The notes beneath the pieces were generated by a model, which was not told the DNA's origin, did no database searches, and worked only from the letters and a program-made list of their open reading frames with translations. A DNA stretch of 64,000 nucleotides from Octopus sinensis (lineage: Eukaryota), in contig NC_042998.1 of the NCBI RefSeq assembly GCF_006345805.1, positions 138,942,001-139,006,000 of the forward strand. The letters run 5' to 3'. Below, one piece after another: positions 1-64,000 of this stretch. The position numbers were made by a program, and so were the translations under genes. Positions within the stretch are counted from its first letter, which is position 1. Every line of letters begins with the position of its first letter.

Positions 1-585
1 TTGGAGTTCTTACGTGTTCGGGATTTACGTAAACGGTTTCCTGCCTCATACATAGGCGCAGCCTCAGCAATATTCAGTGTACTATTGTTGGTATAAGAGT
101 AGTCATATAACAGGATATACAACAACAATACACCAGGATGTATTGTATTCATTGTCTACTAAGTTACTATAAATATCTCATAATTGGAGAGATCGGTTTC
201 TTTTCGGCTTATAGCTTATGCTTATGTACTTTCCCTTTAATTGTGTTTATGCATAGACCATTACAATATCCCCTTCCAGTGAAGCAGTGGGAAGATTAAT
301 CACCTTTTGATGTATCATATTGGTTATGACTACTACAGCAGAAAGTACACACGCGCGCACGCACAATCGTTCGAAGTTAATGGTACATTCGGTAACTATA
401 CAGGGTTTCTGCCCACGTATTGGCTTTCGAGTGTGAAAATCATCTTCTTACCATCTAGAGGATGACACCTACTGCAAAATTCTGAGTAGCGAATCATTAG
501 TGAATGAATAAATAAACCCTACAGTAGGCATTGACTTCCTTTTTTCCAGTTTTTGATCCCAAATATGTGTATTTATATATATTAT

Positions 586-1581
586 AAATACAAAAATGGG
601 ACAAGAACGCAAAACATCCAGACAGTTAAGTGATACAAAAAAGGGACAACAAAACATCCAGACAAACGATACAAAGAAAACAAGGATGAGTCATTCGGAG
701 TCTTCTTTCCGCAGTCGAATTCCAGATTATCTTTGTAATTTCGGCTGGTTATACTCGAGATTGCTCCAATCTGGCCAGCCCCAAGAAAAACTAAGCTTAG
801 AGCATTAGATTCCTTGGAAGAAAGCAGCGAATGTATACGAAACCAAGGACAGGAAAAAAAAACAAAAAAAAACAGAGAACTGTTACACAAATACAAATGC
901 AAATAACAGGACATAACAACAGGTGTCTTTCGACTAAGAACAAATTAAATTAAGCTGGCGTGTGTAGAAGTAAAGCCTTACGGCAGGGACATAATATTTG
1001 ACAGGCACAGGGAGGAATGTAGATATTGCACGGATGGTAGTCGAACCAAGAAAGGTCGGGCTTGGTTGAACACCGGTCACGTGGGGAGAGAAGAGAGAGA
1101 GAGAGGTAGAGGCAGAGGGATAGAATAATTAAGGAGGGGCGAGAAAAAATGAAAGGGACAGAGTGAAGTGAAAGAGGAGGGAAAGTGAGCATGAAGAGAA
1201 GGCCAGGAAATGTGAGAGAGGGGAAACGAAAGAACGAAGAGTGGAATGAACAAGGTAAGTGTGAAAGGGCTGATAGAAAGAAGGAAATAATGAAAGAATA
1301 GAAAGAATAATAGAATCGTACAAAATTTAGATATGTATATACTTACATATAAGAGACCAAAGTGTACGTACGCCGCTATATTTTTATATATAAAAAATAC
1401 AAAAATGGGACAAGAACGCAAAACATCCAGACAAACGATACAAAGAAAACAAGGACGGGTCATTCGGAGTTTTCTTTCCTCAGTTGAGTTCCAGATTATC
1501 TTTGCAATTTCGGCTGGTTATACTCGAGATTGCTCCAATTTGGCCAGCCCCAAGGAAAAACTAGACTAAGAGCATTAGATT
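586..1581. repeat. Interspersed repeat with ~200-bp partial direct repeats (586-811 and 1395-1581) flanking a purine-rich interior
   Basis: Both copies run from AAATACAAAAATGGGACAAGAACGCAAAACATCCAGACA to AGAGCATTAGATT. Confidence 0.75.
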
Positions 1582-1618
1582 ATATACGTATTAGAATGAC
1601 AAAGGAATAATAAATTGT

Positions 1619-1804
1619 CATGAACTTCATTACTTTACAGCTGTTTCAGCTATAAGATGCAATGGTCTCATAGTTGAATGCTTGCGTATCACCCTACAGC
1701 TTTAAATATGAAGCTCTGATGAAGTTGTAGGGTGACACACAAGCATTGAACTATGAGTGTATTGTGCCTTATAGCATTCACAGCTGTAAACTAATGAAGT
1801 CATG
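1619..1804. repeat. Imperfect foldback of a hammerhead-bearing repeat terminus
   Basis: Arms pair (CATGAACTTCATTACTTTACAGCTG / CAGCTGTAAACTAATGAAGTCATG; CACCCTACA / TGTAGGGTG). One arm keeps CTGATGA, the other keeps GAAACAGCTGTA. Confidence 0.75.
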
Positions 1805-1942
1805 GACATAATTTCTTATTCTTTTCTCATTCTAATTTCTGATTATTAATCTACACTCAGCTGATACATCGTTCTGAAGCATGTGTATATTGAGCTCTAA
1901 CACGAGGTTATTAGTATCGCAATGCCTAAGCGAAATAATCAC

Positions 1943-1989
<47 letters not shown>

Positions 1990-3326
1990 AAATACAAAAT
2001 ATAAAGAGTGTATGTGTGGGACAGATATGTCTGTTATATATCTATATCATGACAATCGTTTTGCAATCATCATCACAAAAAAATAATATATTTCATTGCA
2101 TATGTTATGAGTTAAATAATACTATTTTGCAATTTATGAGATTATACGGGGAGAGAAAGCTGCATTACCTTAACAAATTCTACAATAGTACTATATAATT
2201 CATAAAATATGCACTAATATAGACATGTAAGTAATTTATACAATAAAATAAATTATTTTTCTATGATGTTGGCTGCGAAACAATTGTAACCTTAAGAATG
2301 AAATAAATATATTCATCTCCTACCTCCTGTCTTCCTTTATATTTTATATACTCCTAATGAAATAATCATTACTAATTGGATTTAATGGATTTCAACTGTA
2401 TTGGACTATACATTACACCCTTTTGTTTTAATTTACTCAGTGGTTTGTACCCTGGTTCACTAAAGGAGCTTTTTGAGGGCATCAACAGATTTGTTAAATC
2501 CATCTTTTCTCTTCCTCATATTTCCTCTTCATACGCTATGATTTTCTCCCACTCCGTATCCGTGCCCTCAATGCCCTGCTCACTGTATCGCTGTTTTCAC
2601 CTCTTTATACCCAGGTCCTCACTAGTCACTGCAATTCCCACCCGCACTCCCTACTCGCGCCTTCTTGGAAACACCAAGTCACGTTTGTTATGTCTCCGTA
2701 CCTTGCGGGCAAGCCCTGGCAATTGCCCATCATTTATCTCTCTCTTCCTTACTCTAGCATATCATCTATGCGTTGAACCCCATTCATTATAAGTATACCC
2801 TGGCACTTTACCATTATCTTTCTTCTGTTCTCTCTTGCACTCTCTCTCTCTCTTTCTCTCTCCCTTGCTCTTCCCTCTGGCTAAGTAACCATGTGTCTCC
2901 TCTACAGCAGCACACCTGTTTCTGTCCTCTTTCTTATTACAACTCTCTCCCTCCCTCTATTTCTTTCTCTCTCTCTTGGCCAAGTAACCATGTACCTCCC
3001 CTATAGCAAGACGCCTGTTTCTGCCTCTCTGTCTTTCTATCACACTCTAATCTTTAATCATCTGACACAAGATCACTTCCTCTAATGCCTCCTCTCCTCT
3101 CAAACCTTCTTGTCTTGCAAGTTACTTGGTGACCCTCCTGGTGCTAGTACCACTACAGGGTGGTTGGTGTTAGGAAGGATATCCAGGTGTAAAAACTATA
3201 TCAAAACATACACAGTAGCCTGTTACAGTCTTCTACCTGGTCGGCTCCTGTCAAACCGTCCAACCCATGCCAGCATAATATATATGTGTATATATATATA
3301 TATGTATGTATGTATGTATGTATGAA

Positions 3327-4220
3327 CTTTGTTCTTTCGTTGTTTGAAAAATAGTTCGTTTCCATGTTTTTGTTTTTGTTTTCGGTTCCTCATTGTGTTC
3401 AACGCTTTTTTGATGTCCTGTACCCATATATGCATGTATATATACATATATATGTAGGTATGTACATATATGATTGAATATATACATATATTTATATATT
3501 ATTTATATTATTATATGATTGAATGCCACGCATCCTTTTCCAAGTAAGTTTTTATCTTAATAATTATGATGCGCACTCTTCTACCTATCTCTCTCCCTCT
3601 CTTGTTCTTCATCCTTTCTGGTTTTCTCTCCCATCCTTCCCTATTCTTCTCCTCTCCCCTTCACTGTTCACTCTCTGTTACTCCTCCTCTTCCTCCTCGA
3701 CTGTCTCATCACTGACACGTGACCAGGGAGAAGTCATCTTTCTGACTGCTATCTTCACCAAGATAAGACTTGCTTATCCCGTCTCTCTCAAGCTTTCAAA
3801 ATAATTTTTCCATCGTCTTGGCTTAATAGCCCTCATCGTTTGTTTTTACTGTTATTCTTCTTGTCCTGTCTTTTACTGTTTTTACTTTTATTGTTTTTAC
3901 TGTCTTGTTTTGTTCTTATTGTCCTGTTCTTGTTACCACTTTTACCCCTTCGCAAAAAATCCCAAATTTTATTTAATTTGCTTTGCGGGAAGGACTGTTT
4001 CATCGAAATCGCGTCTTGTCCTTACCTTCGAAACGCGAAGTAGACGAAAGAGAGACAACTGAAGAGGGGGAATATTCCTTGTGTTGTATGTCTTGTACTC
4101 TGTTCTTTCGTTGTTTGAAAAATAGTTTGTTTCCATGTTTTTGTTTTTATGTTTGCGTTCCTCATTGTGTTCAACGTTTTTTTATGTCCTGTACCCATAT
4201 ATGCATGTATATATACATAT
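3327..4220. repeat. Microsatellite-flanked repeat with ~120-bp terminal direct repeats (3327-3450 and 4100-4220)
   Basis: Both copies run from TGTTCTTTCGTTGTTTGAAAAATAGTT to TGTCCTGTACCCATATATGCATGTATATATAC. Confidence 0.7.
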
Positions 4221-4260
4221 AGATGTAGGTATATATATATGCATATATTTATATATTATT

Positions 4261-4336
<76 letters not shown>

Positions 4337-4415
4337 TTTCTCTTCTTAAAAAGGATCATAAACTATGTATTGTTTCATCGTATAAAAGGGGGTTAATACG
4401 ATTTTGTAATTAATG

Positions 4416-4898
4416 ACTGGAATAATCACAGAGTCAGTGTACGGGCATCTGGAAAAAAATGAAGTCCTGCCACATGAGCAGAAGGGTTGCAAATGTAAGT
4501 GCAGAGGTGCCAAGGATCAACTCCTGGTAGACAAAACTACACTTAGAGACTGCAAGAGGAGGAAAACTAATTTAGCCATGTGATGGATCGATTATCGTAA
4601 GGCATGCGATATAATCCCACATTCTGAATTATGGAATGTATGAATATATTTGGTATTGCATCGAATATTGAGCGATTGTTTGGAAAAAGTATGGCGAAGT
4701 GGAGGACGGAACTGATAGCATATGGAAGAAGTCTAAGGACAATAGAAATCAGGAGAGGTATCTTCCAAGGGGACTGCCTGTCCCCACTGATCTTTGTACT
4801 GTGCATGATAAGGCCTAGTATATTTTACCCTAGTGTCACTTTGATGGCATACACTGATCTCTCACTCAATAATAATGATGATGATGATGATGATGATG

Positions 4899-4929
<31 letters not shown>

Positions 4930-6000
4930 CCTAAGCTTAAAAAAAACAGCTAAGGGGTGGGTATATAAAAAACAGTTTAGGGTGGTATATAAAAAGAACA
5001 GCTTAGGGTGGTATATAAAAAATGCCGTGGAGCCATTGTTGAAACATACGAAGAAAGCCAGAATCATTAAAACCGAGAATTGTGTAATGAAAGAAAAATT
5101 TAAAGAAGAAATGAACACAAAAAAAGAAACAGTATGGAAGAGAAAAAATGTACGGTCAGTTCGCAAGAGATGTGAACGCCAAGACAGATACAGAGGACCG
5201 GTGGCTATGGATGAGAAGAAGTGACTTGAAGATAGAGACAGAAGCACTCATATGCGCAGCTCATGAACAAGCATTAAGGACCAACTATGTGAAGTGCAGA
5301 ATAGACAACACTACTGACAGCGACAGAAGCAGAATATGTAGTGAGAGGAGTGAAACGGTATGGCACATCGTTAGCGAATGCCCGAAATTGGCACAACAAG
5401 AATAGAAAAGACGCCATGACAATGTGACAAGAATGATCCATTGGGAGCTCTGTTGACATCACGACCTACAAAGAGCAGAGACGTGGTATGAGCAAACCGT
5501 AGGAGTTACTGAGAATGAGAATTGCAAAATCCTGTGGGATGTAATGATCCAGTGCGATCACCTGATCAGATATCGGAAACCGGACATTGTTGTGGTGAAT
5601 AAAAAAGAAAGAATGTACATGATAATCAACATAGCATGACCCGGTGACAACAGGATCGATGAGAAAGAAGAAAAAAATAAACAACTATGATGATTTGAAG
5701 TGGGAAATACGGAGGTTGTGGTCAATGAGGAGAGTAGATGTGATACCAATAGTAACTGGCGCACTTAGAAATATCAGCACTCAACTACCAACATGGCTGA
5801 AAAAGATTGGTGCAAGTGTGAAGGTAGAACACCTACAAAAATCAGCATTCCTTGAAACTACAAAAATTCTTTGTAGGGTTCTTGAAGTACGCCCAGTAAA
5901 CAAGTGTTACCTTAGTCTCCTGGCTGTGGACAGTTGACACTTTCCATCATACACAGCAAAATAAACTGTGAGTTTTCCCCACATAATAATAATAATAATA
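4416..6000 (+). mobile_element. R4/Dong-like non-LTR retrotransposon relic (RT fragment, CCHC finger, restriction-like endonuclease), internally deleted, ending in (AAT)n
   Basis: [71 protein letters not shown] and VIPIVTGAL motifs, with stops and frameshifts. Confidence 0.88.
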
Positions 6001-6004
6001 ACAA

Positions 6005-9000
6005 TTTATTTTATTTGCCACGAGGGCAAAGGATGAGGGGATAAACATAAAGTGTGTGAGGGTTACATATAATGGAATGGTAAAGTAAAAATTATACACG
6101 ATACACATTAGAAGGGAAATATACATAGTATATGACTGGAAAAAGAGGAGAAAAAAGGTTGTGATGGGAACCCCCTGATTCAGGAGGACTTCTAGAGATA
6201 ATCAAGGAACCCTACCATCCAAGATCACCCTGAGTACCAAGGACGAGAGCCCACACCAACTTCTTTCTTCCGACTCACAGGTCTACACTGAGAGTGGTAC
6301 CATCCACTCTTGCCATTTTTGCAACTTTCACCCACCTTTTCATAAATTCACTCAAGGACAGCACCTCCCTCTCTACCCTCACTTTCCTTTTCAAGCAAAA
6401 CTTGAAAAAGTCAATGAGGGCTTTACCAAAAAGGAAAGTTTCTGTCCACATTCCATTCAGCCTCGTTAACCAGATAACCTCTTTCGCCACAGCCACCAAA
6501 CAAAGGAAAACTGCCTTGCCAGCCCAATTAAAGAAGGGCGGCGAGGCAATCATTATAGACTCGAACAACAGACAGGCCATAACTCCACAAGTCAGCAATG
6601 CCCGGACACTGAACGAGTGCATGCAGAACGGTTTCGCTGCTCTGCGAGCACCTCGGACAATCCCATATGACAGCACATCCATGTCTGTAGAGTGTATCGC
6701 AGATCCCGAGCAGTTTCACTGGTCTACCAGTCCAGCGTCCAATGGCATCGATCTGCCTCTCCAGGTGCCCAATCCCAATCCCACCGACTTGTCGGCATTG
6801 ATTTTAGCCCCTGCAACCGACTCATATTCTGTTTAGCAATAGAAAGAAATTAGAAGGAGAACTAGTTAGCAAACTAGAAGAGGCTATTAGTAAAGGCATC
6901 GAAACCGACGTGTTGGCGGCAAGAATGCCCCTTGACCATTTCTTTGAGACAAAACACGAAGGGTGCATTGTCAGAGCAAAGTCTCATGCGCTAAAACGTG
7001 AAGGAACTTAATCCGTCCGATGGGCCTGAACGGTAGAGACGACGTGGAAACAAAACCACGATCAAGTCTTTGACAGATCAGGATGGACGTGTGCTACTCG
7101 GTTCTGAGTAGATGCGTGCGGCTTTCCAGCAGCACTTTGCGCGGCTGTTTGGGGAAGGTTCTCTGACCTAACAAATACTCTATCAAAATACGATCTTGAT
7201 GACCCGCTGTGGTTACTCCATGTCCACACTGGCACATCAGGGAAATCCAGTCAGTACCTCTCAGAAAGCTGGAAAGTCTTGAGCAAGTTTTCGAGGCTTT
7301 TACACCCCCTTCTACTATGTACTAAACCTACACAGTCCTTCCGTGCGTCCAAAATACTATTCCAGTCCCCCACTAGCACTAAAGTGCAAGACGTACCCAA
7401 GAATGCTTCTAGACTCGTAGTCTTTGAAAATAGATACTAGAGCGTGTTTTCCAGAGACCCTTGTTTCACTAATGGCAGCCACGTCCAATGAAGCCAATCG
7501 TCTCCACTTCGGAGGCGTCCGACATCATGACGGTGACGTCGTCCGTGTATGCAGACATTGCCACCCCACCAGTCCAATTTCGAAAGGGAGGCCTCTTAAC
7601 TGTTCGCAGAAGCAGCTCGAGGGTCAGCACATTCAGAAGAGGTGGCAGCGGACAGCCCTGACGGACCGAACGTGAAATACTAAACGGTTCCAATAGGTGA
7701 CCACTTATTTTGACCACGAGCAAGTGCCGCTATGCATTGCAGCAATCCAGCCTCTGAAAACTAGTCCGAAACCGGCCACTTTAAGGACAGCTTCCAAGTA
7801 GCGATGGTCTACCCTACCGAAAGCTTTCGACTTGCCTAAATTGATCAAGGCCCCACCGAAGCCAGCTTTAGTCCCAGCCCTCTCTACGATGTATCACATA
7901 AGGTGGAGATTGCCGTGGATACACCTGATCGGGATTGCGTACGTTTGTACCTCCCTGACCAGACTACCAACAACAAGCGCCAACCTTTTCGCTAACACCT
8001 TGGCCAAAATCTTAAACTCTGTGCCGAAAATTACCTAACACGTCCCCATTGTCAGCGTCCTTTCTCAGCAGTGTTACTACATCCCGGCTGACAGCATTAG
8101 GAATTCTCCCGTTCTGCTGCTAGTTACTGTAGACATCTGCCAAGAGGCTGACAATACACCTTTCATGTTTCGCCTCAAAGAAATGGTCAAGGGCCATTCT
8201 TGCCGCTAACACGTCAGTCATGATGCCTTTAGTAATAGGCTCTTCTAGTTTGCTAATTAGTTCTCCATCAAATATATGGCTATGATGGCTATGATGCTCC
8301 CCCACTACTTCTGCTCGTGATCAGAGATGCACATATCGTCAGCCACTAAGGGACATGCTCAACTGGTTAAGGTCAAACAACTGAAAAGCAAATCTGTGGT
8401 ATTGAGCAGAATATCTCCATCAAATATAACTAGTTTGCTAATCCGGTCTCTGTAGTCTTTGCGAGCCGATAAGAATACATTCGACTCCCAGTAACCGGGC
8501 CCTTGGCCAAGGGTCATATCTAAATCGACTGAGTATATCACAAATTTATGATCTGTGTAGCCGACCAATTTAAATTGTGGACAATCTATGCTATCCCTAT
8601 CCTCCGACCAAACAAATACTCTAAATACGATCTTGATGACCTGCTGTGGTTGCTCCATGTCCACACTGGCACATCGGGGAAATCCAGTCGGTACCTCTCA
8701 GAAAGCTGGTAAGTCCTGAGCAGGTTTTTGAGGCTTTTACACCCCCTTCTACTATGTAAACCCACACAGTCCTTCCGTGCATCCAAAATAATATTCCAAT
8801 CCTCCACTAGTACTAAAGTGCGAGACGTACCTAAGAATGTTTCTAGATGGCTGAAGAAACCTGGCCTTCCAGCCCCTTTTGAGGCATAAACCGCCACTAG
8901 TCTAAAGGTGCCACCTTCACTGCCATTCACGTCCAGTACCACTAACTTACCATCCGGATCCATGAAGATAACTCGTACTTGGAGATCTAAGGATTCCCGG

Positions 9001-10100
9001 AGTAGCACTGCTACATCTCCACCCGCTCCCGATAGACCACAAGTCTTCGAAAATGGATGCTAGAGCGTGTTTTCCGGAGATCTTTATTTCATCAATGGCA
9101 GCCATGTCCAAATCAAGTGACCTGAGATCATTGAGCAAGTGACCTTGCTTCATGGCCGATCTCAGGTCACACATATTCACATATCCCATTTTCAGCAGAG
9201 CCATGCTAGTCGGAGAAAGAAGATGGGAAGGTTACTCACCTTGGTCTTCGAGAAGTTCCGGGCTTCTGTAAGGGCGAAAATTTTTTAAAAGGCCCTTCCA
9301 ACAGCCTTTTATCAATCGATTTTTTTTAAATCCCCACAGTGGGAAATTTTCTGTCATAGTCTTATAAACGCCATCCTCACACCCCCGCCAAGGATTTTGA
9401 GGATGAAATCCTCAAAATTCCTTTCCCTCTATCTTTATTTTGTTTTAATTTTGACTTACAAAATCCATCAATTCAATGTTACACTTGTTCATAACAGTGA
9501 AATTGATGGATACATTTTGTCTACAGTCTAATGAATATTTTTGAAGTCCTGTAGTTGGTTGTTTCTGTGTTTCTATGATTCCATGCTGTTGTTGATGATG
9601 TTGCTGTTTTTGAAGTTGTTGATCTTATTCTTGTTGTTTTTGTTGGAGTGGTTGTGAATTGTGTTGCAATTGTGGTTTCAGAATAAGTTTTTGTTGATTT
9701 CTTGGAGTAGGGTTTGTACTCTCCTCTTCTTTTGCATCTCCTCTTTTGTCACTGTGATCCTTTGATCGTTCAGTTCTTCTTTCTCCATGTTATTGCAGTT
9801 GATGTTGTTATGGTAGGAAGAGCATTCAGGAGAAACTTGCTTTTTCGTGGCAACCGGAGGTAGAACTCCTCCTTTATCTTGGTTTGGAAGTGGGTGTGAG
9901 CGTGGGTGTGGGAGATGTAGGAGTCTTGTGCACTATGATTTGGCACCTGTTGGCTGTAGAGGAAACCTTTAAGTGTTCTACAGATCCACATTTATGGCAT
10001 TTTGGCTTTCTACCCTCCACGAACACTGACAGGTGAGTGCCATCCGGGAGATCGATTAGATCGGGCAGCTGGTCGATATGGTCCTGCATGTATTGCAAGG
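6005..10100 (-). mobile_element. L1/Tx1-clade LINE relic (ORF1 zinc knuckle, APE endonuclease, RT, C-terminal finger), rearranged
   Basis: CHKCGSVEHLK gag-like knuckle (~9960-10000). APE motifs FRLVAVYA, LVLVEDWNIIL and WTWSN...SRSYLE (8586-9200). RT motifs SVRQGCPL and AYTDDV (7469-7723). CPRC..ETVLHALVQCP and W..LTRLNGM (6275-6720). Confidence 0.88.
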
Positions 10101-10499
10101 TCAGTTCTATACCTATACCTAACCAGTTTTGCTTGGGTTGTAAATAAGATTAAAAGTTATCTCCCTTGACAACAATTCCTCGAAAAATACAAGTTTTTCT
10201 TATTTTATTTCCGTATCTAATTTAAATTTAAATGAAAATCTTATCCATTTCCTTAATTAGATTCTGATGAAATAGAATGTTCTTCATTTTTATAACATCT
10301 GCATGGTTTCTTCGCCTTAAAAAAAAGACATGATGCTGGAATAATAGGCGAATAATAAAACTTGCGAGAAACACATAAGGGTAGATAACTCAGAAAGGCG
10401 ATTTGATACTTGTCTATATCTCTGTGCGTTGGTTTTTTTTTTCTCTCCCTTTTTAATTTCGCCTCCTGTTAGAAAGCAAGCTTGCGAAGGAAAGCATCT

Positions 10500-11500
10500 A
10501 TCTTTGTTCGTTATCCTTTAAATCTTAAGAAGGTCTTGCAGATTTTTATAGTTCCTGACATCGTGATTGTTTGTAGTTGTATGAATTGAGAAGTTATGTT
10601 CTCTCTCCAAGAACCCAGTTTCAGCCATACTTTGTTCCAGACGTGTTTGTATGTATCCTATTACTTCAATAATAATAGGTACGAAACTGAAAGTATATTT
10701 TGGGTATTGGATTTGCAAATTCTTTATTAATGGTCCTTTCTACTGTATTTTTCTAACCACATTGGCAAACAGATTTTCACAACAGAACACATCTTTTCCT
10801 TGCAGTACCAGAATATCTGGCTGGTTATGTTTTTACTTGGTAGCTGTTTTAATTTTTAAATTCCACAAGCACTCTTTTGGCTCACCAGTCTTAATATAGC
10901 CAACTTCGTTAATTGATATTTTCTTCTTTGTTATCCTGTCCCAGGCTGTTCCACTGCAATATGCCTCATGAGAAGATAATTTCAGAAAGACATTCTCTCT
11001 CTGTTGGCAATAATGTAGTTGATGTCTTCAGTCTTGGTTTTACATTTGTTGTCTATATCAATATTTTCTGCCTGGTGGAGAGCTCTTGTTCTTGAATTGC
11101 ATGGAGGCAGCACTTCAAAATGGGATGTGATAAACTTGTCATTACTCCATGTCAAACTTCTGACATAATCAATTCCTTCTTTGGTTTGTGTTTTTCATGC
11201 ATTATCTTCTCAGTGAACTGGCTTTTTTTCTTTGCATTAAGAGAATTTATCAATGCTCCTTTGGGAGAGATCTGTATCTGCTTTTATTCCTTGCCTTTCT
11301 TCAAGATCATTAGCTGTTCTAATTATAGAGTAGCAAACTTCAGTGTAATAGTTACTGGACTCCTTCCTCTGCTGAAGATGCTACTTCAGCATCACAATAT
11401 GTACTACACAATATGTACTACATATGAGATCAATACAGATTTGAGATCACAGCCACCATCCTTGCATGAGAAATATAGCCTCAATACTCAACACTCACTG
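10500..11500 (-). mobile_element. RLE-type (R4/NeSL-like) LINE 3' fragment
   Basis: YPKYTFSFVPIII endonuclease tail and a decayed region similar to 37600-38470 (shared GCAGATACAGATCTCTCCCAA.GGAGCATTG). Confidence 0.65.
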
Positions 11501-12415
11501 AAACTGAACTTGCCAGATAAGACAAGGCTTGCAGAAGAAAAACCCTGTGAATGAGGAAGAGATTAGAAGTCATTCTAGATCAGGCAAAAAGAGATGCAAG
11601 GCCTGAGTTCATTCCACAGTGAAAATGTGATTTGGTAGCAAGCTGACTGCCCCTGCATATATATGTACATCTACTCTGAAAGGAACGAGCAATCGTTTGA
11701 TGATGATGAAGCTTTTGCTTTCCAGTGGACAGAAGTTTACCACTAATGTCAGCACTTATACCTCCACCAGGTCAAGTACAAATTCTATGAAGATTTTAAT
11801 ATTGTCATCACCTCATCATCGCTGTATTTACGCCTGTTTGCCCCACTCCAGCCTTCATGATCCACTACCTTTCCTGAAGCTTCTCTATCCACACTTTCAT
11901 TTCTTGGACAAGTTACCATAAGGGTATGTTGTGGTACCTTATCATCACTGTATTTACCTGTTAGAGCCCCACTTCAACCTCCTCCATCCACCCATATAAA
12001 ATATGAATCTCTTCCACAAATATTAATCTATTCCTGCTTTCCCTCAACATACTTTAACTTCTCAAAACCTTGCTTAAAGCAACCACCCTATTGCTTACGT
12101 TCCCTCTTATTTGAGGAGCACTCTGAAGAAGAACCCAATAAACACAGTAAATGGTTGGCATTAGGAAAGGACATCCAGCCATAGAAATCATGCCAAAATT
12201 GTGACACCGGTAGACCAACTATGCTGGAATCCCTGAGCCAAGATAGATGATAAGACAAGGATATAATGAATAAAATGGATGGAGATGGCTGTGGGGAGGA
12301 GGAGGAAAGTTTGAAGGAGAGGTAAGGATAAGAAGGGATAAGATATACATTAAGTAGCTCAACTGACCACAATTGTTAATCAGTTTATAGGAATGTTAAA
12401 AGACTGTTGAATCAC

Positions 12416-12465
<50 letters not shown>

Positions 12466-12619
12466 CACGCGCGTGCGTGTGTGTGCAGGTGTATATATAC
12501 TCTTTTATTCTTTTACTAGTTTCAGCTCTCAAAAACTGTGGCCATGCAGGATCACTGCTATTAGATTTGCTATACTTTTGCTATTTGAAAACCTCGTCTG
12601 AATTTGGTGAATGAGGAGG

Positions 12620-12883
12620 TTTGATGTTGCTGCCCTCATTTGCATTTCCTGCTATGAGACAGGTTCATCTGCAACACTTGACAAGAGGAGATCCACCCCA
12701 TGTACATCTCTCAAACTTTTTGGGAAGATATTGAAGTGCCATGGACCTTTGAAACCCAAACTGTAGCAATATCTGTTTCTGTATCTTGATAGCAATGTTG
12801 GGATCTTTGGCACTATGCAGTAGGGCCCGGTTCTGATGCTTGTGTAACTTTCAATACTAAAGTTTGGTACAAATCCTTCCACA

Positions 12884-12890
<7 letters not shown>
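12620..12890 (-). mobile_element. CR1/L2-like LINE 3' end fragment
   Basis: SLGFKGPWHFNIFPKSLRDVHGVDLLLSSVADEP resembles the CR1/L2-type C-terminus (GPRLFN.LP..LR...L..VPDEP). Confidence 0.55.
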
Positions 12891-12925
<35 letters not shown>

Positions 12926-13620
12926 CATTCATCACACACAAACGGATTAAGTCGATTATATCAACCCCAGTGCTTAATTGGTACTTATTTAATCGACCCC
13001 GAAAGGATGAAAGACATAGTCGACCTTGGCGGAATTTGAACTCAGAACGTAAAGACAGATGAAATACCACTAAGCATTCCACCCGGCATGCTAACGTTTC
13101 TGTCAGCTTGTCGCCTTATACACAGACATATGTTCACGTACATATGTATGTATGTAGAGGAGCATGGCTTAACGGTTAGCGTATTGTATTCATGATCGTA
13201 GGATTGCGGTTTCAATTACTGGACCAGGCAATGCTCTTGACTCAGGAAGGACTTTTAATCCTTTGATGCATCTATGTATAGACAGTTTATGGTCTCTAGG
13301 TCAATGCCTGTCATTTCAGTCTTCCCCAGTGTTACTAGAGCAAAAAAGAAATTCACTCAAAACATCGTAATCTTCCTTCTACTGATAAAATAGATTAATC
13401 AACTATACACAAGTTAAAAGAGATATCTGAAGTCAGGGGAAAGTAATGTAAAACGGCATTATTAGGAACAAAATAGTTCCATATGTTACAAATCAGTCGG
13501 TAAATCTCTGAAAGCAGCTTTTAGCGAAGTTGTAAATAAATAAATTTAAAAAAATACATATATAATTCGTTTTGGGATTTGGTTAGCAAGATTCTTTATA
13601 TGAGTTCGTGTGTTGAAGCA

Positions 13621-13841
13621 TATTCTGTTGTGTCTGGGGAGAGTCATTTTCTTTTTGTGCCCTATGTAACACACTCACCGGTAAAATTTCCACTTTTTTC
13701 TTATTTTTATTTGAAAAGGTTGCAAGACGCAACGAAAATTTTAGGAAAATAAAAATAAGAAAAAAGTGGAAATTTTACCGGTGAGTGTGTTACAAGATAA
13801 GGCACAAAAAGAAAATGACTCTCCCCAGACATAACGGAATA
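13621..13841. repeat. Inverted repeat with ~92-bp arms (13621-13712 / 13747-13841)
   Basis: GTCTGGGGAGAGTCATTTTCTTTTTGTGCC...CACTCACCGGTAAAATTTCCAC pairs with its reverse complement across a ~35-nt spacer. Confidence 0.85.
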
Positions 13842-13845
13842 CATA

Positions 13846-14241
13846 TCTTTATATATAAAAGAGAGGTTGTGTGCTGTCTGTCTCCTACGATTTAGATTCC
13901 TAACTACTCCCACATTTTGCGGTGCAGTTTAACCAAAACCGGGTATCTTATAGTCGTGATTCATATCGAGCCCTTCTGGGTATTAGCGCGCGTTTACGAT
14001 GAGCCTACGATTTAAAAAAAAATTTACCATCAATTTGTCCCATTTTTAATGCATTTTTGGCATATATAAGGGAAGTAACTCTCTAAAAATTTATTATTAA
14101 ATCTCAACGTAAAAAGCTACAGTAACACCCCCCCCCCTTTGTGGTTTGCCATATTGAGATGGCTATTATACTTAACATCTCTAAAAATGCTTATATAGTT
14201 ATTTCCCTTACAAACCGAGCAACGCCGGGTGATACTGCTAG
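13846..14241 (+). mobile_element. Non-autonomous Helitron
   Basis: A|TC(TTTATATATAAAAG) 5' end and CGAGCAACGCCGGGTGATACTGCTAG|T 3' end, i.e. TC...CTAG between A and T. Confidence 0.8.
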
Positions 14242-14356
14242 TATAAGATAAGATAAAAATGAATTGTGAATTTGTGAGATAAATATGAAAGCGAGATAGC
14301 TAGAGTAATGTCCCTTGTAACAGGTGTAGAATATTTGACTGTAGCTTTGTGGGTGG

Positions 14357-14390
<34 letters not shown>

Positions 14391-14539
14391 ATAGATTGCC
14401 GGTTAAACAAGCAAACAGACATAAGTAAAATATTATCACCATTATTATTTAACGTACGTTAAATGTATTTATTTATGAAAGCACACAAAAAAAATTATGC
14501 CGTATATACACACAAACACATAACTATCTATTTATGTGA

Positions 14540-15380
14540 AGAATGGTACAGAAAGACTGTTTTCAGCTACCCGAGGAGAGAAGGAAGCTGTGGAGACTGC
14601 AATGGAATACAAGAAAAAATAAAACAGGTGCAGGAAAGAACTATCTGGGGAAAAGAACTGCATGGTCAGCATCTCAGACAAATGCAAGATGAGTTTAGGA
14701 TATGGCTGAAGAATGGAAACCTTAAGAAAGAAATGGAAGCACTTATAAGGGCTGCTCAAAACTATTTATTGTGGATGAATATCATTAAGGCAAAAATACA
14801 CAAATCTGAAAAAAAGTGCGAGGTGCAGAATATGTAATGAGAAAGAGGAATCAGTTATGCACATAAGTTCCTGTAGTCTTTTGGTACAAAAGGAATAAAG
14901 ACACAGACATTATTCTGTGGCCAGGACATTATACTGGCACAGATTATGATAAAGAGGACTTGAGGTAGGAAAAAAATGGTACAAACATCAAACAGAGAGT
15001 AAAATCAGGATAATATTTTATGGAATTTTAATGTACAGACTGATCAGGAACTTCATTCAAGGTAACCAAATATTATTGTTCTTGGCAAGGGGCAAAAAAG
15101 AGTGCATCATCATAGATGCGGCTATGTCTGCAGACATGAGTGTAACAGTTAAAGAACAAAAGAAAATAGGAAAATACCAGGATTTGTCTAGGGAAATACG
15201 AAAACTGTGAAGGGTTTGTACAAAAGTAATCTTGGTCATCATAAGTGCCCTAGGTACATTCACCAACAGTTTGGCAGTTTTCTTATTGAGATTGATGTAA
15301 CTATGAGAGTTGCATTATTTCAGAGATCTGCTCTGATGGCAACAGCAAAGATTGTAAGAAAGGTCCTTCATATAACTGGT
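14540..15380 (+). mobile_element. R4/Dong-like LINE 3' fragment
   Basis: WGKELHGQHLRQ, WLKNGNLKKEMEALIRAAQ, decayed PNIIVL..KKECIIIDAA and ALMATAKIVRKVL motifs, followed by long (AAT)n. Confidence 0.8.
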
Positions 15381-15434
15381 TGTGGCCAGGTATCAAGGAC
15401 ATTGATTCTGAATGTAAAATATCTGTGCACACCA

Positions 15435-15436
<2 letters not shown>

Positions 15437-15510
<74 letters not shown>

Positions 15511-15512
15511 TA

Positions 15513-15564
<52 letters not shown>

Positions 15565-15565
15565 C

Positions 15566-15598
<33 letters not shown>
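15437..15598. repeat. Long (AAT)n microsatellite (representative of dozens of (TA)n, (TG)n, (AAT)n, (GAT)n and (CTAT)n tracts)
   Basis: Direct reading. Other large tracts at 25698-25757 (TA), 26500-26650 (CTAT), 32893-32990 (GTA/GCA) and 56568-56630 (ATT). Confidence 0.97.
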
Positions 15599-15599
<1 letters not shown>

Positions 15600-16079
15600 G
15601 TTTTGTCTTGGTATAAAAGATGGGCTACAGCAAATATTCTGCTCAATACCACAGATTTGCTTTTCAGTTGTTTGACCTTAACCAGTTGAGCATGTCCCTT
15701 AGTGGCTGACGATATGTGCATCTCTGATCACGAGCAGAAGTAGTGGGGGAGCATCATAGCCATGTGTTGAGAGGGATTCTTTGGGGTTTGAATAATTCAC
15801 CTCTGGAAACATGGGTGGTTCTTTCAACATCCTTAAACAACCCTTATTCAGGGACCTTTTGAGCGGGATGGGCTACTCAACCTGAAGAAAATTCTAACTG
15901 GGCCCCACCTGCAAGGTCATGTGCTGTTTATCTTGATATGAGATCACCATGTCGCGCACATATGGTTGTGATGCATGTGCCTGGTGTACCTTTATCAGAC
16001 GGGTAGTCATGATGGGTATATTGGGCTTCGTATATTTTACCCCAGTGTCACTTTGATGTCATGCACTGCTCTCTCACTC

Positions 16080-16080
<1 letters not shown>
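15600..16080 (+). mobile_element. ~480-bp non-coding interspersed element flanked by (AAT)n on both sides
   Basis: Fragments recur at 8290-8420 (minus) and 4811-4870 (3' end CCAGTGTCACTTTGATG...CTCTCACTCAATAAT). Confidence 0.7.
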
Positions 16081-16114
<34 letters not shown>

Positions 16115-16254
16115 TAAATTAATAAGTTGATTAATATTAATACAAATGGAATTAATATGCCTTCTCAAGAAACATAGAAAATCAGAAGAAACATTTAAGC
16201 TAAACACTTGATCCAAAGACAAACTGTGAAGACACTTATAATAGTGCAAATTAC

Positions 16255-16386
16255 CTCAAGCTGGTCAACCAATTGCATCTCATATGTCAGCTGTTTGTCA
16301 TGCAGTTCCTCAAGTTTTTTGCGAAATTCAGCCATTTTGCTTTCATACTCTGACATTTCTGTGACAAAGGTGAGGTTCTCAAACGT
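16255..16386 (-). CDS. DRC3: DRC3 coding exon 8 (TFENLTFVTEMSEYESKMAEFRKKLEELHDKQLTYEMQLVDQLE)
   Basis: Acceptor TTTTACAG, donor GAG|GTAATT, 132 nt, phase 0/0. C-terminal motif matches human LMTLEMQLVEQLE. Absent from the ORF track in this frame (no ATG). Confidence 0.92.
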
Positions 16387-17089
16387 CTGTAAAATATGAG
16401 CAAAAGCTAAATATAAATTTTAAATTTTGACCCCTTCATTTATGGGTCTTCCTTGTCAAGCAAAGAAGCAAAAACAAAAAAGAATCCCAGAAGGAAGTTT
16501 TGAAGGAATATTGAACCTTATCATAAACAAGATGTTGCATGGCAGAGGAGAAAGGAAATATGTCACAGGTATATTTCTTCACAACCATGCATCTAATATA
16601 AAAAGTGGACAATGACGATGATGATGATCAGAACCATTATGATAACTATGATGGTGATGATGGTAACAATGACAATAATAACAATACAGATGCTATTGCT
16701 ACCACTGCCCATGTTGGTAATAATAACGATGATGACAAAATCAATGATGATTATGATGACAACAACAATGCTGACAATGACAATGATGACAACAATATTC
16801 ACTTTTCCATGCCTGCATGGGTCAGACAGACTTCGTGGAGGTAGATTGTTTATGACCAGATGCTCTTCCTGTCACCAACACTCACCTTTTCCCAAGCAAA
16901 GTGATACTTTCCCTGGCAAGACAGGATTCTCAAAGAAGACTGAAAATGAACAATGACACTTGTCTAACAGGGAAGCTCACTTACAAGCATCACATGATGT
17001 CAAGACAAGGGTACATACAGACACAAATACAACACATACGCATACACATGTGTGTACACATGTATGTAAACATACATATGTGTATGTAC

Positions 17090-17129
<40 letters not shown>

Positions 17130-17439
17130 GATGTATAGGAAAGGCATCTAGTTGTAGAAGCATTGCCAAAACAGACAACTGGAACCTGGTACAACTCTCC
17201 AGCTTGCCACCTCCTGTCAAACAGTCCAACCCATGGCAGCATGGAAAATGGACATTAACAGATGATGATGATGGTGGTGGTGGTGGTGGTGGTGCTGCTG
17301 CTGCTGCTGACAGAAGTGGAGCCACTCATATACAGGTACAGGATGTTTTTTATGTCACCTTTTTTTTCAGGAACATCTTGATGTGTTGGTGAACAGTCTA
17401 CAGTGTTGGAGAGCATAAATATTAAAGCTCTTTATGCTT

Positions 17440-18080
17440 AGTTAGCTGACATAGAGGGATGGAAGCCATCTGAACATTGGGAAAGAGTTACCTGTATCAT
17501 GATGATCTGCACCTACTGTCAAAATGCTGACATCATGATTGCTGCTCAATGCTCTGTAAACACTGTAAAAGATGCAGAGCATGACATGGACAGCTGCAAC
17601 AGAGACTACAAAGCTACAGCCAGCAAGAAAGGATTCATCAGTCATTGTGATTACATATGCATGCCACCCACACCTCTGAACAGAGCCTTAGGCTCAGTTC
17701 AGATGGCTATGTGAAACTGCTGGGTACTATAGTCAAACTCTGGTTGGAAAGGGTTGCTGCTAGAAGCACCAGGATTCACTTCCAAGCCATACCTCTGGAA
17801 AGAGTCAGAAGTGGTTATAGGAGAATTTCTATGACTTCACCAGTCCTAATTTCTGACCTCGTAATTCCTGTTGTTGTAATCCCATGGATTACCAAGTGTG
17901 GGACATGACTGAAAAAGACACCAACCATTTTGTCTGTAATGTTTAGACCAAGCTGGTGGCAAACATCAAGGAGGTGTTCAAAGATCTTCTCAGAGACACA
18001 GTGAGTAACATATGCATCAGGTTGTAGAATTGTCCTGAGGCCGTGGTGGAAGCTGAGATTGGCTACTTTGAGTAAACTGT
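17440..18080 (+). mobile_element. Tc1/mariner-superfamily (maT/DD37D-like) transposase relic, internally deleted
   Basis: N-terminal EHWERVTCIMMI..NADIMIAAQCSVNTVK, LRLSSDGYVKLLGTIVKLWLERVAA, and C-terminal CNPMDYQVW...IKEVFKDLLRDTV...EAVVEAEIGYFE*. Confidence 0.8.
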
Positions 18081-18481
18081 TATCTCCCAGCTATAATCTA
18101 GTTGAAATTTTGATTTTTTAAAAATATTTTTATTCTTGGATGGGATATTGTGTTTTTTTTTTCTTTTATGCAAACTGTCAAATTTTATACATATATACAA
18201 TATTATATTAACACAGAATGACCAATGGTAGCAGGAATTGAACTCAAAGATCTAGCAAGGTATTTAGTCCAATACTGTTCTACTTGCTATTCTCTTCCTG
18301 CAATAAATTGTATTATTTATAGAAACCTAAACTATTCATAACTTCATATGAGAAACATGTTTGGCCATGAGGAAATATTACCTTACTTGGAAACAGGTTG
18401 AGGGCTACTTCAATAAATTCCATCTAAACCCCATGCAAGCATAGAAAAGTGGACATTAAATGACAATGATGATTGTGGTGG

Positions 18482-18519
<38 letters not shown>

Positions 18520-20524
18520 CTACTAAAGGTACTTGTCTGTCCTTGAGATTTTACAAACCACGAAATAAAACAGTGGAAAAATAATGAATTACATAAAATA
18601 GTGAAAAGTGACCAAAATCTAATTGGAATCAATTGCCATCAATTCTGTTCAATTTCAATAAGATAGATAACAAGTAAAAAAAAAAAAAAATCAATGACTT
18701 GTAAATGTGATAATGCAGTCAATAATTCCTTTGAACACTATAACTTATTCAACCAAATCTTTAAATAGTTTCTCTTGTTTAAACTCACATATTTGCTTTT
18801 GTTTTTTTGTTTCTTTACTATCATTTACCTCGCAACCAATAGTGCAATAGTATGTTACAGTACATTTATCAGAATATAATACCTATTAATTACCAAAATA
18901 AATCAATACTGTTCAATACGAGGATCCCAATCCCATATAAAAAAAGAAAATCAAAGTGTATTAATGCACAATCAATTCCAGTTAGGCAGCATGGAATGCA
19001 ATGACATTTCTTGTTTGTGTATTTTTCTTTTTTCGTTTTCTTTGCCATTGTCCTCCTGTGACATTGATATAAGTATAATGGGTTACTAGAATAGAAACAC
19101 CAGTTGTCTGAATTTCTTTTAATAGAGGAAGGAATATTAGATTTCCAGATTAGATAGGGGGAGTCACTGTCATCATCATCATCATCACCACCACCACCAC
19201 CACCATCATTATCATCCTCCTCATCATCATCATTATCTTCTTTTCAAATCCCCTTTTCCATACTGGTGTGGGTTGGATGGTTCAACAGAAACCAGTGAGC
19301 TAGAGGAGTGCATTGCGCTCCAATGTCTGCTTTGGTATGGATTCTACAGCCCCAACACCATTCTGCATGCTGACTACTTCACAGTGTGTCCTGAGTGCTT
19401 TTTTTCATGGCACCAACACTGGTGATTACCAAGTACTTACAAAATAAGATCCCCACCTCCTCGAGTGAGCAGGGTACACTATTAAGGAATGGGTAAAAAA
19501 TGATTGAGGGACAGGAACAGGTTTCTTGCTGAAGAGGTAAATAAATGCCTGTCTCCTCTAAGTTGGAAAATGCAAGAGAAAGAAAGACATGAGAAACTAA
19601 GGCTTCCATGAAAAGGCATAGTCTACCAAACAACATGACATCTCTGTTTCTCTTGAATTTAGACCCATATCATTATTACTATCACTATCTAACGCAGCAA
19701 GCTAACAGAAGGTAAAGACAGATGAAGGAAGAACAGACAAAATGCTTAGCAGCATTTCATCTGTCTTTACCTTTTCAGTTCAAATTCCACCGAGGTCGAC
19801 TTTGCCTTTTGTCCTTTTGGGGTTGATAAAATAAGCATCAGTTGAGTCCTGGGGTCGATGTAATCAACTAGCCCCCACCCCACTCCACCCACACACACAC
19901 TTCCCTAAAATTGCCGGCAGCAGCGGTGGTGGCGGTGATGGTGGTGGTCATTAAATCCTTAGCTGGCAACCAGAAGGGGATGCCATACTCTCAACCAATA
20001 CACTGCAGTGGTCACCGCTGGATGACAGACTCTGGTGATGATGTTATTCCATACTTTCTGATCCATGGTGCTAACCTTAGCATGCTTGAGGTTGAGGTGC
20101 TGTGACTTCAGGCCTTCTTCAGTTTGTTTCACCCTTGTCTTCTTTGGTATACTGTGCTGGATTCTCCAGTGCATGGGTCGCTACCACCACAAAAATTGGT
20201 AGTCATCTGGTGCTCACCCTGCAGACGATTGGTTGCTGCTAACATTGTTCTTGGGTGTTAAATGATGATGAGGATGATGATGAGGATGATGATGAGTAAC
20301 AGGTGTGGTTAAGAAGTTTGTTTTGCAGTCATTTGGTTCAAGGTTTCATTTCACATTGCCTCACACTATTATTTTCGTTCAGGTTCTCCAACCCAAAATT
20401 TGTGAGTGAAATTTAATTGATGCAAACTTTGTTGGCAGTAACATAAAGTTGGTGGGGGAGGGGGAAAGAAAGAAAAAAGAGAGCAGAATAAAAAGAAAGA
20501 AAGAAAAGAAGAAGAATTTCTTAC

Positions 20525-20699
20525 CTTGTCTTTGTACTCAATGAATTCATTGAAAGCTTTAGTAGACAATTCCTTGTTCTCTGCTTTCGCATCTTCTACA
20601 CATTGCCAAAATGTATCCACTTCATCTTTTATTCTGATGTGTTCCACAGTGCCAAAATTGAAGATTTGATTAGACACAGCTAATATTTTTGATTTGAAA
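20525..20699 (-). CDS. DRC3: DRC3 coding exon 7 (Y-FKSKILAVSNQIFNFGTVEHIRIKDEVDTFWQCVEDAKAENKELSTKAFNEFIEYKDK)
   Basis: Matches human YKDKFVIICVNIFEYGLKQQEKRKTELDTFSECVREAIQENQE. Donor AAG|GTAAGA at 20524. The 5' boundary follows the U12 branch site TTCCTTAAC. Confidence 0.9.
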
Positions 20700-23300
20700 A
20701 TGGAGAAGTTAAGGAAATGTTAACGTGGTCTCACAAATAAAAAAAAACTGGTTTCTATTCCATTATATGTAAACAAACATAAGTTGGCTTTAAAGCGTTG
20801 AAATGTATTGTAGAAGTAGAAAGATATATTTCTCAACGCGTAAATACTGACAGAACAACCTATCTCTATATATATAAAGCTGAAGTTGTCTGTGTATGGC
20901 AGGTTTGGTGGCCTTCAACTAACACTATCTCCTCCAAGACCCTGCAGCACAAGTTGACCAAAATTGAGAGTATGATAGAAGAAGGCTTGCTCTTCCTTCC
21001 GTAGAAGAAAAAATTCAAATTGGACCATGTTAACACCAAAAATTATTTACATCAAAAAGGTGCTCTTTTTCTATAAAAATCCCTATTTTTTACGATTTTT
21101 TTACTGCTGTGTCACCATTTTTCGGTGTATTTCAACCAGAAAAAATGTTCATTTAAAGAGAATAACAAGCTACATAATGCAAAATGTTTTACTTTTCAAA
21201 AATTCCAATTCTAAAGGATCAAAACAAACCCGAGCAACGCCGGGCGATACTGCTAGTATAGGATAAAATGCTTTTAGAGCATGGCTGGTCGCTGACAAAT
21301 TTTTCTGCTCTAAAAGGATTTTATCCTATATATGCTGTTCTATCAGTATTTACATGTTGAAAAATATAGCTTCTATTCATTGTAAATCAAAAATGTGTAG
21401 AAACAATTGAATGTTTTATCTATAAACACATTGACCTTCCAATGAGACTCAGGTAACTATGCATCTGGGGAGGAGATTCCACAAAGGTAGTCATCATCAT
21501 TATCATCATTTAATGTTCCCTTTTCCATGCATGCATGGGTTGGACAGATCTGATCAATTATAATTTTTTTTGCTTACAAATTACAAGTTTATCTTTAGCT
21601 AATCTGTATTTAACCCTTTAGCATTCAGATTACTCTGCCAAATGTAATGCTTATTTATTCACATTGTTTTGAATTAATCATGCATTATCTCATGGCTTTG
21701 AGATTTCAATGATGAGATTGTTTATTTTTAAAATAGAATGATATTGTAGGGTAGGTGCAAGAGGCCAGATCAGGCCAGTTTGAAAATTAAACAGGTAAAA
21801 TATTTGGGCCAGATATACTTTTCTACTCAAAGCACAAGGCCCGAAATTCGTGAGGGAGGATGCCAGTCGATTGTATCGATCCAGTATGCAACTGGTACTT
21901 AATTTATCAACCCCAAAAGGACGAAAGGCAAAGTCAACCTCAGTGGAATTTGAATTCAGAACATAAAGACAGACAAAATACCACTAAGCATTTCACCCAG
22001 CATGCTAACATCTCTGCTAGCTCACCGCCTTTATTTGGGCCAGATATAGTCAGTTTAAATGCTAATCAGAAAACATTGGTATTTATTTAACCAGCAAGCT
22101 GCAGTTTTTTTAATGTCTACTTTTCTATGCTTGGGTGAGTGTATACTGAAGCAGAGATCCTATGACCAGATGCCCTTTCTGTCACCAACTCCCACTTGTT
22201 TCCAACTGGGGTAATAATCTTCCACTCTACTGAACAATCTGGACATGTTGTGTGTAAAGAACTGAAATCAAAGGACTCTGTATGAATGAGCCCTTTGTTT
22301 AAAAAGATCACACAACATGTCAAGAAACCCAAACATGCTTTCATGGTGGACTACAAACAGATGAATACTGACAGGAAGTCATAGTTTACAAACCAGTGAA
22401 AATGAGGATGCTCTGTCACCACCTTCTCATAGTTCAATCCCTTAGCATGATGCCACGCAGCTCACAGTATTAAAGATCCTCTTTGACTGAGTGGAAGTAA
22501 AGTAGAGACAGGGGAGGTTTTACCACATAAAAAGCACCCAATACACTTATTTAAGTGATTGGTGTTCAGAAGGGCATCCAACCAATAGAATCCCTGCCAA
22601 AGCAGACACTGGAATTTGGTACAGTCCTCTGGCTTGCCAGCTCCAGTCAAAATGTCCAAACCATGCCAGTATGTCAAATGAACATTAAATAACGACGATG
22701 ACACCACCGACGCCAAAGATGACAACGACGACGACGACGACCACCACCACCACCACCACCACCATCACCATCATCATCACCATCATCATCATCATCATCA
22801 TCATCATCATTTAATGTATGAAAGAATGGGCCCAAACAGGTTTCTTACAGTAGAACTACATGGGAGTAACCAAGATGGAACTAGAAAGAGAAATGAAATA
22901 TACAGTGAATAAAAGTTGAGTGGGGACGAAAGAACAAGAACTGTAGACAGGTAGGGGTTGTAAGAATGTACAGGGAAAGTGGGGATGAATAGGGGTGATG
23001 GGGTGGATATAATGAATGAAGAAGAAGGGTTTAGAGGTCGTTAACAATAAATATGAGTCAGAGGGAGTGCAGGGAAGAATAGGTGGTGATTGTATAGATT
23101 AGGTGAAAATGGAAAAAAAAGAATGGACTCAGCTTCCTAAAGGCTTGCTTCTACTATGTGATGCTTACTACAAAAATTCCACATTAAAGAATAAATAAGT
23201 TTCGTTTTACCTTTGTACTATGTGATTTACCTATGGATCAATTTGTTAAAATGATATATATAAAAATACATCAAGAGATATATGATAAAGTCATGGATAT
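20700..23300 (-). other. DRC3: U12-type (minor spliceosome) intron, DRC3 intron 6, AT-AT termini, 2601 nt
   Basis: 5' end ATATCCATGA (U12 consensus RTATCCTT). Branch site TTTCCTTAAC at 20717-20708, followed by TTCTCCAT. Joining TA|T restores the frame with no indel relative to human DRC3. Confidence 0.85.
20863..21256 (+). mobile_element. Non-autonomous Helitron inside the U12 intron
   Basis: A|TCTCTATATATATAAAG 5' end; CGAGCAACGCCGGGCGATACTGCTAG|T 3' end, shared with 13846-14241. Confidence 0.8.
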
Positions 23301-23413
23301 TAGATCATTTCATCTGCAATACCAGGCATGTCATTCAGTTTCCTGCCTTCAACATCATCTGCATACAAGCTTATATAAAGAAGATCATCTTTGAAGCTTT
23401 CTACATATGCCTC
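23301..23413 (-). CDS. DRC3: DRC3 coding exon 6 (EAYVESFKDDLLYISLYADDVEGRKLNDMPGIADEMI + TA)
   Basis: Acceptor TTTGCAG. Matches human TAFVEHLNGSFLFDSMYAEDSEGNNLSYLPGVGELLE. No GT donor precedes the in-frame TAA; the exon ends at the U12-type donor ATATCCAT (phase 2). Confidence 0.9.
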
Positions 23414-24056
23414 CTGCAAAATGGAGAACAACAATTTCTTTAATACAAAATATAACATAACAAGCAAAATGTGTACGTGTGTGTACATATATATCAGATT
23501 TATGTTAGAGAAACAAAGAAAAGAAAATGCTTTTGAGAACTTTATCAGAGATAAAAGTAAGAAAGTATTAATGTTTTATCAAAATATTCAACCAGTTTCA
23601 ATCACTTTCGAAAGACTATTTAGTAAGGCTTAAATAAAAGGAAAAATGAATTAAAATAAATTAAATTAATCTTTTATGATATCAAGTTCACCTACAAGCA
23701 GCAGGAGTGCCTATCAGCATGACTAAATCCTCTTAAAATGACTGAAACTGGTTGCATATTTTGGTAAAAATTGTAAATACTTTCTTACCTTTATCCATGA
23801 TTAAGTTCTCAAAGCATTTTCTTCTTTTTGTTTGAGCCAAAAGCTAATCTTTATACTCTATAGTTGTGTACACAGAGGTTCCAGTGCATTGCTTTGTTTT
23901 TTGCTGTTAAAATGGCTCTGTTGCTATCACAGAAGAAACAATGCTAAAATAGACACTGAAACATGACAATCCTCTGACTTGTCAGATCCTGTTGAACTGT
24001 TTAACCTATGCCAGCATGGAAGATGAATGTTAATGATGATAAGGATATCTGTGTGT

Positions 24057-24093
<37 letters not shown>

Positions 24094-25694
24094 AGGCAAT
24101 GGCCCAGTGGTTAGTGTGTTGCACTTACAATCACAAGATCATGGTTTTGATCCCTAGACCAGCAGTGCATTGTGTTTCTGAGCAAAGCACTTCATTTCAC
24201 ATTGCTCCAGTCCACTCATTTGTAAATGGGTAATCCTGCAGCAGACTGATTTTCCATTTAAGGGAAATGTTGGCCTGCCTGCTTAGCCAGTCAGGTCATA
24301 TCATTCAAAAGCTATCAAAATTTGAGGAAGCACATTGTGACCAGCATCTGATAGCCTAGTCAATACAGTGATACAGTGATATATCATCATCATCATCATC
24401 ATCATTTAACATCCATTTTCCACGCTGGCATGGATTGGACGGTTTGACAGGAGCTAACTAGTTGAAGGACTGTTCAGGCTCCCTGTTTGTTTTGGCATGG
24501 TTTCTATGGCTGGATGCCCTTCCTAATACCAACCACTTTACAGAGTGTACTGAGTGCTCTTATGTGGCACTGGCACAGGTGCTATTTACATGGCAGCAGT
24601 ACCTATGAGCCCATGAGATTAGGAGCTGCTCAGCTGGAGAAGATTGCAAGGGGTGAGCCTGTCTGCAATTTAAATACACAACTGAAAGAGCTACTAATAG
24701 TTTCATACTCTTATGATACTTGAACAGGTATATTTATAAAATATGCCATGTGTCTTAAAGCAAGCACAGTGCTTGTTTACATATTTGGTTGGTTTATAAT
24801 GGCATAAGTGGCTTTGGGCCACTTATGATATATGCTACTTCTTCATACAAAAAAAATTCTATTTTTATTTTCTTTTTCATTTACATCTATCCCTATAATG
24901 GTCTAAGCTTGCCCTTGGTTTTTAAGTTTAACTGACCAATTATATTGATGGCTGGACTTTGGTCAATCCCATTATGGACAACAGGTGGTTGGTCTTTAAA
25001 ATATATCAGTAAGTATATTAATGTAATAATTTTATGGGTATGTTATTTGGATAAATATTAATTAGTACTATTTACAAATTCTTAAGTTCTTTTTATTTAA
25101 TTCTTTTTCTAGACCTATTGGCGAATCCCATTATATCAAAGTACTTGTTTTATTTTTTTAATTATTTATACACCCTGGTACCCCCAAAGAAAGATTGATC
25201 CACCAAATAATTTTCTAGTTTAGTCATTTGCTCGACTTCAAGCATTACACTGCAAAATGGTATGATTCAAATATTTTAAGCCTTCTTTCCCCATCTCGAG
25301 GCCCTGTTCTTTTCTCTTCTCTTCTCTTATTTTATGCATTTGTCCGCATTCTGATGAAGTTCCATGTACCAGATCAGATGTGCTATAGCATATGATGAAT
25401 ATTATTCTCAGAATTTTCTTTGGCAGCAGTGACAAACATTGGAAGCAGAAATGGTTTTGTATTGAATAAAATAATAATCAATAGTAGTCAATTTGTTTGT
25501 TGATCAAGAATTTTCTCCATTTTCTGCTTAATTTAAATTTGATTCCTGATAAACTCTTATTTATTTTGTTATTGCCTACATCCTATGAACATAGTATGCT
25601 TGCATATCTATGCCCAGGCTTAACATAGGTAATTTATAGAAAAAACAGATATTCTTATCCCTTAGACAGTTATTTCAACCACTAATTCTACTAA

Positions 25695-25760
<66 letters not shown>

Positions 25761-26521
25761 TGTATGTATATATATATAGTTGAAATTTACAGAAAAACAA
25801 AAGACAAAGACAGGTGTATAAACAAACAAGGTGTATTAGTTTGACACTTGGGAAGGTGAGAAAGGCTTTTATGTTTTGAGCCTACACACTTCAACAGAAA
25901 GGAACAAAATGAAATAAACAGAGAGAGAATAAAAAGAATTTGTGGATTTAACAGTCAATCATACGACTGGTTGGAAGAAGGTAGTTGGACAGGAGACTAG
26001 GAAGAAGGGGAGATAACAAAGTATTGGCGATTCCAAAATGAAAGTGCACATGCGTGTGTGTATGTGAGGGTGTGTAAGTGTGTGCATGCTAGTCAGCTAT
26101 CCCTGTACTTCAGCAGTTGAATAGTTTTCAATGTGTTAATTAATAAAGGTAAACATAATATGAGGCCAGTGTCATCAGTATGTCTGCTAGGGCTTAATAC
26201 AGATTGTCAGCAAGGTCACAGGATGATTTCAAAATGTGTCTCAACAACATCTACTCAGATGCATAAAGCTTTTGTTCTCAAGTTAGTCACCTGCTGTTCA
26301 TGTGAGAGCATCTTTTTATGCACACACACACACACCACACACACACACAAATACAAACACAGACACACACATATACACACTTGTGCACACATATAGCTTG
26401 TCTCTCTCTCCCTCTTTCTCTCTCTCTCATTTCTTTCTTCTTTTTCTTCTTCCACCACCTGTCTATCATTCTGTCTGTCTGTCACTCTGTCTCTCTCTCT
26501 CTATCTATCTAGCTATCTGTA

Positions 26522-26588
<67 letters not shown>

Positions 26589-26613
26589 TTATCTACCTAT
26601 CTATCTATCTATC

Positions 26614-26644
<31 letters not shown>

Positions 26645-27395
26645 CTCTTTCTCTCTTTCTCTCTCTCACCATCTCTCTCTTTCTCTCTATCTATCTAGCT
26701 AGCTATCCACTCTCTATTTATCTGTCTACTTGTCTAACCCTGCACATATTGTTTGTTATTTCACATCTTGGTGCCGCTAGTCTTAGCAGAATAAAAATTC
26801 CAATGCATTTGTTATTGTTGTTGCTGCTCTGATAGTAGTGTTTACACTGGTTGAGACAGAGGTAGTTGTGTGATGTTTGGGTAGTGTTTATATTTTGTGA
26901 TGGCCAATGTCAGAGTAGTGATTGTGATATATCTTTTTATCTTTCACTTGTTTCAGTCATTAGACTGCAGTCATGCGGGAGCACTGCCTTGAAAATTTTT
27001 AGTCAAATGAAGTGATCTCAGTACTTATTTTTCCCTTTTTCGTTAAGCCTGGTACATATTCTATCAGTCACTTTGCTGAACTGTTAAATTATGGGGACAT
27101 AACCACACCAACATCAGTTGTCAAGCAATAGCACAAAGACACACACACAAACAAATATAGCACCATTTGAGAGTGGCTGTTGCCAGTACTGCCTGACTGG
27201 CCCTCGTACCGGTGGCATGTAAAAGCACCCACTACACTCTTGGAGTGGTTGGCATTAGGAAGGGCATCCAGCTGTAGAAACTCTGCCAGATCAGATTGGA
27301 GCCTGGTGCAGCCATCTGGTTTACCAGACCTCAGTCAAATCATCCAGCCCATGCTAGCATGGAAAGCGGATGTTAAACGATGATGATAATGATGA

Positions 27396-27935
27396 TGACA
27401 AGCTTCTTTCAATTTCTGTCTACCGAATCTTATCACAAGACTTTGGTCAGCCTGAGGCTATAGTAGAAGACATTTGCCCAAGGTGTCATGCAGTAGAACT
27501 GAACCCAGAACGATGTGGTTGGGAAGCAAGTTTCTTATCACACAGTCACAGCTGCACCTATATATCTATTCTTGTTTATCATGGGAGTTTGGTCTCAAAG
27601 AAGCACAGTGATAAATGAATCATCTTCATGTAGTTTGTAAAGGAAATGAATAGCAAATTCATTGACATGACAAGCTTCTTTCAGTTTCTGTCTACCAAAT
27701 CCAATCACAAGGCTTTGGTCAGCCTGAGGCTATAGTAGAAGACATTTACCTAAGGCATCACACAGTAGAACTGAACCCAGAACCATGTGGTTGGGAAACA
27801 AGTTTCTTACCACACAACCACAGCTGTGCCTATATATCCATTGTCGTTTATCATGAGGGTTTGGTCTCAAAAAAGCACAGTGATAAATGAATCATCTTCA
27901 TGCACTTTGTGAAGGAGACATATGGCAAATTCATT
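27396..27935. repeat. Two diverged tandem copies (~270-bp period) of a SINE head plus adjacent unique flank
   Basis: Units start TGACAAGCTTCTTTCA at ~27396 and ~27667; both continue through GGTCTCAAA..AGCACAGTGATAAATGAATCATCTTCATG. Confidence 0.8.
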
Positions 27936-30279
27936 GACACCAAACTGCAGCACACAGCAGTGAAGCTTCTATCATCACATATTTTCTTGATCATCTCTAC
28001 CTTTCCTTGTAAAAAAATCACTTGTCTGCATTAATTGTTAGGACCAGGTGCCTTTGTATTTTCACTTTTCATCGTTGATGGGTGCCAATATGTAATTCAT
28101 TATAAAAATCACACAGCCTTGCTGCACAGTCATGTAAACACAAGTAATAGTGAGTGCATTCTGGGTAGCTAAGGACTGTGGGTAATTGTTGGGGTGCGTT
28201 CTTGTGGTACATGCAGAATCTCCAATGGATTGCTGACTCATGTTACCACAGATCACACTATGATAAGCATAACATGTTTCCATGTTTCACAATTGAGTAT
28301 ATTCCTTGTTATCCCAAATCAGAGATGAACGAATTAGTGACAACTGCTGTTGGTTTATTTACATCCCCCATAACTTAGCAGTTTGGCCAAAAGCAAACAA
28401 CAGAACAAGTACTAGACTTAAAAGAGAAATACTGGGGACTAAATCCTTCAAGGTGGTATCCCAACATGGCTGCAATCCAATGAGTGAAACAAGTAAAACA
28501 TAGAAAAAATATGTCTCAAGATTTATGAAAGTCATCATCATTATTGTCATTGTCGTCATTGTTATTTAACATCTGTTTCCATGCTGGCATGGGTTGGATG
28601 GCTTGACAGGAACTGGCAAGACCAGGGGCACACCAGGTTCCATAGTTTGTTTTAACTTAGTTTCTACAGCCAGATGCTCTTCCTCATGCCAACCACTTTA
28701 CAGAGTGTATTGGGTGCTTTTTTATGTGGCATCAGCATCCACACCAACGTTTTTGTTTTGTTTTTTGCACAAAAGTACATAAAATGTATGTGCTGACTCA
28801 CTGAATATCAAGCAATAGGGTCTGTCATCTTTCAGTACCATCATTTTAGGTCAGTGATTCCTATAACAGACAATGCTGCACCCTGGTATGGAACAATGGG
28901 TTTCCTAAGTGGGTATCACAAGTAAAAGTATTCCTGAGGGGCAGGGTTATAGAACTTTAGGTTACTCAATATAAAATTTTCCACATTATTTTACTGCGTT
29001 TTTCTACTGAGTAAATTTTGAGAATCTCAAGGAAATGGAAACTCAAAAGCAAAAACCACAATTCCTGTGAAAGGAAATGCATTGATTTTGAAAAGATCCT
29101 TCTCTAAGAGAGAACACACTACAATTCTTGAATCATGTCATGAAATAAATGTAGGAATTGCAGCACCACAATCAGACTGTTGAGAATTTTACACCAAAGT
29201 TTGGTGAGATAGAAGTATCCCATTCTTATAATCAACAAAAAAGAAAAAGCTACTAAATTTGAACTATTTTTCTTTGATTTCCTTTAATTTTATATCATTT
29301 CATTTCACTTCTTTTAGTCAATTCTTCATTCTTTAAGAATAATCAATTTTATACTAATAATAGAAACCTTTCCATAGTTAAACCTGAGACACTAATTCTC
29401 TCTCATCTATAGCTGTTGAACTTTGACTTTTATAAGTCTCACATACACCCAGAAAACACACACACATGCACACACACACACACACACACATGCACACACA
29501 CACACACACATACACACACAATACTTTTTCTTCCTCTCAGATTTTTCAGATAGAAATTTGAGAATAAGATATCAATACTCAACAGAAAAGAAGAGAGAGT
29601 GAGGAGAGAGAGAGAAATAAGAAAACACCTTGGGAAACAATAACAACAACCACAATATTAAGCATTTCGGAAAAATAAATTCCAAAAGGGTTTCTTTTGC
29701 ATTCTAAAGTTGTTTGTTTTGTTTTTTTTGTTTGTTTTTTTTGTAATATAATAGTTGTAGGCAACTTCATACAGTAACAGCATACACCACCCGCTGGCTG
29801 TGATTCAGAGTTGTATGACAACTTCATTTTCTAATTGCAGCCAAGACACTTTTCTTGTGTTGTTAATGTCCTTGAGAAAAGCATGAAGACATAGACCTCT
29901 AAAAGAAACTAAAGGAAGTGGTGAGTAGTCGAGTACAGAGGTAAGACTCTAGCAAGGCTCCAAATCATGAACCAGTTTTGATTCCTTAATATCTGACCAA
30001 AATATTCTTTCTGTTTTATATTCAAACTGGACAGATCAGGCCTTCACACTAACCCTACAATATCATTCTAAAAATTAACAGTTATATCTTAAAAATCTGA
30101 AAGCCATAATATAAAGCATGATCAATTCAAAACAATGTGAGTGAATAAGCTTTACATTTGACAGAATAATCTGAATGCTAAAGGGTTAATTTAGGCATAG
30201 CTTTTCATTTTCAAAGCCACTGTATGTTAAGCAGCATCATTTTTGCTTTTCTTTTTTTCCCCTTCTAGTTCTAATTTAG

Positions 30280-30361
30280 GACATTGTGGACAAGTGGTTA
30301 AAGCAATGGACTAGAAATCTATTGGAGTTTTCTTGCTTAGGTTCGAAAACTTTGGTAATAG
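30280..30361 (+). pseudogene. Decayed tRNA-Ser(AGA)-derived sequence
   Basis: GTGGACAAGTGGTTAAAGCAATGGACTAGAAATCTATTGGAG...AGGTTCGAA: A box, anticodon arm with AGA (30313-30315), long variable arm, B box. Acceptor stem is broken. Confidence 0.7.
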
Positions 30362-30897
30362 ATAATTTATTTTTTAATGGTAGTGCCCCAGCATGGCTAC
30401 AGCTTCTGAAACCAATAATAGAATGATAGAAGAATGTCCACTGTCATGGAACTGATAGGTCATTACAATCTGAGTTTTTGTTTAAGCTGTGGCCCTCCTA
30501 AGTTTAGCTAGTGGGCCATACCTTTTTTGTCCATATTCATTCGACATGGTTTCATTCAACTTGATGTCCTTCCTAATGCCAACCACTTTATAAAGGGTAC
30601 TGGAATCATTTTTTCTGGCACCAGCTCTAGAGAGGTTGCCATACCTTCAACAAGGCAAAACTAAGAGTTCCCTTGGCTCTATGGTATCTCCATTAGTTCA
30701 TCTACCACTTCACAAATGGCACATGAAGCCCTCTATTGCAACACTAGTGCTTGTGAGGCTTCCTTGCCCAAGGATCCTCTTAAATCTAAATAGTCTTCAC
30801 CAATTCTGAGTAATGTGAGCCTTAGTGGGTAGAAGAAAGAATAAATGCAAAAAGGACCAGGATGAGATGCAGAGAAAGAGAAACAGATTGTGATTAC

Positions 30898-31017
30898 CAT
30901 ATCTTTCTTATATTCTTCTCTCATCAGTCGTTGTTCTTCCTCTTTCTGTTGGATTTTCATCTCAGACTCAACAAGTGCATCAAGAGATGTTTGCATTTTC
31001 CTGAGAGCATTTTCTCG
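30898..31017 (-). CDS. DRC3: DRC3 coding exon 5 (RENALRKMQTSLDALVESEMKIQQKEEEQRLMREEYKKDM), coiled coil
   Basis: Acceptor TTTTTTAG, donor GTAATC, 120 nt, phase 0/0. Position and coiled-coil character fit the human segment preceding TAFVEHL. Confidence 0.85.
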
Positions 31018-31758
31018 CTAAAAAATATGAGAAAAAAGTGGCTATGTGGTTAAGAAGTTCACATTGCAAATATGTGGTTTTAGGTTCTGTCTCATTGCAT
31101 GGCACCATGGGCAAGTGTCTACTACTGTAGATCCAAGACATGTGAGTGAATCTAGTAGATAGAAACTGTGTGGAAGTCTGTTGTGTGTGTGTGTCTTTTT
31201 TCTTCATCACCCACTGTTTGACAACTGGTGTTGGGTTGTTTGAATCCCCCCATAACTTAAAGTTTGGCAAAGGAAAAAAATACCACCAGAGTAAGTACCA
31301 GAAAAGAGAAGTACTGGGGTCAGTTTGTTTTATAAAACCCTTTCAAGGCAGTACCCCAGTATGGGCTGCATTCCAATTACTGAAACAACTAAAAAAAATA
31401 AAAGCTAAAAAGATGACTACTGAGATACAGCTTGTTATGAGTGGCAGCTATATGAGGGGAAAATTAACTACTTTGCAAAGACCTCTCTGCAAGCTTCATA
31501 GAATCATACCAAACTTCTTTGCCTCTCTCTTGACATCTCTCACAATCGGTAGCAGATGGAAAATATTTCCAGCTTTCTTAGCTAGGGATAGTGACATAGC
31601 TAAGGACAGTATATATTAACAACAGAGGCAGTATTAATACCAAGAGATAATATTTATTCCCACTTAAATATGACTGTTCTGTTAGAACAAACTTTATGAG
31701 CATTTCTCTTGTGTTACCTACTGCAGTGAAGTTTGTTCTAACAGAACATCCACATTAA

Positions 31759-32270
31759 CTGTAAATCCTCGAGTATAATCCGCATTTTTTTCCCAAAATT
31801 TAAAGGTCAAAATCCCTAGTGCGTACTATATATGAGGTTAAAAATGAAAAATATTTTCTAAGCAATGTCCAAGTCTCTATTTGCTGTCCAGCAATGTTTA
31901 TTCAGACACATTTTGTGATGTCGGGCGCGAAAATACCTTAAGCTAAGCCTGAAAGCAATGAAGTCATAAAAGAATCATCCATAATTTGCAGTAAGCAACA
32001 TATATTAAATGTTATTACTGTTATTTCTTTATTTTCTGCAAACAAAATGCACAAAAAAGCTACATGTTGGCATTATGTTATATATACAATAATAATAAAG
32101 GACGTTACCATATACATTTTTACAAACCAAGGACGTTATATGAACCTCCTTGACTCAAGTTAGAGAAGAGGTGCGTATTATACACAAGGTTTAGGTTTTT
32201 CAGAGGTACAGCCCCCTAAAAATCCCCTGCATATTATACTCAAGGGCGGACTATACTCGAGGATTTACGG
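31759..32270. mobile_element. pogo/Tc2-type MITE
   Basis: TIRs C(T/C)GTAAATCCTCGAGTATA / TATACTCGAGGATTTACGG; right end followed by TA. Confidence 0.8.
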
Positions 32271-32891
32271 TAAGTGGAAATAAATATTACCTCTAGCTAA
32301 AGAAAGATGCCAACAAACAGTGCACCATTGACAATTTTCAGCACATAACTCTGCAGAATGCAGAGTTTTAAGATTTTGGTCAAGGTGCTCATGAAGAGGT
32401 TGGTGCTTTTTGTTAGTAAGTTAGGTCAGTAGTGCACAGATAAAACTACTGTATGATTTCTGGCTATTCTATATTCACAAAGGGACTGGAAGAGTGATGA
32501 CATGATGTCACAACTGCAAGCAGACAGCCTCTTTCTTACGAGGGTCTGTGGTGAGGCAAGTCGTGTGCTGCAAGCAGTCATGGTGTAATAGTCCTTGTTG
32601 GCGAGGAATCGGCAGAGTCGACATGTGGTTATAACTGTGAGGTTTGGCTGGCTTTCCCATGATCCGACATTTGGAGTGATTGTCAACAGTTGCAACTCAA
32701 AGTAAGAGCAAACTTTACTTCATGCCTTACAAAAACACAATCACAAAAGGATGAAAGGCAAAGTTGACATTGGCAGCATTTGAACTCAAAACATAAAGAA
32801 CCAGAAGAAATGCCAAGTAATTTGTTCAACATGCTAACGCTTTTGTCAGTTCACTGCCTGTGTTGGTATATAATACTGATAATGAAGATGG

Positions 32892-32957
<66 letters not shown>

Positions 32958-32958
32958 A

Positions 32959-32991
<33 letters not shown>

Positions 32992-33456
32992 CGTTCAAGA
33001 ATTTGGACCTGGAGATCTCCATTTCCAACGACATCGAGGGCCACCTCCCAGTGGTGTCAGGTGTCAATGAAGAGCCCTCGACTACAACAAGACGACCAAA
33101 TTTTTTTTTCCAAGGTCTGGGGTCTCCAGCCCCTAAACCCTAGACCATGACCTAATCACCCTTACCTATCTTGTTGCTTAACAACAACAACAACAGCAGC
33201 AGCAGTAGTAGTAGTAGTAATAGTGGAGGTGGAAATGCTGATGATGACGATAGCCATGTGATGTAGTGTTAATAATAGTATTGTTAATAGTAGGTTTAAT
33301 AATGCATGTGGAGGAGAGAGGGACTAGGAATATATCGTTGTTGGTTCTGGCAGTAGTAATGACTGATGATGGTAGTGGTGGTGGTGGTGGTGGTTGTGGT
33401 GGTGGTGGTGGTGGTGGTAGTGGTAGTAGTGTTAAGATATAAGAAAGAATACTTAC

Positions 33457-33603
33457 AAATTCTTCCTTGACTAAGGCATAATCGACATACTCCACCCAGT
33501 TGAGATAAACAACAACTGTCGTTTTATAGTCTTCCATCTCACAGAAGGGATTACCAGCTAAGTTAATCATTTTTAGCTTTTTGAATTTTCGTAGATACAA
33601 GAT
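33457..33603 (-). CDS. DRC3: DRC3 coding exon 4 (ILYLRKFKKLKMINLAGNPFCEMEDYKTTVVVYLNWVEYVDYALVKEEF), last LRR and LRR cap
   Basis: Acceptor TTTTTTCAG, donor GTAAGT, 147 nt, phase 0/0. Matches human IIYLRRFKCLRTLSLSRNPISEAEDYK. Confidence 0.95.
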
Positions 33604-33839
33604 CTGAAAAAAGGTTAGACAATTAACATTTATTAGCATTGATAGATAATCCATGAGAAAGAATCACAACCATGTGGTCTTGGGTTCAATTTCACTACAA
33701 GGCACTCTGGACACATATCTTCTACTATAGCCCCAGGCCAACCAATGCCTTGTGAGTAGATTTGATTAGATGGAACCTAAAAGAAAACCAACACACACAC
33801 ACATACACATACACACATACACACACACACATATATATA

Positions 33840-33915
<76 letters not shown>

Positions 33916-34309
33916 GTATATATACTTTTATTGGTTTCAGTCATCTCACTGCAGCTTTCTGGGAATTTATCAAACAAATTGACTCAAAGGCCTATTTTTT
34001 AAGCCCAGTACTTATTCTACCAGTCTCTTTTGCTGAACTGCTAAGTTACAGGGATGTAAATATACTAACACTGGTTGTCAAGTGGTGATGGGGAGGACAA
34101 GCACAGACACAAAGATATATACATATATAGACAACGAGCTTCTTTCAGTTTCTGTCTACCAAATCCATTCATGAGGTTTTGGTCAGCCTGAGGCTATAGT
34201 GGAAGACATTTGCCTAAGGTGTCACACAGTGGGACTGAACCTGGAACCATGTGATTGAGAAACACGCTTCTTACCACACAGCCACACCTAAAAAATAGAT
34301 GGATTGTGG

Positions 34310-34392
34310 TTCACTACAGCTGTTTCAGACATGTTTTTTATTGATGGGCAGAAGTGTTGCATCACGCAAAAAAAGTGTTTTCATCAGGTAAA
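34310..34392 (-). ncRNA. Type I hammerhead ribozyme motif (intact core, partly decayed stem II) in DRC3 intron 3, sense strand
   Basis: TTTAC-CTGATGA-AAACAC...ATGTCT-GAAAC-AGCT-GTA^GTGAA. Stem I is 5 bp with one G-U; loop III is palindromic (ACAGCTGT). Confidence 0.65.
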
Positions 34393-35982
34393 TATTAGAA
34401 CTTCTCAAGAACAAGTACATAGTGCCAAATGATTCAGATCACCCAAATGTGGTCAGAGAGTGAAAAGCTCAAGTTAGTATCAAGTTAATAATGAGGAAAT
34501 CCTAAAAAGTAAAGGGATAAAGCAGGGTAAAGGTCCTTCCCAAGTTATACAGAATCATAGGGCTGGTTTCTTGGTTTCTCCAGTGTTTATATTCCTCACT
34601 GGATAGGATGTTGGTCGATTACAGGATTACTCATTTTTGCCAGCTGAGTGGACTGGAGCAATGTAAAATGAAGTGTTTTGTTCAAGAACACAACGCCTCA
34701 CCTGGTCCAAGAATTGAAACCACAATCTTACAATCATGAGTCCAACACCCTTAACCGCTAAGCCATACACCTCCATATTCATTAAAGAGCCTGGATCAGA
34801 AAGGGAAATAGATGAAGTATGAGGAAGTAAGTGGAGAGAGAAAGACCAAAACGAGGAGAGAGAAGAGAGCACATGATCTTGTTTGACCTCGTAAAGGGTT
34901 ATAAATAAAATTAATGTTGTTTCTAAATAGTTGATAGGGTCTTTATACTGATAAACAAGAGTAATCATTTAATATACATAATTACAGAATAGCTACTATT
35001 AGTTTCACACTTTTATGACACATTAAATTAATAGATTTATATAACATGCCATGTATCTTCTCCAAGCAATCTTTCAGGCTCAGTTCATCATATGTTAGAT
35101 ATATTTAAAACCAGGACACTGGACAATGAGAAAACATGAGAGAAGAGCCAGGAGAAAAAAAAATAATGCGAAGAAGGTTGATGCAAAAATGTGGAACAAA
35201 AAGAAAGAAAAGAAAAGTAAAAAAAAAACAAGATCTTCATCTGCTTTGATTGTAGAAATCATAATTAATGTAGTTTATGCAGAATCTGTGAGAGAGCAAC
35301 TCAATATGAAGCAGGCAGTATTCTCCAGTTATATTATTATGATGATGAAAATGATGATGATGAGGATGAAGAAGATGATGATGATAATGATGATGATAAT
35401 TATGATGACGACAAGAATGATGATGATGATGATAATGCCAATAACAATGATGACGATGATGATGATGATGATAATGATGACAATGATGATGATTTTGTTT
35501 ATTATATATGTAGTGAATATATGTAGTGAGAACTACGGGGACAAGTCTTGGTCTTGAAAAGTTAAAAACAGGATTTTTACAGTTTGATGTTGCAAGTAAC
35601 AAGAGAGACATCTAATTAGAAAGTGTTTTGTTGGCTCTCAGCGTTGATACTGCTCTGCAATATGACCAAAGATTAACATTGATTCAGTCACTATGACAAT
35701 AATGTCTTTGTAGTCATTGTCACTGATGTCATCATTATCATCATCATCATCATTACTATTATCATCACTGCCAACATCAATACCACAATCATCATCACCA
35801 CCACCACCACCACTATTACTATTATCATCACCTTTTAGCATGCATGTTCCATGCTGGCATAGAGTGGACAGTTTGGCACCTAGAAATGCATTGTGCTCCA
35901 ATGTCTGCTTTGGCATGGTTTCTGTGGGTGGATACACTTCATAACATTAGTTTCTTTACAGTAATAATAAATAATTGCGCCC

Positions 35983-36468
35983 TTTTAAAGCCTAGCCAGG
36001 CTCATGGGCCTGGTTTCCTGGTTTCAATGACATATGTGTTCCGCAGCTGGATGGAATGCCAGTCCATCGCAATGTTACTCATTTTTGCCAGCTGAGTGGA
36101 CTGGAGCAACGTGAAATGAAGTGTTTTGCTCAAGAACACAACGCGTCGCCCGGTCCAGGAATCTAAACCACAATCTTACGATCATGATGCTGACACCCTA
36201 GCCACTAAGCCACACGCCTCCTGTGTCCTTTTAAAGTCTAGCCAGGCTCATAGGCCCGGTTTCCCGGTTTCAATGATGTTATGTGTTCCCCAGCTGGACG
36301 GGATGCCAGTCCATCACAATGTTACTCATTTTTGCCAGCTGAGTGGACTGGAGCAACGTGAAATGAAGTGTTTTGCTCAAGAACACAACGCATCGCCCGG
36401 TCCAAGAATTGAAACCACAATCATATGATCATGATGCTGACACCCTAACCACTAAGCCACATGCCTCC
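35983..36468 (-). mobile_element. Two head-to-tail copies of a tRNA-derived SINE
   Basis: ~240-bp units at 35983-36220 and 36229-36468 with a tRNA-like head (GTGGCTTAGTGG...GATTCC). Further copies at ~34560-34775 and ~24095-24240. Confidence 0.8.
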
Positions 36469-36742
36469 ACTACTTTACAGTATTGGGCACTTTTTTTTTT
36501 GTGGAACCAGCTCTAATGAGATCATCATGCAGATCACAAGAATAAGGTTATCTTCAAATGGATGTTGTGGGGTGGGGTAGGCCAAAGTACAAAGGGAGGC
36601 AATTTTATACCTGGAGATCAGAAATGAAAGTATGAGAGGAAAGACCAGAACAGAATAGATTTTTAGCTGTAAAGGTATCACATGGCTACTCACAAGGAGT
36701 GAGCAGGGTGGAGCTTGAAAGAGAGAACATTCTCTTACTCAC

Positions 36743-36909
36743 CATTCGGAGATCATTAATATCATTATTTCCAAGTGAAAGAACTTCCAAGTCCATTAAA
36801 GTATCCATGTTTGCAATGGTTGATATTCTGTTATTATACAGAGAAAGATCAGTCAATTTTGTTAGGTTATCCAGCCCTTCAATTTCTTCAATATTGTTAA
36901 AGGACAAAT
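36743..36909 (-). CDS. DRC3: DRC3 coding exon 3 ([56 protein letters not shown])
   Basis: Acceptor AAATAG, donor GTGAGT, 167 nt, frame-consistent. LRRs match human [29 protein letters not shown]. Confidence 0.95.
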
Positions 36910-37599
36910 CTATTTAATAAAGAGAAAATGGTTAAATATTATTTGGTTTTCTCTTCCTCAACAAGAATGGTAACTAGTTACTCCACCACTATAACAATAA
37001 CAACAACAGAATCCTCTTAAAACAAAAGCACCCTGTATATTTTGCAAAGTGGTTGGCATTAGGATGGGCATCCAGCCCCATAGAAACTTCACTTAAACAA
37101 GCATCAGAGTCTGATGCTGTCAACTAGCTTGTCAGATTTGGTCAATCTGTACAACCCATGACAGCATAGAAAATAAACATTAAATGATGATGATGATGAC
37201 AATGACGACAACGATGACGGCAATGATGATGATGATGATCTATGCAATTCCATTTTACAAACATTTTACATTGTTATTTTAGTTTGGTATATCAACAAAT
37301 CAGTAGAAGTGGGTTTTTTTTCTATATTAAATTTGATATTAGAGTGAAGAAGAGGGGACACAGAACAGAGACTAATTAAACATGATAAATTCTCAACTGA
37401 AGAATCATCAGGTTATATTTTTGCCATTGAAGCCTTGCTATAGTCAATGCACTGAAATATTCTACCTCCGTTTACTCAAATGCAAAGAGCCAATAATTGT
37501 ATTTGATCAACTAAGTAAACTTATACAAATTAAATCAACCAAATCAATGAAGGAACCAAATTTCTTTTCACAAATTACTCACCAGCTTTGAGACTATGT

Positions 37600-38470
37600 T
37601 TTTGAATACTGAAACACACAACAGCATGCATTCTTCCAATTATGACATGGTGGTTGCTGATACAGTGATGATTAATCCTTTTATATCAACCTGTATGAGG
37701 CCACCCTTAATTCTGGGAAACTAACTTCCTGTTGAAAATTATCTCAATTAAAAACCATAATTAGGATAGCTATTGAATTTGAGAAGAGGTATGAAATAAG
37801 AGCTGATACAGATCTCTCCCCAAGGAGCATTGGTAAAGTCTATTTATCAGAAAAACCAAGTAAAACAATGGAGCAGTTCACTAAGAAGATAGTACTTGGA
37901 TACTTGACATGAAAAACATGAACCATAGAAGGGACTGATCGTGTCAAGAGCTTGCTGTGGGGTACAGACAAGTTTATGACATTCCTCTTTGAAGGCTTCC
38001 TCCAGACAATTCAAGAACAAGAGTTCCCCACAAAGTACCTACAGCATAAGAAGCAGAAAACATTAACAGGCAACAAATGTAAGCTGTGTAAGACCAAGAC
38101 TGTAGACATTAACCACATTATTGCCAACTATGAGAGAATGTCTTCCCATGAAGTATGATGCAGTGGCCAGAACAGTCTGGAACAGGATAATAAAGAAGAA
38201 AACATCTACAGACCTATTTGACTATTTTGAGGCTGGTAGATCAAAAGAATATTGGTGATACTTAAAAAATAAATCTGCCACCAAGTTAAAACACAACCAG
38301 CTAGATGTAGTTGCATGAAATCAGAAGGGAAAGGTAAGTTCTGCTCTGGAAATCAGCTGCTCTCAGGACACCAATGTGGTTAGAAAATTACAAGGAAAAG
38401 AGGAATCATTAATAAAGAGTTTGTAAATCCAGTACCCAAGATACACTTTCAGTTTCATACTTATTATTAT
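37600..38470 (+). mobile_element. RLE-type LINE 3' fragment, same family as 10500-11500
   Basis: FEGFLQTIQEQEFPTKYL and KCKLCKTKTVDINHIIAN zinc-finger motifs; decayed KHNQLDVV (PD motif). Confidence 0.7.
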
Positions 38471-39342
38471 TGAAACAGCAGGATACATACAAAACTATCT
38501 AGAGCAAAATATGGCTGAACTTGGGATCTTAGGGAGAGAATGCAAATCTTTAATTCATATTCAACAAATGAGCCGGTGGCATGTAAAAGGCACCATTCGA
38601 ATGTGATCGTTACCAGTGCTGCCTTACTGGCATGTGTAAAAACATTCGAGCGAGGTTGTTGCCAGTACCACCTGACTGGCCTCCATGCCAGTGGCATGTA
38701 AAAGCACCCACTACACTCTCGGAGTGGTTGGCGTTAGGAAGGGCATCCAGCTGTAGAAACTCTGTCAGATCAAGATTGGAGCCTGTTGCAGCCATTCTGG
38801 TTTGCCAGCCCTCAGTCAAGTCATCCAACCCATGCTAGCATGGAAAGTGGATGTTAAACGATGATGATCATGATCATGATATCAGGGACTATAAAAATCT
38901 GCAGGACCTTCTTCAGATTTAAATGATAATGGTTAAAATGAGATGATTTCCTTCACAACCTTACTGCCAAGTACTATAAAATTACTCTAAAATTAAAAAG
39001 AGAAAATGAAAGAGACCAAATGAATAAGCAGGCGGGTGGGTGAACAAACAAACAAATGAATGTACATACATGCATGCATGTATGTATGTATGTATGTATG
39101 TATGTATGCATGCATGCATGCATACATACATACATACATACTATGGGCTTCTTCTAGTTTACGTCTACCAAATCCACTCTTAAGGCTTTGGTCAGCTAAG
39201 AGCGCTCTAGCAGTATGGTTGGGAAGCAAGTCTCTTAATCTCACAACCATGCTGGCACCTTTAACTGAATGAATAAAAACTGCTGAGTGAATGTCAGTGG
39301 AATGGGGAAAAAGAATTTCAAATGTAAAAAAATACCTCTTAC

Positions 39343-39459
39343 CCAGCCACACAAGGTTTATAAGTTGATCCAATCCTTCTATTTTTTCAATGACATTATT
39401 ATCAAGTTGTAGTTTGGTCAGTTTAATGAAGCACCATAAGTTGTCAATCTTCAGAATAT
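39343..39459 (-). CDS. DRC3: DRC3 coding exon 2 (N-ILKIDNLWCFIKLTKLQLDNNVIEKIEGLDQLINLVWL), leucine-rich repeats
   Basis: Acceptor TTTGTCAG, donor GTAAGA, 117 nt. Phase 1 continues exon 1. SDS22-like LRR matching human NILRIDNLWQFENLRKLQLDNNIIEKIEGL. Confidence 0.95.
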
Positions 39460-40169
39460 CTGACAAATAGCATATATGCTGCATTTTAATTAACATTGAA
39501 AACAGTAAATTGTTAACAACATACTATTTCATTAACAACATATAAAATATGGGAACCAAACCAGCAGCAGTAGCAACAGCATTATTTTAATGTTCATACT
39601 TTTTCCATACTTGCATGAGTCAGACAGAATTTGTTGAGGCAGGTTTTTTATGGCCGGATGCCCTTCCTGTTGCCAATTCTCACCCGTTTCCAAAGAAATA
39701 TTTTCCCATGGCTGGATAAGTTTGCATGGGAGATTGAGAACAAAGGACACTGCTTGTATGATGGTGAGATTTGTTTACAATAATCATGTATCATCAAGGC
39801 AAGGACCATGGTAATGTTTACATTGTAGTTGTGTGATCATTGTGCATATAGAGTACATGTATTGCATACACCAGATTGTTATCATGAGCTTGAATTGTTG
39901 CACATGTTGTCTTGTCTTGAAATGATTTACTGTAAGCATCAAATTATTCACAGCCATGAAATTTTGTGATTTGTTGCATGCTTTGATTTTCTTTACTGAT
40001 CTGTGCTGCACCCATCCTGCCATTTTTTTTTTGCGAGGATAACAAACTATTTGTTTTTATTTACTTTAATTAAAAAACTTATTAATCATAATGACATTTT
40101 ACTTTATTAATCTTAATGACATTTTACTTTTCTTTTTCCTCTTTTTTCACGTATATCATTATCTCATGT

Positions 40170-42537
40170 ATTTTTCCTTCTGCCCTTTATACATTGTGCA
40201 GAATATTAGGACCACCAGCTAAGAAACGATGTCATTCAACTGAAGAGGTTATTAGAGAATTTCAAAAATACTGGACTGTAAAGTTGAGTATGACTAAGAA
40301 AGACAATAAAGCATTATGTATTTTCTGTTCCGAAACTGTTGTTTGTAGAACTTCTTCTGTAAAAAGGCATTTTGAAAGTGTTCATAAGAACTAAGCAATA
40401 AAACTGAAGAAGAACAAAAAAAAAATATTTTCTCGTGAACTCAGCAAAACAAAAAGAAACAGGATGATACTTTTATAAGCTTTATCTTCAGCAAGCCCAG
40501 TTCCAATTTAGTTGCTGCTAGTTTTGAGGTTTCAAAAGTTATTGCCCAACATGGAAAGCCACTCAGTGATGGGGAATATATTAAAGAAGCTTTGTTAGAG
40601 TGTGCACCTTTCCTGTTTGACAATTTTTCAGAAAAGGAAAAGATTATTCAGCACATTAAAGAATTGTCTGTGAGTAGGAGAACAGTTAAGGATAGAATAC
40701 TTAAGTTGGAGAAGAAAATTTCTGAACAACTGACAAAAGATTTGTCATCATGTAAGTTTTTTTTCTATTTCTATTGATGAAAGTACAGGTATTACATCAT
40801 CAGCTAGGTTAGCCATTTTTTCTCGATTTTGTAAAGGTGATGAAATATGTGAAGAGATGGTTGCCCTTCTAAAACTGCTTGAATGTACTACTGGGGCTGA
40901 AATATGTAAAGCAGCTGTGAATGAATTCTCTTCTCGACAAATTGACATTTCAGAAGTAGTATCCATCACAACAGATCGTATCCCCAGCATGAGTGGTGAG
41001 AAGGCAGGATTTGTAAATCTGTTTGCAAAAGAAGTTGGTCATACACTGACAGGTGGTCATTGCATCATACATGAGAAGGTTTTATGTGCAAAAGTTGGCC
41101 TGAAGGAACTTCAGGAAGTGATGCAAACTGTTACCAAGGTTGTTAACTACATTTCTGCTCAGGCTTTAAATGATTTCGAGTTTTACTGAATGAGGTTGAA
41201 TCTGTGTATAAAGGACTGAAAATGTACAACAATGTTCAATGGTTAGCTGAGGTTTGGTTCTGAAACAATTTGTTGAATGTTTAAATGAGATAAACTTCTT
41301 TTTGAATGACCACCATGTTTCTTATCAAGAATTGTCTGACATCATGTGGGTTTGTAAACTGGTGTTTTTTGCAGATTTTTGAGAACATTTGAATAACTTG
41401 AATGTTAAATTACAGGGCTCTGGTAAGACACTTGATGCTATGTATGGTTACATAAAGGTTTTCGAAATGAAACTAGAAGTTTTTAAGAGGGATGGGGACA
41501 ATGAGAGATTTAGATACTTCCCAAACCTAAAGAGGTACATCAATAATCTCTCAAAAGATGACAGAAGAGAGTGCCAATGTCTTCAAAAGATGTTTGTAAA
41601 CATTATCAAGTCAACTGTTGAGCAGTTATTTATAAGGTTTGCTAAATTCAGGAAACTAGAAGACAGCAAAATTCGTGAAGTTTCCAGACATCATCAAACT
41701 GGAAGAACTAAACTTACAAATGTTTCCATGGATAGACATGGTTGATTTTCAAATGCAGTTGATTGAATTTCAAAGTAGCTCAATTTTGAAGCAAAAATTT
41801 ATTGACCTTAGAATTGGCTTAGAAAATATTGGGAAAAAGTGATTAGAAACAGGAGTACCAGAGAGAAGTGTGGGAAAATAATTAATAAGGTCTTAGAATG
41901 CCATTCCAGAAAATGTTTCCAACTTAAAAAACTTTTCAACAGCACTAATATCCATGTTTCCATTAACATATGCCTGTGAATCTTTGTTCTTAGCGATGAA
42001 CTTTGTAAGTCTTGTAATAGGAGTAACCTGATGGATGAAACTAGTAGTGCATGCATATCTCTGAAGGTTACAAAATATAAACCCGATGTAAAATCTCTGC
42101 CATCCGTGATACAGCAGCAGAAATCCCAATGATAATACTGTATATACATGTATATCGAAAGGAGTCAGCAAGTTTTCTGTCAAACTGATATTTCATCTGA
42201 CTGATGTTTTGTTTTGAAAGTGGCAAAGGTTGTCTGCAAGTTTTCTGCCCAACTGATATTTTACCTGGTGTTTTCTTTTGAAAGAGGAAAAGGTTCATTG
42301 TTGTTTAGATGTAACTTTGAAGGTGAATAAATACATTTTCCATCATTATATACTGTGTTTTACAACTCTATGGTGATATTTTATCATTTATTAAAAAAGT
42401 TCTTAACATACACTTTATTAAAAGATATCAAGTAGCCTAATAGGTTCTCAAAAAAAATTGGTTGGCATGTGGAAAAATTTTGTGCCAGAGATTTTGCCAG
42501 TTTTGGCAAGCACTCTCAAAAAGGTTGCCCATCCATG
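40170..42537 (+). mobile_element. hAT (Buster/SPIN/Charlie-like) transposon relic with disrupted transposase
   Basis: BED-like finger ALCIFCSE..SSVKRHFESVH, DEST and LAIFSRF, ITTD..PSMSG, HCIIH motifs, many stops. Decayed 3' TIR AAAAGGTTGCCCATCCATG at ~42520-42537. Confidence 0.9.
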
Positions 42538-42871
42538 GACTAGGGTGTTAGAAATACCTACTTTGCTAGAAATAAGAGCTAAAATGCTCTAATGTTGTAG
42601 TCAAAGCGCATAATTATATACATATATATTGACAGGGATTATAATCATCTGAAAACACCATTCAAGAATTCCTTATATTGACCAGTCAGTTTCAGCAATT
42701 TCTGTTGCCTCATCATGGCAGATTCAAGACTTAATTTTGAGAATATATATTTTCACCATAAAAATCTCTGGATGATTTAGCGAATCACTAATGCGCATAC
42801 AGAAAATTAATATAGACAGTGGTTTGAAATGTTTTACCAAAAAGGAAAACTATAATTGTCAGTAAATATGA

Positions 42872-43131
42872 CTAGAGTGTTAGAAACATCTACATTGCTA
42901 GAAATAAGAGCTAAAATGCTCTAATGCTGTAATCAAAGCACATAATTGTATACATATATACTGACAGGGACTATAATCATCTGAAAACACTTCAATAATT
43001 CATTATACTGACTGGTGTTTTTGGACGATTATAGTCCCTCTCAGTATGTAGGAATACAATTATGTGCTTTGACTACAGAATAAAAGCATTTTAGCTTTAT
43101 TTTAGCAATGCAGGTGTATCTAACACTCTAG
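42872..43131. mobile_element. Palindromic MITE (~260 bp), with a partial copy at ~42540-42690
   Basis: CTAGAGTGTTAG...CTAACACTCTAG; arms pair over ~115 bp. Confidence 0.8.
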
Positions 43132-43324
43132 TGTATATATATATTCATATGTATGTGGCTGTGTGGTAAGAAGCTTGCTTCCCAACCAAATGGTTCCAGG
43201 TACAGTCCCATTGTGTGATACTTTGGGCAAATGTCTTCTACTATAATCTTAGACCAACCAATGCCTCCGGCTGACCAAAGCCTCATGAGTGAATTATAGT
43301 AGATGGAAACTGAAAGAAGTCCAT

Positions 43325-43363
<39 letters not shown>

Positions 43364-43536
43364 ATATATACATACATACATATATATATATATAAGAAAT
43401 TAAAGAAGTAAAATGTACACACTTTACATAGTTTTAATATAATTTTTTTCCTTCTTTAATTTCTTATTTATATTACAACTCACAACATGGGGATAATCAA
43501 AATTCCTCCCTTTCTGTTACTTATGTGTGTGTGTGT

Positions 43537-43587
<51 letters not shown>

Positions 43588-43589
43588 AT

Positions 43590-45740
43590 GTATGTATGTA
43601 GGGACCAGCTATCCAAATTGACAGTACTTTGATAGATAAAGCAATTAAGAGTATGAAGACGGAAAACCTCTGGCCCATCAGGAATCACAGCAGAGAAGCT
43701 TAAAATATCTGGCAGTGTCGGCTATAGTCTAGTCTCCCTGATAGTCAGTCAATCAGGTGATACATGAAGGAGTCATACTCATTGACTGGTGTAGCAGAAC
43801 CATAGTCAACTGCTACAAAGGTAAAGATGATGCATTAGATACGAATAATTACAGAGGTATCAAGTTGTTGGATCAGGTAATGAAAGTCACGGAGAGGGTC
43901 ATAGCCCAACTAATTAGGGAGAGAGTCAGGTTAGATGAGATGCAGTTTGGGTTTGTGCCAGAGAAAAGCACCACTGATGCTATACTTCTGGTAAGGCAGG
44001 TACAGATAAAATACCTAGTCAAAGATAAACCTCTGTACCTGGCTTTCATTGACATAGAGAAAGCCTTTGAAAAGTCATCCGATCCCTTATCCAATGGTCA
44101 ATGCAGAAACTAGGAAAAGATGAGTGATTAGTGAGAGCTGTAAAAGCCATGTACAGGGATGCTGTCAGTAAGGTGAGGGTTGGCAATGAGTACAGTGAAG
44201 AATTCCAGGTAGGGGAGGGATCCACCAAGGATCAGTCCTCAGCACACTCTTATTCATCAGAGTCCTCCAGGCAATAACTGAGGAATTCAAGACAGGATGC
44301 CCTTGGGAGGTTCTCTATGCTGATGACCTTGCTCAAATAGCTGGGTCACTATCAGAACTAGAGGAGAAGTTTCAGGTGTGGAAGTATGGTCTAGAATTGA
44401 AGGGTCTTAGAGTCAATCTAGCAAAAACCAAAATCTTAATAAGTAGGAAGGCAGACAAACCACAAATCCCTTCAGGTAGATGGCCCTGACTGATCTGGAG
44501 AAAAGGGGTAGTTAAAAACTCCATAAGACGTACTCAGTGTAAGCTATGGACACATAAGAGGTGCAGCAATATCAAAGGAAGGTTAACTGAGAAGATAGTT
44601 TTTGTGTGTGGCAAATGCTCAGGGGCAATAAACACTGAAAATATGCAGAAAGCAGCTTCCGTCAAATGCCGGGGGAAAAAACTACAAGTAGTTGATAGCT
44701 TCCGTTACCTTGGTGACCAAGTCAGTAGCAGGTGTGGATGCTCTGAGAGTGTAGCTGCTAGAATAAGAATAGCCTGGGCAAAATTCACAGAGCTCCTACT
44801 CTGCTGATGACAAAGGGCCTCTCACTCAGAGTAAAAGGCAAACTGCATGATGCATGTGTGCAAACAGCCATGCTACATGGCAGTGAAACATGGGCTGTGA
44901 CTACTGAGGACATGTGTAAGCTTGCAAGGAATGAAGCTAGTATGCTTCCTGGATGTGTAATATCAGTGTGCATACACAACAGAGTGTAACTACCTTGAGA
45001 GAAAAGTTGGACGTAAGAAGAATCAGATGTGGTGTGCAAGAGAGACGACTGTGCAGGTATGGTCATGTGTTGCATATGGATGAGGACAGCTGTGTGTCAC
45101 ACCCTAGCAGTAGAGGGAGCCTGCGGAAGAGGTAGACCCAGGAAGACCTCGGATAAGGTGGTGAAGCTTAACCTTTGAATGTTGGGCCTCCTGGAAGCAC
45201 TGACAAATGACCAAGACCTTTGAAGATGTGCTATGCTTGAGAAGACCTGGCAAACCAAGTGAGACCACAACTGTGGAATATGCCAATGCAGCATAACCGG
45301 CCCATTTAAGAGTACCTTTCAACCATTGGGCAATAAACTGTACTTGCAAAGACCTGTTGAGTCAAGTGAAGTCATTGTTGTGGCTGATGACAGTGCCACC
45401 TGACTGGCACCCATGCTGGTGGCACATAAAAAGCACCATTCGAGCGTGGTCGATGCCAGTGCTGGCTGACTGGCTTCCATGCTGGTGGCATGTAAAAAGT
45501 ACCATTCAAACATGGTTAACGCCAGTACCGCCTGACTAGCCCTCATGCTGGTGGCACATAAAAAGCACCCACTACACACTCAGAGTGGTTGACATTAGGA
45601 AGGGTATCCAGCCGTAGGAACTTTGCCAGATCAGACTGGAGCCTGGTGCAGCCTTCTAACTTGCCTGCCCTCAGTCAAACCATCAAACCCATACCAGCAT
45701 GGAAAGCAGATGTTAAACAATGATGAAGATGATAATGATA
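43590..45740 (+). mobile_element. RTE-clade LINE, 5'-truncated, with 3'UTR internal ~66-bp repeats and (GAT)n tail
   Basis: YKGKDDALDTNNYRGIKLL, QFGFVPEKSTTDAI, LAFIDIEKAF, LYADDL, FRYLGDQV, AMLHGSETWA and GRPRKT motifs. 3' fragments also at ~49860-50360 (minus) and ~48880-49020. Confidence 0.92.
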
Positions 45741-45857
45741 TATATATACCCGGGTTCAGTCATGCTGTGTGGCACCTTGGGCAAGTGTCTTCTACAATAG
45801 CCTCGAGCTGACCAGTCTTGTGAATGGGTTTAGTAGACAGTAAATGAAAGAAGCCTA

Positions 45858-45919
<62 letters not shown>

Positions 45920-45941
45920 ATATATATATATATATTTGTGT

Positions 45942-45989
<48 letters not shown>

Positions 45990-45992
<3 letters not shown>

Positions 45993-46300
45993 CCTCACTA
46001 CTGATCACTCCAAACATCATGAAGTTGACTGGATGTTTGATTTTTATCACTCTCGGTACATGTTTTAGGGGCACAGCAAACCAAAAGTTGTTCTGTGTGT
46101 TTACCAGCTGTTCATACTGGAGCTTCCAGTACAAATGCCAAGCAGTATAGCATGTTGTTTCCAAATTTCTGGCAGAGTGAATTGTGTCATGGTGCTTTTT
46201 CTCTCACAAATGGTGCCCAACTGACCCTACTATGCTGTGAAGTCGACAAAATCAAAAAGCAAACAATGCGCAAAGTTAAAAATATAAAATAGCAACAACT
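45990..46300 (-). mobile_element. Fragment of the same maT-like transposase family
   Basis: VPLKHVPRVIKIKHPVNFMMFGVISSE, equivalent to the K.P..VMVFG.VSSEG motif. Confidence 0.65.
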
Positions 46301-47138
46301 TACCCATCACACCCTGTATATATATATATATGTTTGTTTGTATGTATATATGTATGTATGTATGTATGTTTATATTTGTGTGTGTGTGTGTGTGCCTGTA
46401 TCTGTCCCCCACCACTGCTTGACAACTGGAATTGGTGTGTTTGCAGCCACCATAACTTAGGGACTGAACAAAAGAGACTAACAGAATACGGACTAGGCTT
46501 AAAGAAATAAGTCCTGGGGTTGATTTGTTCAACTAAAATCCCTTCAAGATGGTATCCCCCAGAAATGGCTGCAGTCAAAAATGACTGAAATGCAACTGTG
46601 GAATAATTTTTATTTTACATAAGATATTTCATAAGAGCTACTACTATTACAACTACTACCAATACTAATACTACCACTGCCACCACCCATGCAATTAGTA
46701 CCACCACCACCACCACTACTACCACTATAAAGAGAAAACAGAAATAATTTGAAGCAGCTGATGAAAGAGAACAAAAAAGGGAACGACAGAAAGAAGAAAT
46801 AGCTCAAAATAGTTTCACATATTGTTATTTGGAAAACTCTTTATTTTTATTAGCTATGCTAATACTGCACTCACATGCGTGCGCGCTCGCACACACAGGC
46901 ACACACACACATACACATACACATACACACATATATAAGTTGAGCTGGCAGAATCATTTAGCATGCTGGGCATAATGCTTAGCAGCCTTTTGGCTGTCTT
47001 TACATTCTGAGTTCAAAAGCCACCAAGGTCAACTTTGCCCTTCATCCTTTCAAACTCAATAAATTAGGTACCAGTTGAGTACTGGGGCTGATGAAATTGA
47101 CTAGCAGCCTCCCTTTCAGGCCTTGTGCCTATAAGATA

Positions 47139-47350
47139 GGCGTAGGAGTAGCTGTGTGGTAAGTAACTTGCTTATGAACCACATGGTTCCAGGGTCAGTC
47201 CCACTACGTGGCATCTTGGGCAAGTGTCTTCTACTATAGCCTCGTGCTGACCCAAGACTCATGCTGACCAAAGCCTCGTGAGTGCATTTGGTAGAAGGAA
47301 ACTGAAAGAAGCCCATCATATATATGTGTGTATATATATATATATTATAT

Positions 47351-47397
<47 letters not shown>

Positions 47398-47610
47398 ATA
47401 TGTTTGTGTGTCTGTGTTTGTCCCCGCAACATAGCTTGACAACCAATGCTGGTATGTTTACGTCCCCGTAACTTAGCAGTTCGGCAAAAGAGACCGATAG
47501 AATAAGTACTAGGCTTACAAAGAATAAGTCCTGGGGTCAATTTGCTCGACTAAAGGTCGTGCTCCAGCATGGCCACAGTCAAAGGATTGAAACAAGTAAA
47601 GGAGTAAAAG
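47139..47610 (+). mobile_element. tRNA-derived SINE with central microsatellite (octopus OR/OK-like family)
   Basis: GCTGTGTGGTAAG A box, GGTTC/CAGTCCC B box, (TA/TG)n linker and CAGCATGGCCACAGTC...GAAACAAGTAAA tail. Another full copy at 56633-57055 and many partial copies. Confidence 0.8.
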
Positions 47611-47614
47611 AATA

Positions 47615-48108
47615 CAGTAATCACTCGCCATATTGTGGTTCACCTTTTGTGCCCTTAGTATATTGCAGATTTTTTGCTAAAATATGTAAATTTATATCAC
47701 AGAATCCTCAGTATATTGTGGGTTTCTGCAGTTGATAGGTATTTATATTTTCTTAGATTTTAATTGTTTCTGTGGTAAAAATAAGCATTTTCATGCCTAA
47801 AAATTAATAAATTAATAAACAGAAATACAATACAGTACTACACTGTATAATACATTAACTAAAATTATATTAAAAGAAAATACGTAGTGTACTATAGATG
47901 AGTAAGCAAAGAATTGCACATACTCTATAGAAAATGAAACTTGGGAGGTGAGTCTGTGATGTTGTTTTGCATTGATAATAAAAAATATATTTACAAATTA
48001 TAAAAATAATAATGGAAAATATACAGTACAGTACTGTTTTAACTTTGCGGATTTCACCTATTACAGGGGTTTTGGAACATAACACCTGCAATAGGCGAGG
48101 GATTACTG
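47615..48108. mobile_element. Tigger/pogo-like MITE
   Basis: TIRs CAGTAATC(A/C)CTCGCC / GGCGAGGGATTACTG, preceded by TA. Confidence 0.75.
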
Positions 48109-48125
48109 TGTGTGTGTATATATAT

Positions 48126-48176
<51 letters not shown>

Positions 48177-48253
48177 TGACAACAAAAGAATGAGACCTCA
48201 ATATTAGGTAAATAGGGGAATTTATATATGTATAGTTTAGGACAATCAGTAAG

Positions 48254-48328
48254 TTGTCATAATAGGACTCAAGGTTTCAAATGTCGGAGCTAAGAGCTAT
48301 GATGCATCCTCATCGGCTATAATGACAA
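48254..48328 (-). ncRNA. Type I hammerhead relic (U4>C core change) in the intron after DRC3 coding exon 1, sense strand
   Basis: TTGTCATTATAG-CCGATGA-GGATG...CATTT-GAAAC-CTTGA-GTC^CTATTATGACAA. Stem I pairs 11 of 12 positions. Confidence 0.6.
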
Positions 48329-49369
48329 TAGACGCTATAAAAAAACTGTTGAATAAAAGGGAAGTTACTCTAATAGGTAGAAAAAGTATGAAAGGTAAAA
48401 AATACACACCACCATATTCTCACAAAACATAGTTGCGTGCATATATACGTATATATATATATATACATATATGTGTGTGTATATATATGTGTATGTGTGT
48501 GTGTATGTGTATATATATGTGTGTGTGTATGTATGTGTGTGTGTGTGTGTATGTATGTATGTGTATATAAATAGATATGTATCTATATCTTTGTATCTTT
48601 TACTTGTTTCAGTAATTCGACTGTGGCTATGCTGGGGCACTGCCTTGAGGAATTTTTGTCAGAAGGATTGACTCCAGCACTTATCTCCTTTTTAAGCCTA
48701 GTACTTATTTTATTGGCTTCTTTTGCTGAATTGCTAGGTTATGGGAATGTAAGCACACCAACATCGGTTGTCAAGTGGTGGGGGCAGGGACAGACATAGA
48801 CACACACACACACACACACATACAATGATCATCTTTCAGTTTCCATCTACCAAATCCACTAACAAGGCCAGAGCTTTTGGACAAGGATCACCCAGGAAGA
48901 CATGGTATGAAGTAATGAAGGCTAACCTTAACACCCTGAGACTCACAGAGGAAATGACAAAGGACCAGGATATCATGAAAACCTGCTCATCAAGATGAAA
49001 TTGACTTCTGGAAGAACTGTATGAGTATGCATGTATGCATGCATACATGCATACATACTTACATACATACAGTCATCCATACATACAGGCTTGTCCTTTA
49101 CAGGTGCTGATGTCACATAATATGCACTTGTGCCAGTGCTGCATAAATGCACCTGTGCTAGCGATGCATAGAGAGCACCCAGCAAACTCTGTATTAGGAA
49201 GGGCATCTAGCCATAGAAACCATGCCACAACAGACAAATGGGGTTTGGCCAACTCCCTGGCTGACCAGTTCCTGTCAAACCATCCAACCTGTGCCAGCAT
49301 AGAAAACGGACGTTAAACAATGATGATAATGATAACGACAACAACGATGATGATGATGATATATATTTA

Positions 49370-49800
49370 AAGAGATTTGTTGTGTAAGACTGAATCCTGC
49401 TGCCACACATATAGCCTTCCAACAGAAGCTCTCTCCAGCCAGAGTTTAACCACAATCTCCAGCATCATCACAAAGGTATCTGAAGCCCTGTTCGTAGGAG
49501 GGAGCAGCATGATGTCACTTTCACAAGAGACACACTTAAAGACCATCATAGTCTGGAGGAACTTAGTTTTCATGATACATGGGACACATCTTACAACCTT
49601 TACAGTGTTCACAGAACAGTTGTCATGATGTCAGCCTTTTGACACTCAGCATAAATTATCATGATACAGGTAACTCTTTTCCAATATCCAGATGGCTTCC
49701 AATCTACCATGTCAGCTAACTTTTTCTCATCTACAACTTTTATCTCTATGCTCTCCAACACCATTGACTTTATCAATATATCAAAATGTTTCTGAAAAAA
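49370..49800 (-). mobile_element. Fragment of the same maT-like transposase family
   Basis: WKPSGYWKRVTCIMI, MKTKFLQTMMVFKCVSCESD, VVKLWLERASVGRLYVWQQDS. Confidence 0.75.
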
Positions 49801-52800
49801 GGAGACGCAAAACATAATGCTAAATTTAGCCCAAATACCTGGTATCGTCATCATCATCATCATCATCATCACCCTTTAACGTCCGTTTTCCCTGCTGGTA
49901 TGGGTTGGACAGTTTAACCAGAGTTGGCAAGCAGGAGAGCTGCACCAGATTCTAGTCTGATTTGGCCTGGTTTCTATGTTTAGAAGCCCTTCTTAATGCC
50001 AAATGACTTTACAGTATGTGCTGGGTGCTTTTATGTGATACTGGCACTAGTGTTTTTTATGTGGCACTAGCACAAGACTCATACAGGCCAATCCTCTTCA
50101 CCAGGGGATATGGCCTTAACACTTCTGCTGTGGAGGATGTGTCTTCTTGAGTAGAGCAAGTTGTCAGATATCCTAGTCCTTTGTCATTTCCTCTGAAAGG
50201 TTAAGTGTCTGAGTTTCAGTTCTTCATTCCATGTCTTCCTGGGTCTCCCTCTTCCACAAGTTTCATCCACTTCAAGTGATCAGCATTTCTTTATGGAGCT
50301 GTTGACATCCATCCACATCACATGACCAAACCAGCACAGTCTTCTCTCTTGCACAAGTACTCTCCATTCAATCAGTTCCTATTTCATGTCACCCTCCTCT
50401 CCACACCATATCATCCACTGCTCTTCTCCACCATCCTGATACCCCTTTTCTCTCTTGCTGTCCAGATCCATCTCACTTGTTAGCCAGTCTTCATCCATTA
50501 ATATTGTTCTCCACACTCATGTTACAGTGGGCCATCCCCACTCCCTGGACCACCAAATTGTCTCTCCTCGTGCATTACACCAGTTTATCTCACTACTCTG
50601 CTTCTACAGCCGACCCAAACACATCACCTGTCTTCTCCCTTCTACTATCAATAACATCGTGACCACTCTACTGCTAGCATTCTTGTAGTCTCCCAAACTT
50701 GTGCACTCCTCCCTTTAATCCTTCCTCAATCTCTACAGATGTTACTGACATCTTTCTCCTACTTCCGGATGGAGAAACCATGTCAAAGCAGACATTGGAG
50801 CACAATGCAAGCCTTCAGCTCATCAGATATCCTTGTCAAACCATCCAACTTATACCAGCATGGAACATGGACATAAAATAATGATGATGATTTCAGGCTA
50901 CAGATAGAAAAGGCAATGGGCTGTTGTATTATGACAACAGTACCATATCACTGAATTCTCTCGGTCATATTCCAAATCCCTAACTCTATAAACATGTTCC
51001 ATACATAATGAAACTTTTCCATCCCATTACATATTTTCTCATAACACTAAGTAAAATAAAACAAATGAAATATATCCAAACAGAGAGAAACAACTATTTG
51101 AAACTTTAGATTTGGTTGATCAAGAATTTGTATCTGCATTATGTCATTGCTTATCTCCATTACAATTGTTTTCATTTTTTTTGTAGTGTTTTACAGAAAA
51201 AATAGACCAGACGTAAATAGGATACTTTTGAAGAAGTGTCCACATGATTCATAGTAAAACAAAACTTCATTCCTCAGTGTTGACTCATACTAGATTCCAT
51301 GTCATCAGACATGACAAAGGATAAAACTTTTATTGAGAAAATTCTTCAATGCATTTCACACTCACACACTGTATGCCATGTATAGTTCCATTCCATTATC
51401 TATTGAATGAATAAAATGGTTTCATTCTTCCATTCCAATGTTATACTGCTGAATTAAAAAAAAAAAAAGCTGTAAATCTTGAAGCTTTTGTACTTAATAT
51501 CTAATACTGCAGGGTGCAGGCATAACTGTGTGGTTAAGAGGTTTGCTTCCCAACCAGGTGGTTTCAGGTTCAGTTCCACTGGATGGCACCTTGGGTATGA
51601 GTTTTCTACTATAGCCCCAGGCTAACCAAAAGTTAGTGGATTTGGTAGATGGAAACTGAAAGGATTCCATTGTGTGTGTGTGTGTGTGTATGTGTGTGTG
51701 TGTGTGTGTGTGAGTGTGTGTGTGTTTGTGCCTCCTCATCTCGACACCGTGTGACAGTTGTAAATAAGTTCTACCATCATACAAGCAGTGTTATTTATTT
51801 CCAATCTTCCATTAAAACATGTCCAGGCATAGGGAAATACTCCTGCATTTGAAAAGAAATGAGTTGGCAACAGGAGAGGTTAACTGACTATAGAAAAATC
51901 TGCCTCAACCAATTCCATCTGATCTATGCAAGTATGGAAAAGCGTACATTAAGGTAATGTAAAGGATAAAAAGGGACATTAAGGATAAATGATAAAGTCA
52001 ATCCTGTACGAGTAGGTATACTGGTCTCATAGACAACTGAGGTTTGTCTGAGACTTGAAACAGGAGGAGGCAATGATGTATCAGTTTTCTACCTAAAGTG
52101 TTTGCAGGTTATACTTTATATACATCAAAAACTAGAATAAAAGATTCACTATTCTCTTCTTAGTCAGGAGAGGACAGAACATATGGCACTTTACAGAGCC
52201 TCTGAGACTGATGAGAAGGATGGTGAAAGATATCCATAAACCAGAGACCTTATCTATCTATATTCTGTATGGAAAGTAATTTAAGATGCCATCAAGTGGT
52301 GTTAAACTGGATAGTGGATTGACCCTTTACCTGCCCTGTGTATCACATAGGATACACATGACATATTTCCCTGGTGTCCACACATTCCCAGTTTTCTTCA
52401 ACCACTAGAGTAACTTGGGACTTATGGAAGGAATGCTTTATATTACCCAGAACACATATTACTCAGAACGTATGAAGCAAGGGCTAGCTAAAAGTCTGAA
52501 AACAAGCATGGACATTTAGAACAAACTTTGGAAATGGTTTGGACAGGCAAAGGGTTAAGTCAACCAAATTCCATGGTGGAATTTTAACCTTTCATGGTCT
52601 ACTTCAGTGATAGGCTTAATCTGTCTTTGTTATTTACATTCTGGATGGATGGACGAAATGCACAGCAGCATTCTTTCTGGTTTTATGTTCTGAGTTCAAA
52701 TGCTGCTGAGGTCAACTTTGCTTTTCATCCTATTGGAATCTATAAAATAAATACCATTAAGTACCAAGGTCAATGTAACCAATTATCCCCCTCCACTCTG

Positions 52801-53074
52801 CAAAAATTCCGGTTTTGTGTCTATGGTAAAAAGGATTTACATTCTGAATGCAAATAACCAAAATAAATACTGCAAGGCATCTTGTCTTATCTAACACTTA
52901 GTACTTTTTTACCGATTCCAAAAAGATGAGTAGCAAAGGATTTGAACTCATAGTGCAGTGAGGCAGAACAAACACTGTGAGATGTTCTAGCTGATGGTCT
53001 AACAACTCTGCCAATTTGCCATCTTTAGTGAATGAAAGGGAAATAAAGGAGTGAAAAATTAATGCATGACTTAC

Positions 53075-53234
53075 TCTTGAAATCTAATCTGAGATGCAGA
53101 ACATAATCAAAATCAATGCCCTCTTTTTTAACAATTTCTCCAGCCTCATATTTTGGTCCTTGTTCTTCAACTGCTTGAAGTAACATACCTTCCTCAATAA
53201 CTGCTGGTTCAATGGAATCATAGAGGCGGCTCAT
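53075..53234 (-). CDS. DRC3: DRC3/LRRC48 coding exon 1 (MSRLYDSIEPAVIEEGMLLQAVEEQGPKYEAGEIVKKEGIDFDYVLHLRLDFK)
   Basis: Translation matches the DRC3 N-terminus (human MEPRVMDDDMLKLAVGDQGPQEEAGQLAKQEGILFKDVLSLQLDF). Acceptor TTTCTTAG lies 5 nt upstream of the ATG (exon starts at 53239). Donor GTAAGT at 53074, phase 1. Confidence 0.95.
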
Positions 53235-54576
53235 TGTATCTAAGAAATAAAAACATATTTTTTAAATGTCAAACAGCATAAATCTTATTATATAAGAAAT
53301 ATGACAGTAGTTAAGGTGCTAAAGGTAAGCAATGCAAAACAACTTACTGCAAATATTATATAGATGCCTTAAGTAAGGTCTTTGAAGCAGTCTGCAGAAA
53401 ACATAACTCTCTGTCACTTCCTTTTTTTCGGAAACATTATTTTTTTTTATAAGAACTGCATTTCACTGCAGAACTATCTAGCATTAATTGATGTAATGCA
53501 TATATATCAAATCCTCGACTTAGGTAAGTAGAGTAATCCCTTGCGATGTTAAAAGCAAGATTTAAACTCTCTGCCAATCTAGTGTCTTATAAAGAAGTTT
53601 TTTTTTTATCTGGATCACAAGACAAACACTCAGCACAGAATCAACAGTACAAATGCTGATCCAATGGACTGATGTTTCACAAACCATGCTCAGGGTGATT
53701 TTAACGTATTTATTTAGAGGGAAAAAACAAAATGCCAAATTGACCAAAATTGTGGACCTACTTAGAGTGGGACCATCAATTCATAAATTTTCTGTATTCA
53801 ATGCCCATTTTATTTATCATATAGAGTAGCATAACTAGAGTTTGTACAATTTGGATTGTCTTTGACTTTGGCTCCAACCCATGAAAAACACATGATAAAG
53901 ATTTCTAATTTAGGTACAAGGTGAACAGTTTTTAGGAGAGGGGTTTAGTTAATACCATCAACCCTAGTATTTGATAGGTACTATATTTTATCAACCTCAG
54001 AGGGATGAAATACAAAGGTGACTATGGCAGAATTTGAACTCAGAACATAAAGAAAAGAACTGGAACAAATGCTACAAGGTATTTTTTTCTGATATTCTTG
54101 TGATTCCTTTGCAGCAATAGTCATCAAAAGTGCCATTATCCCAAAAATGCCACTCACAGTGGGCCACATCCTTTAGCTTTCTATTATTATTAATAAATTT
54201 CACTTCAATGCAGATGATATCACTTTACCCCTTCCTTATCTTCCTACATACAAGCTTTGTACATGTGCAGCCTAGACACTTCATGTCAAACCTATCTCCA
54301 ATGGGTACACAATAAGCTGGTCTCCTTCACTACATATATCAAAAAAACAGTATTGAACCTTTTCCCTTCTAGTCTTGAAGAACAGACAATTAAACTCCTT
54401 AAAGAAGCAACGTATGCAATGTATTACAATTACAAGCAACCTTTCCAACATAGTAAACACTTTACCCTAAATACTAACCAGAAAGATGATTCAATTCTGA
54501 ACACCTTTTGAACCTCAATAATGCTCAAATAAGACTCTGCAACAGTTTTTTTATTTCCCCAAGTCATTGATACATA

Positions 54577-55842
54577 CCGTAAAAACTCATCTAATTTACA
54601 CACCTTTTTTTTTTGCAAAAATAAAGATAAACTTAAGGGGGTGCGTAAATTACATGAGTAGATCATTTCCAGAATTTTGTTTTGAAATTTTTTTTGTTGA
54701 AAAGAAATTTACAAAACAAACATTTGTATCGGAAATTGACTCACTTAATGTCAGAATAGGTTTTTACAGAATAAATAATGGCTTAAATATAACGAAGTTG
54801 ACTTTTATTTATGCTGGATGGTATAATGCTTACTTTTTCAATATAAATTTACTAAAACCATTAAATGGTTAACTACTCTTTGAAGTCTGATGTTCATGCT
54901 GTTAAACACGGTCTAGGCCATATTTTACATTGCTTGGGGTTTCTACCTATCACAATAAAGCACCATTGACATACATAGCAATATGAATATTCCTGACTGA
55001 AAAAAATGTAATGATATGGATAATCTTGATTGTATGTTTTTATTTTTGTGTTTATTACTAGGCACAGTTTGTCGTATTGTTTATACAAATTTCAAACATT
55101 GGCTTCATTAACATTAAAATGCCTTCTGCTAGCTCTATTGCCACATTCAAATGCATATTCAACATATTTAAATTCTCCTTTGCAATAAGCAATTCATAAG
55201 TTCTGCCCATACTGACAATAATGGTAATGACAAATTTTTTAATTTGCTTGACATTTTATAAGTGTGAAAGGGAATAAAATTTTGATACTCCGTATCAAAG
55301 GTTCCAACAAGAATAGGCAGAAAAGAATTCTGTTTGCATAATCAGTTGCTTTCCTCTGCCAGTTGAGTAAAGTGTCATCTAAGCTGGTGTTTATTGGTAG
55401 TTAAAATTAATTTGCAACTCCTGTGCATATTTATCAGCTTTGTTTTTGTTGATAATTCTTATCAACAACTTTTCCTGTGATCATGATTTGAGAAGACATA
55501 CAGCAGTATGCTAAAGATCAGACAATCGCTTGTGGGCAAGAAATGAAAAATAAAGTTCATTATAAACAACACAAACACTTAATAATTTAACAGTTTTCAA
55601 TATGATACCTGTTAAACAGAAATTATTTTTATTCAATGAAAGTTTAATAAAATCTAATCATAAGTAAGTGAAATTATACTAAATACAACTAAATTGAAAA
55701 CATTCTTCTCCTGGCCATATTGGCAATTCTGAAAACATTTTGGTGTGAATTTTAGATGAGTAGAAGCTTTTTTTAACAAATTTTATTCTGAAAATTACCA
55801 GCGTAAATTACACATGTGTGCAAATTACATGGGTTTTTACGG
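54577..55842 (-). mobile_element. pogo-family DNA transposon, internally deleted
   Basis: TIRs CCGTAAAAAC.CAT.TAATTT / AAATTACATGGGTTTTTACGG with TA on both sides. Decayed brinker-type HTH (YVEYAFECGNRASRRHFNVNEANV) at ~55070-55190. Confidence 0.8.
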
Positions 55843-55904
55843 TATATAAAACTACAAAAAGGGAAAACTGAAATGAAAGGAAATATTTCAATTCAGCTTT
55901 TCAG

Positions 55905-55944
<40 letters not shown>

Positions 55945-55948
<4 letters not shown>

Positions 55949-56569
55949 AACTGTGATTGCATCAGCCAAAATGCTTTTATGTTCTGGTTCAAATTCCACT
56001 GAAGTCAACTTTGCCTTTCATTCTTTCAGGGTCAATAAAATAAGTACCAGTTGAGCACTGAGGTCAATGTAATTGACTAGCCTCCTACCCACAGACATGT
56101 CAGGCCTTGTGCCTACAATAGAAAGGATTTAAAGATAGTGAGCTGACAGAATGGTTAGTATGTCAGCCAAAATTCTTAGCAGCATTTCATCCATCTTTAT
56201 ATTCAAATTCTGCAAAGGTCAACTTTGTCTTTCATCCTTTTGGGGTTGATGAAATAAGTATCAGTTGAACACTGGTGTTGATATAATTGATTAGGCATCT
56301 TACCTGAAATGTCAGGCCTTGTGCTTATAGAAGAGAAGAAACAAATATTATTATTAAGACGGAAAGCTGGCAGAATCATTAGCACACCGGTTGAAATGCT
56401 TAGTGGTATTTCACCTGTTGCAATATTCTGGTTTCAAACTCCGCTGAGGTCAACTTTGTCTTTCATCCTTTCAGGCTTGATAAATCAAGTAACAGCGAAA
56501 CACTGAGGTCGATGAAATCCACTAGTCCCCTACCCACAAATTTCAGGCCTTGTTCTTATAGTAGAAAGG

Positions 56570-56617
<48 letters not shown>

Positions 56618-57470
56618 ATTATTATTATTATAGGTGCAGGAATGGCTGTGTGGAAAGTAGCTTGCTTACCAACCACATGGTTCTGGGTTCAGTCCCACTG
56701 CATGGCACCTTGGGCAGGTGTCTTCTACTATAACCTCGGGCCGACCAAGGCCTTGTGAGTGGATTTGGTAGACGGAAACTGAAAGAAGCACGTCATATAT
56801 ATGTATATATATAGATCCATTGGGCTTCAGCCACACGTGTGTGTGTGTTTGTGTGTCTGTGTTTGTCCCCTCCAACATCGCTTGACAACCGATGCTGGTG
56901 TGTTTACGTCCCCGTAACTTAACGGTTCGACAAAACAGACCGATAGAATAAGTACTAGGCTTACAAAGAATAAGCCCTGGGGTCGATTTGCTCGACTAAA
57001 GGCGGTGCTCCAGCATGGCCGCAGTCAAATGACTGAAACAAGTAAAAGTAAAAGAAGATTATTATTTGTTACTACACCAAACAAAATGCTTAGCAGCATT
57101 TCTTCTACCTTTACATCCTGAGTTCAAATTCTGCCGAGGTCGACTTCGCCTTCTTTGGGATCAATAGAATAGCGTACCTGCCAAGTACTGGAGTCAGTGT
57201 AATTAACTGGATCCCTCCCGCAAAAGTTCAGGCCTTGTGCCTATAGTAAAAAGGATTATTATTATTATTCAGAAACATTACCACACTGAACAAAATGCTT
57301 AGCGTCATTTCATCCAGCTTTACGTTCTAAGTTCAAGTTCCGCGAGGTCGACTTTGTCTTTCATCCTTTTGGGATCGATGAAATAAATAACAGTTGAACA
57401 CTGAGTTGATATAATCGACTAACCCCCTACCTCAAAAATTCAGGTTTTGTGTCTATAGTAGAAAGAATTA
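55945..57470 (+). mobile_element. Head-to-tail cluster of five Nin/Deu-core SINE copies plus one OR-like SINE, separated by (ATT)n
   Basis: Repeated core GAGGTCAACTTTG(C/T)CTTTCATCCTTT.GGGGT.GATAAAATAAGTACCAG at ~55995, 56215, 56445, 57135 and 57345, with tail CAGGCCTTGTGCCTATAGTAGAAAGGATT. Confidence 0.8.
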
Positions 57471-57763
57471 TTTGTCCACATTTTTCACAATAATATACTA
57501 GTTTTTCAAAACATACACGTTTAATTATATTGTGTGTTATTTATGACATTATTTATATATATATATATAATGAAAACTATTTGAAATAAATTATAAAATG
57601 AAAAGATGTTCTGAAAGAGTTTATCGAGGTTTTAACTACATAACAACAATGAACGACAGAAAATGCCATTATTTACATAGCACGTGTTTTAAAATAGAAA
57701 TGACAAACCATATTTGATAGCGGAATATTTATATTCGTGTAGGTGTTTGCTAGTAAGACTTAC

Positions 57764-57860
57764 TGCTGATATTTCGGGCTTATTTTAATTCAGAATCGAG
57801 CTTTTCTATACAAATTTTGATGATGCTATTCACTTTTCTCGGTGATTTCACCGCGTCCAG
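57764..57860 (-). other. DRC3: Probable non-coding first exon (5'UTR) of DRC3; upstream end approximate
   Basis: Coding exon 1 starts with an acceptor, so an upstream exon is required. Strong minus-strand donor CA|GTAAGT at 57763, in a CpG-retaining island just downstream of an X-box. Confidence 0.55.
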
Positions 57861-57862
57861 CT

Positions 57863-57876
57863 GTTGTCAAGGTTAC
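57863..57876. promoter_or_regulatory. RFX X-box (GTTGTCAAGGTTAC / GTAACCTTGACAAC)
   Basis: Minus-strand reading GTAACC-TT-GACAAC fits the X-box consensus RTHNYY-WT-RRNRAC. It sits at the presumed promoter of a motile-cilia gene. Confidence 0.7.
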
Positions 57877-58047
57877 GGGCATATCCGTAGAATATATTTA
57901 GGTTAAAATTTAATTCTGAATAGTTATTTTAAAATTTTATTTTCATAAACCATAATTTATTGTTTTAATTTTAAATAATAATAATTCGTATTTAATGATT
58001 TGTGAAGAAAATATACATTGCTAAAAATAAAAATCAGCAAAATTTAG

Positions 58048-58055
58048 TGACGTCA
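58048..58055. promoter_or_regulatory. Full palindromic CRE (TGACGTCA)
   Basis: Exact CREB/ATF consensus ending 23 nt before the TOM1L2 ATG, within the divergent promoter, in an otherwise CpG-depleted genome. Confidence 0.6.
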
Positions 58056-58078
58056 TTGTATGGAAGTCAAAAATCAAA

Positions 58079-58136
58079 ATGGCAGCTCTGTTTGGACACG
58101 GAAATCCTTTGAGTACTCCTGTCGGACAGTTAATCG
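58079..58136 (+). CDS. TOM1L2: TOM1/TOM1L2 orthologue, first coding exon (MAALFGHGNPLSTPVGQLI+G), start of VHS domain
   Basis: GNPLSTPVGQLI matches human TOM1L2 GNPFSTPVGQCLE and TOM1 GNPFSSPVGQRIE. Start context AAAATGG. Phase-1 donor G|GTAAAT at 58137. Exon 2 (KATDG...) not seen in the window. Confidence 0.88.
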
Positions 58137-61100
58137 GTAAATTTTCTTAAATTTTACAGGTCTTTTTCTATTATTCTTGTATTGACCTTAGTACGCACTT
58201 CAACTGCTTCAAAATAAGCCAATATGTCTTACTGACATGTTTTTTCATCGTTACTTTATTCAATTTCAATGCTAACGACATATAAGAATTTGTCCACAAA
58301 TTGGGGGATTTATTTTACTATAAAATTCTTATTATTAATGGTACCTGAGTTTATAATCATTTTTTTTTATTGAATCTGCCTACTTTCTCTGATTAATTCT
58401 GTCACGCACTAACAGATGGTTTTGGTTCTGCATTCTTGTATTTCACTATTATTATAATTATCATTACTAGTATTATTTCTTTATTGATACTCATACGTTG
58501 CAATTCATTAAATCAGAGCGATTTAATGTTGTTATATTCTAAAGCTATTTATTTACTTGTTTCTGATCACCGTAAAAAAATGGGTTAGCCTGCTTTTAAC
58601 TTTAATGACAATAACATGTCAGTTATATGGAATCTGCGCATTTTAAAGAGATACTTTCGACTTCTAAAGCTATACTGTGTATGTGATTTATTGTACTAAC
58701 CCACATATATAATTTCGATCATCAAATGATGAACCTTCGATCATATATTTGTACTTTGATTTCCTTGTTAAATTCTCGAAACATCTAATTCTAAATTCCA
58801 TCCGATCCTTTCAGTTGATATAAAAATGAAAAAAAAAAATTTTTTTGATAACGCATCGTAGTTATGCTCTCTTGTTAAACGTAGAACCTAAATCGCTTGT
58901 GGGAATTTTAGCATGCCTTCAAAAATGTAATTGGATAGTCTCAGTAAAAGAAGGCGATATTTGAGTATAACGTACCAGTTTCACTTTCCCAAACTTCAAC
59001 TGGTATCAGGTTTGTTTGACGGCCACGGAAGGGTTATTTTTTTCCTCTTTATTGATACTATGCTGTGGCCAGCTCGTTTATCTCAGGGGATATTGTAAGG
59101 TTTTGTTGTTTAAGATGGAAGGGTGTGATTATATCATTTCAGACTGTTTAATAGTTGTTGTTATTTCCATTTAGCTTTCAGTTTGTAAGAACTACTCCCC
59201 CTCAGTTATGTTTGCCGACCACTAGTTGTCATCGTTGTCTGTTTACTACTACAAGTACCTGACTGTAGACAGGCGGATTCTCCTTGGAAATTTCTCTGTG
59301 TTTCTCCATAGCTGTAGATAATGGTCCTATTATCATGCAGGACAGTTCTACATAAATACCGAACATATTTATACATTATACGCTATAACGCCATATTGAA
59401 TGGTTAAGTATTATTATACACTCCCCCTTTAAGGCTTCTGAAAAGACACACTCCATGTTTTGAACACATTGGTATGCTTTCTCAGAAAAGGGCTCTTAAG
59501 AAAAGAAAGGGTTTTGAGATATGTCAAACTAACTGCAAATTGACAAAATATCTTTAAGGTGTGGACGACTACCATTGACAACGCCGTTTACATCATAAAA
59601 CGGTTTCAATAAGAAAAGTATGTTTGTTTGTTTTCTGAGGGCACTTTTTATTGATACAGTTGTTTGATGCGATTTATTTTGGGGTTTATATGGTTATGAT
59701 TAAACGAAAATTACTGGGAAATGCACACTGCACAAGACCAGAACAATTATAGGCGGAGTTTTAGAATAGCATTCACTACATGTGGAAGGAAAAGGGCCAG
59801 GAATCGGGTATTTTCCCCACTTCGTTTTCTTTCTTTCTCCCTCTTTTTTTTTTTTTTTTTTTTTAGTATTCTTGTATTTCATATAACAGGAATTGTGATT
59901 GTGAAAGTATCTTTTTCAAAAATTTCAAATTTTTTTACATTTTTGCTCCCCAAATTCAATGCCCTTTTCCTTCGCCATGAGGTGGTCGTGATAGCTATTC
60001 CGAAACTCCGCCCAGTTTATAAACTGATTATGTTGTATAAGGGCATGTGTGTTGTTGGATTCAGAGCAGTCCGATTGTTATCGGTTGAATCAATCTAGAT
60101 AAGATGAATATCTTATGGTGAAAATAGACGAAATATAGTATTTCTACATAAGGTATATCAGAGGCCAGTGGAGGAGAGACCACCACTTGAAGTGTAACAT
60201 TGAAGGGCGATACATTGCTCGGAAATATTGTTCGTAGATCAAATTATACTCTGGAGATAGATGTTCGTATGATGGAAATATAATTATCAGTCCATGTATT
60301 TGACCACTATATTGTAAACCGCAATAAGGATTTCATAAATCCGGCTAATTGTCCTGCACACAAACAGAATGTTTAATGCGAAGAAAAATTGAATTAAATG
60401 TATTGGTACCTTTGATGAATAGTTACCTGAAAGAATTTAAGTGTAAGCGGCGCATATGAGCATGATGATGGCCAAAGCATTTGAAAATATTGTGACTGTT
60501 AATTCTGGAACATGATCCGTAGATTGTTTATTCATTTCATGAATTAGCTGTTCTGCAACATAAAATTACTTCGATTTACTGTAAATTACAGGGGTCGAGC
60601 ATTGACCGAAAAATTCCTTTCGTTTCTGTAAAAGTATTAATTGCCATAGTGATATTATTTTCATTTGTTTCTAATTCATATTGGTAAAGTATTATTGCGA
60701 AACTGGAACGAATGCTGAAGAAGATCGCTGAGACTAGATAGGAAAGTGGCATTTTGCGTGAATAATTTATCTGGTATTTTTACCTTTAAAAAAGAAGACA
60801 AAAACCAGTCAATTATTTACATATTATAGAACTCATAAACACAAAAAAATATCTTAACTATTTCTGTCGTTTTACCTTACATTGGAGCCTCTATGTGATT
60901 ACCTGACATGCTAAAAATAGCAACCGAGTTTCAGTACAAAAACAACAAAAATGAACAAGAACATGTCAATTCAAGACATTCTGATACAATCATACATTCC
61001 AACAATAACAATACAGTAAAAAAGAAAATTATGAATTGAACCAGTTTGTGCAATTCATTATTTTGTGCACAAAAAATGTGGTTTCCATAGAACACAGAAA

Positions 61101-61396
61101 ACACATGGTTTCAGGTTCAGGCCCATAGTGTGACACCTTGAGCATCTACTGTAGTGCTGCATCAACCAAGCCTTGTTAGTAGATTTGGTTGAGGGAGCCT
61201 GGAAAAAGCTTGTCATATATGTGTGTGTGTGTCCTTGTTTTGACACTGAGGGTTCAGTCCCACTGCATGGCACCTTGGACAAGTGTCTTCTACTATAGCA
61301 TCGGGCCAATCAAATCTTTGTGAGTGGATTTGGTCGATGGAAACTGAAAGAAGCCCGTTGTATATATATATATATATAGATAGATAGATAGATAGA

Positions 61397-62104
61397 CTAG
61401 CTTAAGGTGACCCGCTCTACACACGGGTGACACTGTGGTTGTTACTTTCTGTTGCTTCCTTTCTGTTTCTTATCGCCACATTCTCCCTCTTTGTTTCTCT
61501 ATCCTTTCTTATTTTCCCACTCTCTTACTCTTCCTTTCTCTCAGACTTTCTCTATCTATCTCTCTCCCATTTATAAAAAAATTAGATTTCTGCGTTTAAA
61601 TTACAAATCTGCTTCCATTTTACCATGTTGAAAGTTTGATAGAAATCGGGCAAAAGGTGTCCGATCTAGACAACCAAGTGTCCCCCAAAATCAATAAAAT
61701 CTCAGTTTTCACACCAAAGCAACCACTGTAGCACCACAAAACGTCTCCCAATTTCCCCCCTCAAGTTACCCCTCCTGTAAATTTGAATCCCCTTCCAGCC
61801 CCATTTAGACCCCTTTTTACATAAAAATCCAATTTGTGTCTATGTTTGCCTTCTTCATTTTATAGATAGGATTAGATGCCAATTGCGCCAATCTGGAGGG
61901 GCTTAGAGCCCCCTTGAATCTTCTCACCATAGCAACCGCATCTTTCCAGATGGTGAGTTTTAACCGACTCAACTCTCTGCCTCATCACGCCTTCTATGCC
62001 TGTGTCAATTTTCAGCTCGATCTGACCACTGGTGTGGCCGCCAACCTCTGACGTAGCAAAACGTGCACACAATTTTAACCCAAAGCCTCTTTTATATATA
62101 TAGA
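61397..62104 (-). mobile_element. Non-autonomous Helitron
   Basis: Minus strand: A|TCTATATATATAAAAG 5' end; CCCGTGTGTAGAGCGGG hairpin followed by CTAG|T 3' end. Confidence 0.8.
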
Positions 62105-62129
62105 TAGCAGAGAAACCCAGTCTTGCTCG

Positions 62130-62630
62130 GGATTAAAATAGTTTATCATTGTTTTATTTGTTTCGGTATTATAACTCGATTTCATTCAGGTCTACACGGG
62201 CCACACTTTAAAGATGAGGAATTTTTCCCTAGAAGGCATACCTTTCAATTGAGCAAACTCAAAGTTGCCATGCAAACTCACCAGGACTTTTAACATAGGT
62301 GTGTAAATTTTCAACTGAATCCTACCATATTTACTAACACCTTTTCCTGTATAACTGCTTGTGAGACAACATCTGCCCTTTTCACAAATATGTAGTTGAC
62401 CTACAGAGATACCTGACCCTACATGGATTAAAATAGCATAGTTTTTCATTGTTTTACTTGTTTGGTTAATATAAGCCGATTTCATTCGGGTATAATTGGG
62501 CCACATTTTAAAAGATGAGGAATTTTGTCCTAGACGTCACGCCTTTCATTTGAGGAAAAAAATAGTTGCCATGCAAACTCGCCAGCACTTTTAACATAGG
62601 TGTGCATATTTTCAGCTCAACCGACCACAT
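62130..62630. repeat. Two diverged direct copies (~200 bp, ~295-bp period)
   Basis: GATTAAAATAG...GATTTCATTC.GGT...AAAGATGAGGAATTTT...GTTGCCATGCAAACTC.CCAG.ACTTTTAACATAGGTGTG occurs twice. Confidence 0.75.
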
Positions 62631-62809
62631 AATGCACATATATATATATATATATATATATATAGATACACATTAAATATATATATGTACATATATACGC
62701 ATTATATATGTGTGTGTGTGTGTACGCATTATATATACAAATGTATACAAATTATATATATATATATATAAATACAGATACGAGAAAGAAGCAACAAGAA
62801 TGGATTAGT

Positions 62810-62900
62810 TTTTAGTACAATTGTTTCATACAAAGACAGGCTTTATTACAAGTTGCAAAAATTGCAGCAGATAAAAGTGTCCCGTACTCATCAGCTAAAA
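62810..62900 (-). ncRNA. Type I hammerhead ribozyme, mirror copy in the left arm of the inverted repeat
   Basis: Reverse complement of 63298-63388. Confidence 0.8.
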
Positions 62901-63297
62901 TACATATGAGTTCTCCAGACATCTTAGTGGGTGAGGTTATACTCATGAAATATTGGAGATAATTCCATTAAAGGCAGATATAGGTTGTAAACAGTTTTCC
63001 AAAGTTCCTTAATGATGATGCACAGTCTTATCACAGATTTTTAAAAACTTATTAGTTTCGAAGAGAAGATGAATTAATCCATAGTGTAGATTTAAATAAT
63101 GGATTAATTTACACTATGGATTAATTCATCTTCTCTTCGAAACTAATAAGTTTTTAAAAATCTGTGATAAGACTGTGCATCATCATTAAGGAACTTTGGA
63201 AAACTGTTTACAACCTATATCTGCCTTTAATGGAATTATCTCCAATATTTCATGAGTATAACCTCACCCACTAAGATGTCTGGAGAACTCATATGTA

Positions 63298-63388
63298 TTT
63301 TAGCTGATGAGTACGGGACACTTTTATCTGCTGCAATTTTTGCAACTTGTAATAAAGCCTGTCTTTGTATGAAACAATTGTACTAAAA
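63298..63388 (+). ncRNA. Type I hammerhead ribozyme (Penelope-type), intact core
   Basis: TTTTAG-CTGATGA-G(long stem II)T-GAAAC-AATT-GTA^CTAAAA. Stem I is 6 bp, all core residues are present, loop III is palindromic (ACAATTGT), cleavage triplet is GUA. Confidence 0.8.
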
Positions 63389-64000
63389 ACTAATCCATTC
63401 TTGTTGCTTCTTTCTCGTTTATAATCACCCCACATTACTGTATGGTTAACACCATATAGTTTTTCTGGTGCATCTAAGTTAAGTACCACATTCAAGTAAA
63501 TTCATTGGAATTTACTTGAATCTTAATTGCTTTGATATAAATACAGATATATACACTTTGTATATATACATTATATATACATATTTATATATAGATACAG
63601 ACACACACACACATATATAAATTAACCTAATAAATATCTGGTTCATAATATTTGTTCTCATGATTGGTGGTGGCGATAATAAAACTCTCTATGAATGCAG
63701 ACAGACGTCCAGAGAGAGAGGGGGGAGGCGGTGATAGAAAGAGTGACAGCGCTGGCAAAGGCGGCGGGGGAAAGATAGTAGTAGCTGTTAAACATTGTTA
63801 TAGAGAGAAAGTGATGGGAAGGGAGGAAACAGAGAGACGGAGGAAGACAGGCAGATAAGAGAATGAGAGAAGACTTGTCGAAGTGTGCGTTTTTTGCCCT
63901 AGTAACCACACCTTTTAAGATAGGGATTTCTAACCTAGCCCACTCACATCCTCACCTCATTTTACATGTCCCTGTAAATTTTGGAGTCAATCTGACGTGA

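What the first reader, a model, noticed from the sequence alone, without database searches (positions are those of the whole stretch)
20700..23300. Minor-spliceosome intron with rare AT-AT ends in a motile-cilia gene
Seen: exon 6 has no GT donor before an in-frame stop. It is followed by ATATCCATGA, and exon 7 is preceded by TTTCCTTAAC-TTCTCCAT. Splicing 23300 to 20700 gives GIADEMI-Y-FKSKI, colinear with human GVGELLET-YKDKF. Known: U12 introns have an RTATCCTT 5' site and a TTCCTTAAC branch close to the 3' end; most are GT-AG or AT-AC, and AT-AT is a rare variant. The +7 position (A instead of T) is also non-consensus, and only 9 nt separate the branch A from the exon. GT-AG gene predictors will truncate or split this gene.
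Basis: partly seen in the sequence, partly recalled or inferred. Interest (0 to 1): 0.75.

Follow-up and report, generated by a model that had tools for sequence, protein, structure and literature searches.

The report
AT-AT minor intron in octopus DRC3
Intron 6 of the octopus cilia gene DRC3 is a real minor-spliceosome (U12-type) intron with the rare AT...AT ends; it is the counterpart of a catalogued human AT-AC intron and a documented rare subtype, so it is a tidy example rather than a discovery.

Summary
On the minus strand, exon 6 (23413-23301) is followed by ATATCCATGA. Exon 7 (20699-20525) is preceded by TTTCCTTAAC-TTCTCCAT. Joining 23301 to 20699 gives ...GIADEMIYFKSKIL..., gap-free against human DRC3.

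The gene is DRC3/LRRC48, with exons 1-8 in the window. The other six introns that lie whole in the window are GT-AG.

The same intron position carries a U12-type 5' site in human (AT-AC, listed in a published minor-intron table), pangolin, abalone, liver fluke, chiton, Trichoplax and Argonauta.

The terminal T is not a read error. Independent O. vulgaris and O. bimaculoides assemblies have identical splice motifs.

RefSeq proteins of O. sinensis (100% identical to my spliced model) and O. bimaculoides already use this junction. The O. vulgaris annotation instead uses an in-frame cryptic GT-AG pair (23322/20680) that deletes 14 conserved codons.

No octopus RNA reads could be examined, so the exact 3' end rests on reading frame, colinearity, conservation and the RefSeq models.

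AT-AT is a known subtype: six human introns, and the second commonest non-canonical minor termini in animals. Verdict: real and correctly interpreted, a new member of a known kind, of low to moderate interest.

The parts
23301..23413 (-). DRC3 exon 6 (113 nt, EAYVESF...PGIADEMI + TA of a split Tyr codon)
   Evidence: It is preceded by TTTTGCAG. It is 100% identical to RefSeq O. sinensis DRC3-like.
23291..23300 (-). U12-type A-type 5' splice site ATATCCATGA (consensus RTATCCTT; +7 is A)
   Evidence: Identical in O. vulgaris and O. bimaculoides. Orthologous sites: ATATCCTT in human, pangolin, Haliotis, Solemya, Fasciola and chiton; ATATCCTA in Trichoplax; GTATCCTT in Argonauta.
20700..23300 (-). 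Intron 6, 2601 nt, AT...AT, phase 2
   Evidence: It contains a (CAT/CAC)n microsatellite at 22740-22810.
20708..20717 (-). U12 branch-point sequence TTTCCTTAAC (branch A at 20709 or 20710)
   Evidence: This is the only TTCCTTAAC in the window. It is conserved in three Octopus species and, as TTTCCTTGAC, in Argonauta, where the surrounding intron cannot be aligned.
20700..20701 (-). 3' terminal dinucleotide AT, 9 nt after branch A 20709
   Evidence: The homologous position is AC in Haliotis, where the exon starts with the same TTTCAAA.
20525..20699 (-). DRC3 exon 7 (175 nt, (Y)FKSKILAVSNQIF...EYKDK), followed by GTAAGA
23321..23322 (-). Cryptic U2-type GT donor inside exon 6 (CCTG|GTATTG)
   Evidence: It is used by the O. 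vulgaris annotation CAI9717620.1. It is absent in Argonauta, which has GG here.
20680..20681 (-). Cryptic AG acceptor inside exon 7 (AAAAATATTAG|CTGTG)
53075..53234 (-). DRC3 exon 1 (start codon at 53234)
39343..39459 (-). DRC3 exon 2
36743..36909 (-). DRC3 exon 3
33457..33603 (-). DRC3 exon 4
30898..31017 (-). DRC3 exon 5
16255..16386 (-). DRC3 exon 8 (exons 9-10 lie beyond the window start)

Best explanation
Intron 6 of the octopus DRC3 gene (window 23300 to 20700, minus strand) is a U12-dependent, minor-spliceosome intron of the A-type with AT-AT termini.

Inferred mechanism, from the established U12 pathway:
- The U11/U12 di-snRNP binds the 5' site ATATCC and the branch sequence TTTCCTTAAC together.
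- A branch adenosine (20709 or 20710) attacks the 5' site.
- The minor spliceosome does not scan for an AG. It takes the first usable 'A-N' about 9-10 nt downstream, here A20701-T20700.
- Exon 6 (...ATC TA) is joined to exon 7 (T TTC AAA...), which restores a Tyr codon and the frame.

The intron descends from an ancient metazoan AT-AC intron. In the octopod lineage the last base changed from C to T. Every other nearby A-N acceptor gives a stop codon or a large deletion, so AT-AT is the only productive choice.

What is shown: the motifs, orthology, conservation, reading-frame logic and agreement with RefSeq models. What is inferred: actual use of the junction in octopus RNA, and dependence on U11/U12/U4atac/U6atac.
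For: - Motifs sit at the exact exon edges and are far beyond chance.
- The gap-free alignment of the joined exons to human DRC3 runs through the junction. More than 100 full-length orthologues keep the same 25-residue spacing PG...F.(F/Y)G.
- The human orthologous intron is a listed AT-AC U12 intron with BPS TTCCTTAAC.
- The same codon position and phase carry a U12 5' site elsewhere: pangolin AT-AC, Fasciola AT-AC, Haliotis AT-AC, Liolophura AT-AA, Trichoplax AT-AA, Solemya ATATCCTTTG, Argonauta GTATCCTTTT.
- Haliotis reads TTCCTTAAC-ACGTTAC|TTTCAAAGAG. Octopus reads TTCCTTAAC-TTCTCCAT|TTTCAAATCA. The exon start is the same, with C in one and T in the other.
- O. vulgaris and O. bimaculoides assemblies have identical 5' site, BPS and CCAT|TTTC. 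Non-coding DNA between the window and O. bimaculoides is about 91% identical.
- RefSeq O. sinensis XP_029658548.1 is 100% identical over 100% of my 377-residue spliced model. O. bimaculoides XP_014770374.1 has ...EEMVYFKAKIL....
- Enumerating all boundaries leaves 23300/20700 as the only colinear solution from the ATATCC donor.
- The 14 codons flanking the intron show 3 synonymous and 4 mostly conservative changes against Argonauta, while the adjoining intron cannot be aligned. They are therefore coding.
- There are precedents. AT-AT makes up 6 human and 6 mouse U12 introns, with AC/AT switches between the two species. Human ERCC5 and SMC3 are AT_AT, SUDS3 has ATATCCAT, and ATG9A and SUDS3 have the same 8-nt spacer after TTAAC.
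Against: - No octopus cDNA or RNA-seq junction was seen here. RefSeq models are predictions whose supporting evidence I could not inspect.
- The 5' site has A at +7. In the human table, ATATCCT occurs 196 times against one real ATATCCA 5' site.
- The branch-to-3' distance of 9-10 nt is at the short end.
- From my own memory of Dietrich et al. 2001 (not retrieved here), a terminal U was the least active 3' nucleotide.
- The O. vulgaris annotation prefers a GT-AG alternative.
- The Argonauta annotation places the acceptor 3 nt upstream, at ..GAC|.
Confidence: 0.85

Rival explanations
1. The main mRNA uses the cryptic U2-type GT-AG pair (donor 23322, acceptor 20680). This removes the 14 codons GIADEMIYFKSKIL, as in the O. 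vulgaris annotation. The U12-like motifs would then be relics.
For: The pair is in frame and stop-free. It is conserved in O. bimaculoides. It is the model deposited for O. vulgaris, CAI9717620.1. Activation of cryptic major sites around A-type minor introns is documented in human cells.
Against: - The donor is weak (CTG|GTATTG, no G at +5). The acceptor follows a purine-rich stretch (CAAATCAAAAATATTAG).
- The GT is GG in Argonauta.
- The 14 codons are under protein-level constraint and are present in every well-annotated orthologue and in cephalopod cDNA contigs.
- The O. vulgaris pipeline was EVM/PASA/Augustus/GeneMark. To my knowledge these accept essentially only canonical sites, so the model is the expected artefact rather than RNA evidence.
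- Two independent RefSeq runs chose AT-AT.
Confidence: 0.07
2. It is an ordinary AT-AC intron and the terminal T is a sequencing or assembly error, or a rare allele.
For: AC is the state in human, pangolin, Haliotis and Fasciola.
Against: CCAT|TTTC is identical in the window, in an independent O. vulgaris assembly (about 98.4% identical overall, so not the same assembly) and in O. bimaculoides. Argonauta also has CCAT|TTTC.
Confidence: 0.01
3. The U12 5' site is used but the 3' cut is elsewhere. One option is after TT at 20697, giving ...MIYKSKIL, one residue shorter. Another is 3 nt upstream, giving Y-I-F as annotated in Argonauta.
For: YKSKI resembles the human YKDKF. A cut at 20697 would give the textbook 12-nt spacing. 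The Argonauta protein GAB1602487.1 has the extra residue.
Against: - Those sites end in TT or TC, with no A next to last. By my recollection of Dietrich et al. 2001, that A is essential.
- They break the 25-residue colinearity.
- Both Octopus RefSeq models disagree.
- Haliotis and Octopus share the exon start TTTCAAA.
Confidence: 0.04
4. The locus is a decaying pseudogene, and the degenerate splice signals reflect loss of function.
For: Three signals are suboptimal: +7 A, the short spacer and the terminal T.
Against: All eight exons in the window are open, and the other six introns that lie whole in the window have clean GT-AG ends. The full 521-residue protein is conserved among three Octopus species, mostly with conservative changes.
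Confidence: 0.02

Closest known systems
Human DRC3 (LRRC48) U12-type AT-AC intron, chr17:17995112-17997459
   Same: Same gene, same codon position and phase (after two bases of the codon before the conserved Y/F-K-x-K-F). Same A-type 5' site ATATCC and same branch sequence TTCCTTAAC.
   Different: The human intron ends in AC, has T at +7 (ATATCCTTC) and has a 10-nt spacer after TTAAC. The octopus intron ends in AT, has A at +7 and has an 8-nt spacer.
Documented AT-AT U12-type introns (e.g. human ERCC5, IK, SMC3; mouse Gpaa1, Slc9a8)
   Same: An A-type U12 5' site and branch sequence with a terminal AT. Orthologues in other species are AT-AC, so this is a single C/T switch. ERCC5 reads AGTCTTAAC-TGCATGCAT|.
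   Different: Different genes. The octopus case adds a non-consensus +7 A. It is fixed across a genus and probably across octopods.
AT-AA versions of this same DRC3 intron (chiton Liolophura sinensis, Trichoplax sp. H2)
   Same: Orthologous intron, ATATCC 5' site, CCTTAAC/T branch sequence, and a non-C last base.
   Different: The last base is A, not T.
Argonauta hians DRC3 intron 6
   Same: Orthologous intron with the same CCAT|TTTC at the 3' end and the same TTTCCTT-R-AC branch sequence.
   Different: The 5' site is G-type (GTATCCTTTT), making it GT-AT, or GT-AC as annotated. The AG 6 nt downstream would create a stop.

Membership tests
U12-type (minor spliceosome) intron | 5' splice site matching /RTATCCTT | tested here: met
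   ATATCCAT matches positions +1 to +6 and +8. Position +7 is A instead of T. Human SUDS3 is a listed minor intron with the same ATATCCAT.
U12-type (minor spliceosome) intron | Branch-point sequence TTCCTTRAY close to the 3' end (about 8-20 nt), with no polypyrimidine tract needed | tested here: met
   There is a perfect TTCCTTAAC, the only copy in the window. Branch A 20709 lies 9 nt from the last intron base. The same 8-nt spacer occurs in human ATG9A and SUDS3.
U12-type (minor spliceosome) intron | Orthologous intron is U12-type in other lineages (class and position are conserved) | tested here: met
   Human (published table), pangolin, Fasciola, Haliotis, Liolophura, Trichoplax, Solemya and Argonauta.
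U12-type (minor spliceosome) intron | Removal depends on U11, U12, U4atac and U6atac snRNPs | not testable with these tools
   This needs snRNA knock-down or in vitro splicing. O. sinensis was included in a published pan-eukaryotic minor-intron comparison, and molluscs are reported as relatively rich in minor introns.
AT-AT subtype of U12 introns | First two intron bases are AT | tested here: met
   The ATATCC site at 23300 is the only U12-type donor. It is identical in three Octopus assemblies.
AT-AT subtype of U12 introns | Last two intron bases are AT, as defined by the mRNA junction | tested here: inconclusive
   This is the only colinear stop-free solution. It is encoded in two RefSeq proteins and conserved. 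No transcript reads were available here.
DRC3 / LRRC48 (nexin-dynein regulatory complex subunit 3) | N-terminal LRR domain plus a C-terminal helical region, orthologous to human DRC3 | tested here: met
   PDB 8j07 chain 3 and 9fqr chain Qv hits. Hundreds of named DRC3 orthologues at E down to 1e-239, with LRR_4/LRR_8/LRR_9 Pfam domains.

The most novel reading that the evidence does not exclude
The 3'-terminal T may have been fixed in this U12 intron since before Argonauta and Octopus diverged, while the first base switched between A (Octopus, AT-AT) and G (Argonauta, GT-AT). That would be a natural, long-lived demonstration that the first-last nucleotide pairing seen in AT-AC and GT-AG introns is not required in vivo. 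With its weak +7 and short spacer, the intron might also be a slow-splicing, retention-prone control point for a ciliary gene.
Probability: 0.35. Interest if true: 0.4.

Novelty: new member of a known kind. Interest (0 to 1): 0.25.

Why it matters
The main value is for annotation and as a teaching example.

- This one ancient intron corrupts DRC3 gene models across animals. Models are truncated in Trichoplax, liver flukes, fish, frog and pangolin. Bird models carry a false 'YPSW' insertion. Oyster, clam, sea-slug and O. vulgaris models have in-frame deletions. Pipelines that accept only canonical splice sites will keep getting it wrong.
- It gives a clean evolutionary series of one orthologous minor intron with AC, AA and AT last bases, and an A/G switch at the first base within octopods.
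- It does not change what is known about minor splicing. AT-AT termini, AC/AT switching, +7 variation and 9-nt spacing are all documented.

Tried and rejected
- The first protein search, with the 96-residue exon 6+7 peptide, found nothing. The second returned only proteins of 345 residues or fewer. The hit lists looked capped near 1.75 times the query length, and a 377-residue query then recovered the full-length proteins.
- Pfam has no model for the exon 6-7 region.
- Full-text searches for DRC3 + U12, LRRC48 + minor intron, and minor intron + cephalopod gave nothing. The human intron class came from a supplementary table instead.
- I tested ATATCCTT at 12257-12264 (minus strand) as a possible second U12 donor matching the second human DRC3 U12 intron. 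No open reading frame precedes it.
- Exons 9-10 are not in the window. In O. vulgaris, introns 8 and 9 are plain GT-AG.
- The Solemya velum locus L002 has ATATCCTTTG and TTGCTTTAAC-AAGATTAC. However, exon 7 homology is spread over two or three frames there, from assembly indels or a decayed duplicate, so its 3' end could not be fixed.
- The Batillaria locus L003 holds intron-poor tandem paralogues without this intron, so it says nothing about the splice sites.
- AT-AG use of the AG at 20680 from the U12 donor is rejected. It is 29 nt from the branch point and gives TAC TGT GTC TAA.
- No octopus transcript contigs were found in the protein collection, so there is no direct RNA test.
Full report
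**Observation.** On the minus strand the window reads ...CCT GGT ATT GCA GAT GAA ATG ATC TA|ATATCCATGACTTT... at 23301|23300. It reads ...ACATTTCCTTAACTTCTCCAT|TTTCAAATCAAAAATATTAGCTGTG... at 20700|20699. Joining exon 6 (23413-23301) to exon 7 (20699-20525) gives an open 96-residue peptide, EAYVESF...PGIADEMIYFKSKILAVSNQIF...EYKDK.

The motifs are not chance. TTCCTTAAC occurs once in both strands of the 64 kb window (0.74 expected), and that single copy ends 8 nt before exon 7. RTATCCWT occurs 11 times (12.4 expected), with one copy exactly at the end of exon 6 homology.

**The gene.** The joined peptide hits human DRC3 in the axoneme structure 8j07 (chain 3, E 1.5e-12) and another DRC3 chain in 9fqr (E 2.6e-14). 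The alignment runs through the junction without a gap: PGIADEMIYFKSKILAVSNQIF against PGVGELLETYKDKFVIICVNIF. I located exons 1-5 and 8 by homology and splice signals:

| Exon | Window coordinates (minus strand) |
|---|---|
| 1 | 53234-53075 |
| 2 | 39459-39343 |
| 3 | 36909-36743 |
| 4 | 33603-33457 |
| 5 | 31017-30898 |
| 8 | 16386-16255 |

The other six introns that lie whole in the window begin with GTAAG, GTGAG or GTAAT and end with YAG. Only intron 6 does not. Exons 9-10 lie outside the window.

The 377-residue spliced product is 100% identical over its full length to RefSeq XP_029658548.1, 'dynein regulatory complex subunit 3-like [Octopus sinensis]'. The window is about 98.4% identical to the O. 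vulgaris locus and about 91% identical to O. bimaculoides in alignable DNA. It therefore comes from O. sinensis or a very close relative.

**Is it a U12 intron?** Three lines of evidence say yes.

1. The motifs. ATATCC is at the 5' end. A perfect branch sequence lies 9-10 nt from the 3' end, with no polypyrimidine tract between them.
2. Orthology. A published table of human minor introns lists DRC3 chr17:17995112-17997459 as AT_AC, with GAGAC|ATATCCTTCTGAG and GGGCTTCCTTAACAGCCACTCAC|CTACAA. That is the junction ...LLET|YKDKF, at the same codon and phase.
3. Comparative genomics. I fetched the orthologous genomic locus from other animals:

| Species | 5' site | 3' end | Termini |
|---|---|---|---|
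| Pangolin | AC\|ATATCCTTCC | CTTCCTTAATAGCCACTCAC\|C TAC AAG | AT-AC |
| Fasciola | CA\|ATATCCTTTT | AC end 19 nt after the branch A | AT-AC |
| Haliotis | GT\|ATATCCTTTT | TTCCTTAACACGTTAC\|T TTC AAA GAG | AT-AC |
| Chiton Liolophura | AG\|ATATCCTTTG | CCTTAACAGGGGTTAA\|T TAT AAG | AT-AA |
| Trichoplax | GG\|ATATCCTAAC | ATTCCTTAATTTATCATAA\|T TAT AAA | AT-AA |
| Solemya | AC\|ATATCCTTTG | unresolved | - |
| Unknown organism (Logan RNA contig) | CA\|ATATCCTCAC | intron retained | - |

The intron is therefore an ancient metazoan A-type U12 intron whose last base varies among lineages.

**Is the 3' end really AT?** Several results support it.

- I enumerated every donor and acceptor combination within about 40-60 nt that keeps an open frame. 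From the only U12-type donor (23300), four acceptors have an A next to last and give no stop codon:
  - 20709 lies inside the branch sequence itself.
  - 20700 gives the colinear 96-residue product.
  - 20670 and 20664 lie 39-45 nt from the branch point and delete 10-12 residues.
- The nearer A-N sites at 20694, 20693 and 20692, and the AG at 20680, give stop codons when paired with this donor.
- More than 100 full-length orthologues keep exactly 25 residues from PG to F.(F/Y)G. Only 20700 reproduces that spacing.
- Haliotis and Octopus share the exon start TTTCAAA directly after AC and AT respectively. This pins the homologous cut site and identifies a C/T difference.
- The T is not an error. 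O. vulgaris (a different assembly) and O. bimaculoides have identical TA|ATATCCATGACTTT and TTTCCTTAACTTCTCCAT|TTTCAAA.
- Argonauta also has CCAT|TTTC after TTTCCTTGAC, in an intron that is otherwise unalignable.
- The RefSeq proteins of O. sinensis (...DEMIYFKSKIL...) and O. bimaculoides (...EEMVYFKAKIL...) encode this junction.
- RNA-derived contigs from other cephalopods keep the segment (...ELAGFKEKL......EVYNFKEKL...).

**The rival.** Exon 6 contains CCTG|GTATTG (first intron base 23322) and exon 7 contains ATATTAG|CTGTG (last intron base 20680). Together they form an in-frame GT-AG intron that deletes GIADEMIYFKSKIL. The deposited O. vulgaris protein CAI9717620.1 has exactly this deletion (...KLNDMP|AVSNQIF...).

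That annotation was built with EVidenceModeler, PASA, Augustus and GeneMark.

Several points count against the rival as the real main isoform.

- Both sites are weak.
- The GT is GG in Argonauta.
- Between Octopus and Argonauta, the 14 codons show three synonymous and four mostly conservative changes, next to unalignable intron. They evolve as coding sequence.

It may still exist as a minor cryptic isoform. Activation of major sites around A-type minor introns is documented in human cells.

**Are the 'odd' features exceptional?** No.

- AT-AT accounts for 6 human and 6 mouse U12 introns, and several are AT-AC in the other species (Sheth et al. 2006).
- It is the second commonest non-canonical minor-intron terminus in animals, and O. 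sinensis was among the species surveyed (Larue and Roy 2023).
- In the human table, ERCC5 and SMC3 are AT_AT.
- ATATCCT outnumbers ATATCCA by 196 to 1 at real 5' sites. Even so, SUDS3 (CCAG|ATATCCATTT) is a listed minor intron.
- ATG9A and SUDS3 have the same 8-nt spacer after TTAAC.
- By my own recollection (not retrieved here), Dietrich et al. 2001 found three things. The A next to last is essential. Any last base works, with U the weakest. Spacings under 10 nt are disfavoured. If so, this intron is probably a relatively inefficient substrate. That is an inference.

**Mechanism.** Shown here: the anatomy, the orthology, the conservation, and the fact that AT-AT is the only productive choice. 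Inferred from the established U12 pathway:

- U11/U12 recognise ATATCC and TTTCCTTAAC cooperatively.
- The branch forms at A20709 or A20710.
- The 3' site is chosen by distance rather than by scanning.
- The join restores TA|T.

Because it is an A-type intron, it falls in the class that depends on CENATAC in human cells and has higher basal retention.

**Verdict.** The claim that predictors will fail is partly right. RefSeq succeeded, the O. vulgaris model lost 14 codons, and many other species show truncations or read-through 'x-Y-P' artefacts at this point.

Novelty is low. This is a new member of a documented rare subtype, already implicit in RefSeq. The most interesting residue is comparative: one orthologous intron shows AC, AA and AT last bases, and the first base switches between A and G within octopods.

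Noticed in passing
Related proteins P0004, P0010-P0014, P0023, P0026, P0034-P0064, P0146, P0164, P0174-P0176, P0180, P0207, P0227, P0230: Deposited DRC3 models from many animals are damaged exactly at this U12 intron. Some are truncated with read-through 'x-Y-P...' (= RTATCC): Trichoplax, flukes, several fish, a frog and pangolin. Bird models carry a false 'AYPSW' in place of 'AY(K/R)xx'. Pinctada, Mactra, Nucella, Plakobranchus and Trichoplax adhaerens models have in-frame deletions.
   Followed up: partly
L009:9820-10320 (Argonauta hians): The orthologous intron has a G-type U12 5' site (TA|GTATCCTTTT) but keeps ...TTTCCTTGACGTTTGACCAT|TTTCAG. The AG 6 nt further on would create a TAA stop. 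It must therefore be GT-AT, or GT-AC as annotated, which makes the protein one residue longer. Either way the first base has switched between A and G within octopods.
   Followed up: partly
L010:43000-75560 (O. vulgaris), beyond the window start: Human DRC3 has a second AT-AC U12 intron (chr17:18006254-18007023). The octopus gene has only nine introns, and introns 8 and 9 are ordinary GT-AG (GTAATT...TTTAAG, GTATGA...TTACAG). The second human U12 intron therefore has no U12 counterpart in octopus.
   Followed up: partly
L003:6800-16000 (Batillaria attramentaria): There are three tandem DRC3-like paralogues. Each has a single intron near the exon 5/6 boundary and none at the U12 position. They look like duplicated, retrogene-like copies that have shed the minor intron.
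   Followed up: no
L002:19930-20130 (Solemya velum) and protein P0224: Exon 7 homology is split over two or three reading frames in this copy. A second annotated Solemya DRC3 lies on another chromosome-scale contig. This suggests a decayed duplicate or assembly indels.
   Followed up: no
window:22740-22810: A compound trinucleotide microsatellite lies inside intron 6. It reads (ACC)n/(CAT)n on the plus strand, which is GATGAT...GGTGGT...CGTCGT on the gene strand.
   Followed up: no
window:4600-9100: Retrotransposon debris lies in DRC3 intron 8. ORF fragments give weak, below-cutoff matches to reverse transcriptase (RVT_1, 7472-7729 minus strand, E 4.5e-6) and zf-RVT (5115-5402 plus strand, E 4.6e-4).
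   Followed up: partly
P0122 versus P0121 (O. bimaculoides XP_014770374.1): The O. bimaculoides RefSeq protein (472 aa) lacks the 49 residues of exon 4 (ILYLRKF...VKEEF). The cause could be exon skipping, a gap or an annotation omission. It is unrelated to the U12 intron.
   Followed up: no
window:23286-23300 versus L009 (alignment A2): Against Argonauta GTATC-----CTTTTT, the Octopus 5' site aligns as ATATC[CATGA]CTTTAT. The non-consensus +7 A could therefore stem from a 5-nt insertion into an ancestral RTATCCTTT. This rests on a single four-sequence alignment.
   Followed up: no

Follow-up and report, generated by a model that had tools for sequence, protein, structure and literature searches.

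A divergent TOM1-family and DRC3 gene pair of at least bilaterian age, and its candidate shared promoter, in Octopus sinensis

The locus described here lies in a 64,000-nucleotide stretch of Octopus sinensis DNA (hereafter the window), positions 1–63234 of which are 100% identical to chromosome CM016860.1 of GCA_006345805.1, where the sequence is recorded in the opposite orientation. Two NCBI gene calls occupy the locus: a DRC3-like gene on the minus strand, and a gene on the plus strand that encodes a VHS+GAT protein of 545 amino acids. The start codons of DRC3 (53234) and of the TOM1-family gene (58079) are separated by 4,845 bp. Human DRC3 and TOM1L2 probes were used for locating exons only, and the identifications given below rest on database proteins. 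Rfam and tRNA scans of the 52.5–60 kb region found no non-coding RNA. The analyses confirmed that the divergent TOM1-DRC3 pair is real and very old. The features of the locus are collected in Table 1.

We assigned the plus-strand gene to the TOM1 family. Its first exon encodes 19 codons (MAALFGHGNPLSTPVGQLI) and the first base of a split Glu codon, and is followed by a GTAAAT donor at 58137. The earlier note had placed a TOM1-family ATG at 58079 on the plus strand, which is exactly where the NCBI VHS+GAT call starts; its proposal that this exon is spliced into a TOM1 VHS-coding sequence also held, as the annotated O. sinensis, O. vulgaris, and Argonauta proteins all begin with the exon peptide. 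The annotated O. sinensis protein has the N-terminus MAALFGHGNPLSTPVGQLIE, followed by the VHS domain. The N-terminus MAALFGHGNPLSTPVGQLIEKASDGS, again with VHS next, is common to the TOM1 proteins of O. sinensis (isoform X2) and O. vulgaris and to the TOM1-like protein of Argonauta, and all three continue into VHS and GAT domains. In the O. sinensis "target of Myb protein 1 isoform X2", which starts with the window's exon peptide, the domains are PF00790 and PF03127. A VHS domain followed by a GAT domain, together with an N-terminal GNPxSTPVGQ, identifies a member of the TOM1 family; the window holds exon 1 alone, and a search for exon 2 in 58137–64000 (the remaining 5.9 kb of the window) did not find it. 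An exon 1 of the same phase and boundary is present in Solemya, Owenia, Branchiostoma, Labeo, and Manis, the conserved first exon ending after GQx(I/L/V) and the first base of a split codon. Invertebrates have a single TOM1-family gene, named TOM1 or TOM1L2 by NCBI. The name TOM1L2 given to the octopus gene at first was thus right as to the family and wrong as to the member: the gene is co-orthologous to TOM1, TOM1L1, and TOM1L2, and "TOM1-family gene, co-orthologue of TOM1L2" is the accurate label.

DRC3 belongs to the nexin-dynein regulatory complex of motile cilia, in which it is a leucine-rich-repeat subunit. The minus-strand gene, taken for DRC3 from the outset, is indeed DRC3, since its exons in the window match XP_029658548.1 (O. 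sinensis DRC3-like, 521 amino acids) at 92–100% per exon in seven of eight; the last exon aligned at 75%, in a tblastn alignment that overruns its exon. A homologue search with a 198-amino-acid query returned only proteins of 345 amino acids or fewer and missed the octopus protein. Later queries were extended, either by adding Solemya C-terminal sequence or by padding with shuffled sequence. The DRC3 homologue matches named DRC3 proteins across animals, with E-values down to 1e-248, and combines a length of ~520 amino acids, an N-terminal MSRLY, LRR_9/LRR_4 repeats, a coiled coil, and orthology to named DRC3, as is characteristic of DRC3/LRRC48. No C-terminal exons were found below 16 kb in the window; the last third of the DRC3 gene, with its final ~125 codons, lies beyond the window start, the gene reaching 17.8 kb before position 1.

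Directly upstream of the DRC3 ATG exon is the acceptor ttttatttcttag, which ends at 53240 and places its AG 5 nt before the ATG. A strong acceptor 5–6 nt before the DRC3 ATG is found in Octopus, Argonauta, Owenia, and Manis. A textbook acceptor so close to the start codon requires an upstream non-coding exon and, because the start codon is at 53234, any DRC3 exon at 57.8 kb has to be non-coding. The intervening 5'-UTR intron holds at least five SINE-like copies at 55988–57472, the whole window holding at least 12, is as depleted of CpG as the gene body, and is only ~1.1 kb long in Argonauta versus 4.5 kb in Octopus. The intron is old and has been enlarged in Octopus by SINE-like elements.

Table 1. 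Features of the TOM1-DRC3 locus, in window coordinates.
Feature	Position	Strand	Basis or remark
DRC3 coding exon	~16389-16225	-	tblastn of XP_029658548.1, approximate limits
DRC3 coding exon	~20698-20525	-	tblastn of XP_029658548.1, approximate limits
DRC3 coding exon	~23413-23303	-	tblastn of XP_029658548.1, approximate limits
DRC3 coding exon	~31017-30898	-	tblastn of XP_029658548.1, approximate limits
DRC3 coding exon	~33603-33457	-	tblastn of XP_029658548.1, approximate limits
DRC3 coding exon	~36913-36740	-	tblastn of XP_029658548.1, approximate limits
DRC3 coding exon	~39463-39341	-	tblastn of XP_029658548.1, approximate limits
DRC3 exon 2, ATG 53234, MSRLYDSIEPAVIEEGMLLQ...	53075..53239	-	NCBI coding sequence start; tblastn
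DRC3 intron 1 (5'-UTR), ~4.5 kb	53240..57763	-	Acceptor at 53240; SINE-like repeat fill
Putative DRC3 non-coding exon 1	57764..57882	-	Gene model and conservation; 3' end 57834 or 57764
Candidate RFX X-box GTAACCTTGACAAC	57863..57876	-	DRC3 side; identical in O. bimaculoides and Argonauta
AT-rich CRE-to-X-box spacer	57877..58047		Conserved among octopods (alignment)
Palindromic CRE/ATF site TGACGTCA	58048..58055		24 bp upstream of TOM1 ATG
TOM1-family coding exon 1	58079..58136	+	ATG 58079-58081; MAALFGHGNPLSTPVGQLI and one base (58136); NCBI call start
Conserved non-coding block, start of TOM1 intron 1	58137..58422	+	Octopus-Argonauta alignment; invariant ATAAGAATTTGTCCACAAATTGGGGGAT, GCACTAACAGATGGTTT

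Comparison between species and an independent O. vulgaris gene model would place DRC3 exon 1 at approximately 57882–57764. On the minus strand, a GTAAGT donor is present at 57763–57758, as the earlier note had reported, and the last exon base would then be 57764, 315 bp from the TOM1 ATG. Argonauta has a matching GTAAGT donor, roughly 90–100 nt past a perfectly conserved GTAACCTTGACAAC, and its DRC3 acceptor likewise lies 5 nt before the ATG. The gene model for DRC3 in O. vulgaris (CAI9717620.1) begins with MPVTLTTAGRGEITEK-NT-MSRLYD. The first 16 residues of this model are the translation of window positions 57882–57835 (minus strand), and the "NT" corresponds to base 57834 joined to the exon starting at 53239. 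The donor used in the model is GTGAAT at 57833, which Argonauta is without. Transcript assemblies from Iso-Seq and RNA-seq went into the O. vulgaris annotation together with TransDecoder, ab initio predictors, and EVM (PMC10700109); given the Iso-Seq and RNA-seq inputs, the 57834-to-53239 junction is probably transcript-derived. The location first proposed for the DRC3 exon is therefore supported by the O. vulgaris model and the Argonauta donor, while the exact donor competes with that at 57833: since the O. vulgaris model uses the latter, position 57763 is plausible rather than settled, and both donors may be in use. With either donor, the predicted DRC3 exon 1 lies 197–315 bp from the TOM1 ATG. 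In Owenia, pangolin, and amphioxus, too, an X-box is closely followed by a candidate non-coding first exon with its donor, as it is in Solemya, where the X-box is a GTTGCC half-site only. No octopus DRC3 transcript contigs were found among the cluster members.

The alignments indicate that the TOM1-DRC3 interval is under constraint within octopods. The best Octopus-Argonauta alignment in both loci corresponds to window positions 57834–58422 (609 bp, 78% identity, 478 bits), and this block beats every exon, the DRC3 ATG exon aligning with 172 bits. The shared interval in octopus has a G+C content of 30%. The CpG observed/expected ratio reaches 1.0–1.1 only at 57–59 kb of the window and is 0.05–0.4 through the DRC3 body, 53–56 kb included, as would be expected where an unmethylated promoter adjoins a transcription unit that is methylated.

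To survey synteny across animals, DRC3 orthologues were retrieved from public assemblies and their neighbours were read, giving eight bilaterian loci together with those of Nematostella and Trichoplax. The pair is head-to-head in all eight bilaterian loci, in seven of them with a called VHS or VHS+GAT gene beside DRC3. Besides the 4,845 bp in O. sinensis, the distance between the two ATGs is ~5.2 kb in O. bimaculoides, 1,450 bp in Argonauta hians, ~2.6 kb in the bivalve Solemya velum, ~2.5 kb in the annelid Owenia fusiformis, 795 bp in the amphioxus Branchiostoma lanceolatum, and ~4.3 kb in the pangolin Manis javanica, where the partner is TOM1L2, a VHS+GAT gene. From gene calls alone, the pair had appeared to be absent in the teleost Labeo; this was rejected when an uncalled TOM1L2 exon 1 (MEFLLGNPYSTPVGQCI) was found 856 bp upstream of DRC3 on the opposite strand. 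The head-to-head arrangement of TOM1L2 and DRC3 that the earlier note gave for human is borne out for mammals by the pangolin locus and by the mouse gene order Srebf1, Tom1l2, Lrrc48, Atpaf2 (PMC2990707). On its other side, the octopod DRC3 is flanked by Glyco_transf_11, versus ATPAF2 in vertebrates. The match in Batillaria consists of DRC3-like genes with almost no introns, arrayed in tandem, and is uninformative for synteny; for an Exaiptasia protein, no gene was recorded. At the Nematostella locus the pair is absent, the head-to-head neighbour of DRC3 being a PDZ+Arfaptin gene, and in Trichoplax sp. H2 a TOM1 exon was undetectable within ~9 kb of DRC3. The octopus genome is heavily rearranged and transposon-swollen. 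Every bilaterian locus fetched has the two genes head-to-head; retention since the protostome-deuterostome ancestor, as the earlier note had suggested, is therefore the parsimonious reading, and the pair is at least bilaterian in age; with two non-bilaterians sampled, it may have originated earlier and then been lost.

We then examined the interval for promoter motifs. The CRE/ATF palindrome TGACGTCA is present as a single copy in the 64-kb window. The distance of the CRE upstream of the TOM1 ATG is 24 bp in octopus, 10 bp in Solemya, 32 bp in Owenia, and 47 bp in amphioxus. A CRE is thus found less than 60 bp from the TOM1 ATG in four of four invertebrate lineages, with an empirical background chance of 0.0006–0.005 per locus, in search windows that, here as for the X-box below, were chosen after the octopus pattern was known. 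No CRE was found at the Labeo and Manis loci; the TOM1L2 side in pangolin has multiple CCAAT boxes in GC-rich sequence. On the DRC3 side, an X-box-like element is located 203–215 bp from the TOM1 ATG in octopods. The Owenia X-box (GTTACCACAGCAAC, 190 bp from the TOM1 ATG) matches the published consensus in its strictest form and that of Branchiostoma (GTTGCTAGACAAC, 219 bp) fits a restricted consensus, while Solemya has the GTTGCC half-site at 194 bp. Overall, an X-box 130–280 bp from the TOM1 ATG is present in four of six lineages, the background being 0.02–0.07. The X-boxes of Labeo (GTTGCTAAGCAAC) and Manis (GTTGCTAGGGAAC) are ~585–595 bp from the TOM1L2 ATG, adjoining the DRC3 first exon. 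In three phyla (octopods, annelid, and amphioxus), the CRE and the X-box are 158–191 bp apart.

The octopus element GTAACCTTGACAAC fits GTHNYY-NN-RRNAAC, which is the C. elegans-type X-box consensus with its AT spacer relaxed to NN. When compared with published consensus sequences (PMC2375033), it is one base off RTNRCC N1-3 RGYAAC and does not fit GYTRYY N1-3 RRHRAC. Moreover, X-box-like matches are not enriched across the window (4 found versus 6.45 expected). With an imperfect consensus and no window-wide enrichment, the weight of the octopus X-box comes from position and conservation, both its sequence and its position being conserved between species (identical in three octopods, at a similar offset in Owenia and Branchiostoma). 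We regard it as a candidate RFX site.

Collectively, our results suggest, with a probability of roughly 80%, that the locus is the shared 5' region of two divergent genes, TOM1 reading rightwards and DRC3 leftwards, in an arrangement at least as old as the bilaterians. From the exon positions, the motifs, and the conservation, we infer a bidirectional promoter: the interval of ~200–315 bp, probably within a single unmethylated stretch, most likely acts as a compact divergent promoter whose two halves are specified differently. With its CRE/ATF site 24 bp ahead of the TOM1 ATG, one half would support broad TOM1 expression, and the X-box half, ~180 bp from the CRE, would direct DRC3 expression in ciliated cells. 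Transcription of DRC3 would start at or near the X-box, and the resulting short non-coding exon would be spliced over the 4.5-kb SINE-filled intron to the acceptor 5 nt before the ATG. What has kept the pair together is probably the smallness of the interval, in which a break would cost one gene its promoter elements. The X-box may also boost TOM1 in ciliated cells. In this respect, the view of TOM1L2 in the earlier note as a housekeeping adaptor proved too narrow. TOM1L2 is also the adaptor by which the BBSome recognises K63-ubiquitinated cargo for ciliary exit, and ubiquitin builds up in the cilia of Chlamydomonas tom1 mutants (bioRxiv 10.1101/2022.09.23.509287). Given this role, pairing with DRC3 may be functionally coherent rather than odd, and a common RFX input is a reasonable candidate reason for the linkage.

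We considered the possibility that the two genes are neighbours without a common promoter, DRC3 starting near 53.3 kb, 4.8 kb from TOM1, and the 57.8-kb exon reflecting antisense transcription upstream from the TOM1 promoter or an error of annotation. What is reported of the NCBI model for O. sinensis is a coding range only, from 53234, and DRC3 exon 1 at 57.8 kb rests on gene models and conservation. Furthermore, the N-terminal extension of the O. vulgaris protein (MPVTLTTAGRGEITEKNT), which overlaps the X-box, is not conserved in the Argonauta or O. sinensis proteins and could reflect a gene predictor lengthening an open reading frame. However, the DRC3 ATG exon follows a textbook polypyrimidine tract with an AG 5 nt upstream, as it also does in Argonauta, Owenia, and pangolin, and Octopus-Argonauta similarity upstream of the DRC3 ATG ends ~19 nt past the acceptor. 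The CpG observed/expected ratio is 0.18 at 53–54 kb, which is gene-body-like, versus ~1.0–1.1 at 57–59 kb, and the conserved X-box, as expected at the promoter of a motile-cilia gene, is at 57863–57876 and not near 53.3 kb. We therefore consider a DRC3 start next to its ATG exon very unlikely.

A shared 5' region might itself be ancestral but neutral, the interval being simply too short for breakpoints, with the CRE and the X-box acting as independent, gene-specific elements. A very small intergenic target could be retained passively, and the pair is absent at the Nematostella and Trichoplax loci. In the vertebrate loci, CCAAT/GC-type elements replace the CRE and the spacing is wider. In addition, mouse osteoblast-lineage cells express Tom1l2 and not Lrrc48 (PMC5527106), so the two sides of the pair are not simply co-expressed in mammals. 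Nevertheless, passive retention has to account for a pair that is kept in eight of eight bilaterian loci, including octopods in which Glyco_transf_11 stands in place of ATPAF2, for a CRE-to-X-box spacing that stays at 158–191 bp over three phyla, and for an entire spacer in which conservation between Octopus and Argonauta is stronger than in the coding exons; signs of regulatory constraint are also seen in the class of conserved 5'-5' pairs (PMC3514665). On this evidence, neutrality seems rather doubtful. The more ambitious version of the shared-promoter reading, in which CRE-~170 bp-X-box forms one regulatory unit with an age of over 550 million years, the X-box works in both directions, and the linkage is kept for the RFX input of TOM1, is unlikely as well. 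If true, it would couple the axonemal DRC3 to a cilia-linked boost of TOM1 that is obtainable only via the DRC3 promoter.

The pair can be compared with known classes of gene arrangement. Nearly 600 conserved ancestral microsyntenic pairs (CAMPs) have been described, among which 5'-5' orientation and short distances are enriched, and bidirectional promoters are one of their proposed causes (Irimia et al., 2012, PMC3514665). TOM1 and DRC3 are non-paralogous and adjacent, with no gene between them and a 5'-5' orientation in eight of eight bilaterian loci, and by these features they belong to the CAMPs. The literature searched contained no discussion of the conservation of this pair, which appears to add to the class a member that is new or, at the least, undiscussed. 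As in CAMPs such as HSPD1-HSPE1, the two genes are unrelated and divergent, share a short conserved intergenic sequence, and have kept their orientation deep into the Bilateria. Unlike HSPD1 and HSPE1, which are co-expressed partners in one complex, TOM1 and DRC3 differ in expression breadth and have no known physical interaction, and they were not found together in either of the non-bilaterians sampled, Nematostella and Trichoplax. In mammals, the divergent start sites of a bidirectional promoter are separated by less than 1 kb (Adachi and Lieber, 2002, cited in PMC3514665). The octopus interval resembles such promoters in having divergent first exons, that of DRC3 predicted, a few hundred bp apart and in not being CpG-depleted, and the pangolin counterpart resembles them also in its multiple CCAAT boxes and GC-rich sequence. 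By contrast, the octopus interval is AT-rich with a CRE and an X-box, whereas the mammalian promoters have a CpG island with NF-Y, SP1, or GABP sites. X-boxes mark the promoters of ciliary genes (PMC2375033). As in other X-box/RFX ciliary promoters (PMC2375033; PMC10530576), the octopus candidate is an imperfect palindrome of conserved position near the first exon of a motile-cilia gene, but, unlike typical ones, it sits in a region held in common with a broadly expressed gene.

The locus reveals no new kind of system. Its most notable aspect is the motif-level conservation over three phyla, and its most testable one is the ciliary link. The analysis locates the likely DRC3 promoter of cephalopods and reveals the first exon of TOM1L2 that had been left uncalled in the Labeo assembly. 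Pairs of unrelated genes that stay together over such evolutionary depth provide a rare kind of natural experiment on gene-order retention, and TOM1-DRC3 is an unusually clean one: the interval is a few hundred bases long, and the first exons and the position of the 5'-UTR intron are conserved from octopus to mammal. The pair persists despite the heavy rearrangement and transposon swelling of the octopus genome, and it offers the testable idea that the RFX site in the promoter of a motile-cilia gene may also serve its neighbour, TOM1.

Across the window (1-64000), the CpG observed/expected ratio reached ~1.0-1.1 at 57-59 kb only. Over the body of DRC3 (14-56 kb) the ratio was 0.05-0.4, rising to 0.4-0.9 at 1-14 kb, a region that is also DRC3 intron and where younger repeat insertions might possibly account for the higher values. 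We also noted that Octopus and Argonauta are conserved across the first ~290 bp of TOM1 intron 1. The invariant blocks there include ATAAGAATTTGTCCACAAATTGGGGGAT and GCACTAACAGATGGTTT, the latter containing an E-box, CAGATG. This conserved stretch may be an intronic enhancer lying close to the promoter, or else a downstream promoter element.

On the DRC3 side of the inferred divergent promoter, the gene model protein of O. vulgaris (P0241, CAI9717620.1) carries 18 extra N-terminal residues, part of which is encoded by the X-box (the candidate RFX site) itself. DRC3 models of O. sinensis, O. bimaculoides and Argonauta are without such an extension. It is probably not genuine protein but an artefact of an upstream ATG called in the 5' UTR. 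In Owenia and Branchiostoma, a YY1-like motif, GCGCCAT(A/T)TTG, follows the X-box within 3-4 nt; the octopus sequence beside the X-box has no equivalent of this motif.

Features of the Octopus sinensis window and of the comparison loci
Feature	Sequence	Position	Strand
Conserved start of TOM1 intron 1	window	58137-58422	
Source of P0241 extension	window	57882-57835	minus
SINE-like copies grouped in DRC3 intron 1	window	55988-57472	
Other SINE-like copies	window	~13.0, 19.8, 21.9, 32.8, 47.0, 52.7, 54.0 kb	
RVT_1 ORF pair	window	43745-44486	plus
Long ORFs	window	4628-5221, 8589-9231, 40439-41742	
Long microsatellites (also many other places)	window	15296-15727	
X-box and YY1-like motif, Owenia	L011	7645-7675	
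X-box and YY1-like motif, Branchiostoma	L010	9424-9450	
DRC3 and ATP12/ATPAF2, Trichoplax sp. H2	L002	10001-16460	
DRC3 and Vac_ImportDeg gene, Labeo rohita	L005	10001-23179	
TOM1L2 first coding exon, Labeo rohita	L005	9095-9145	minus
DRC3-like array, Batillaria attramentaria	L003	6812-15911	

A SINE-like family of ~210-230 bp is present in the window in at least 12 diverged copies (67-84% identity), five of them grouped within DRC3 intron 1. ARAGORN found no intact tRNA in window 52.5-60 kb. Two neighbouring ORFs matched the Pfam reverse transcriptase family RVT_1, one at an E-value of 4e-8 and the other at 1e-9, and the pair is a decayed retroelement within a DRC3 intron; the long ORFs in the table had no significant match in Pfam. 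DRC3 introns also hold long microsatellites, of trinucleotide AAT/ATT-type and of dinucleotide TG/CA and TA.

In Batillaria attramentaria, three DRC3-like genes (520, 237 and 521 aa) lie in tandem. The array is almost without introns, whereas DRC3 in other molluscs is intron-rich, and it looks to be retrocopy-derived. In Labeo rohita, we found a TOM1L2 first coding exon, MEFLLGNPYSTPVGQCI, where the assembly annotation has no gene call.

Downstream of DRC3, Trichoplax sp. H2 has an ATP12/ATPAF2 gene, arranged tail-to-tail with DRC3; the same neighbours, Lrrc48 then Atpaf2, occur in mouse (PMC2990707). Labeo has a Vac_ImportDeg (GID4-like) gene after DRC3, and octopods have a Glyco_transf_11 gene in place of ATPAF2 or the GID4-like gene. 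Judging from gene order in these assemblies, a second part of the human 17p11.2 order, DRC3 with its downstream neighbour, is old.
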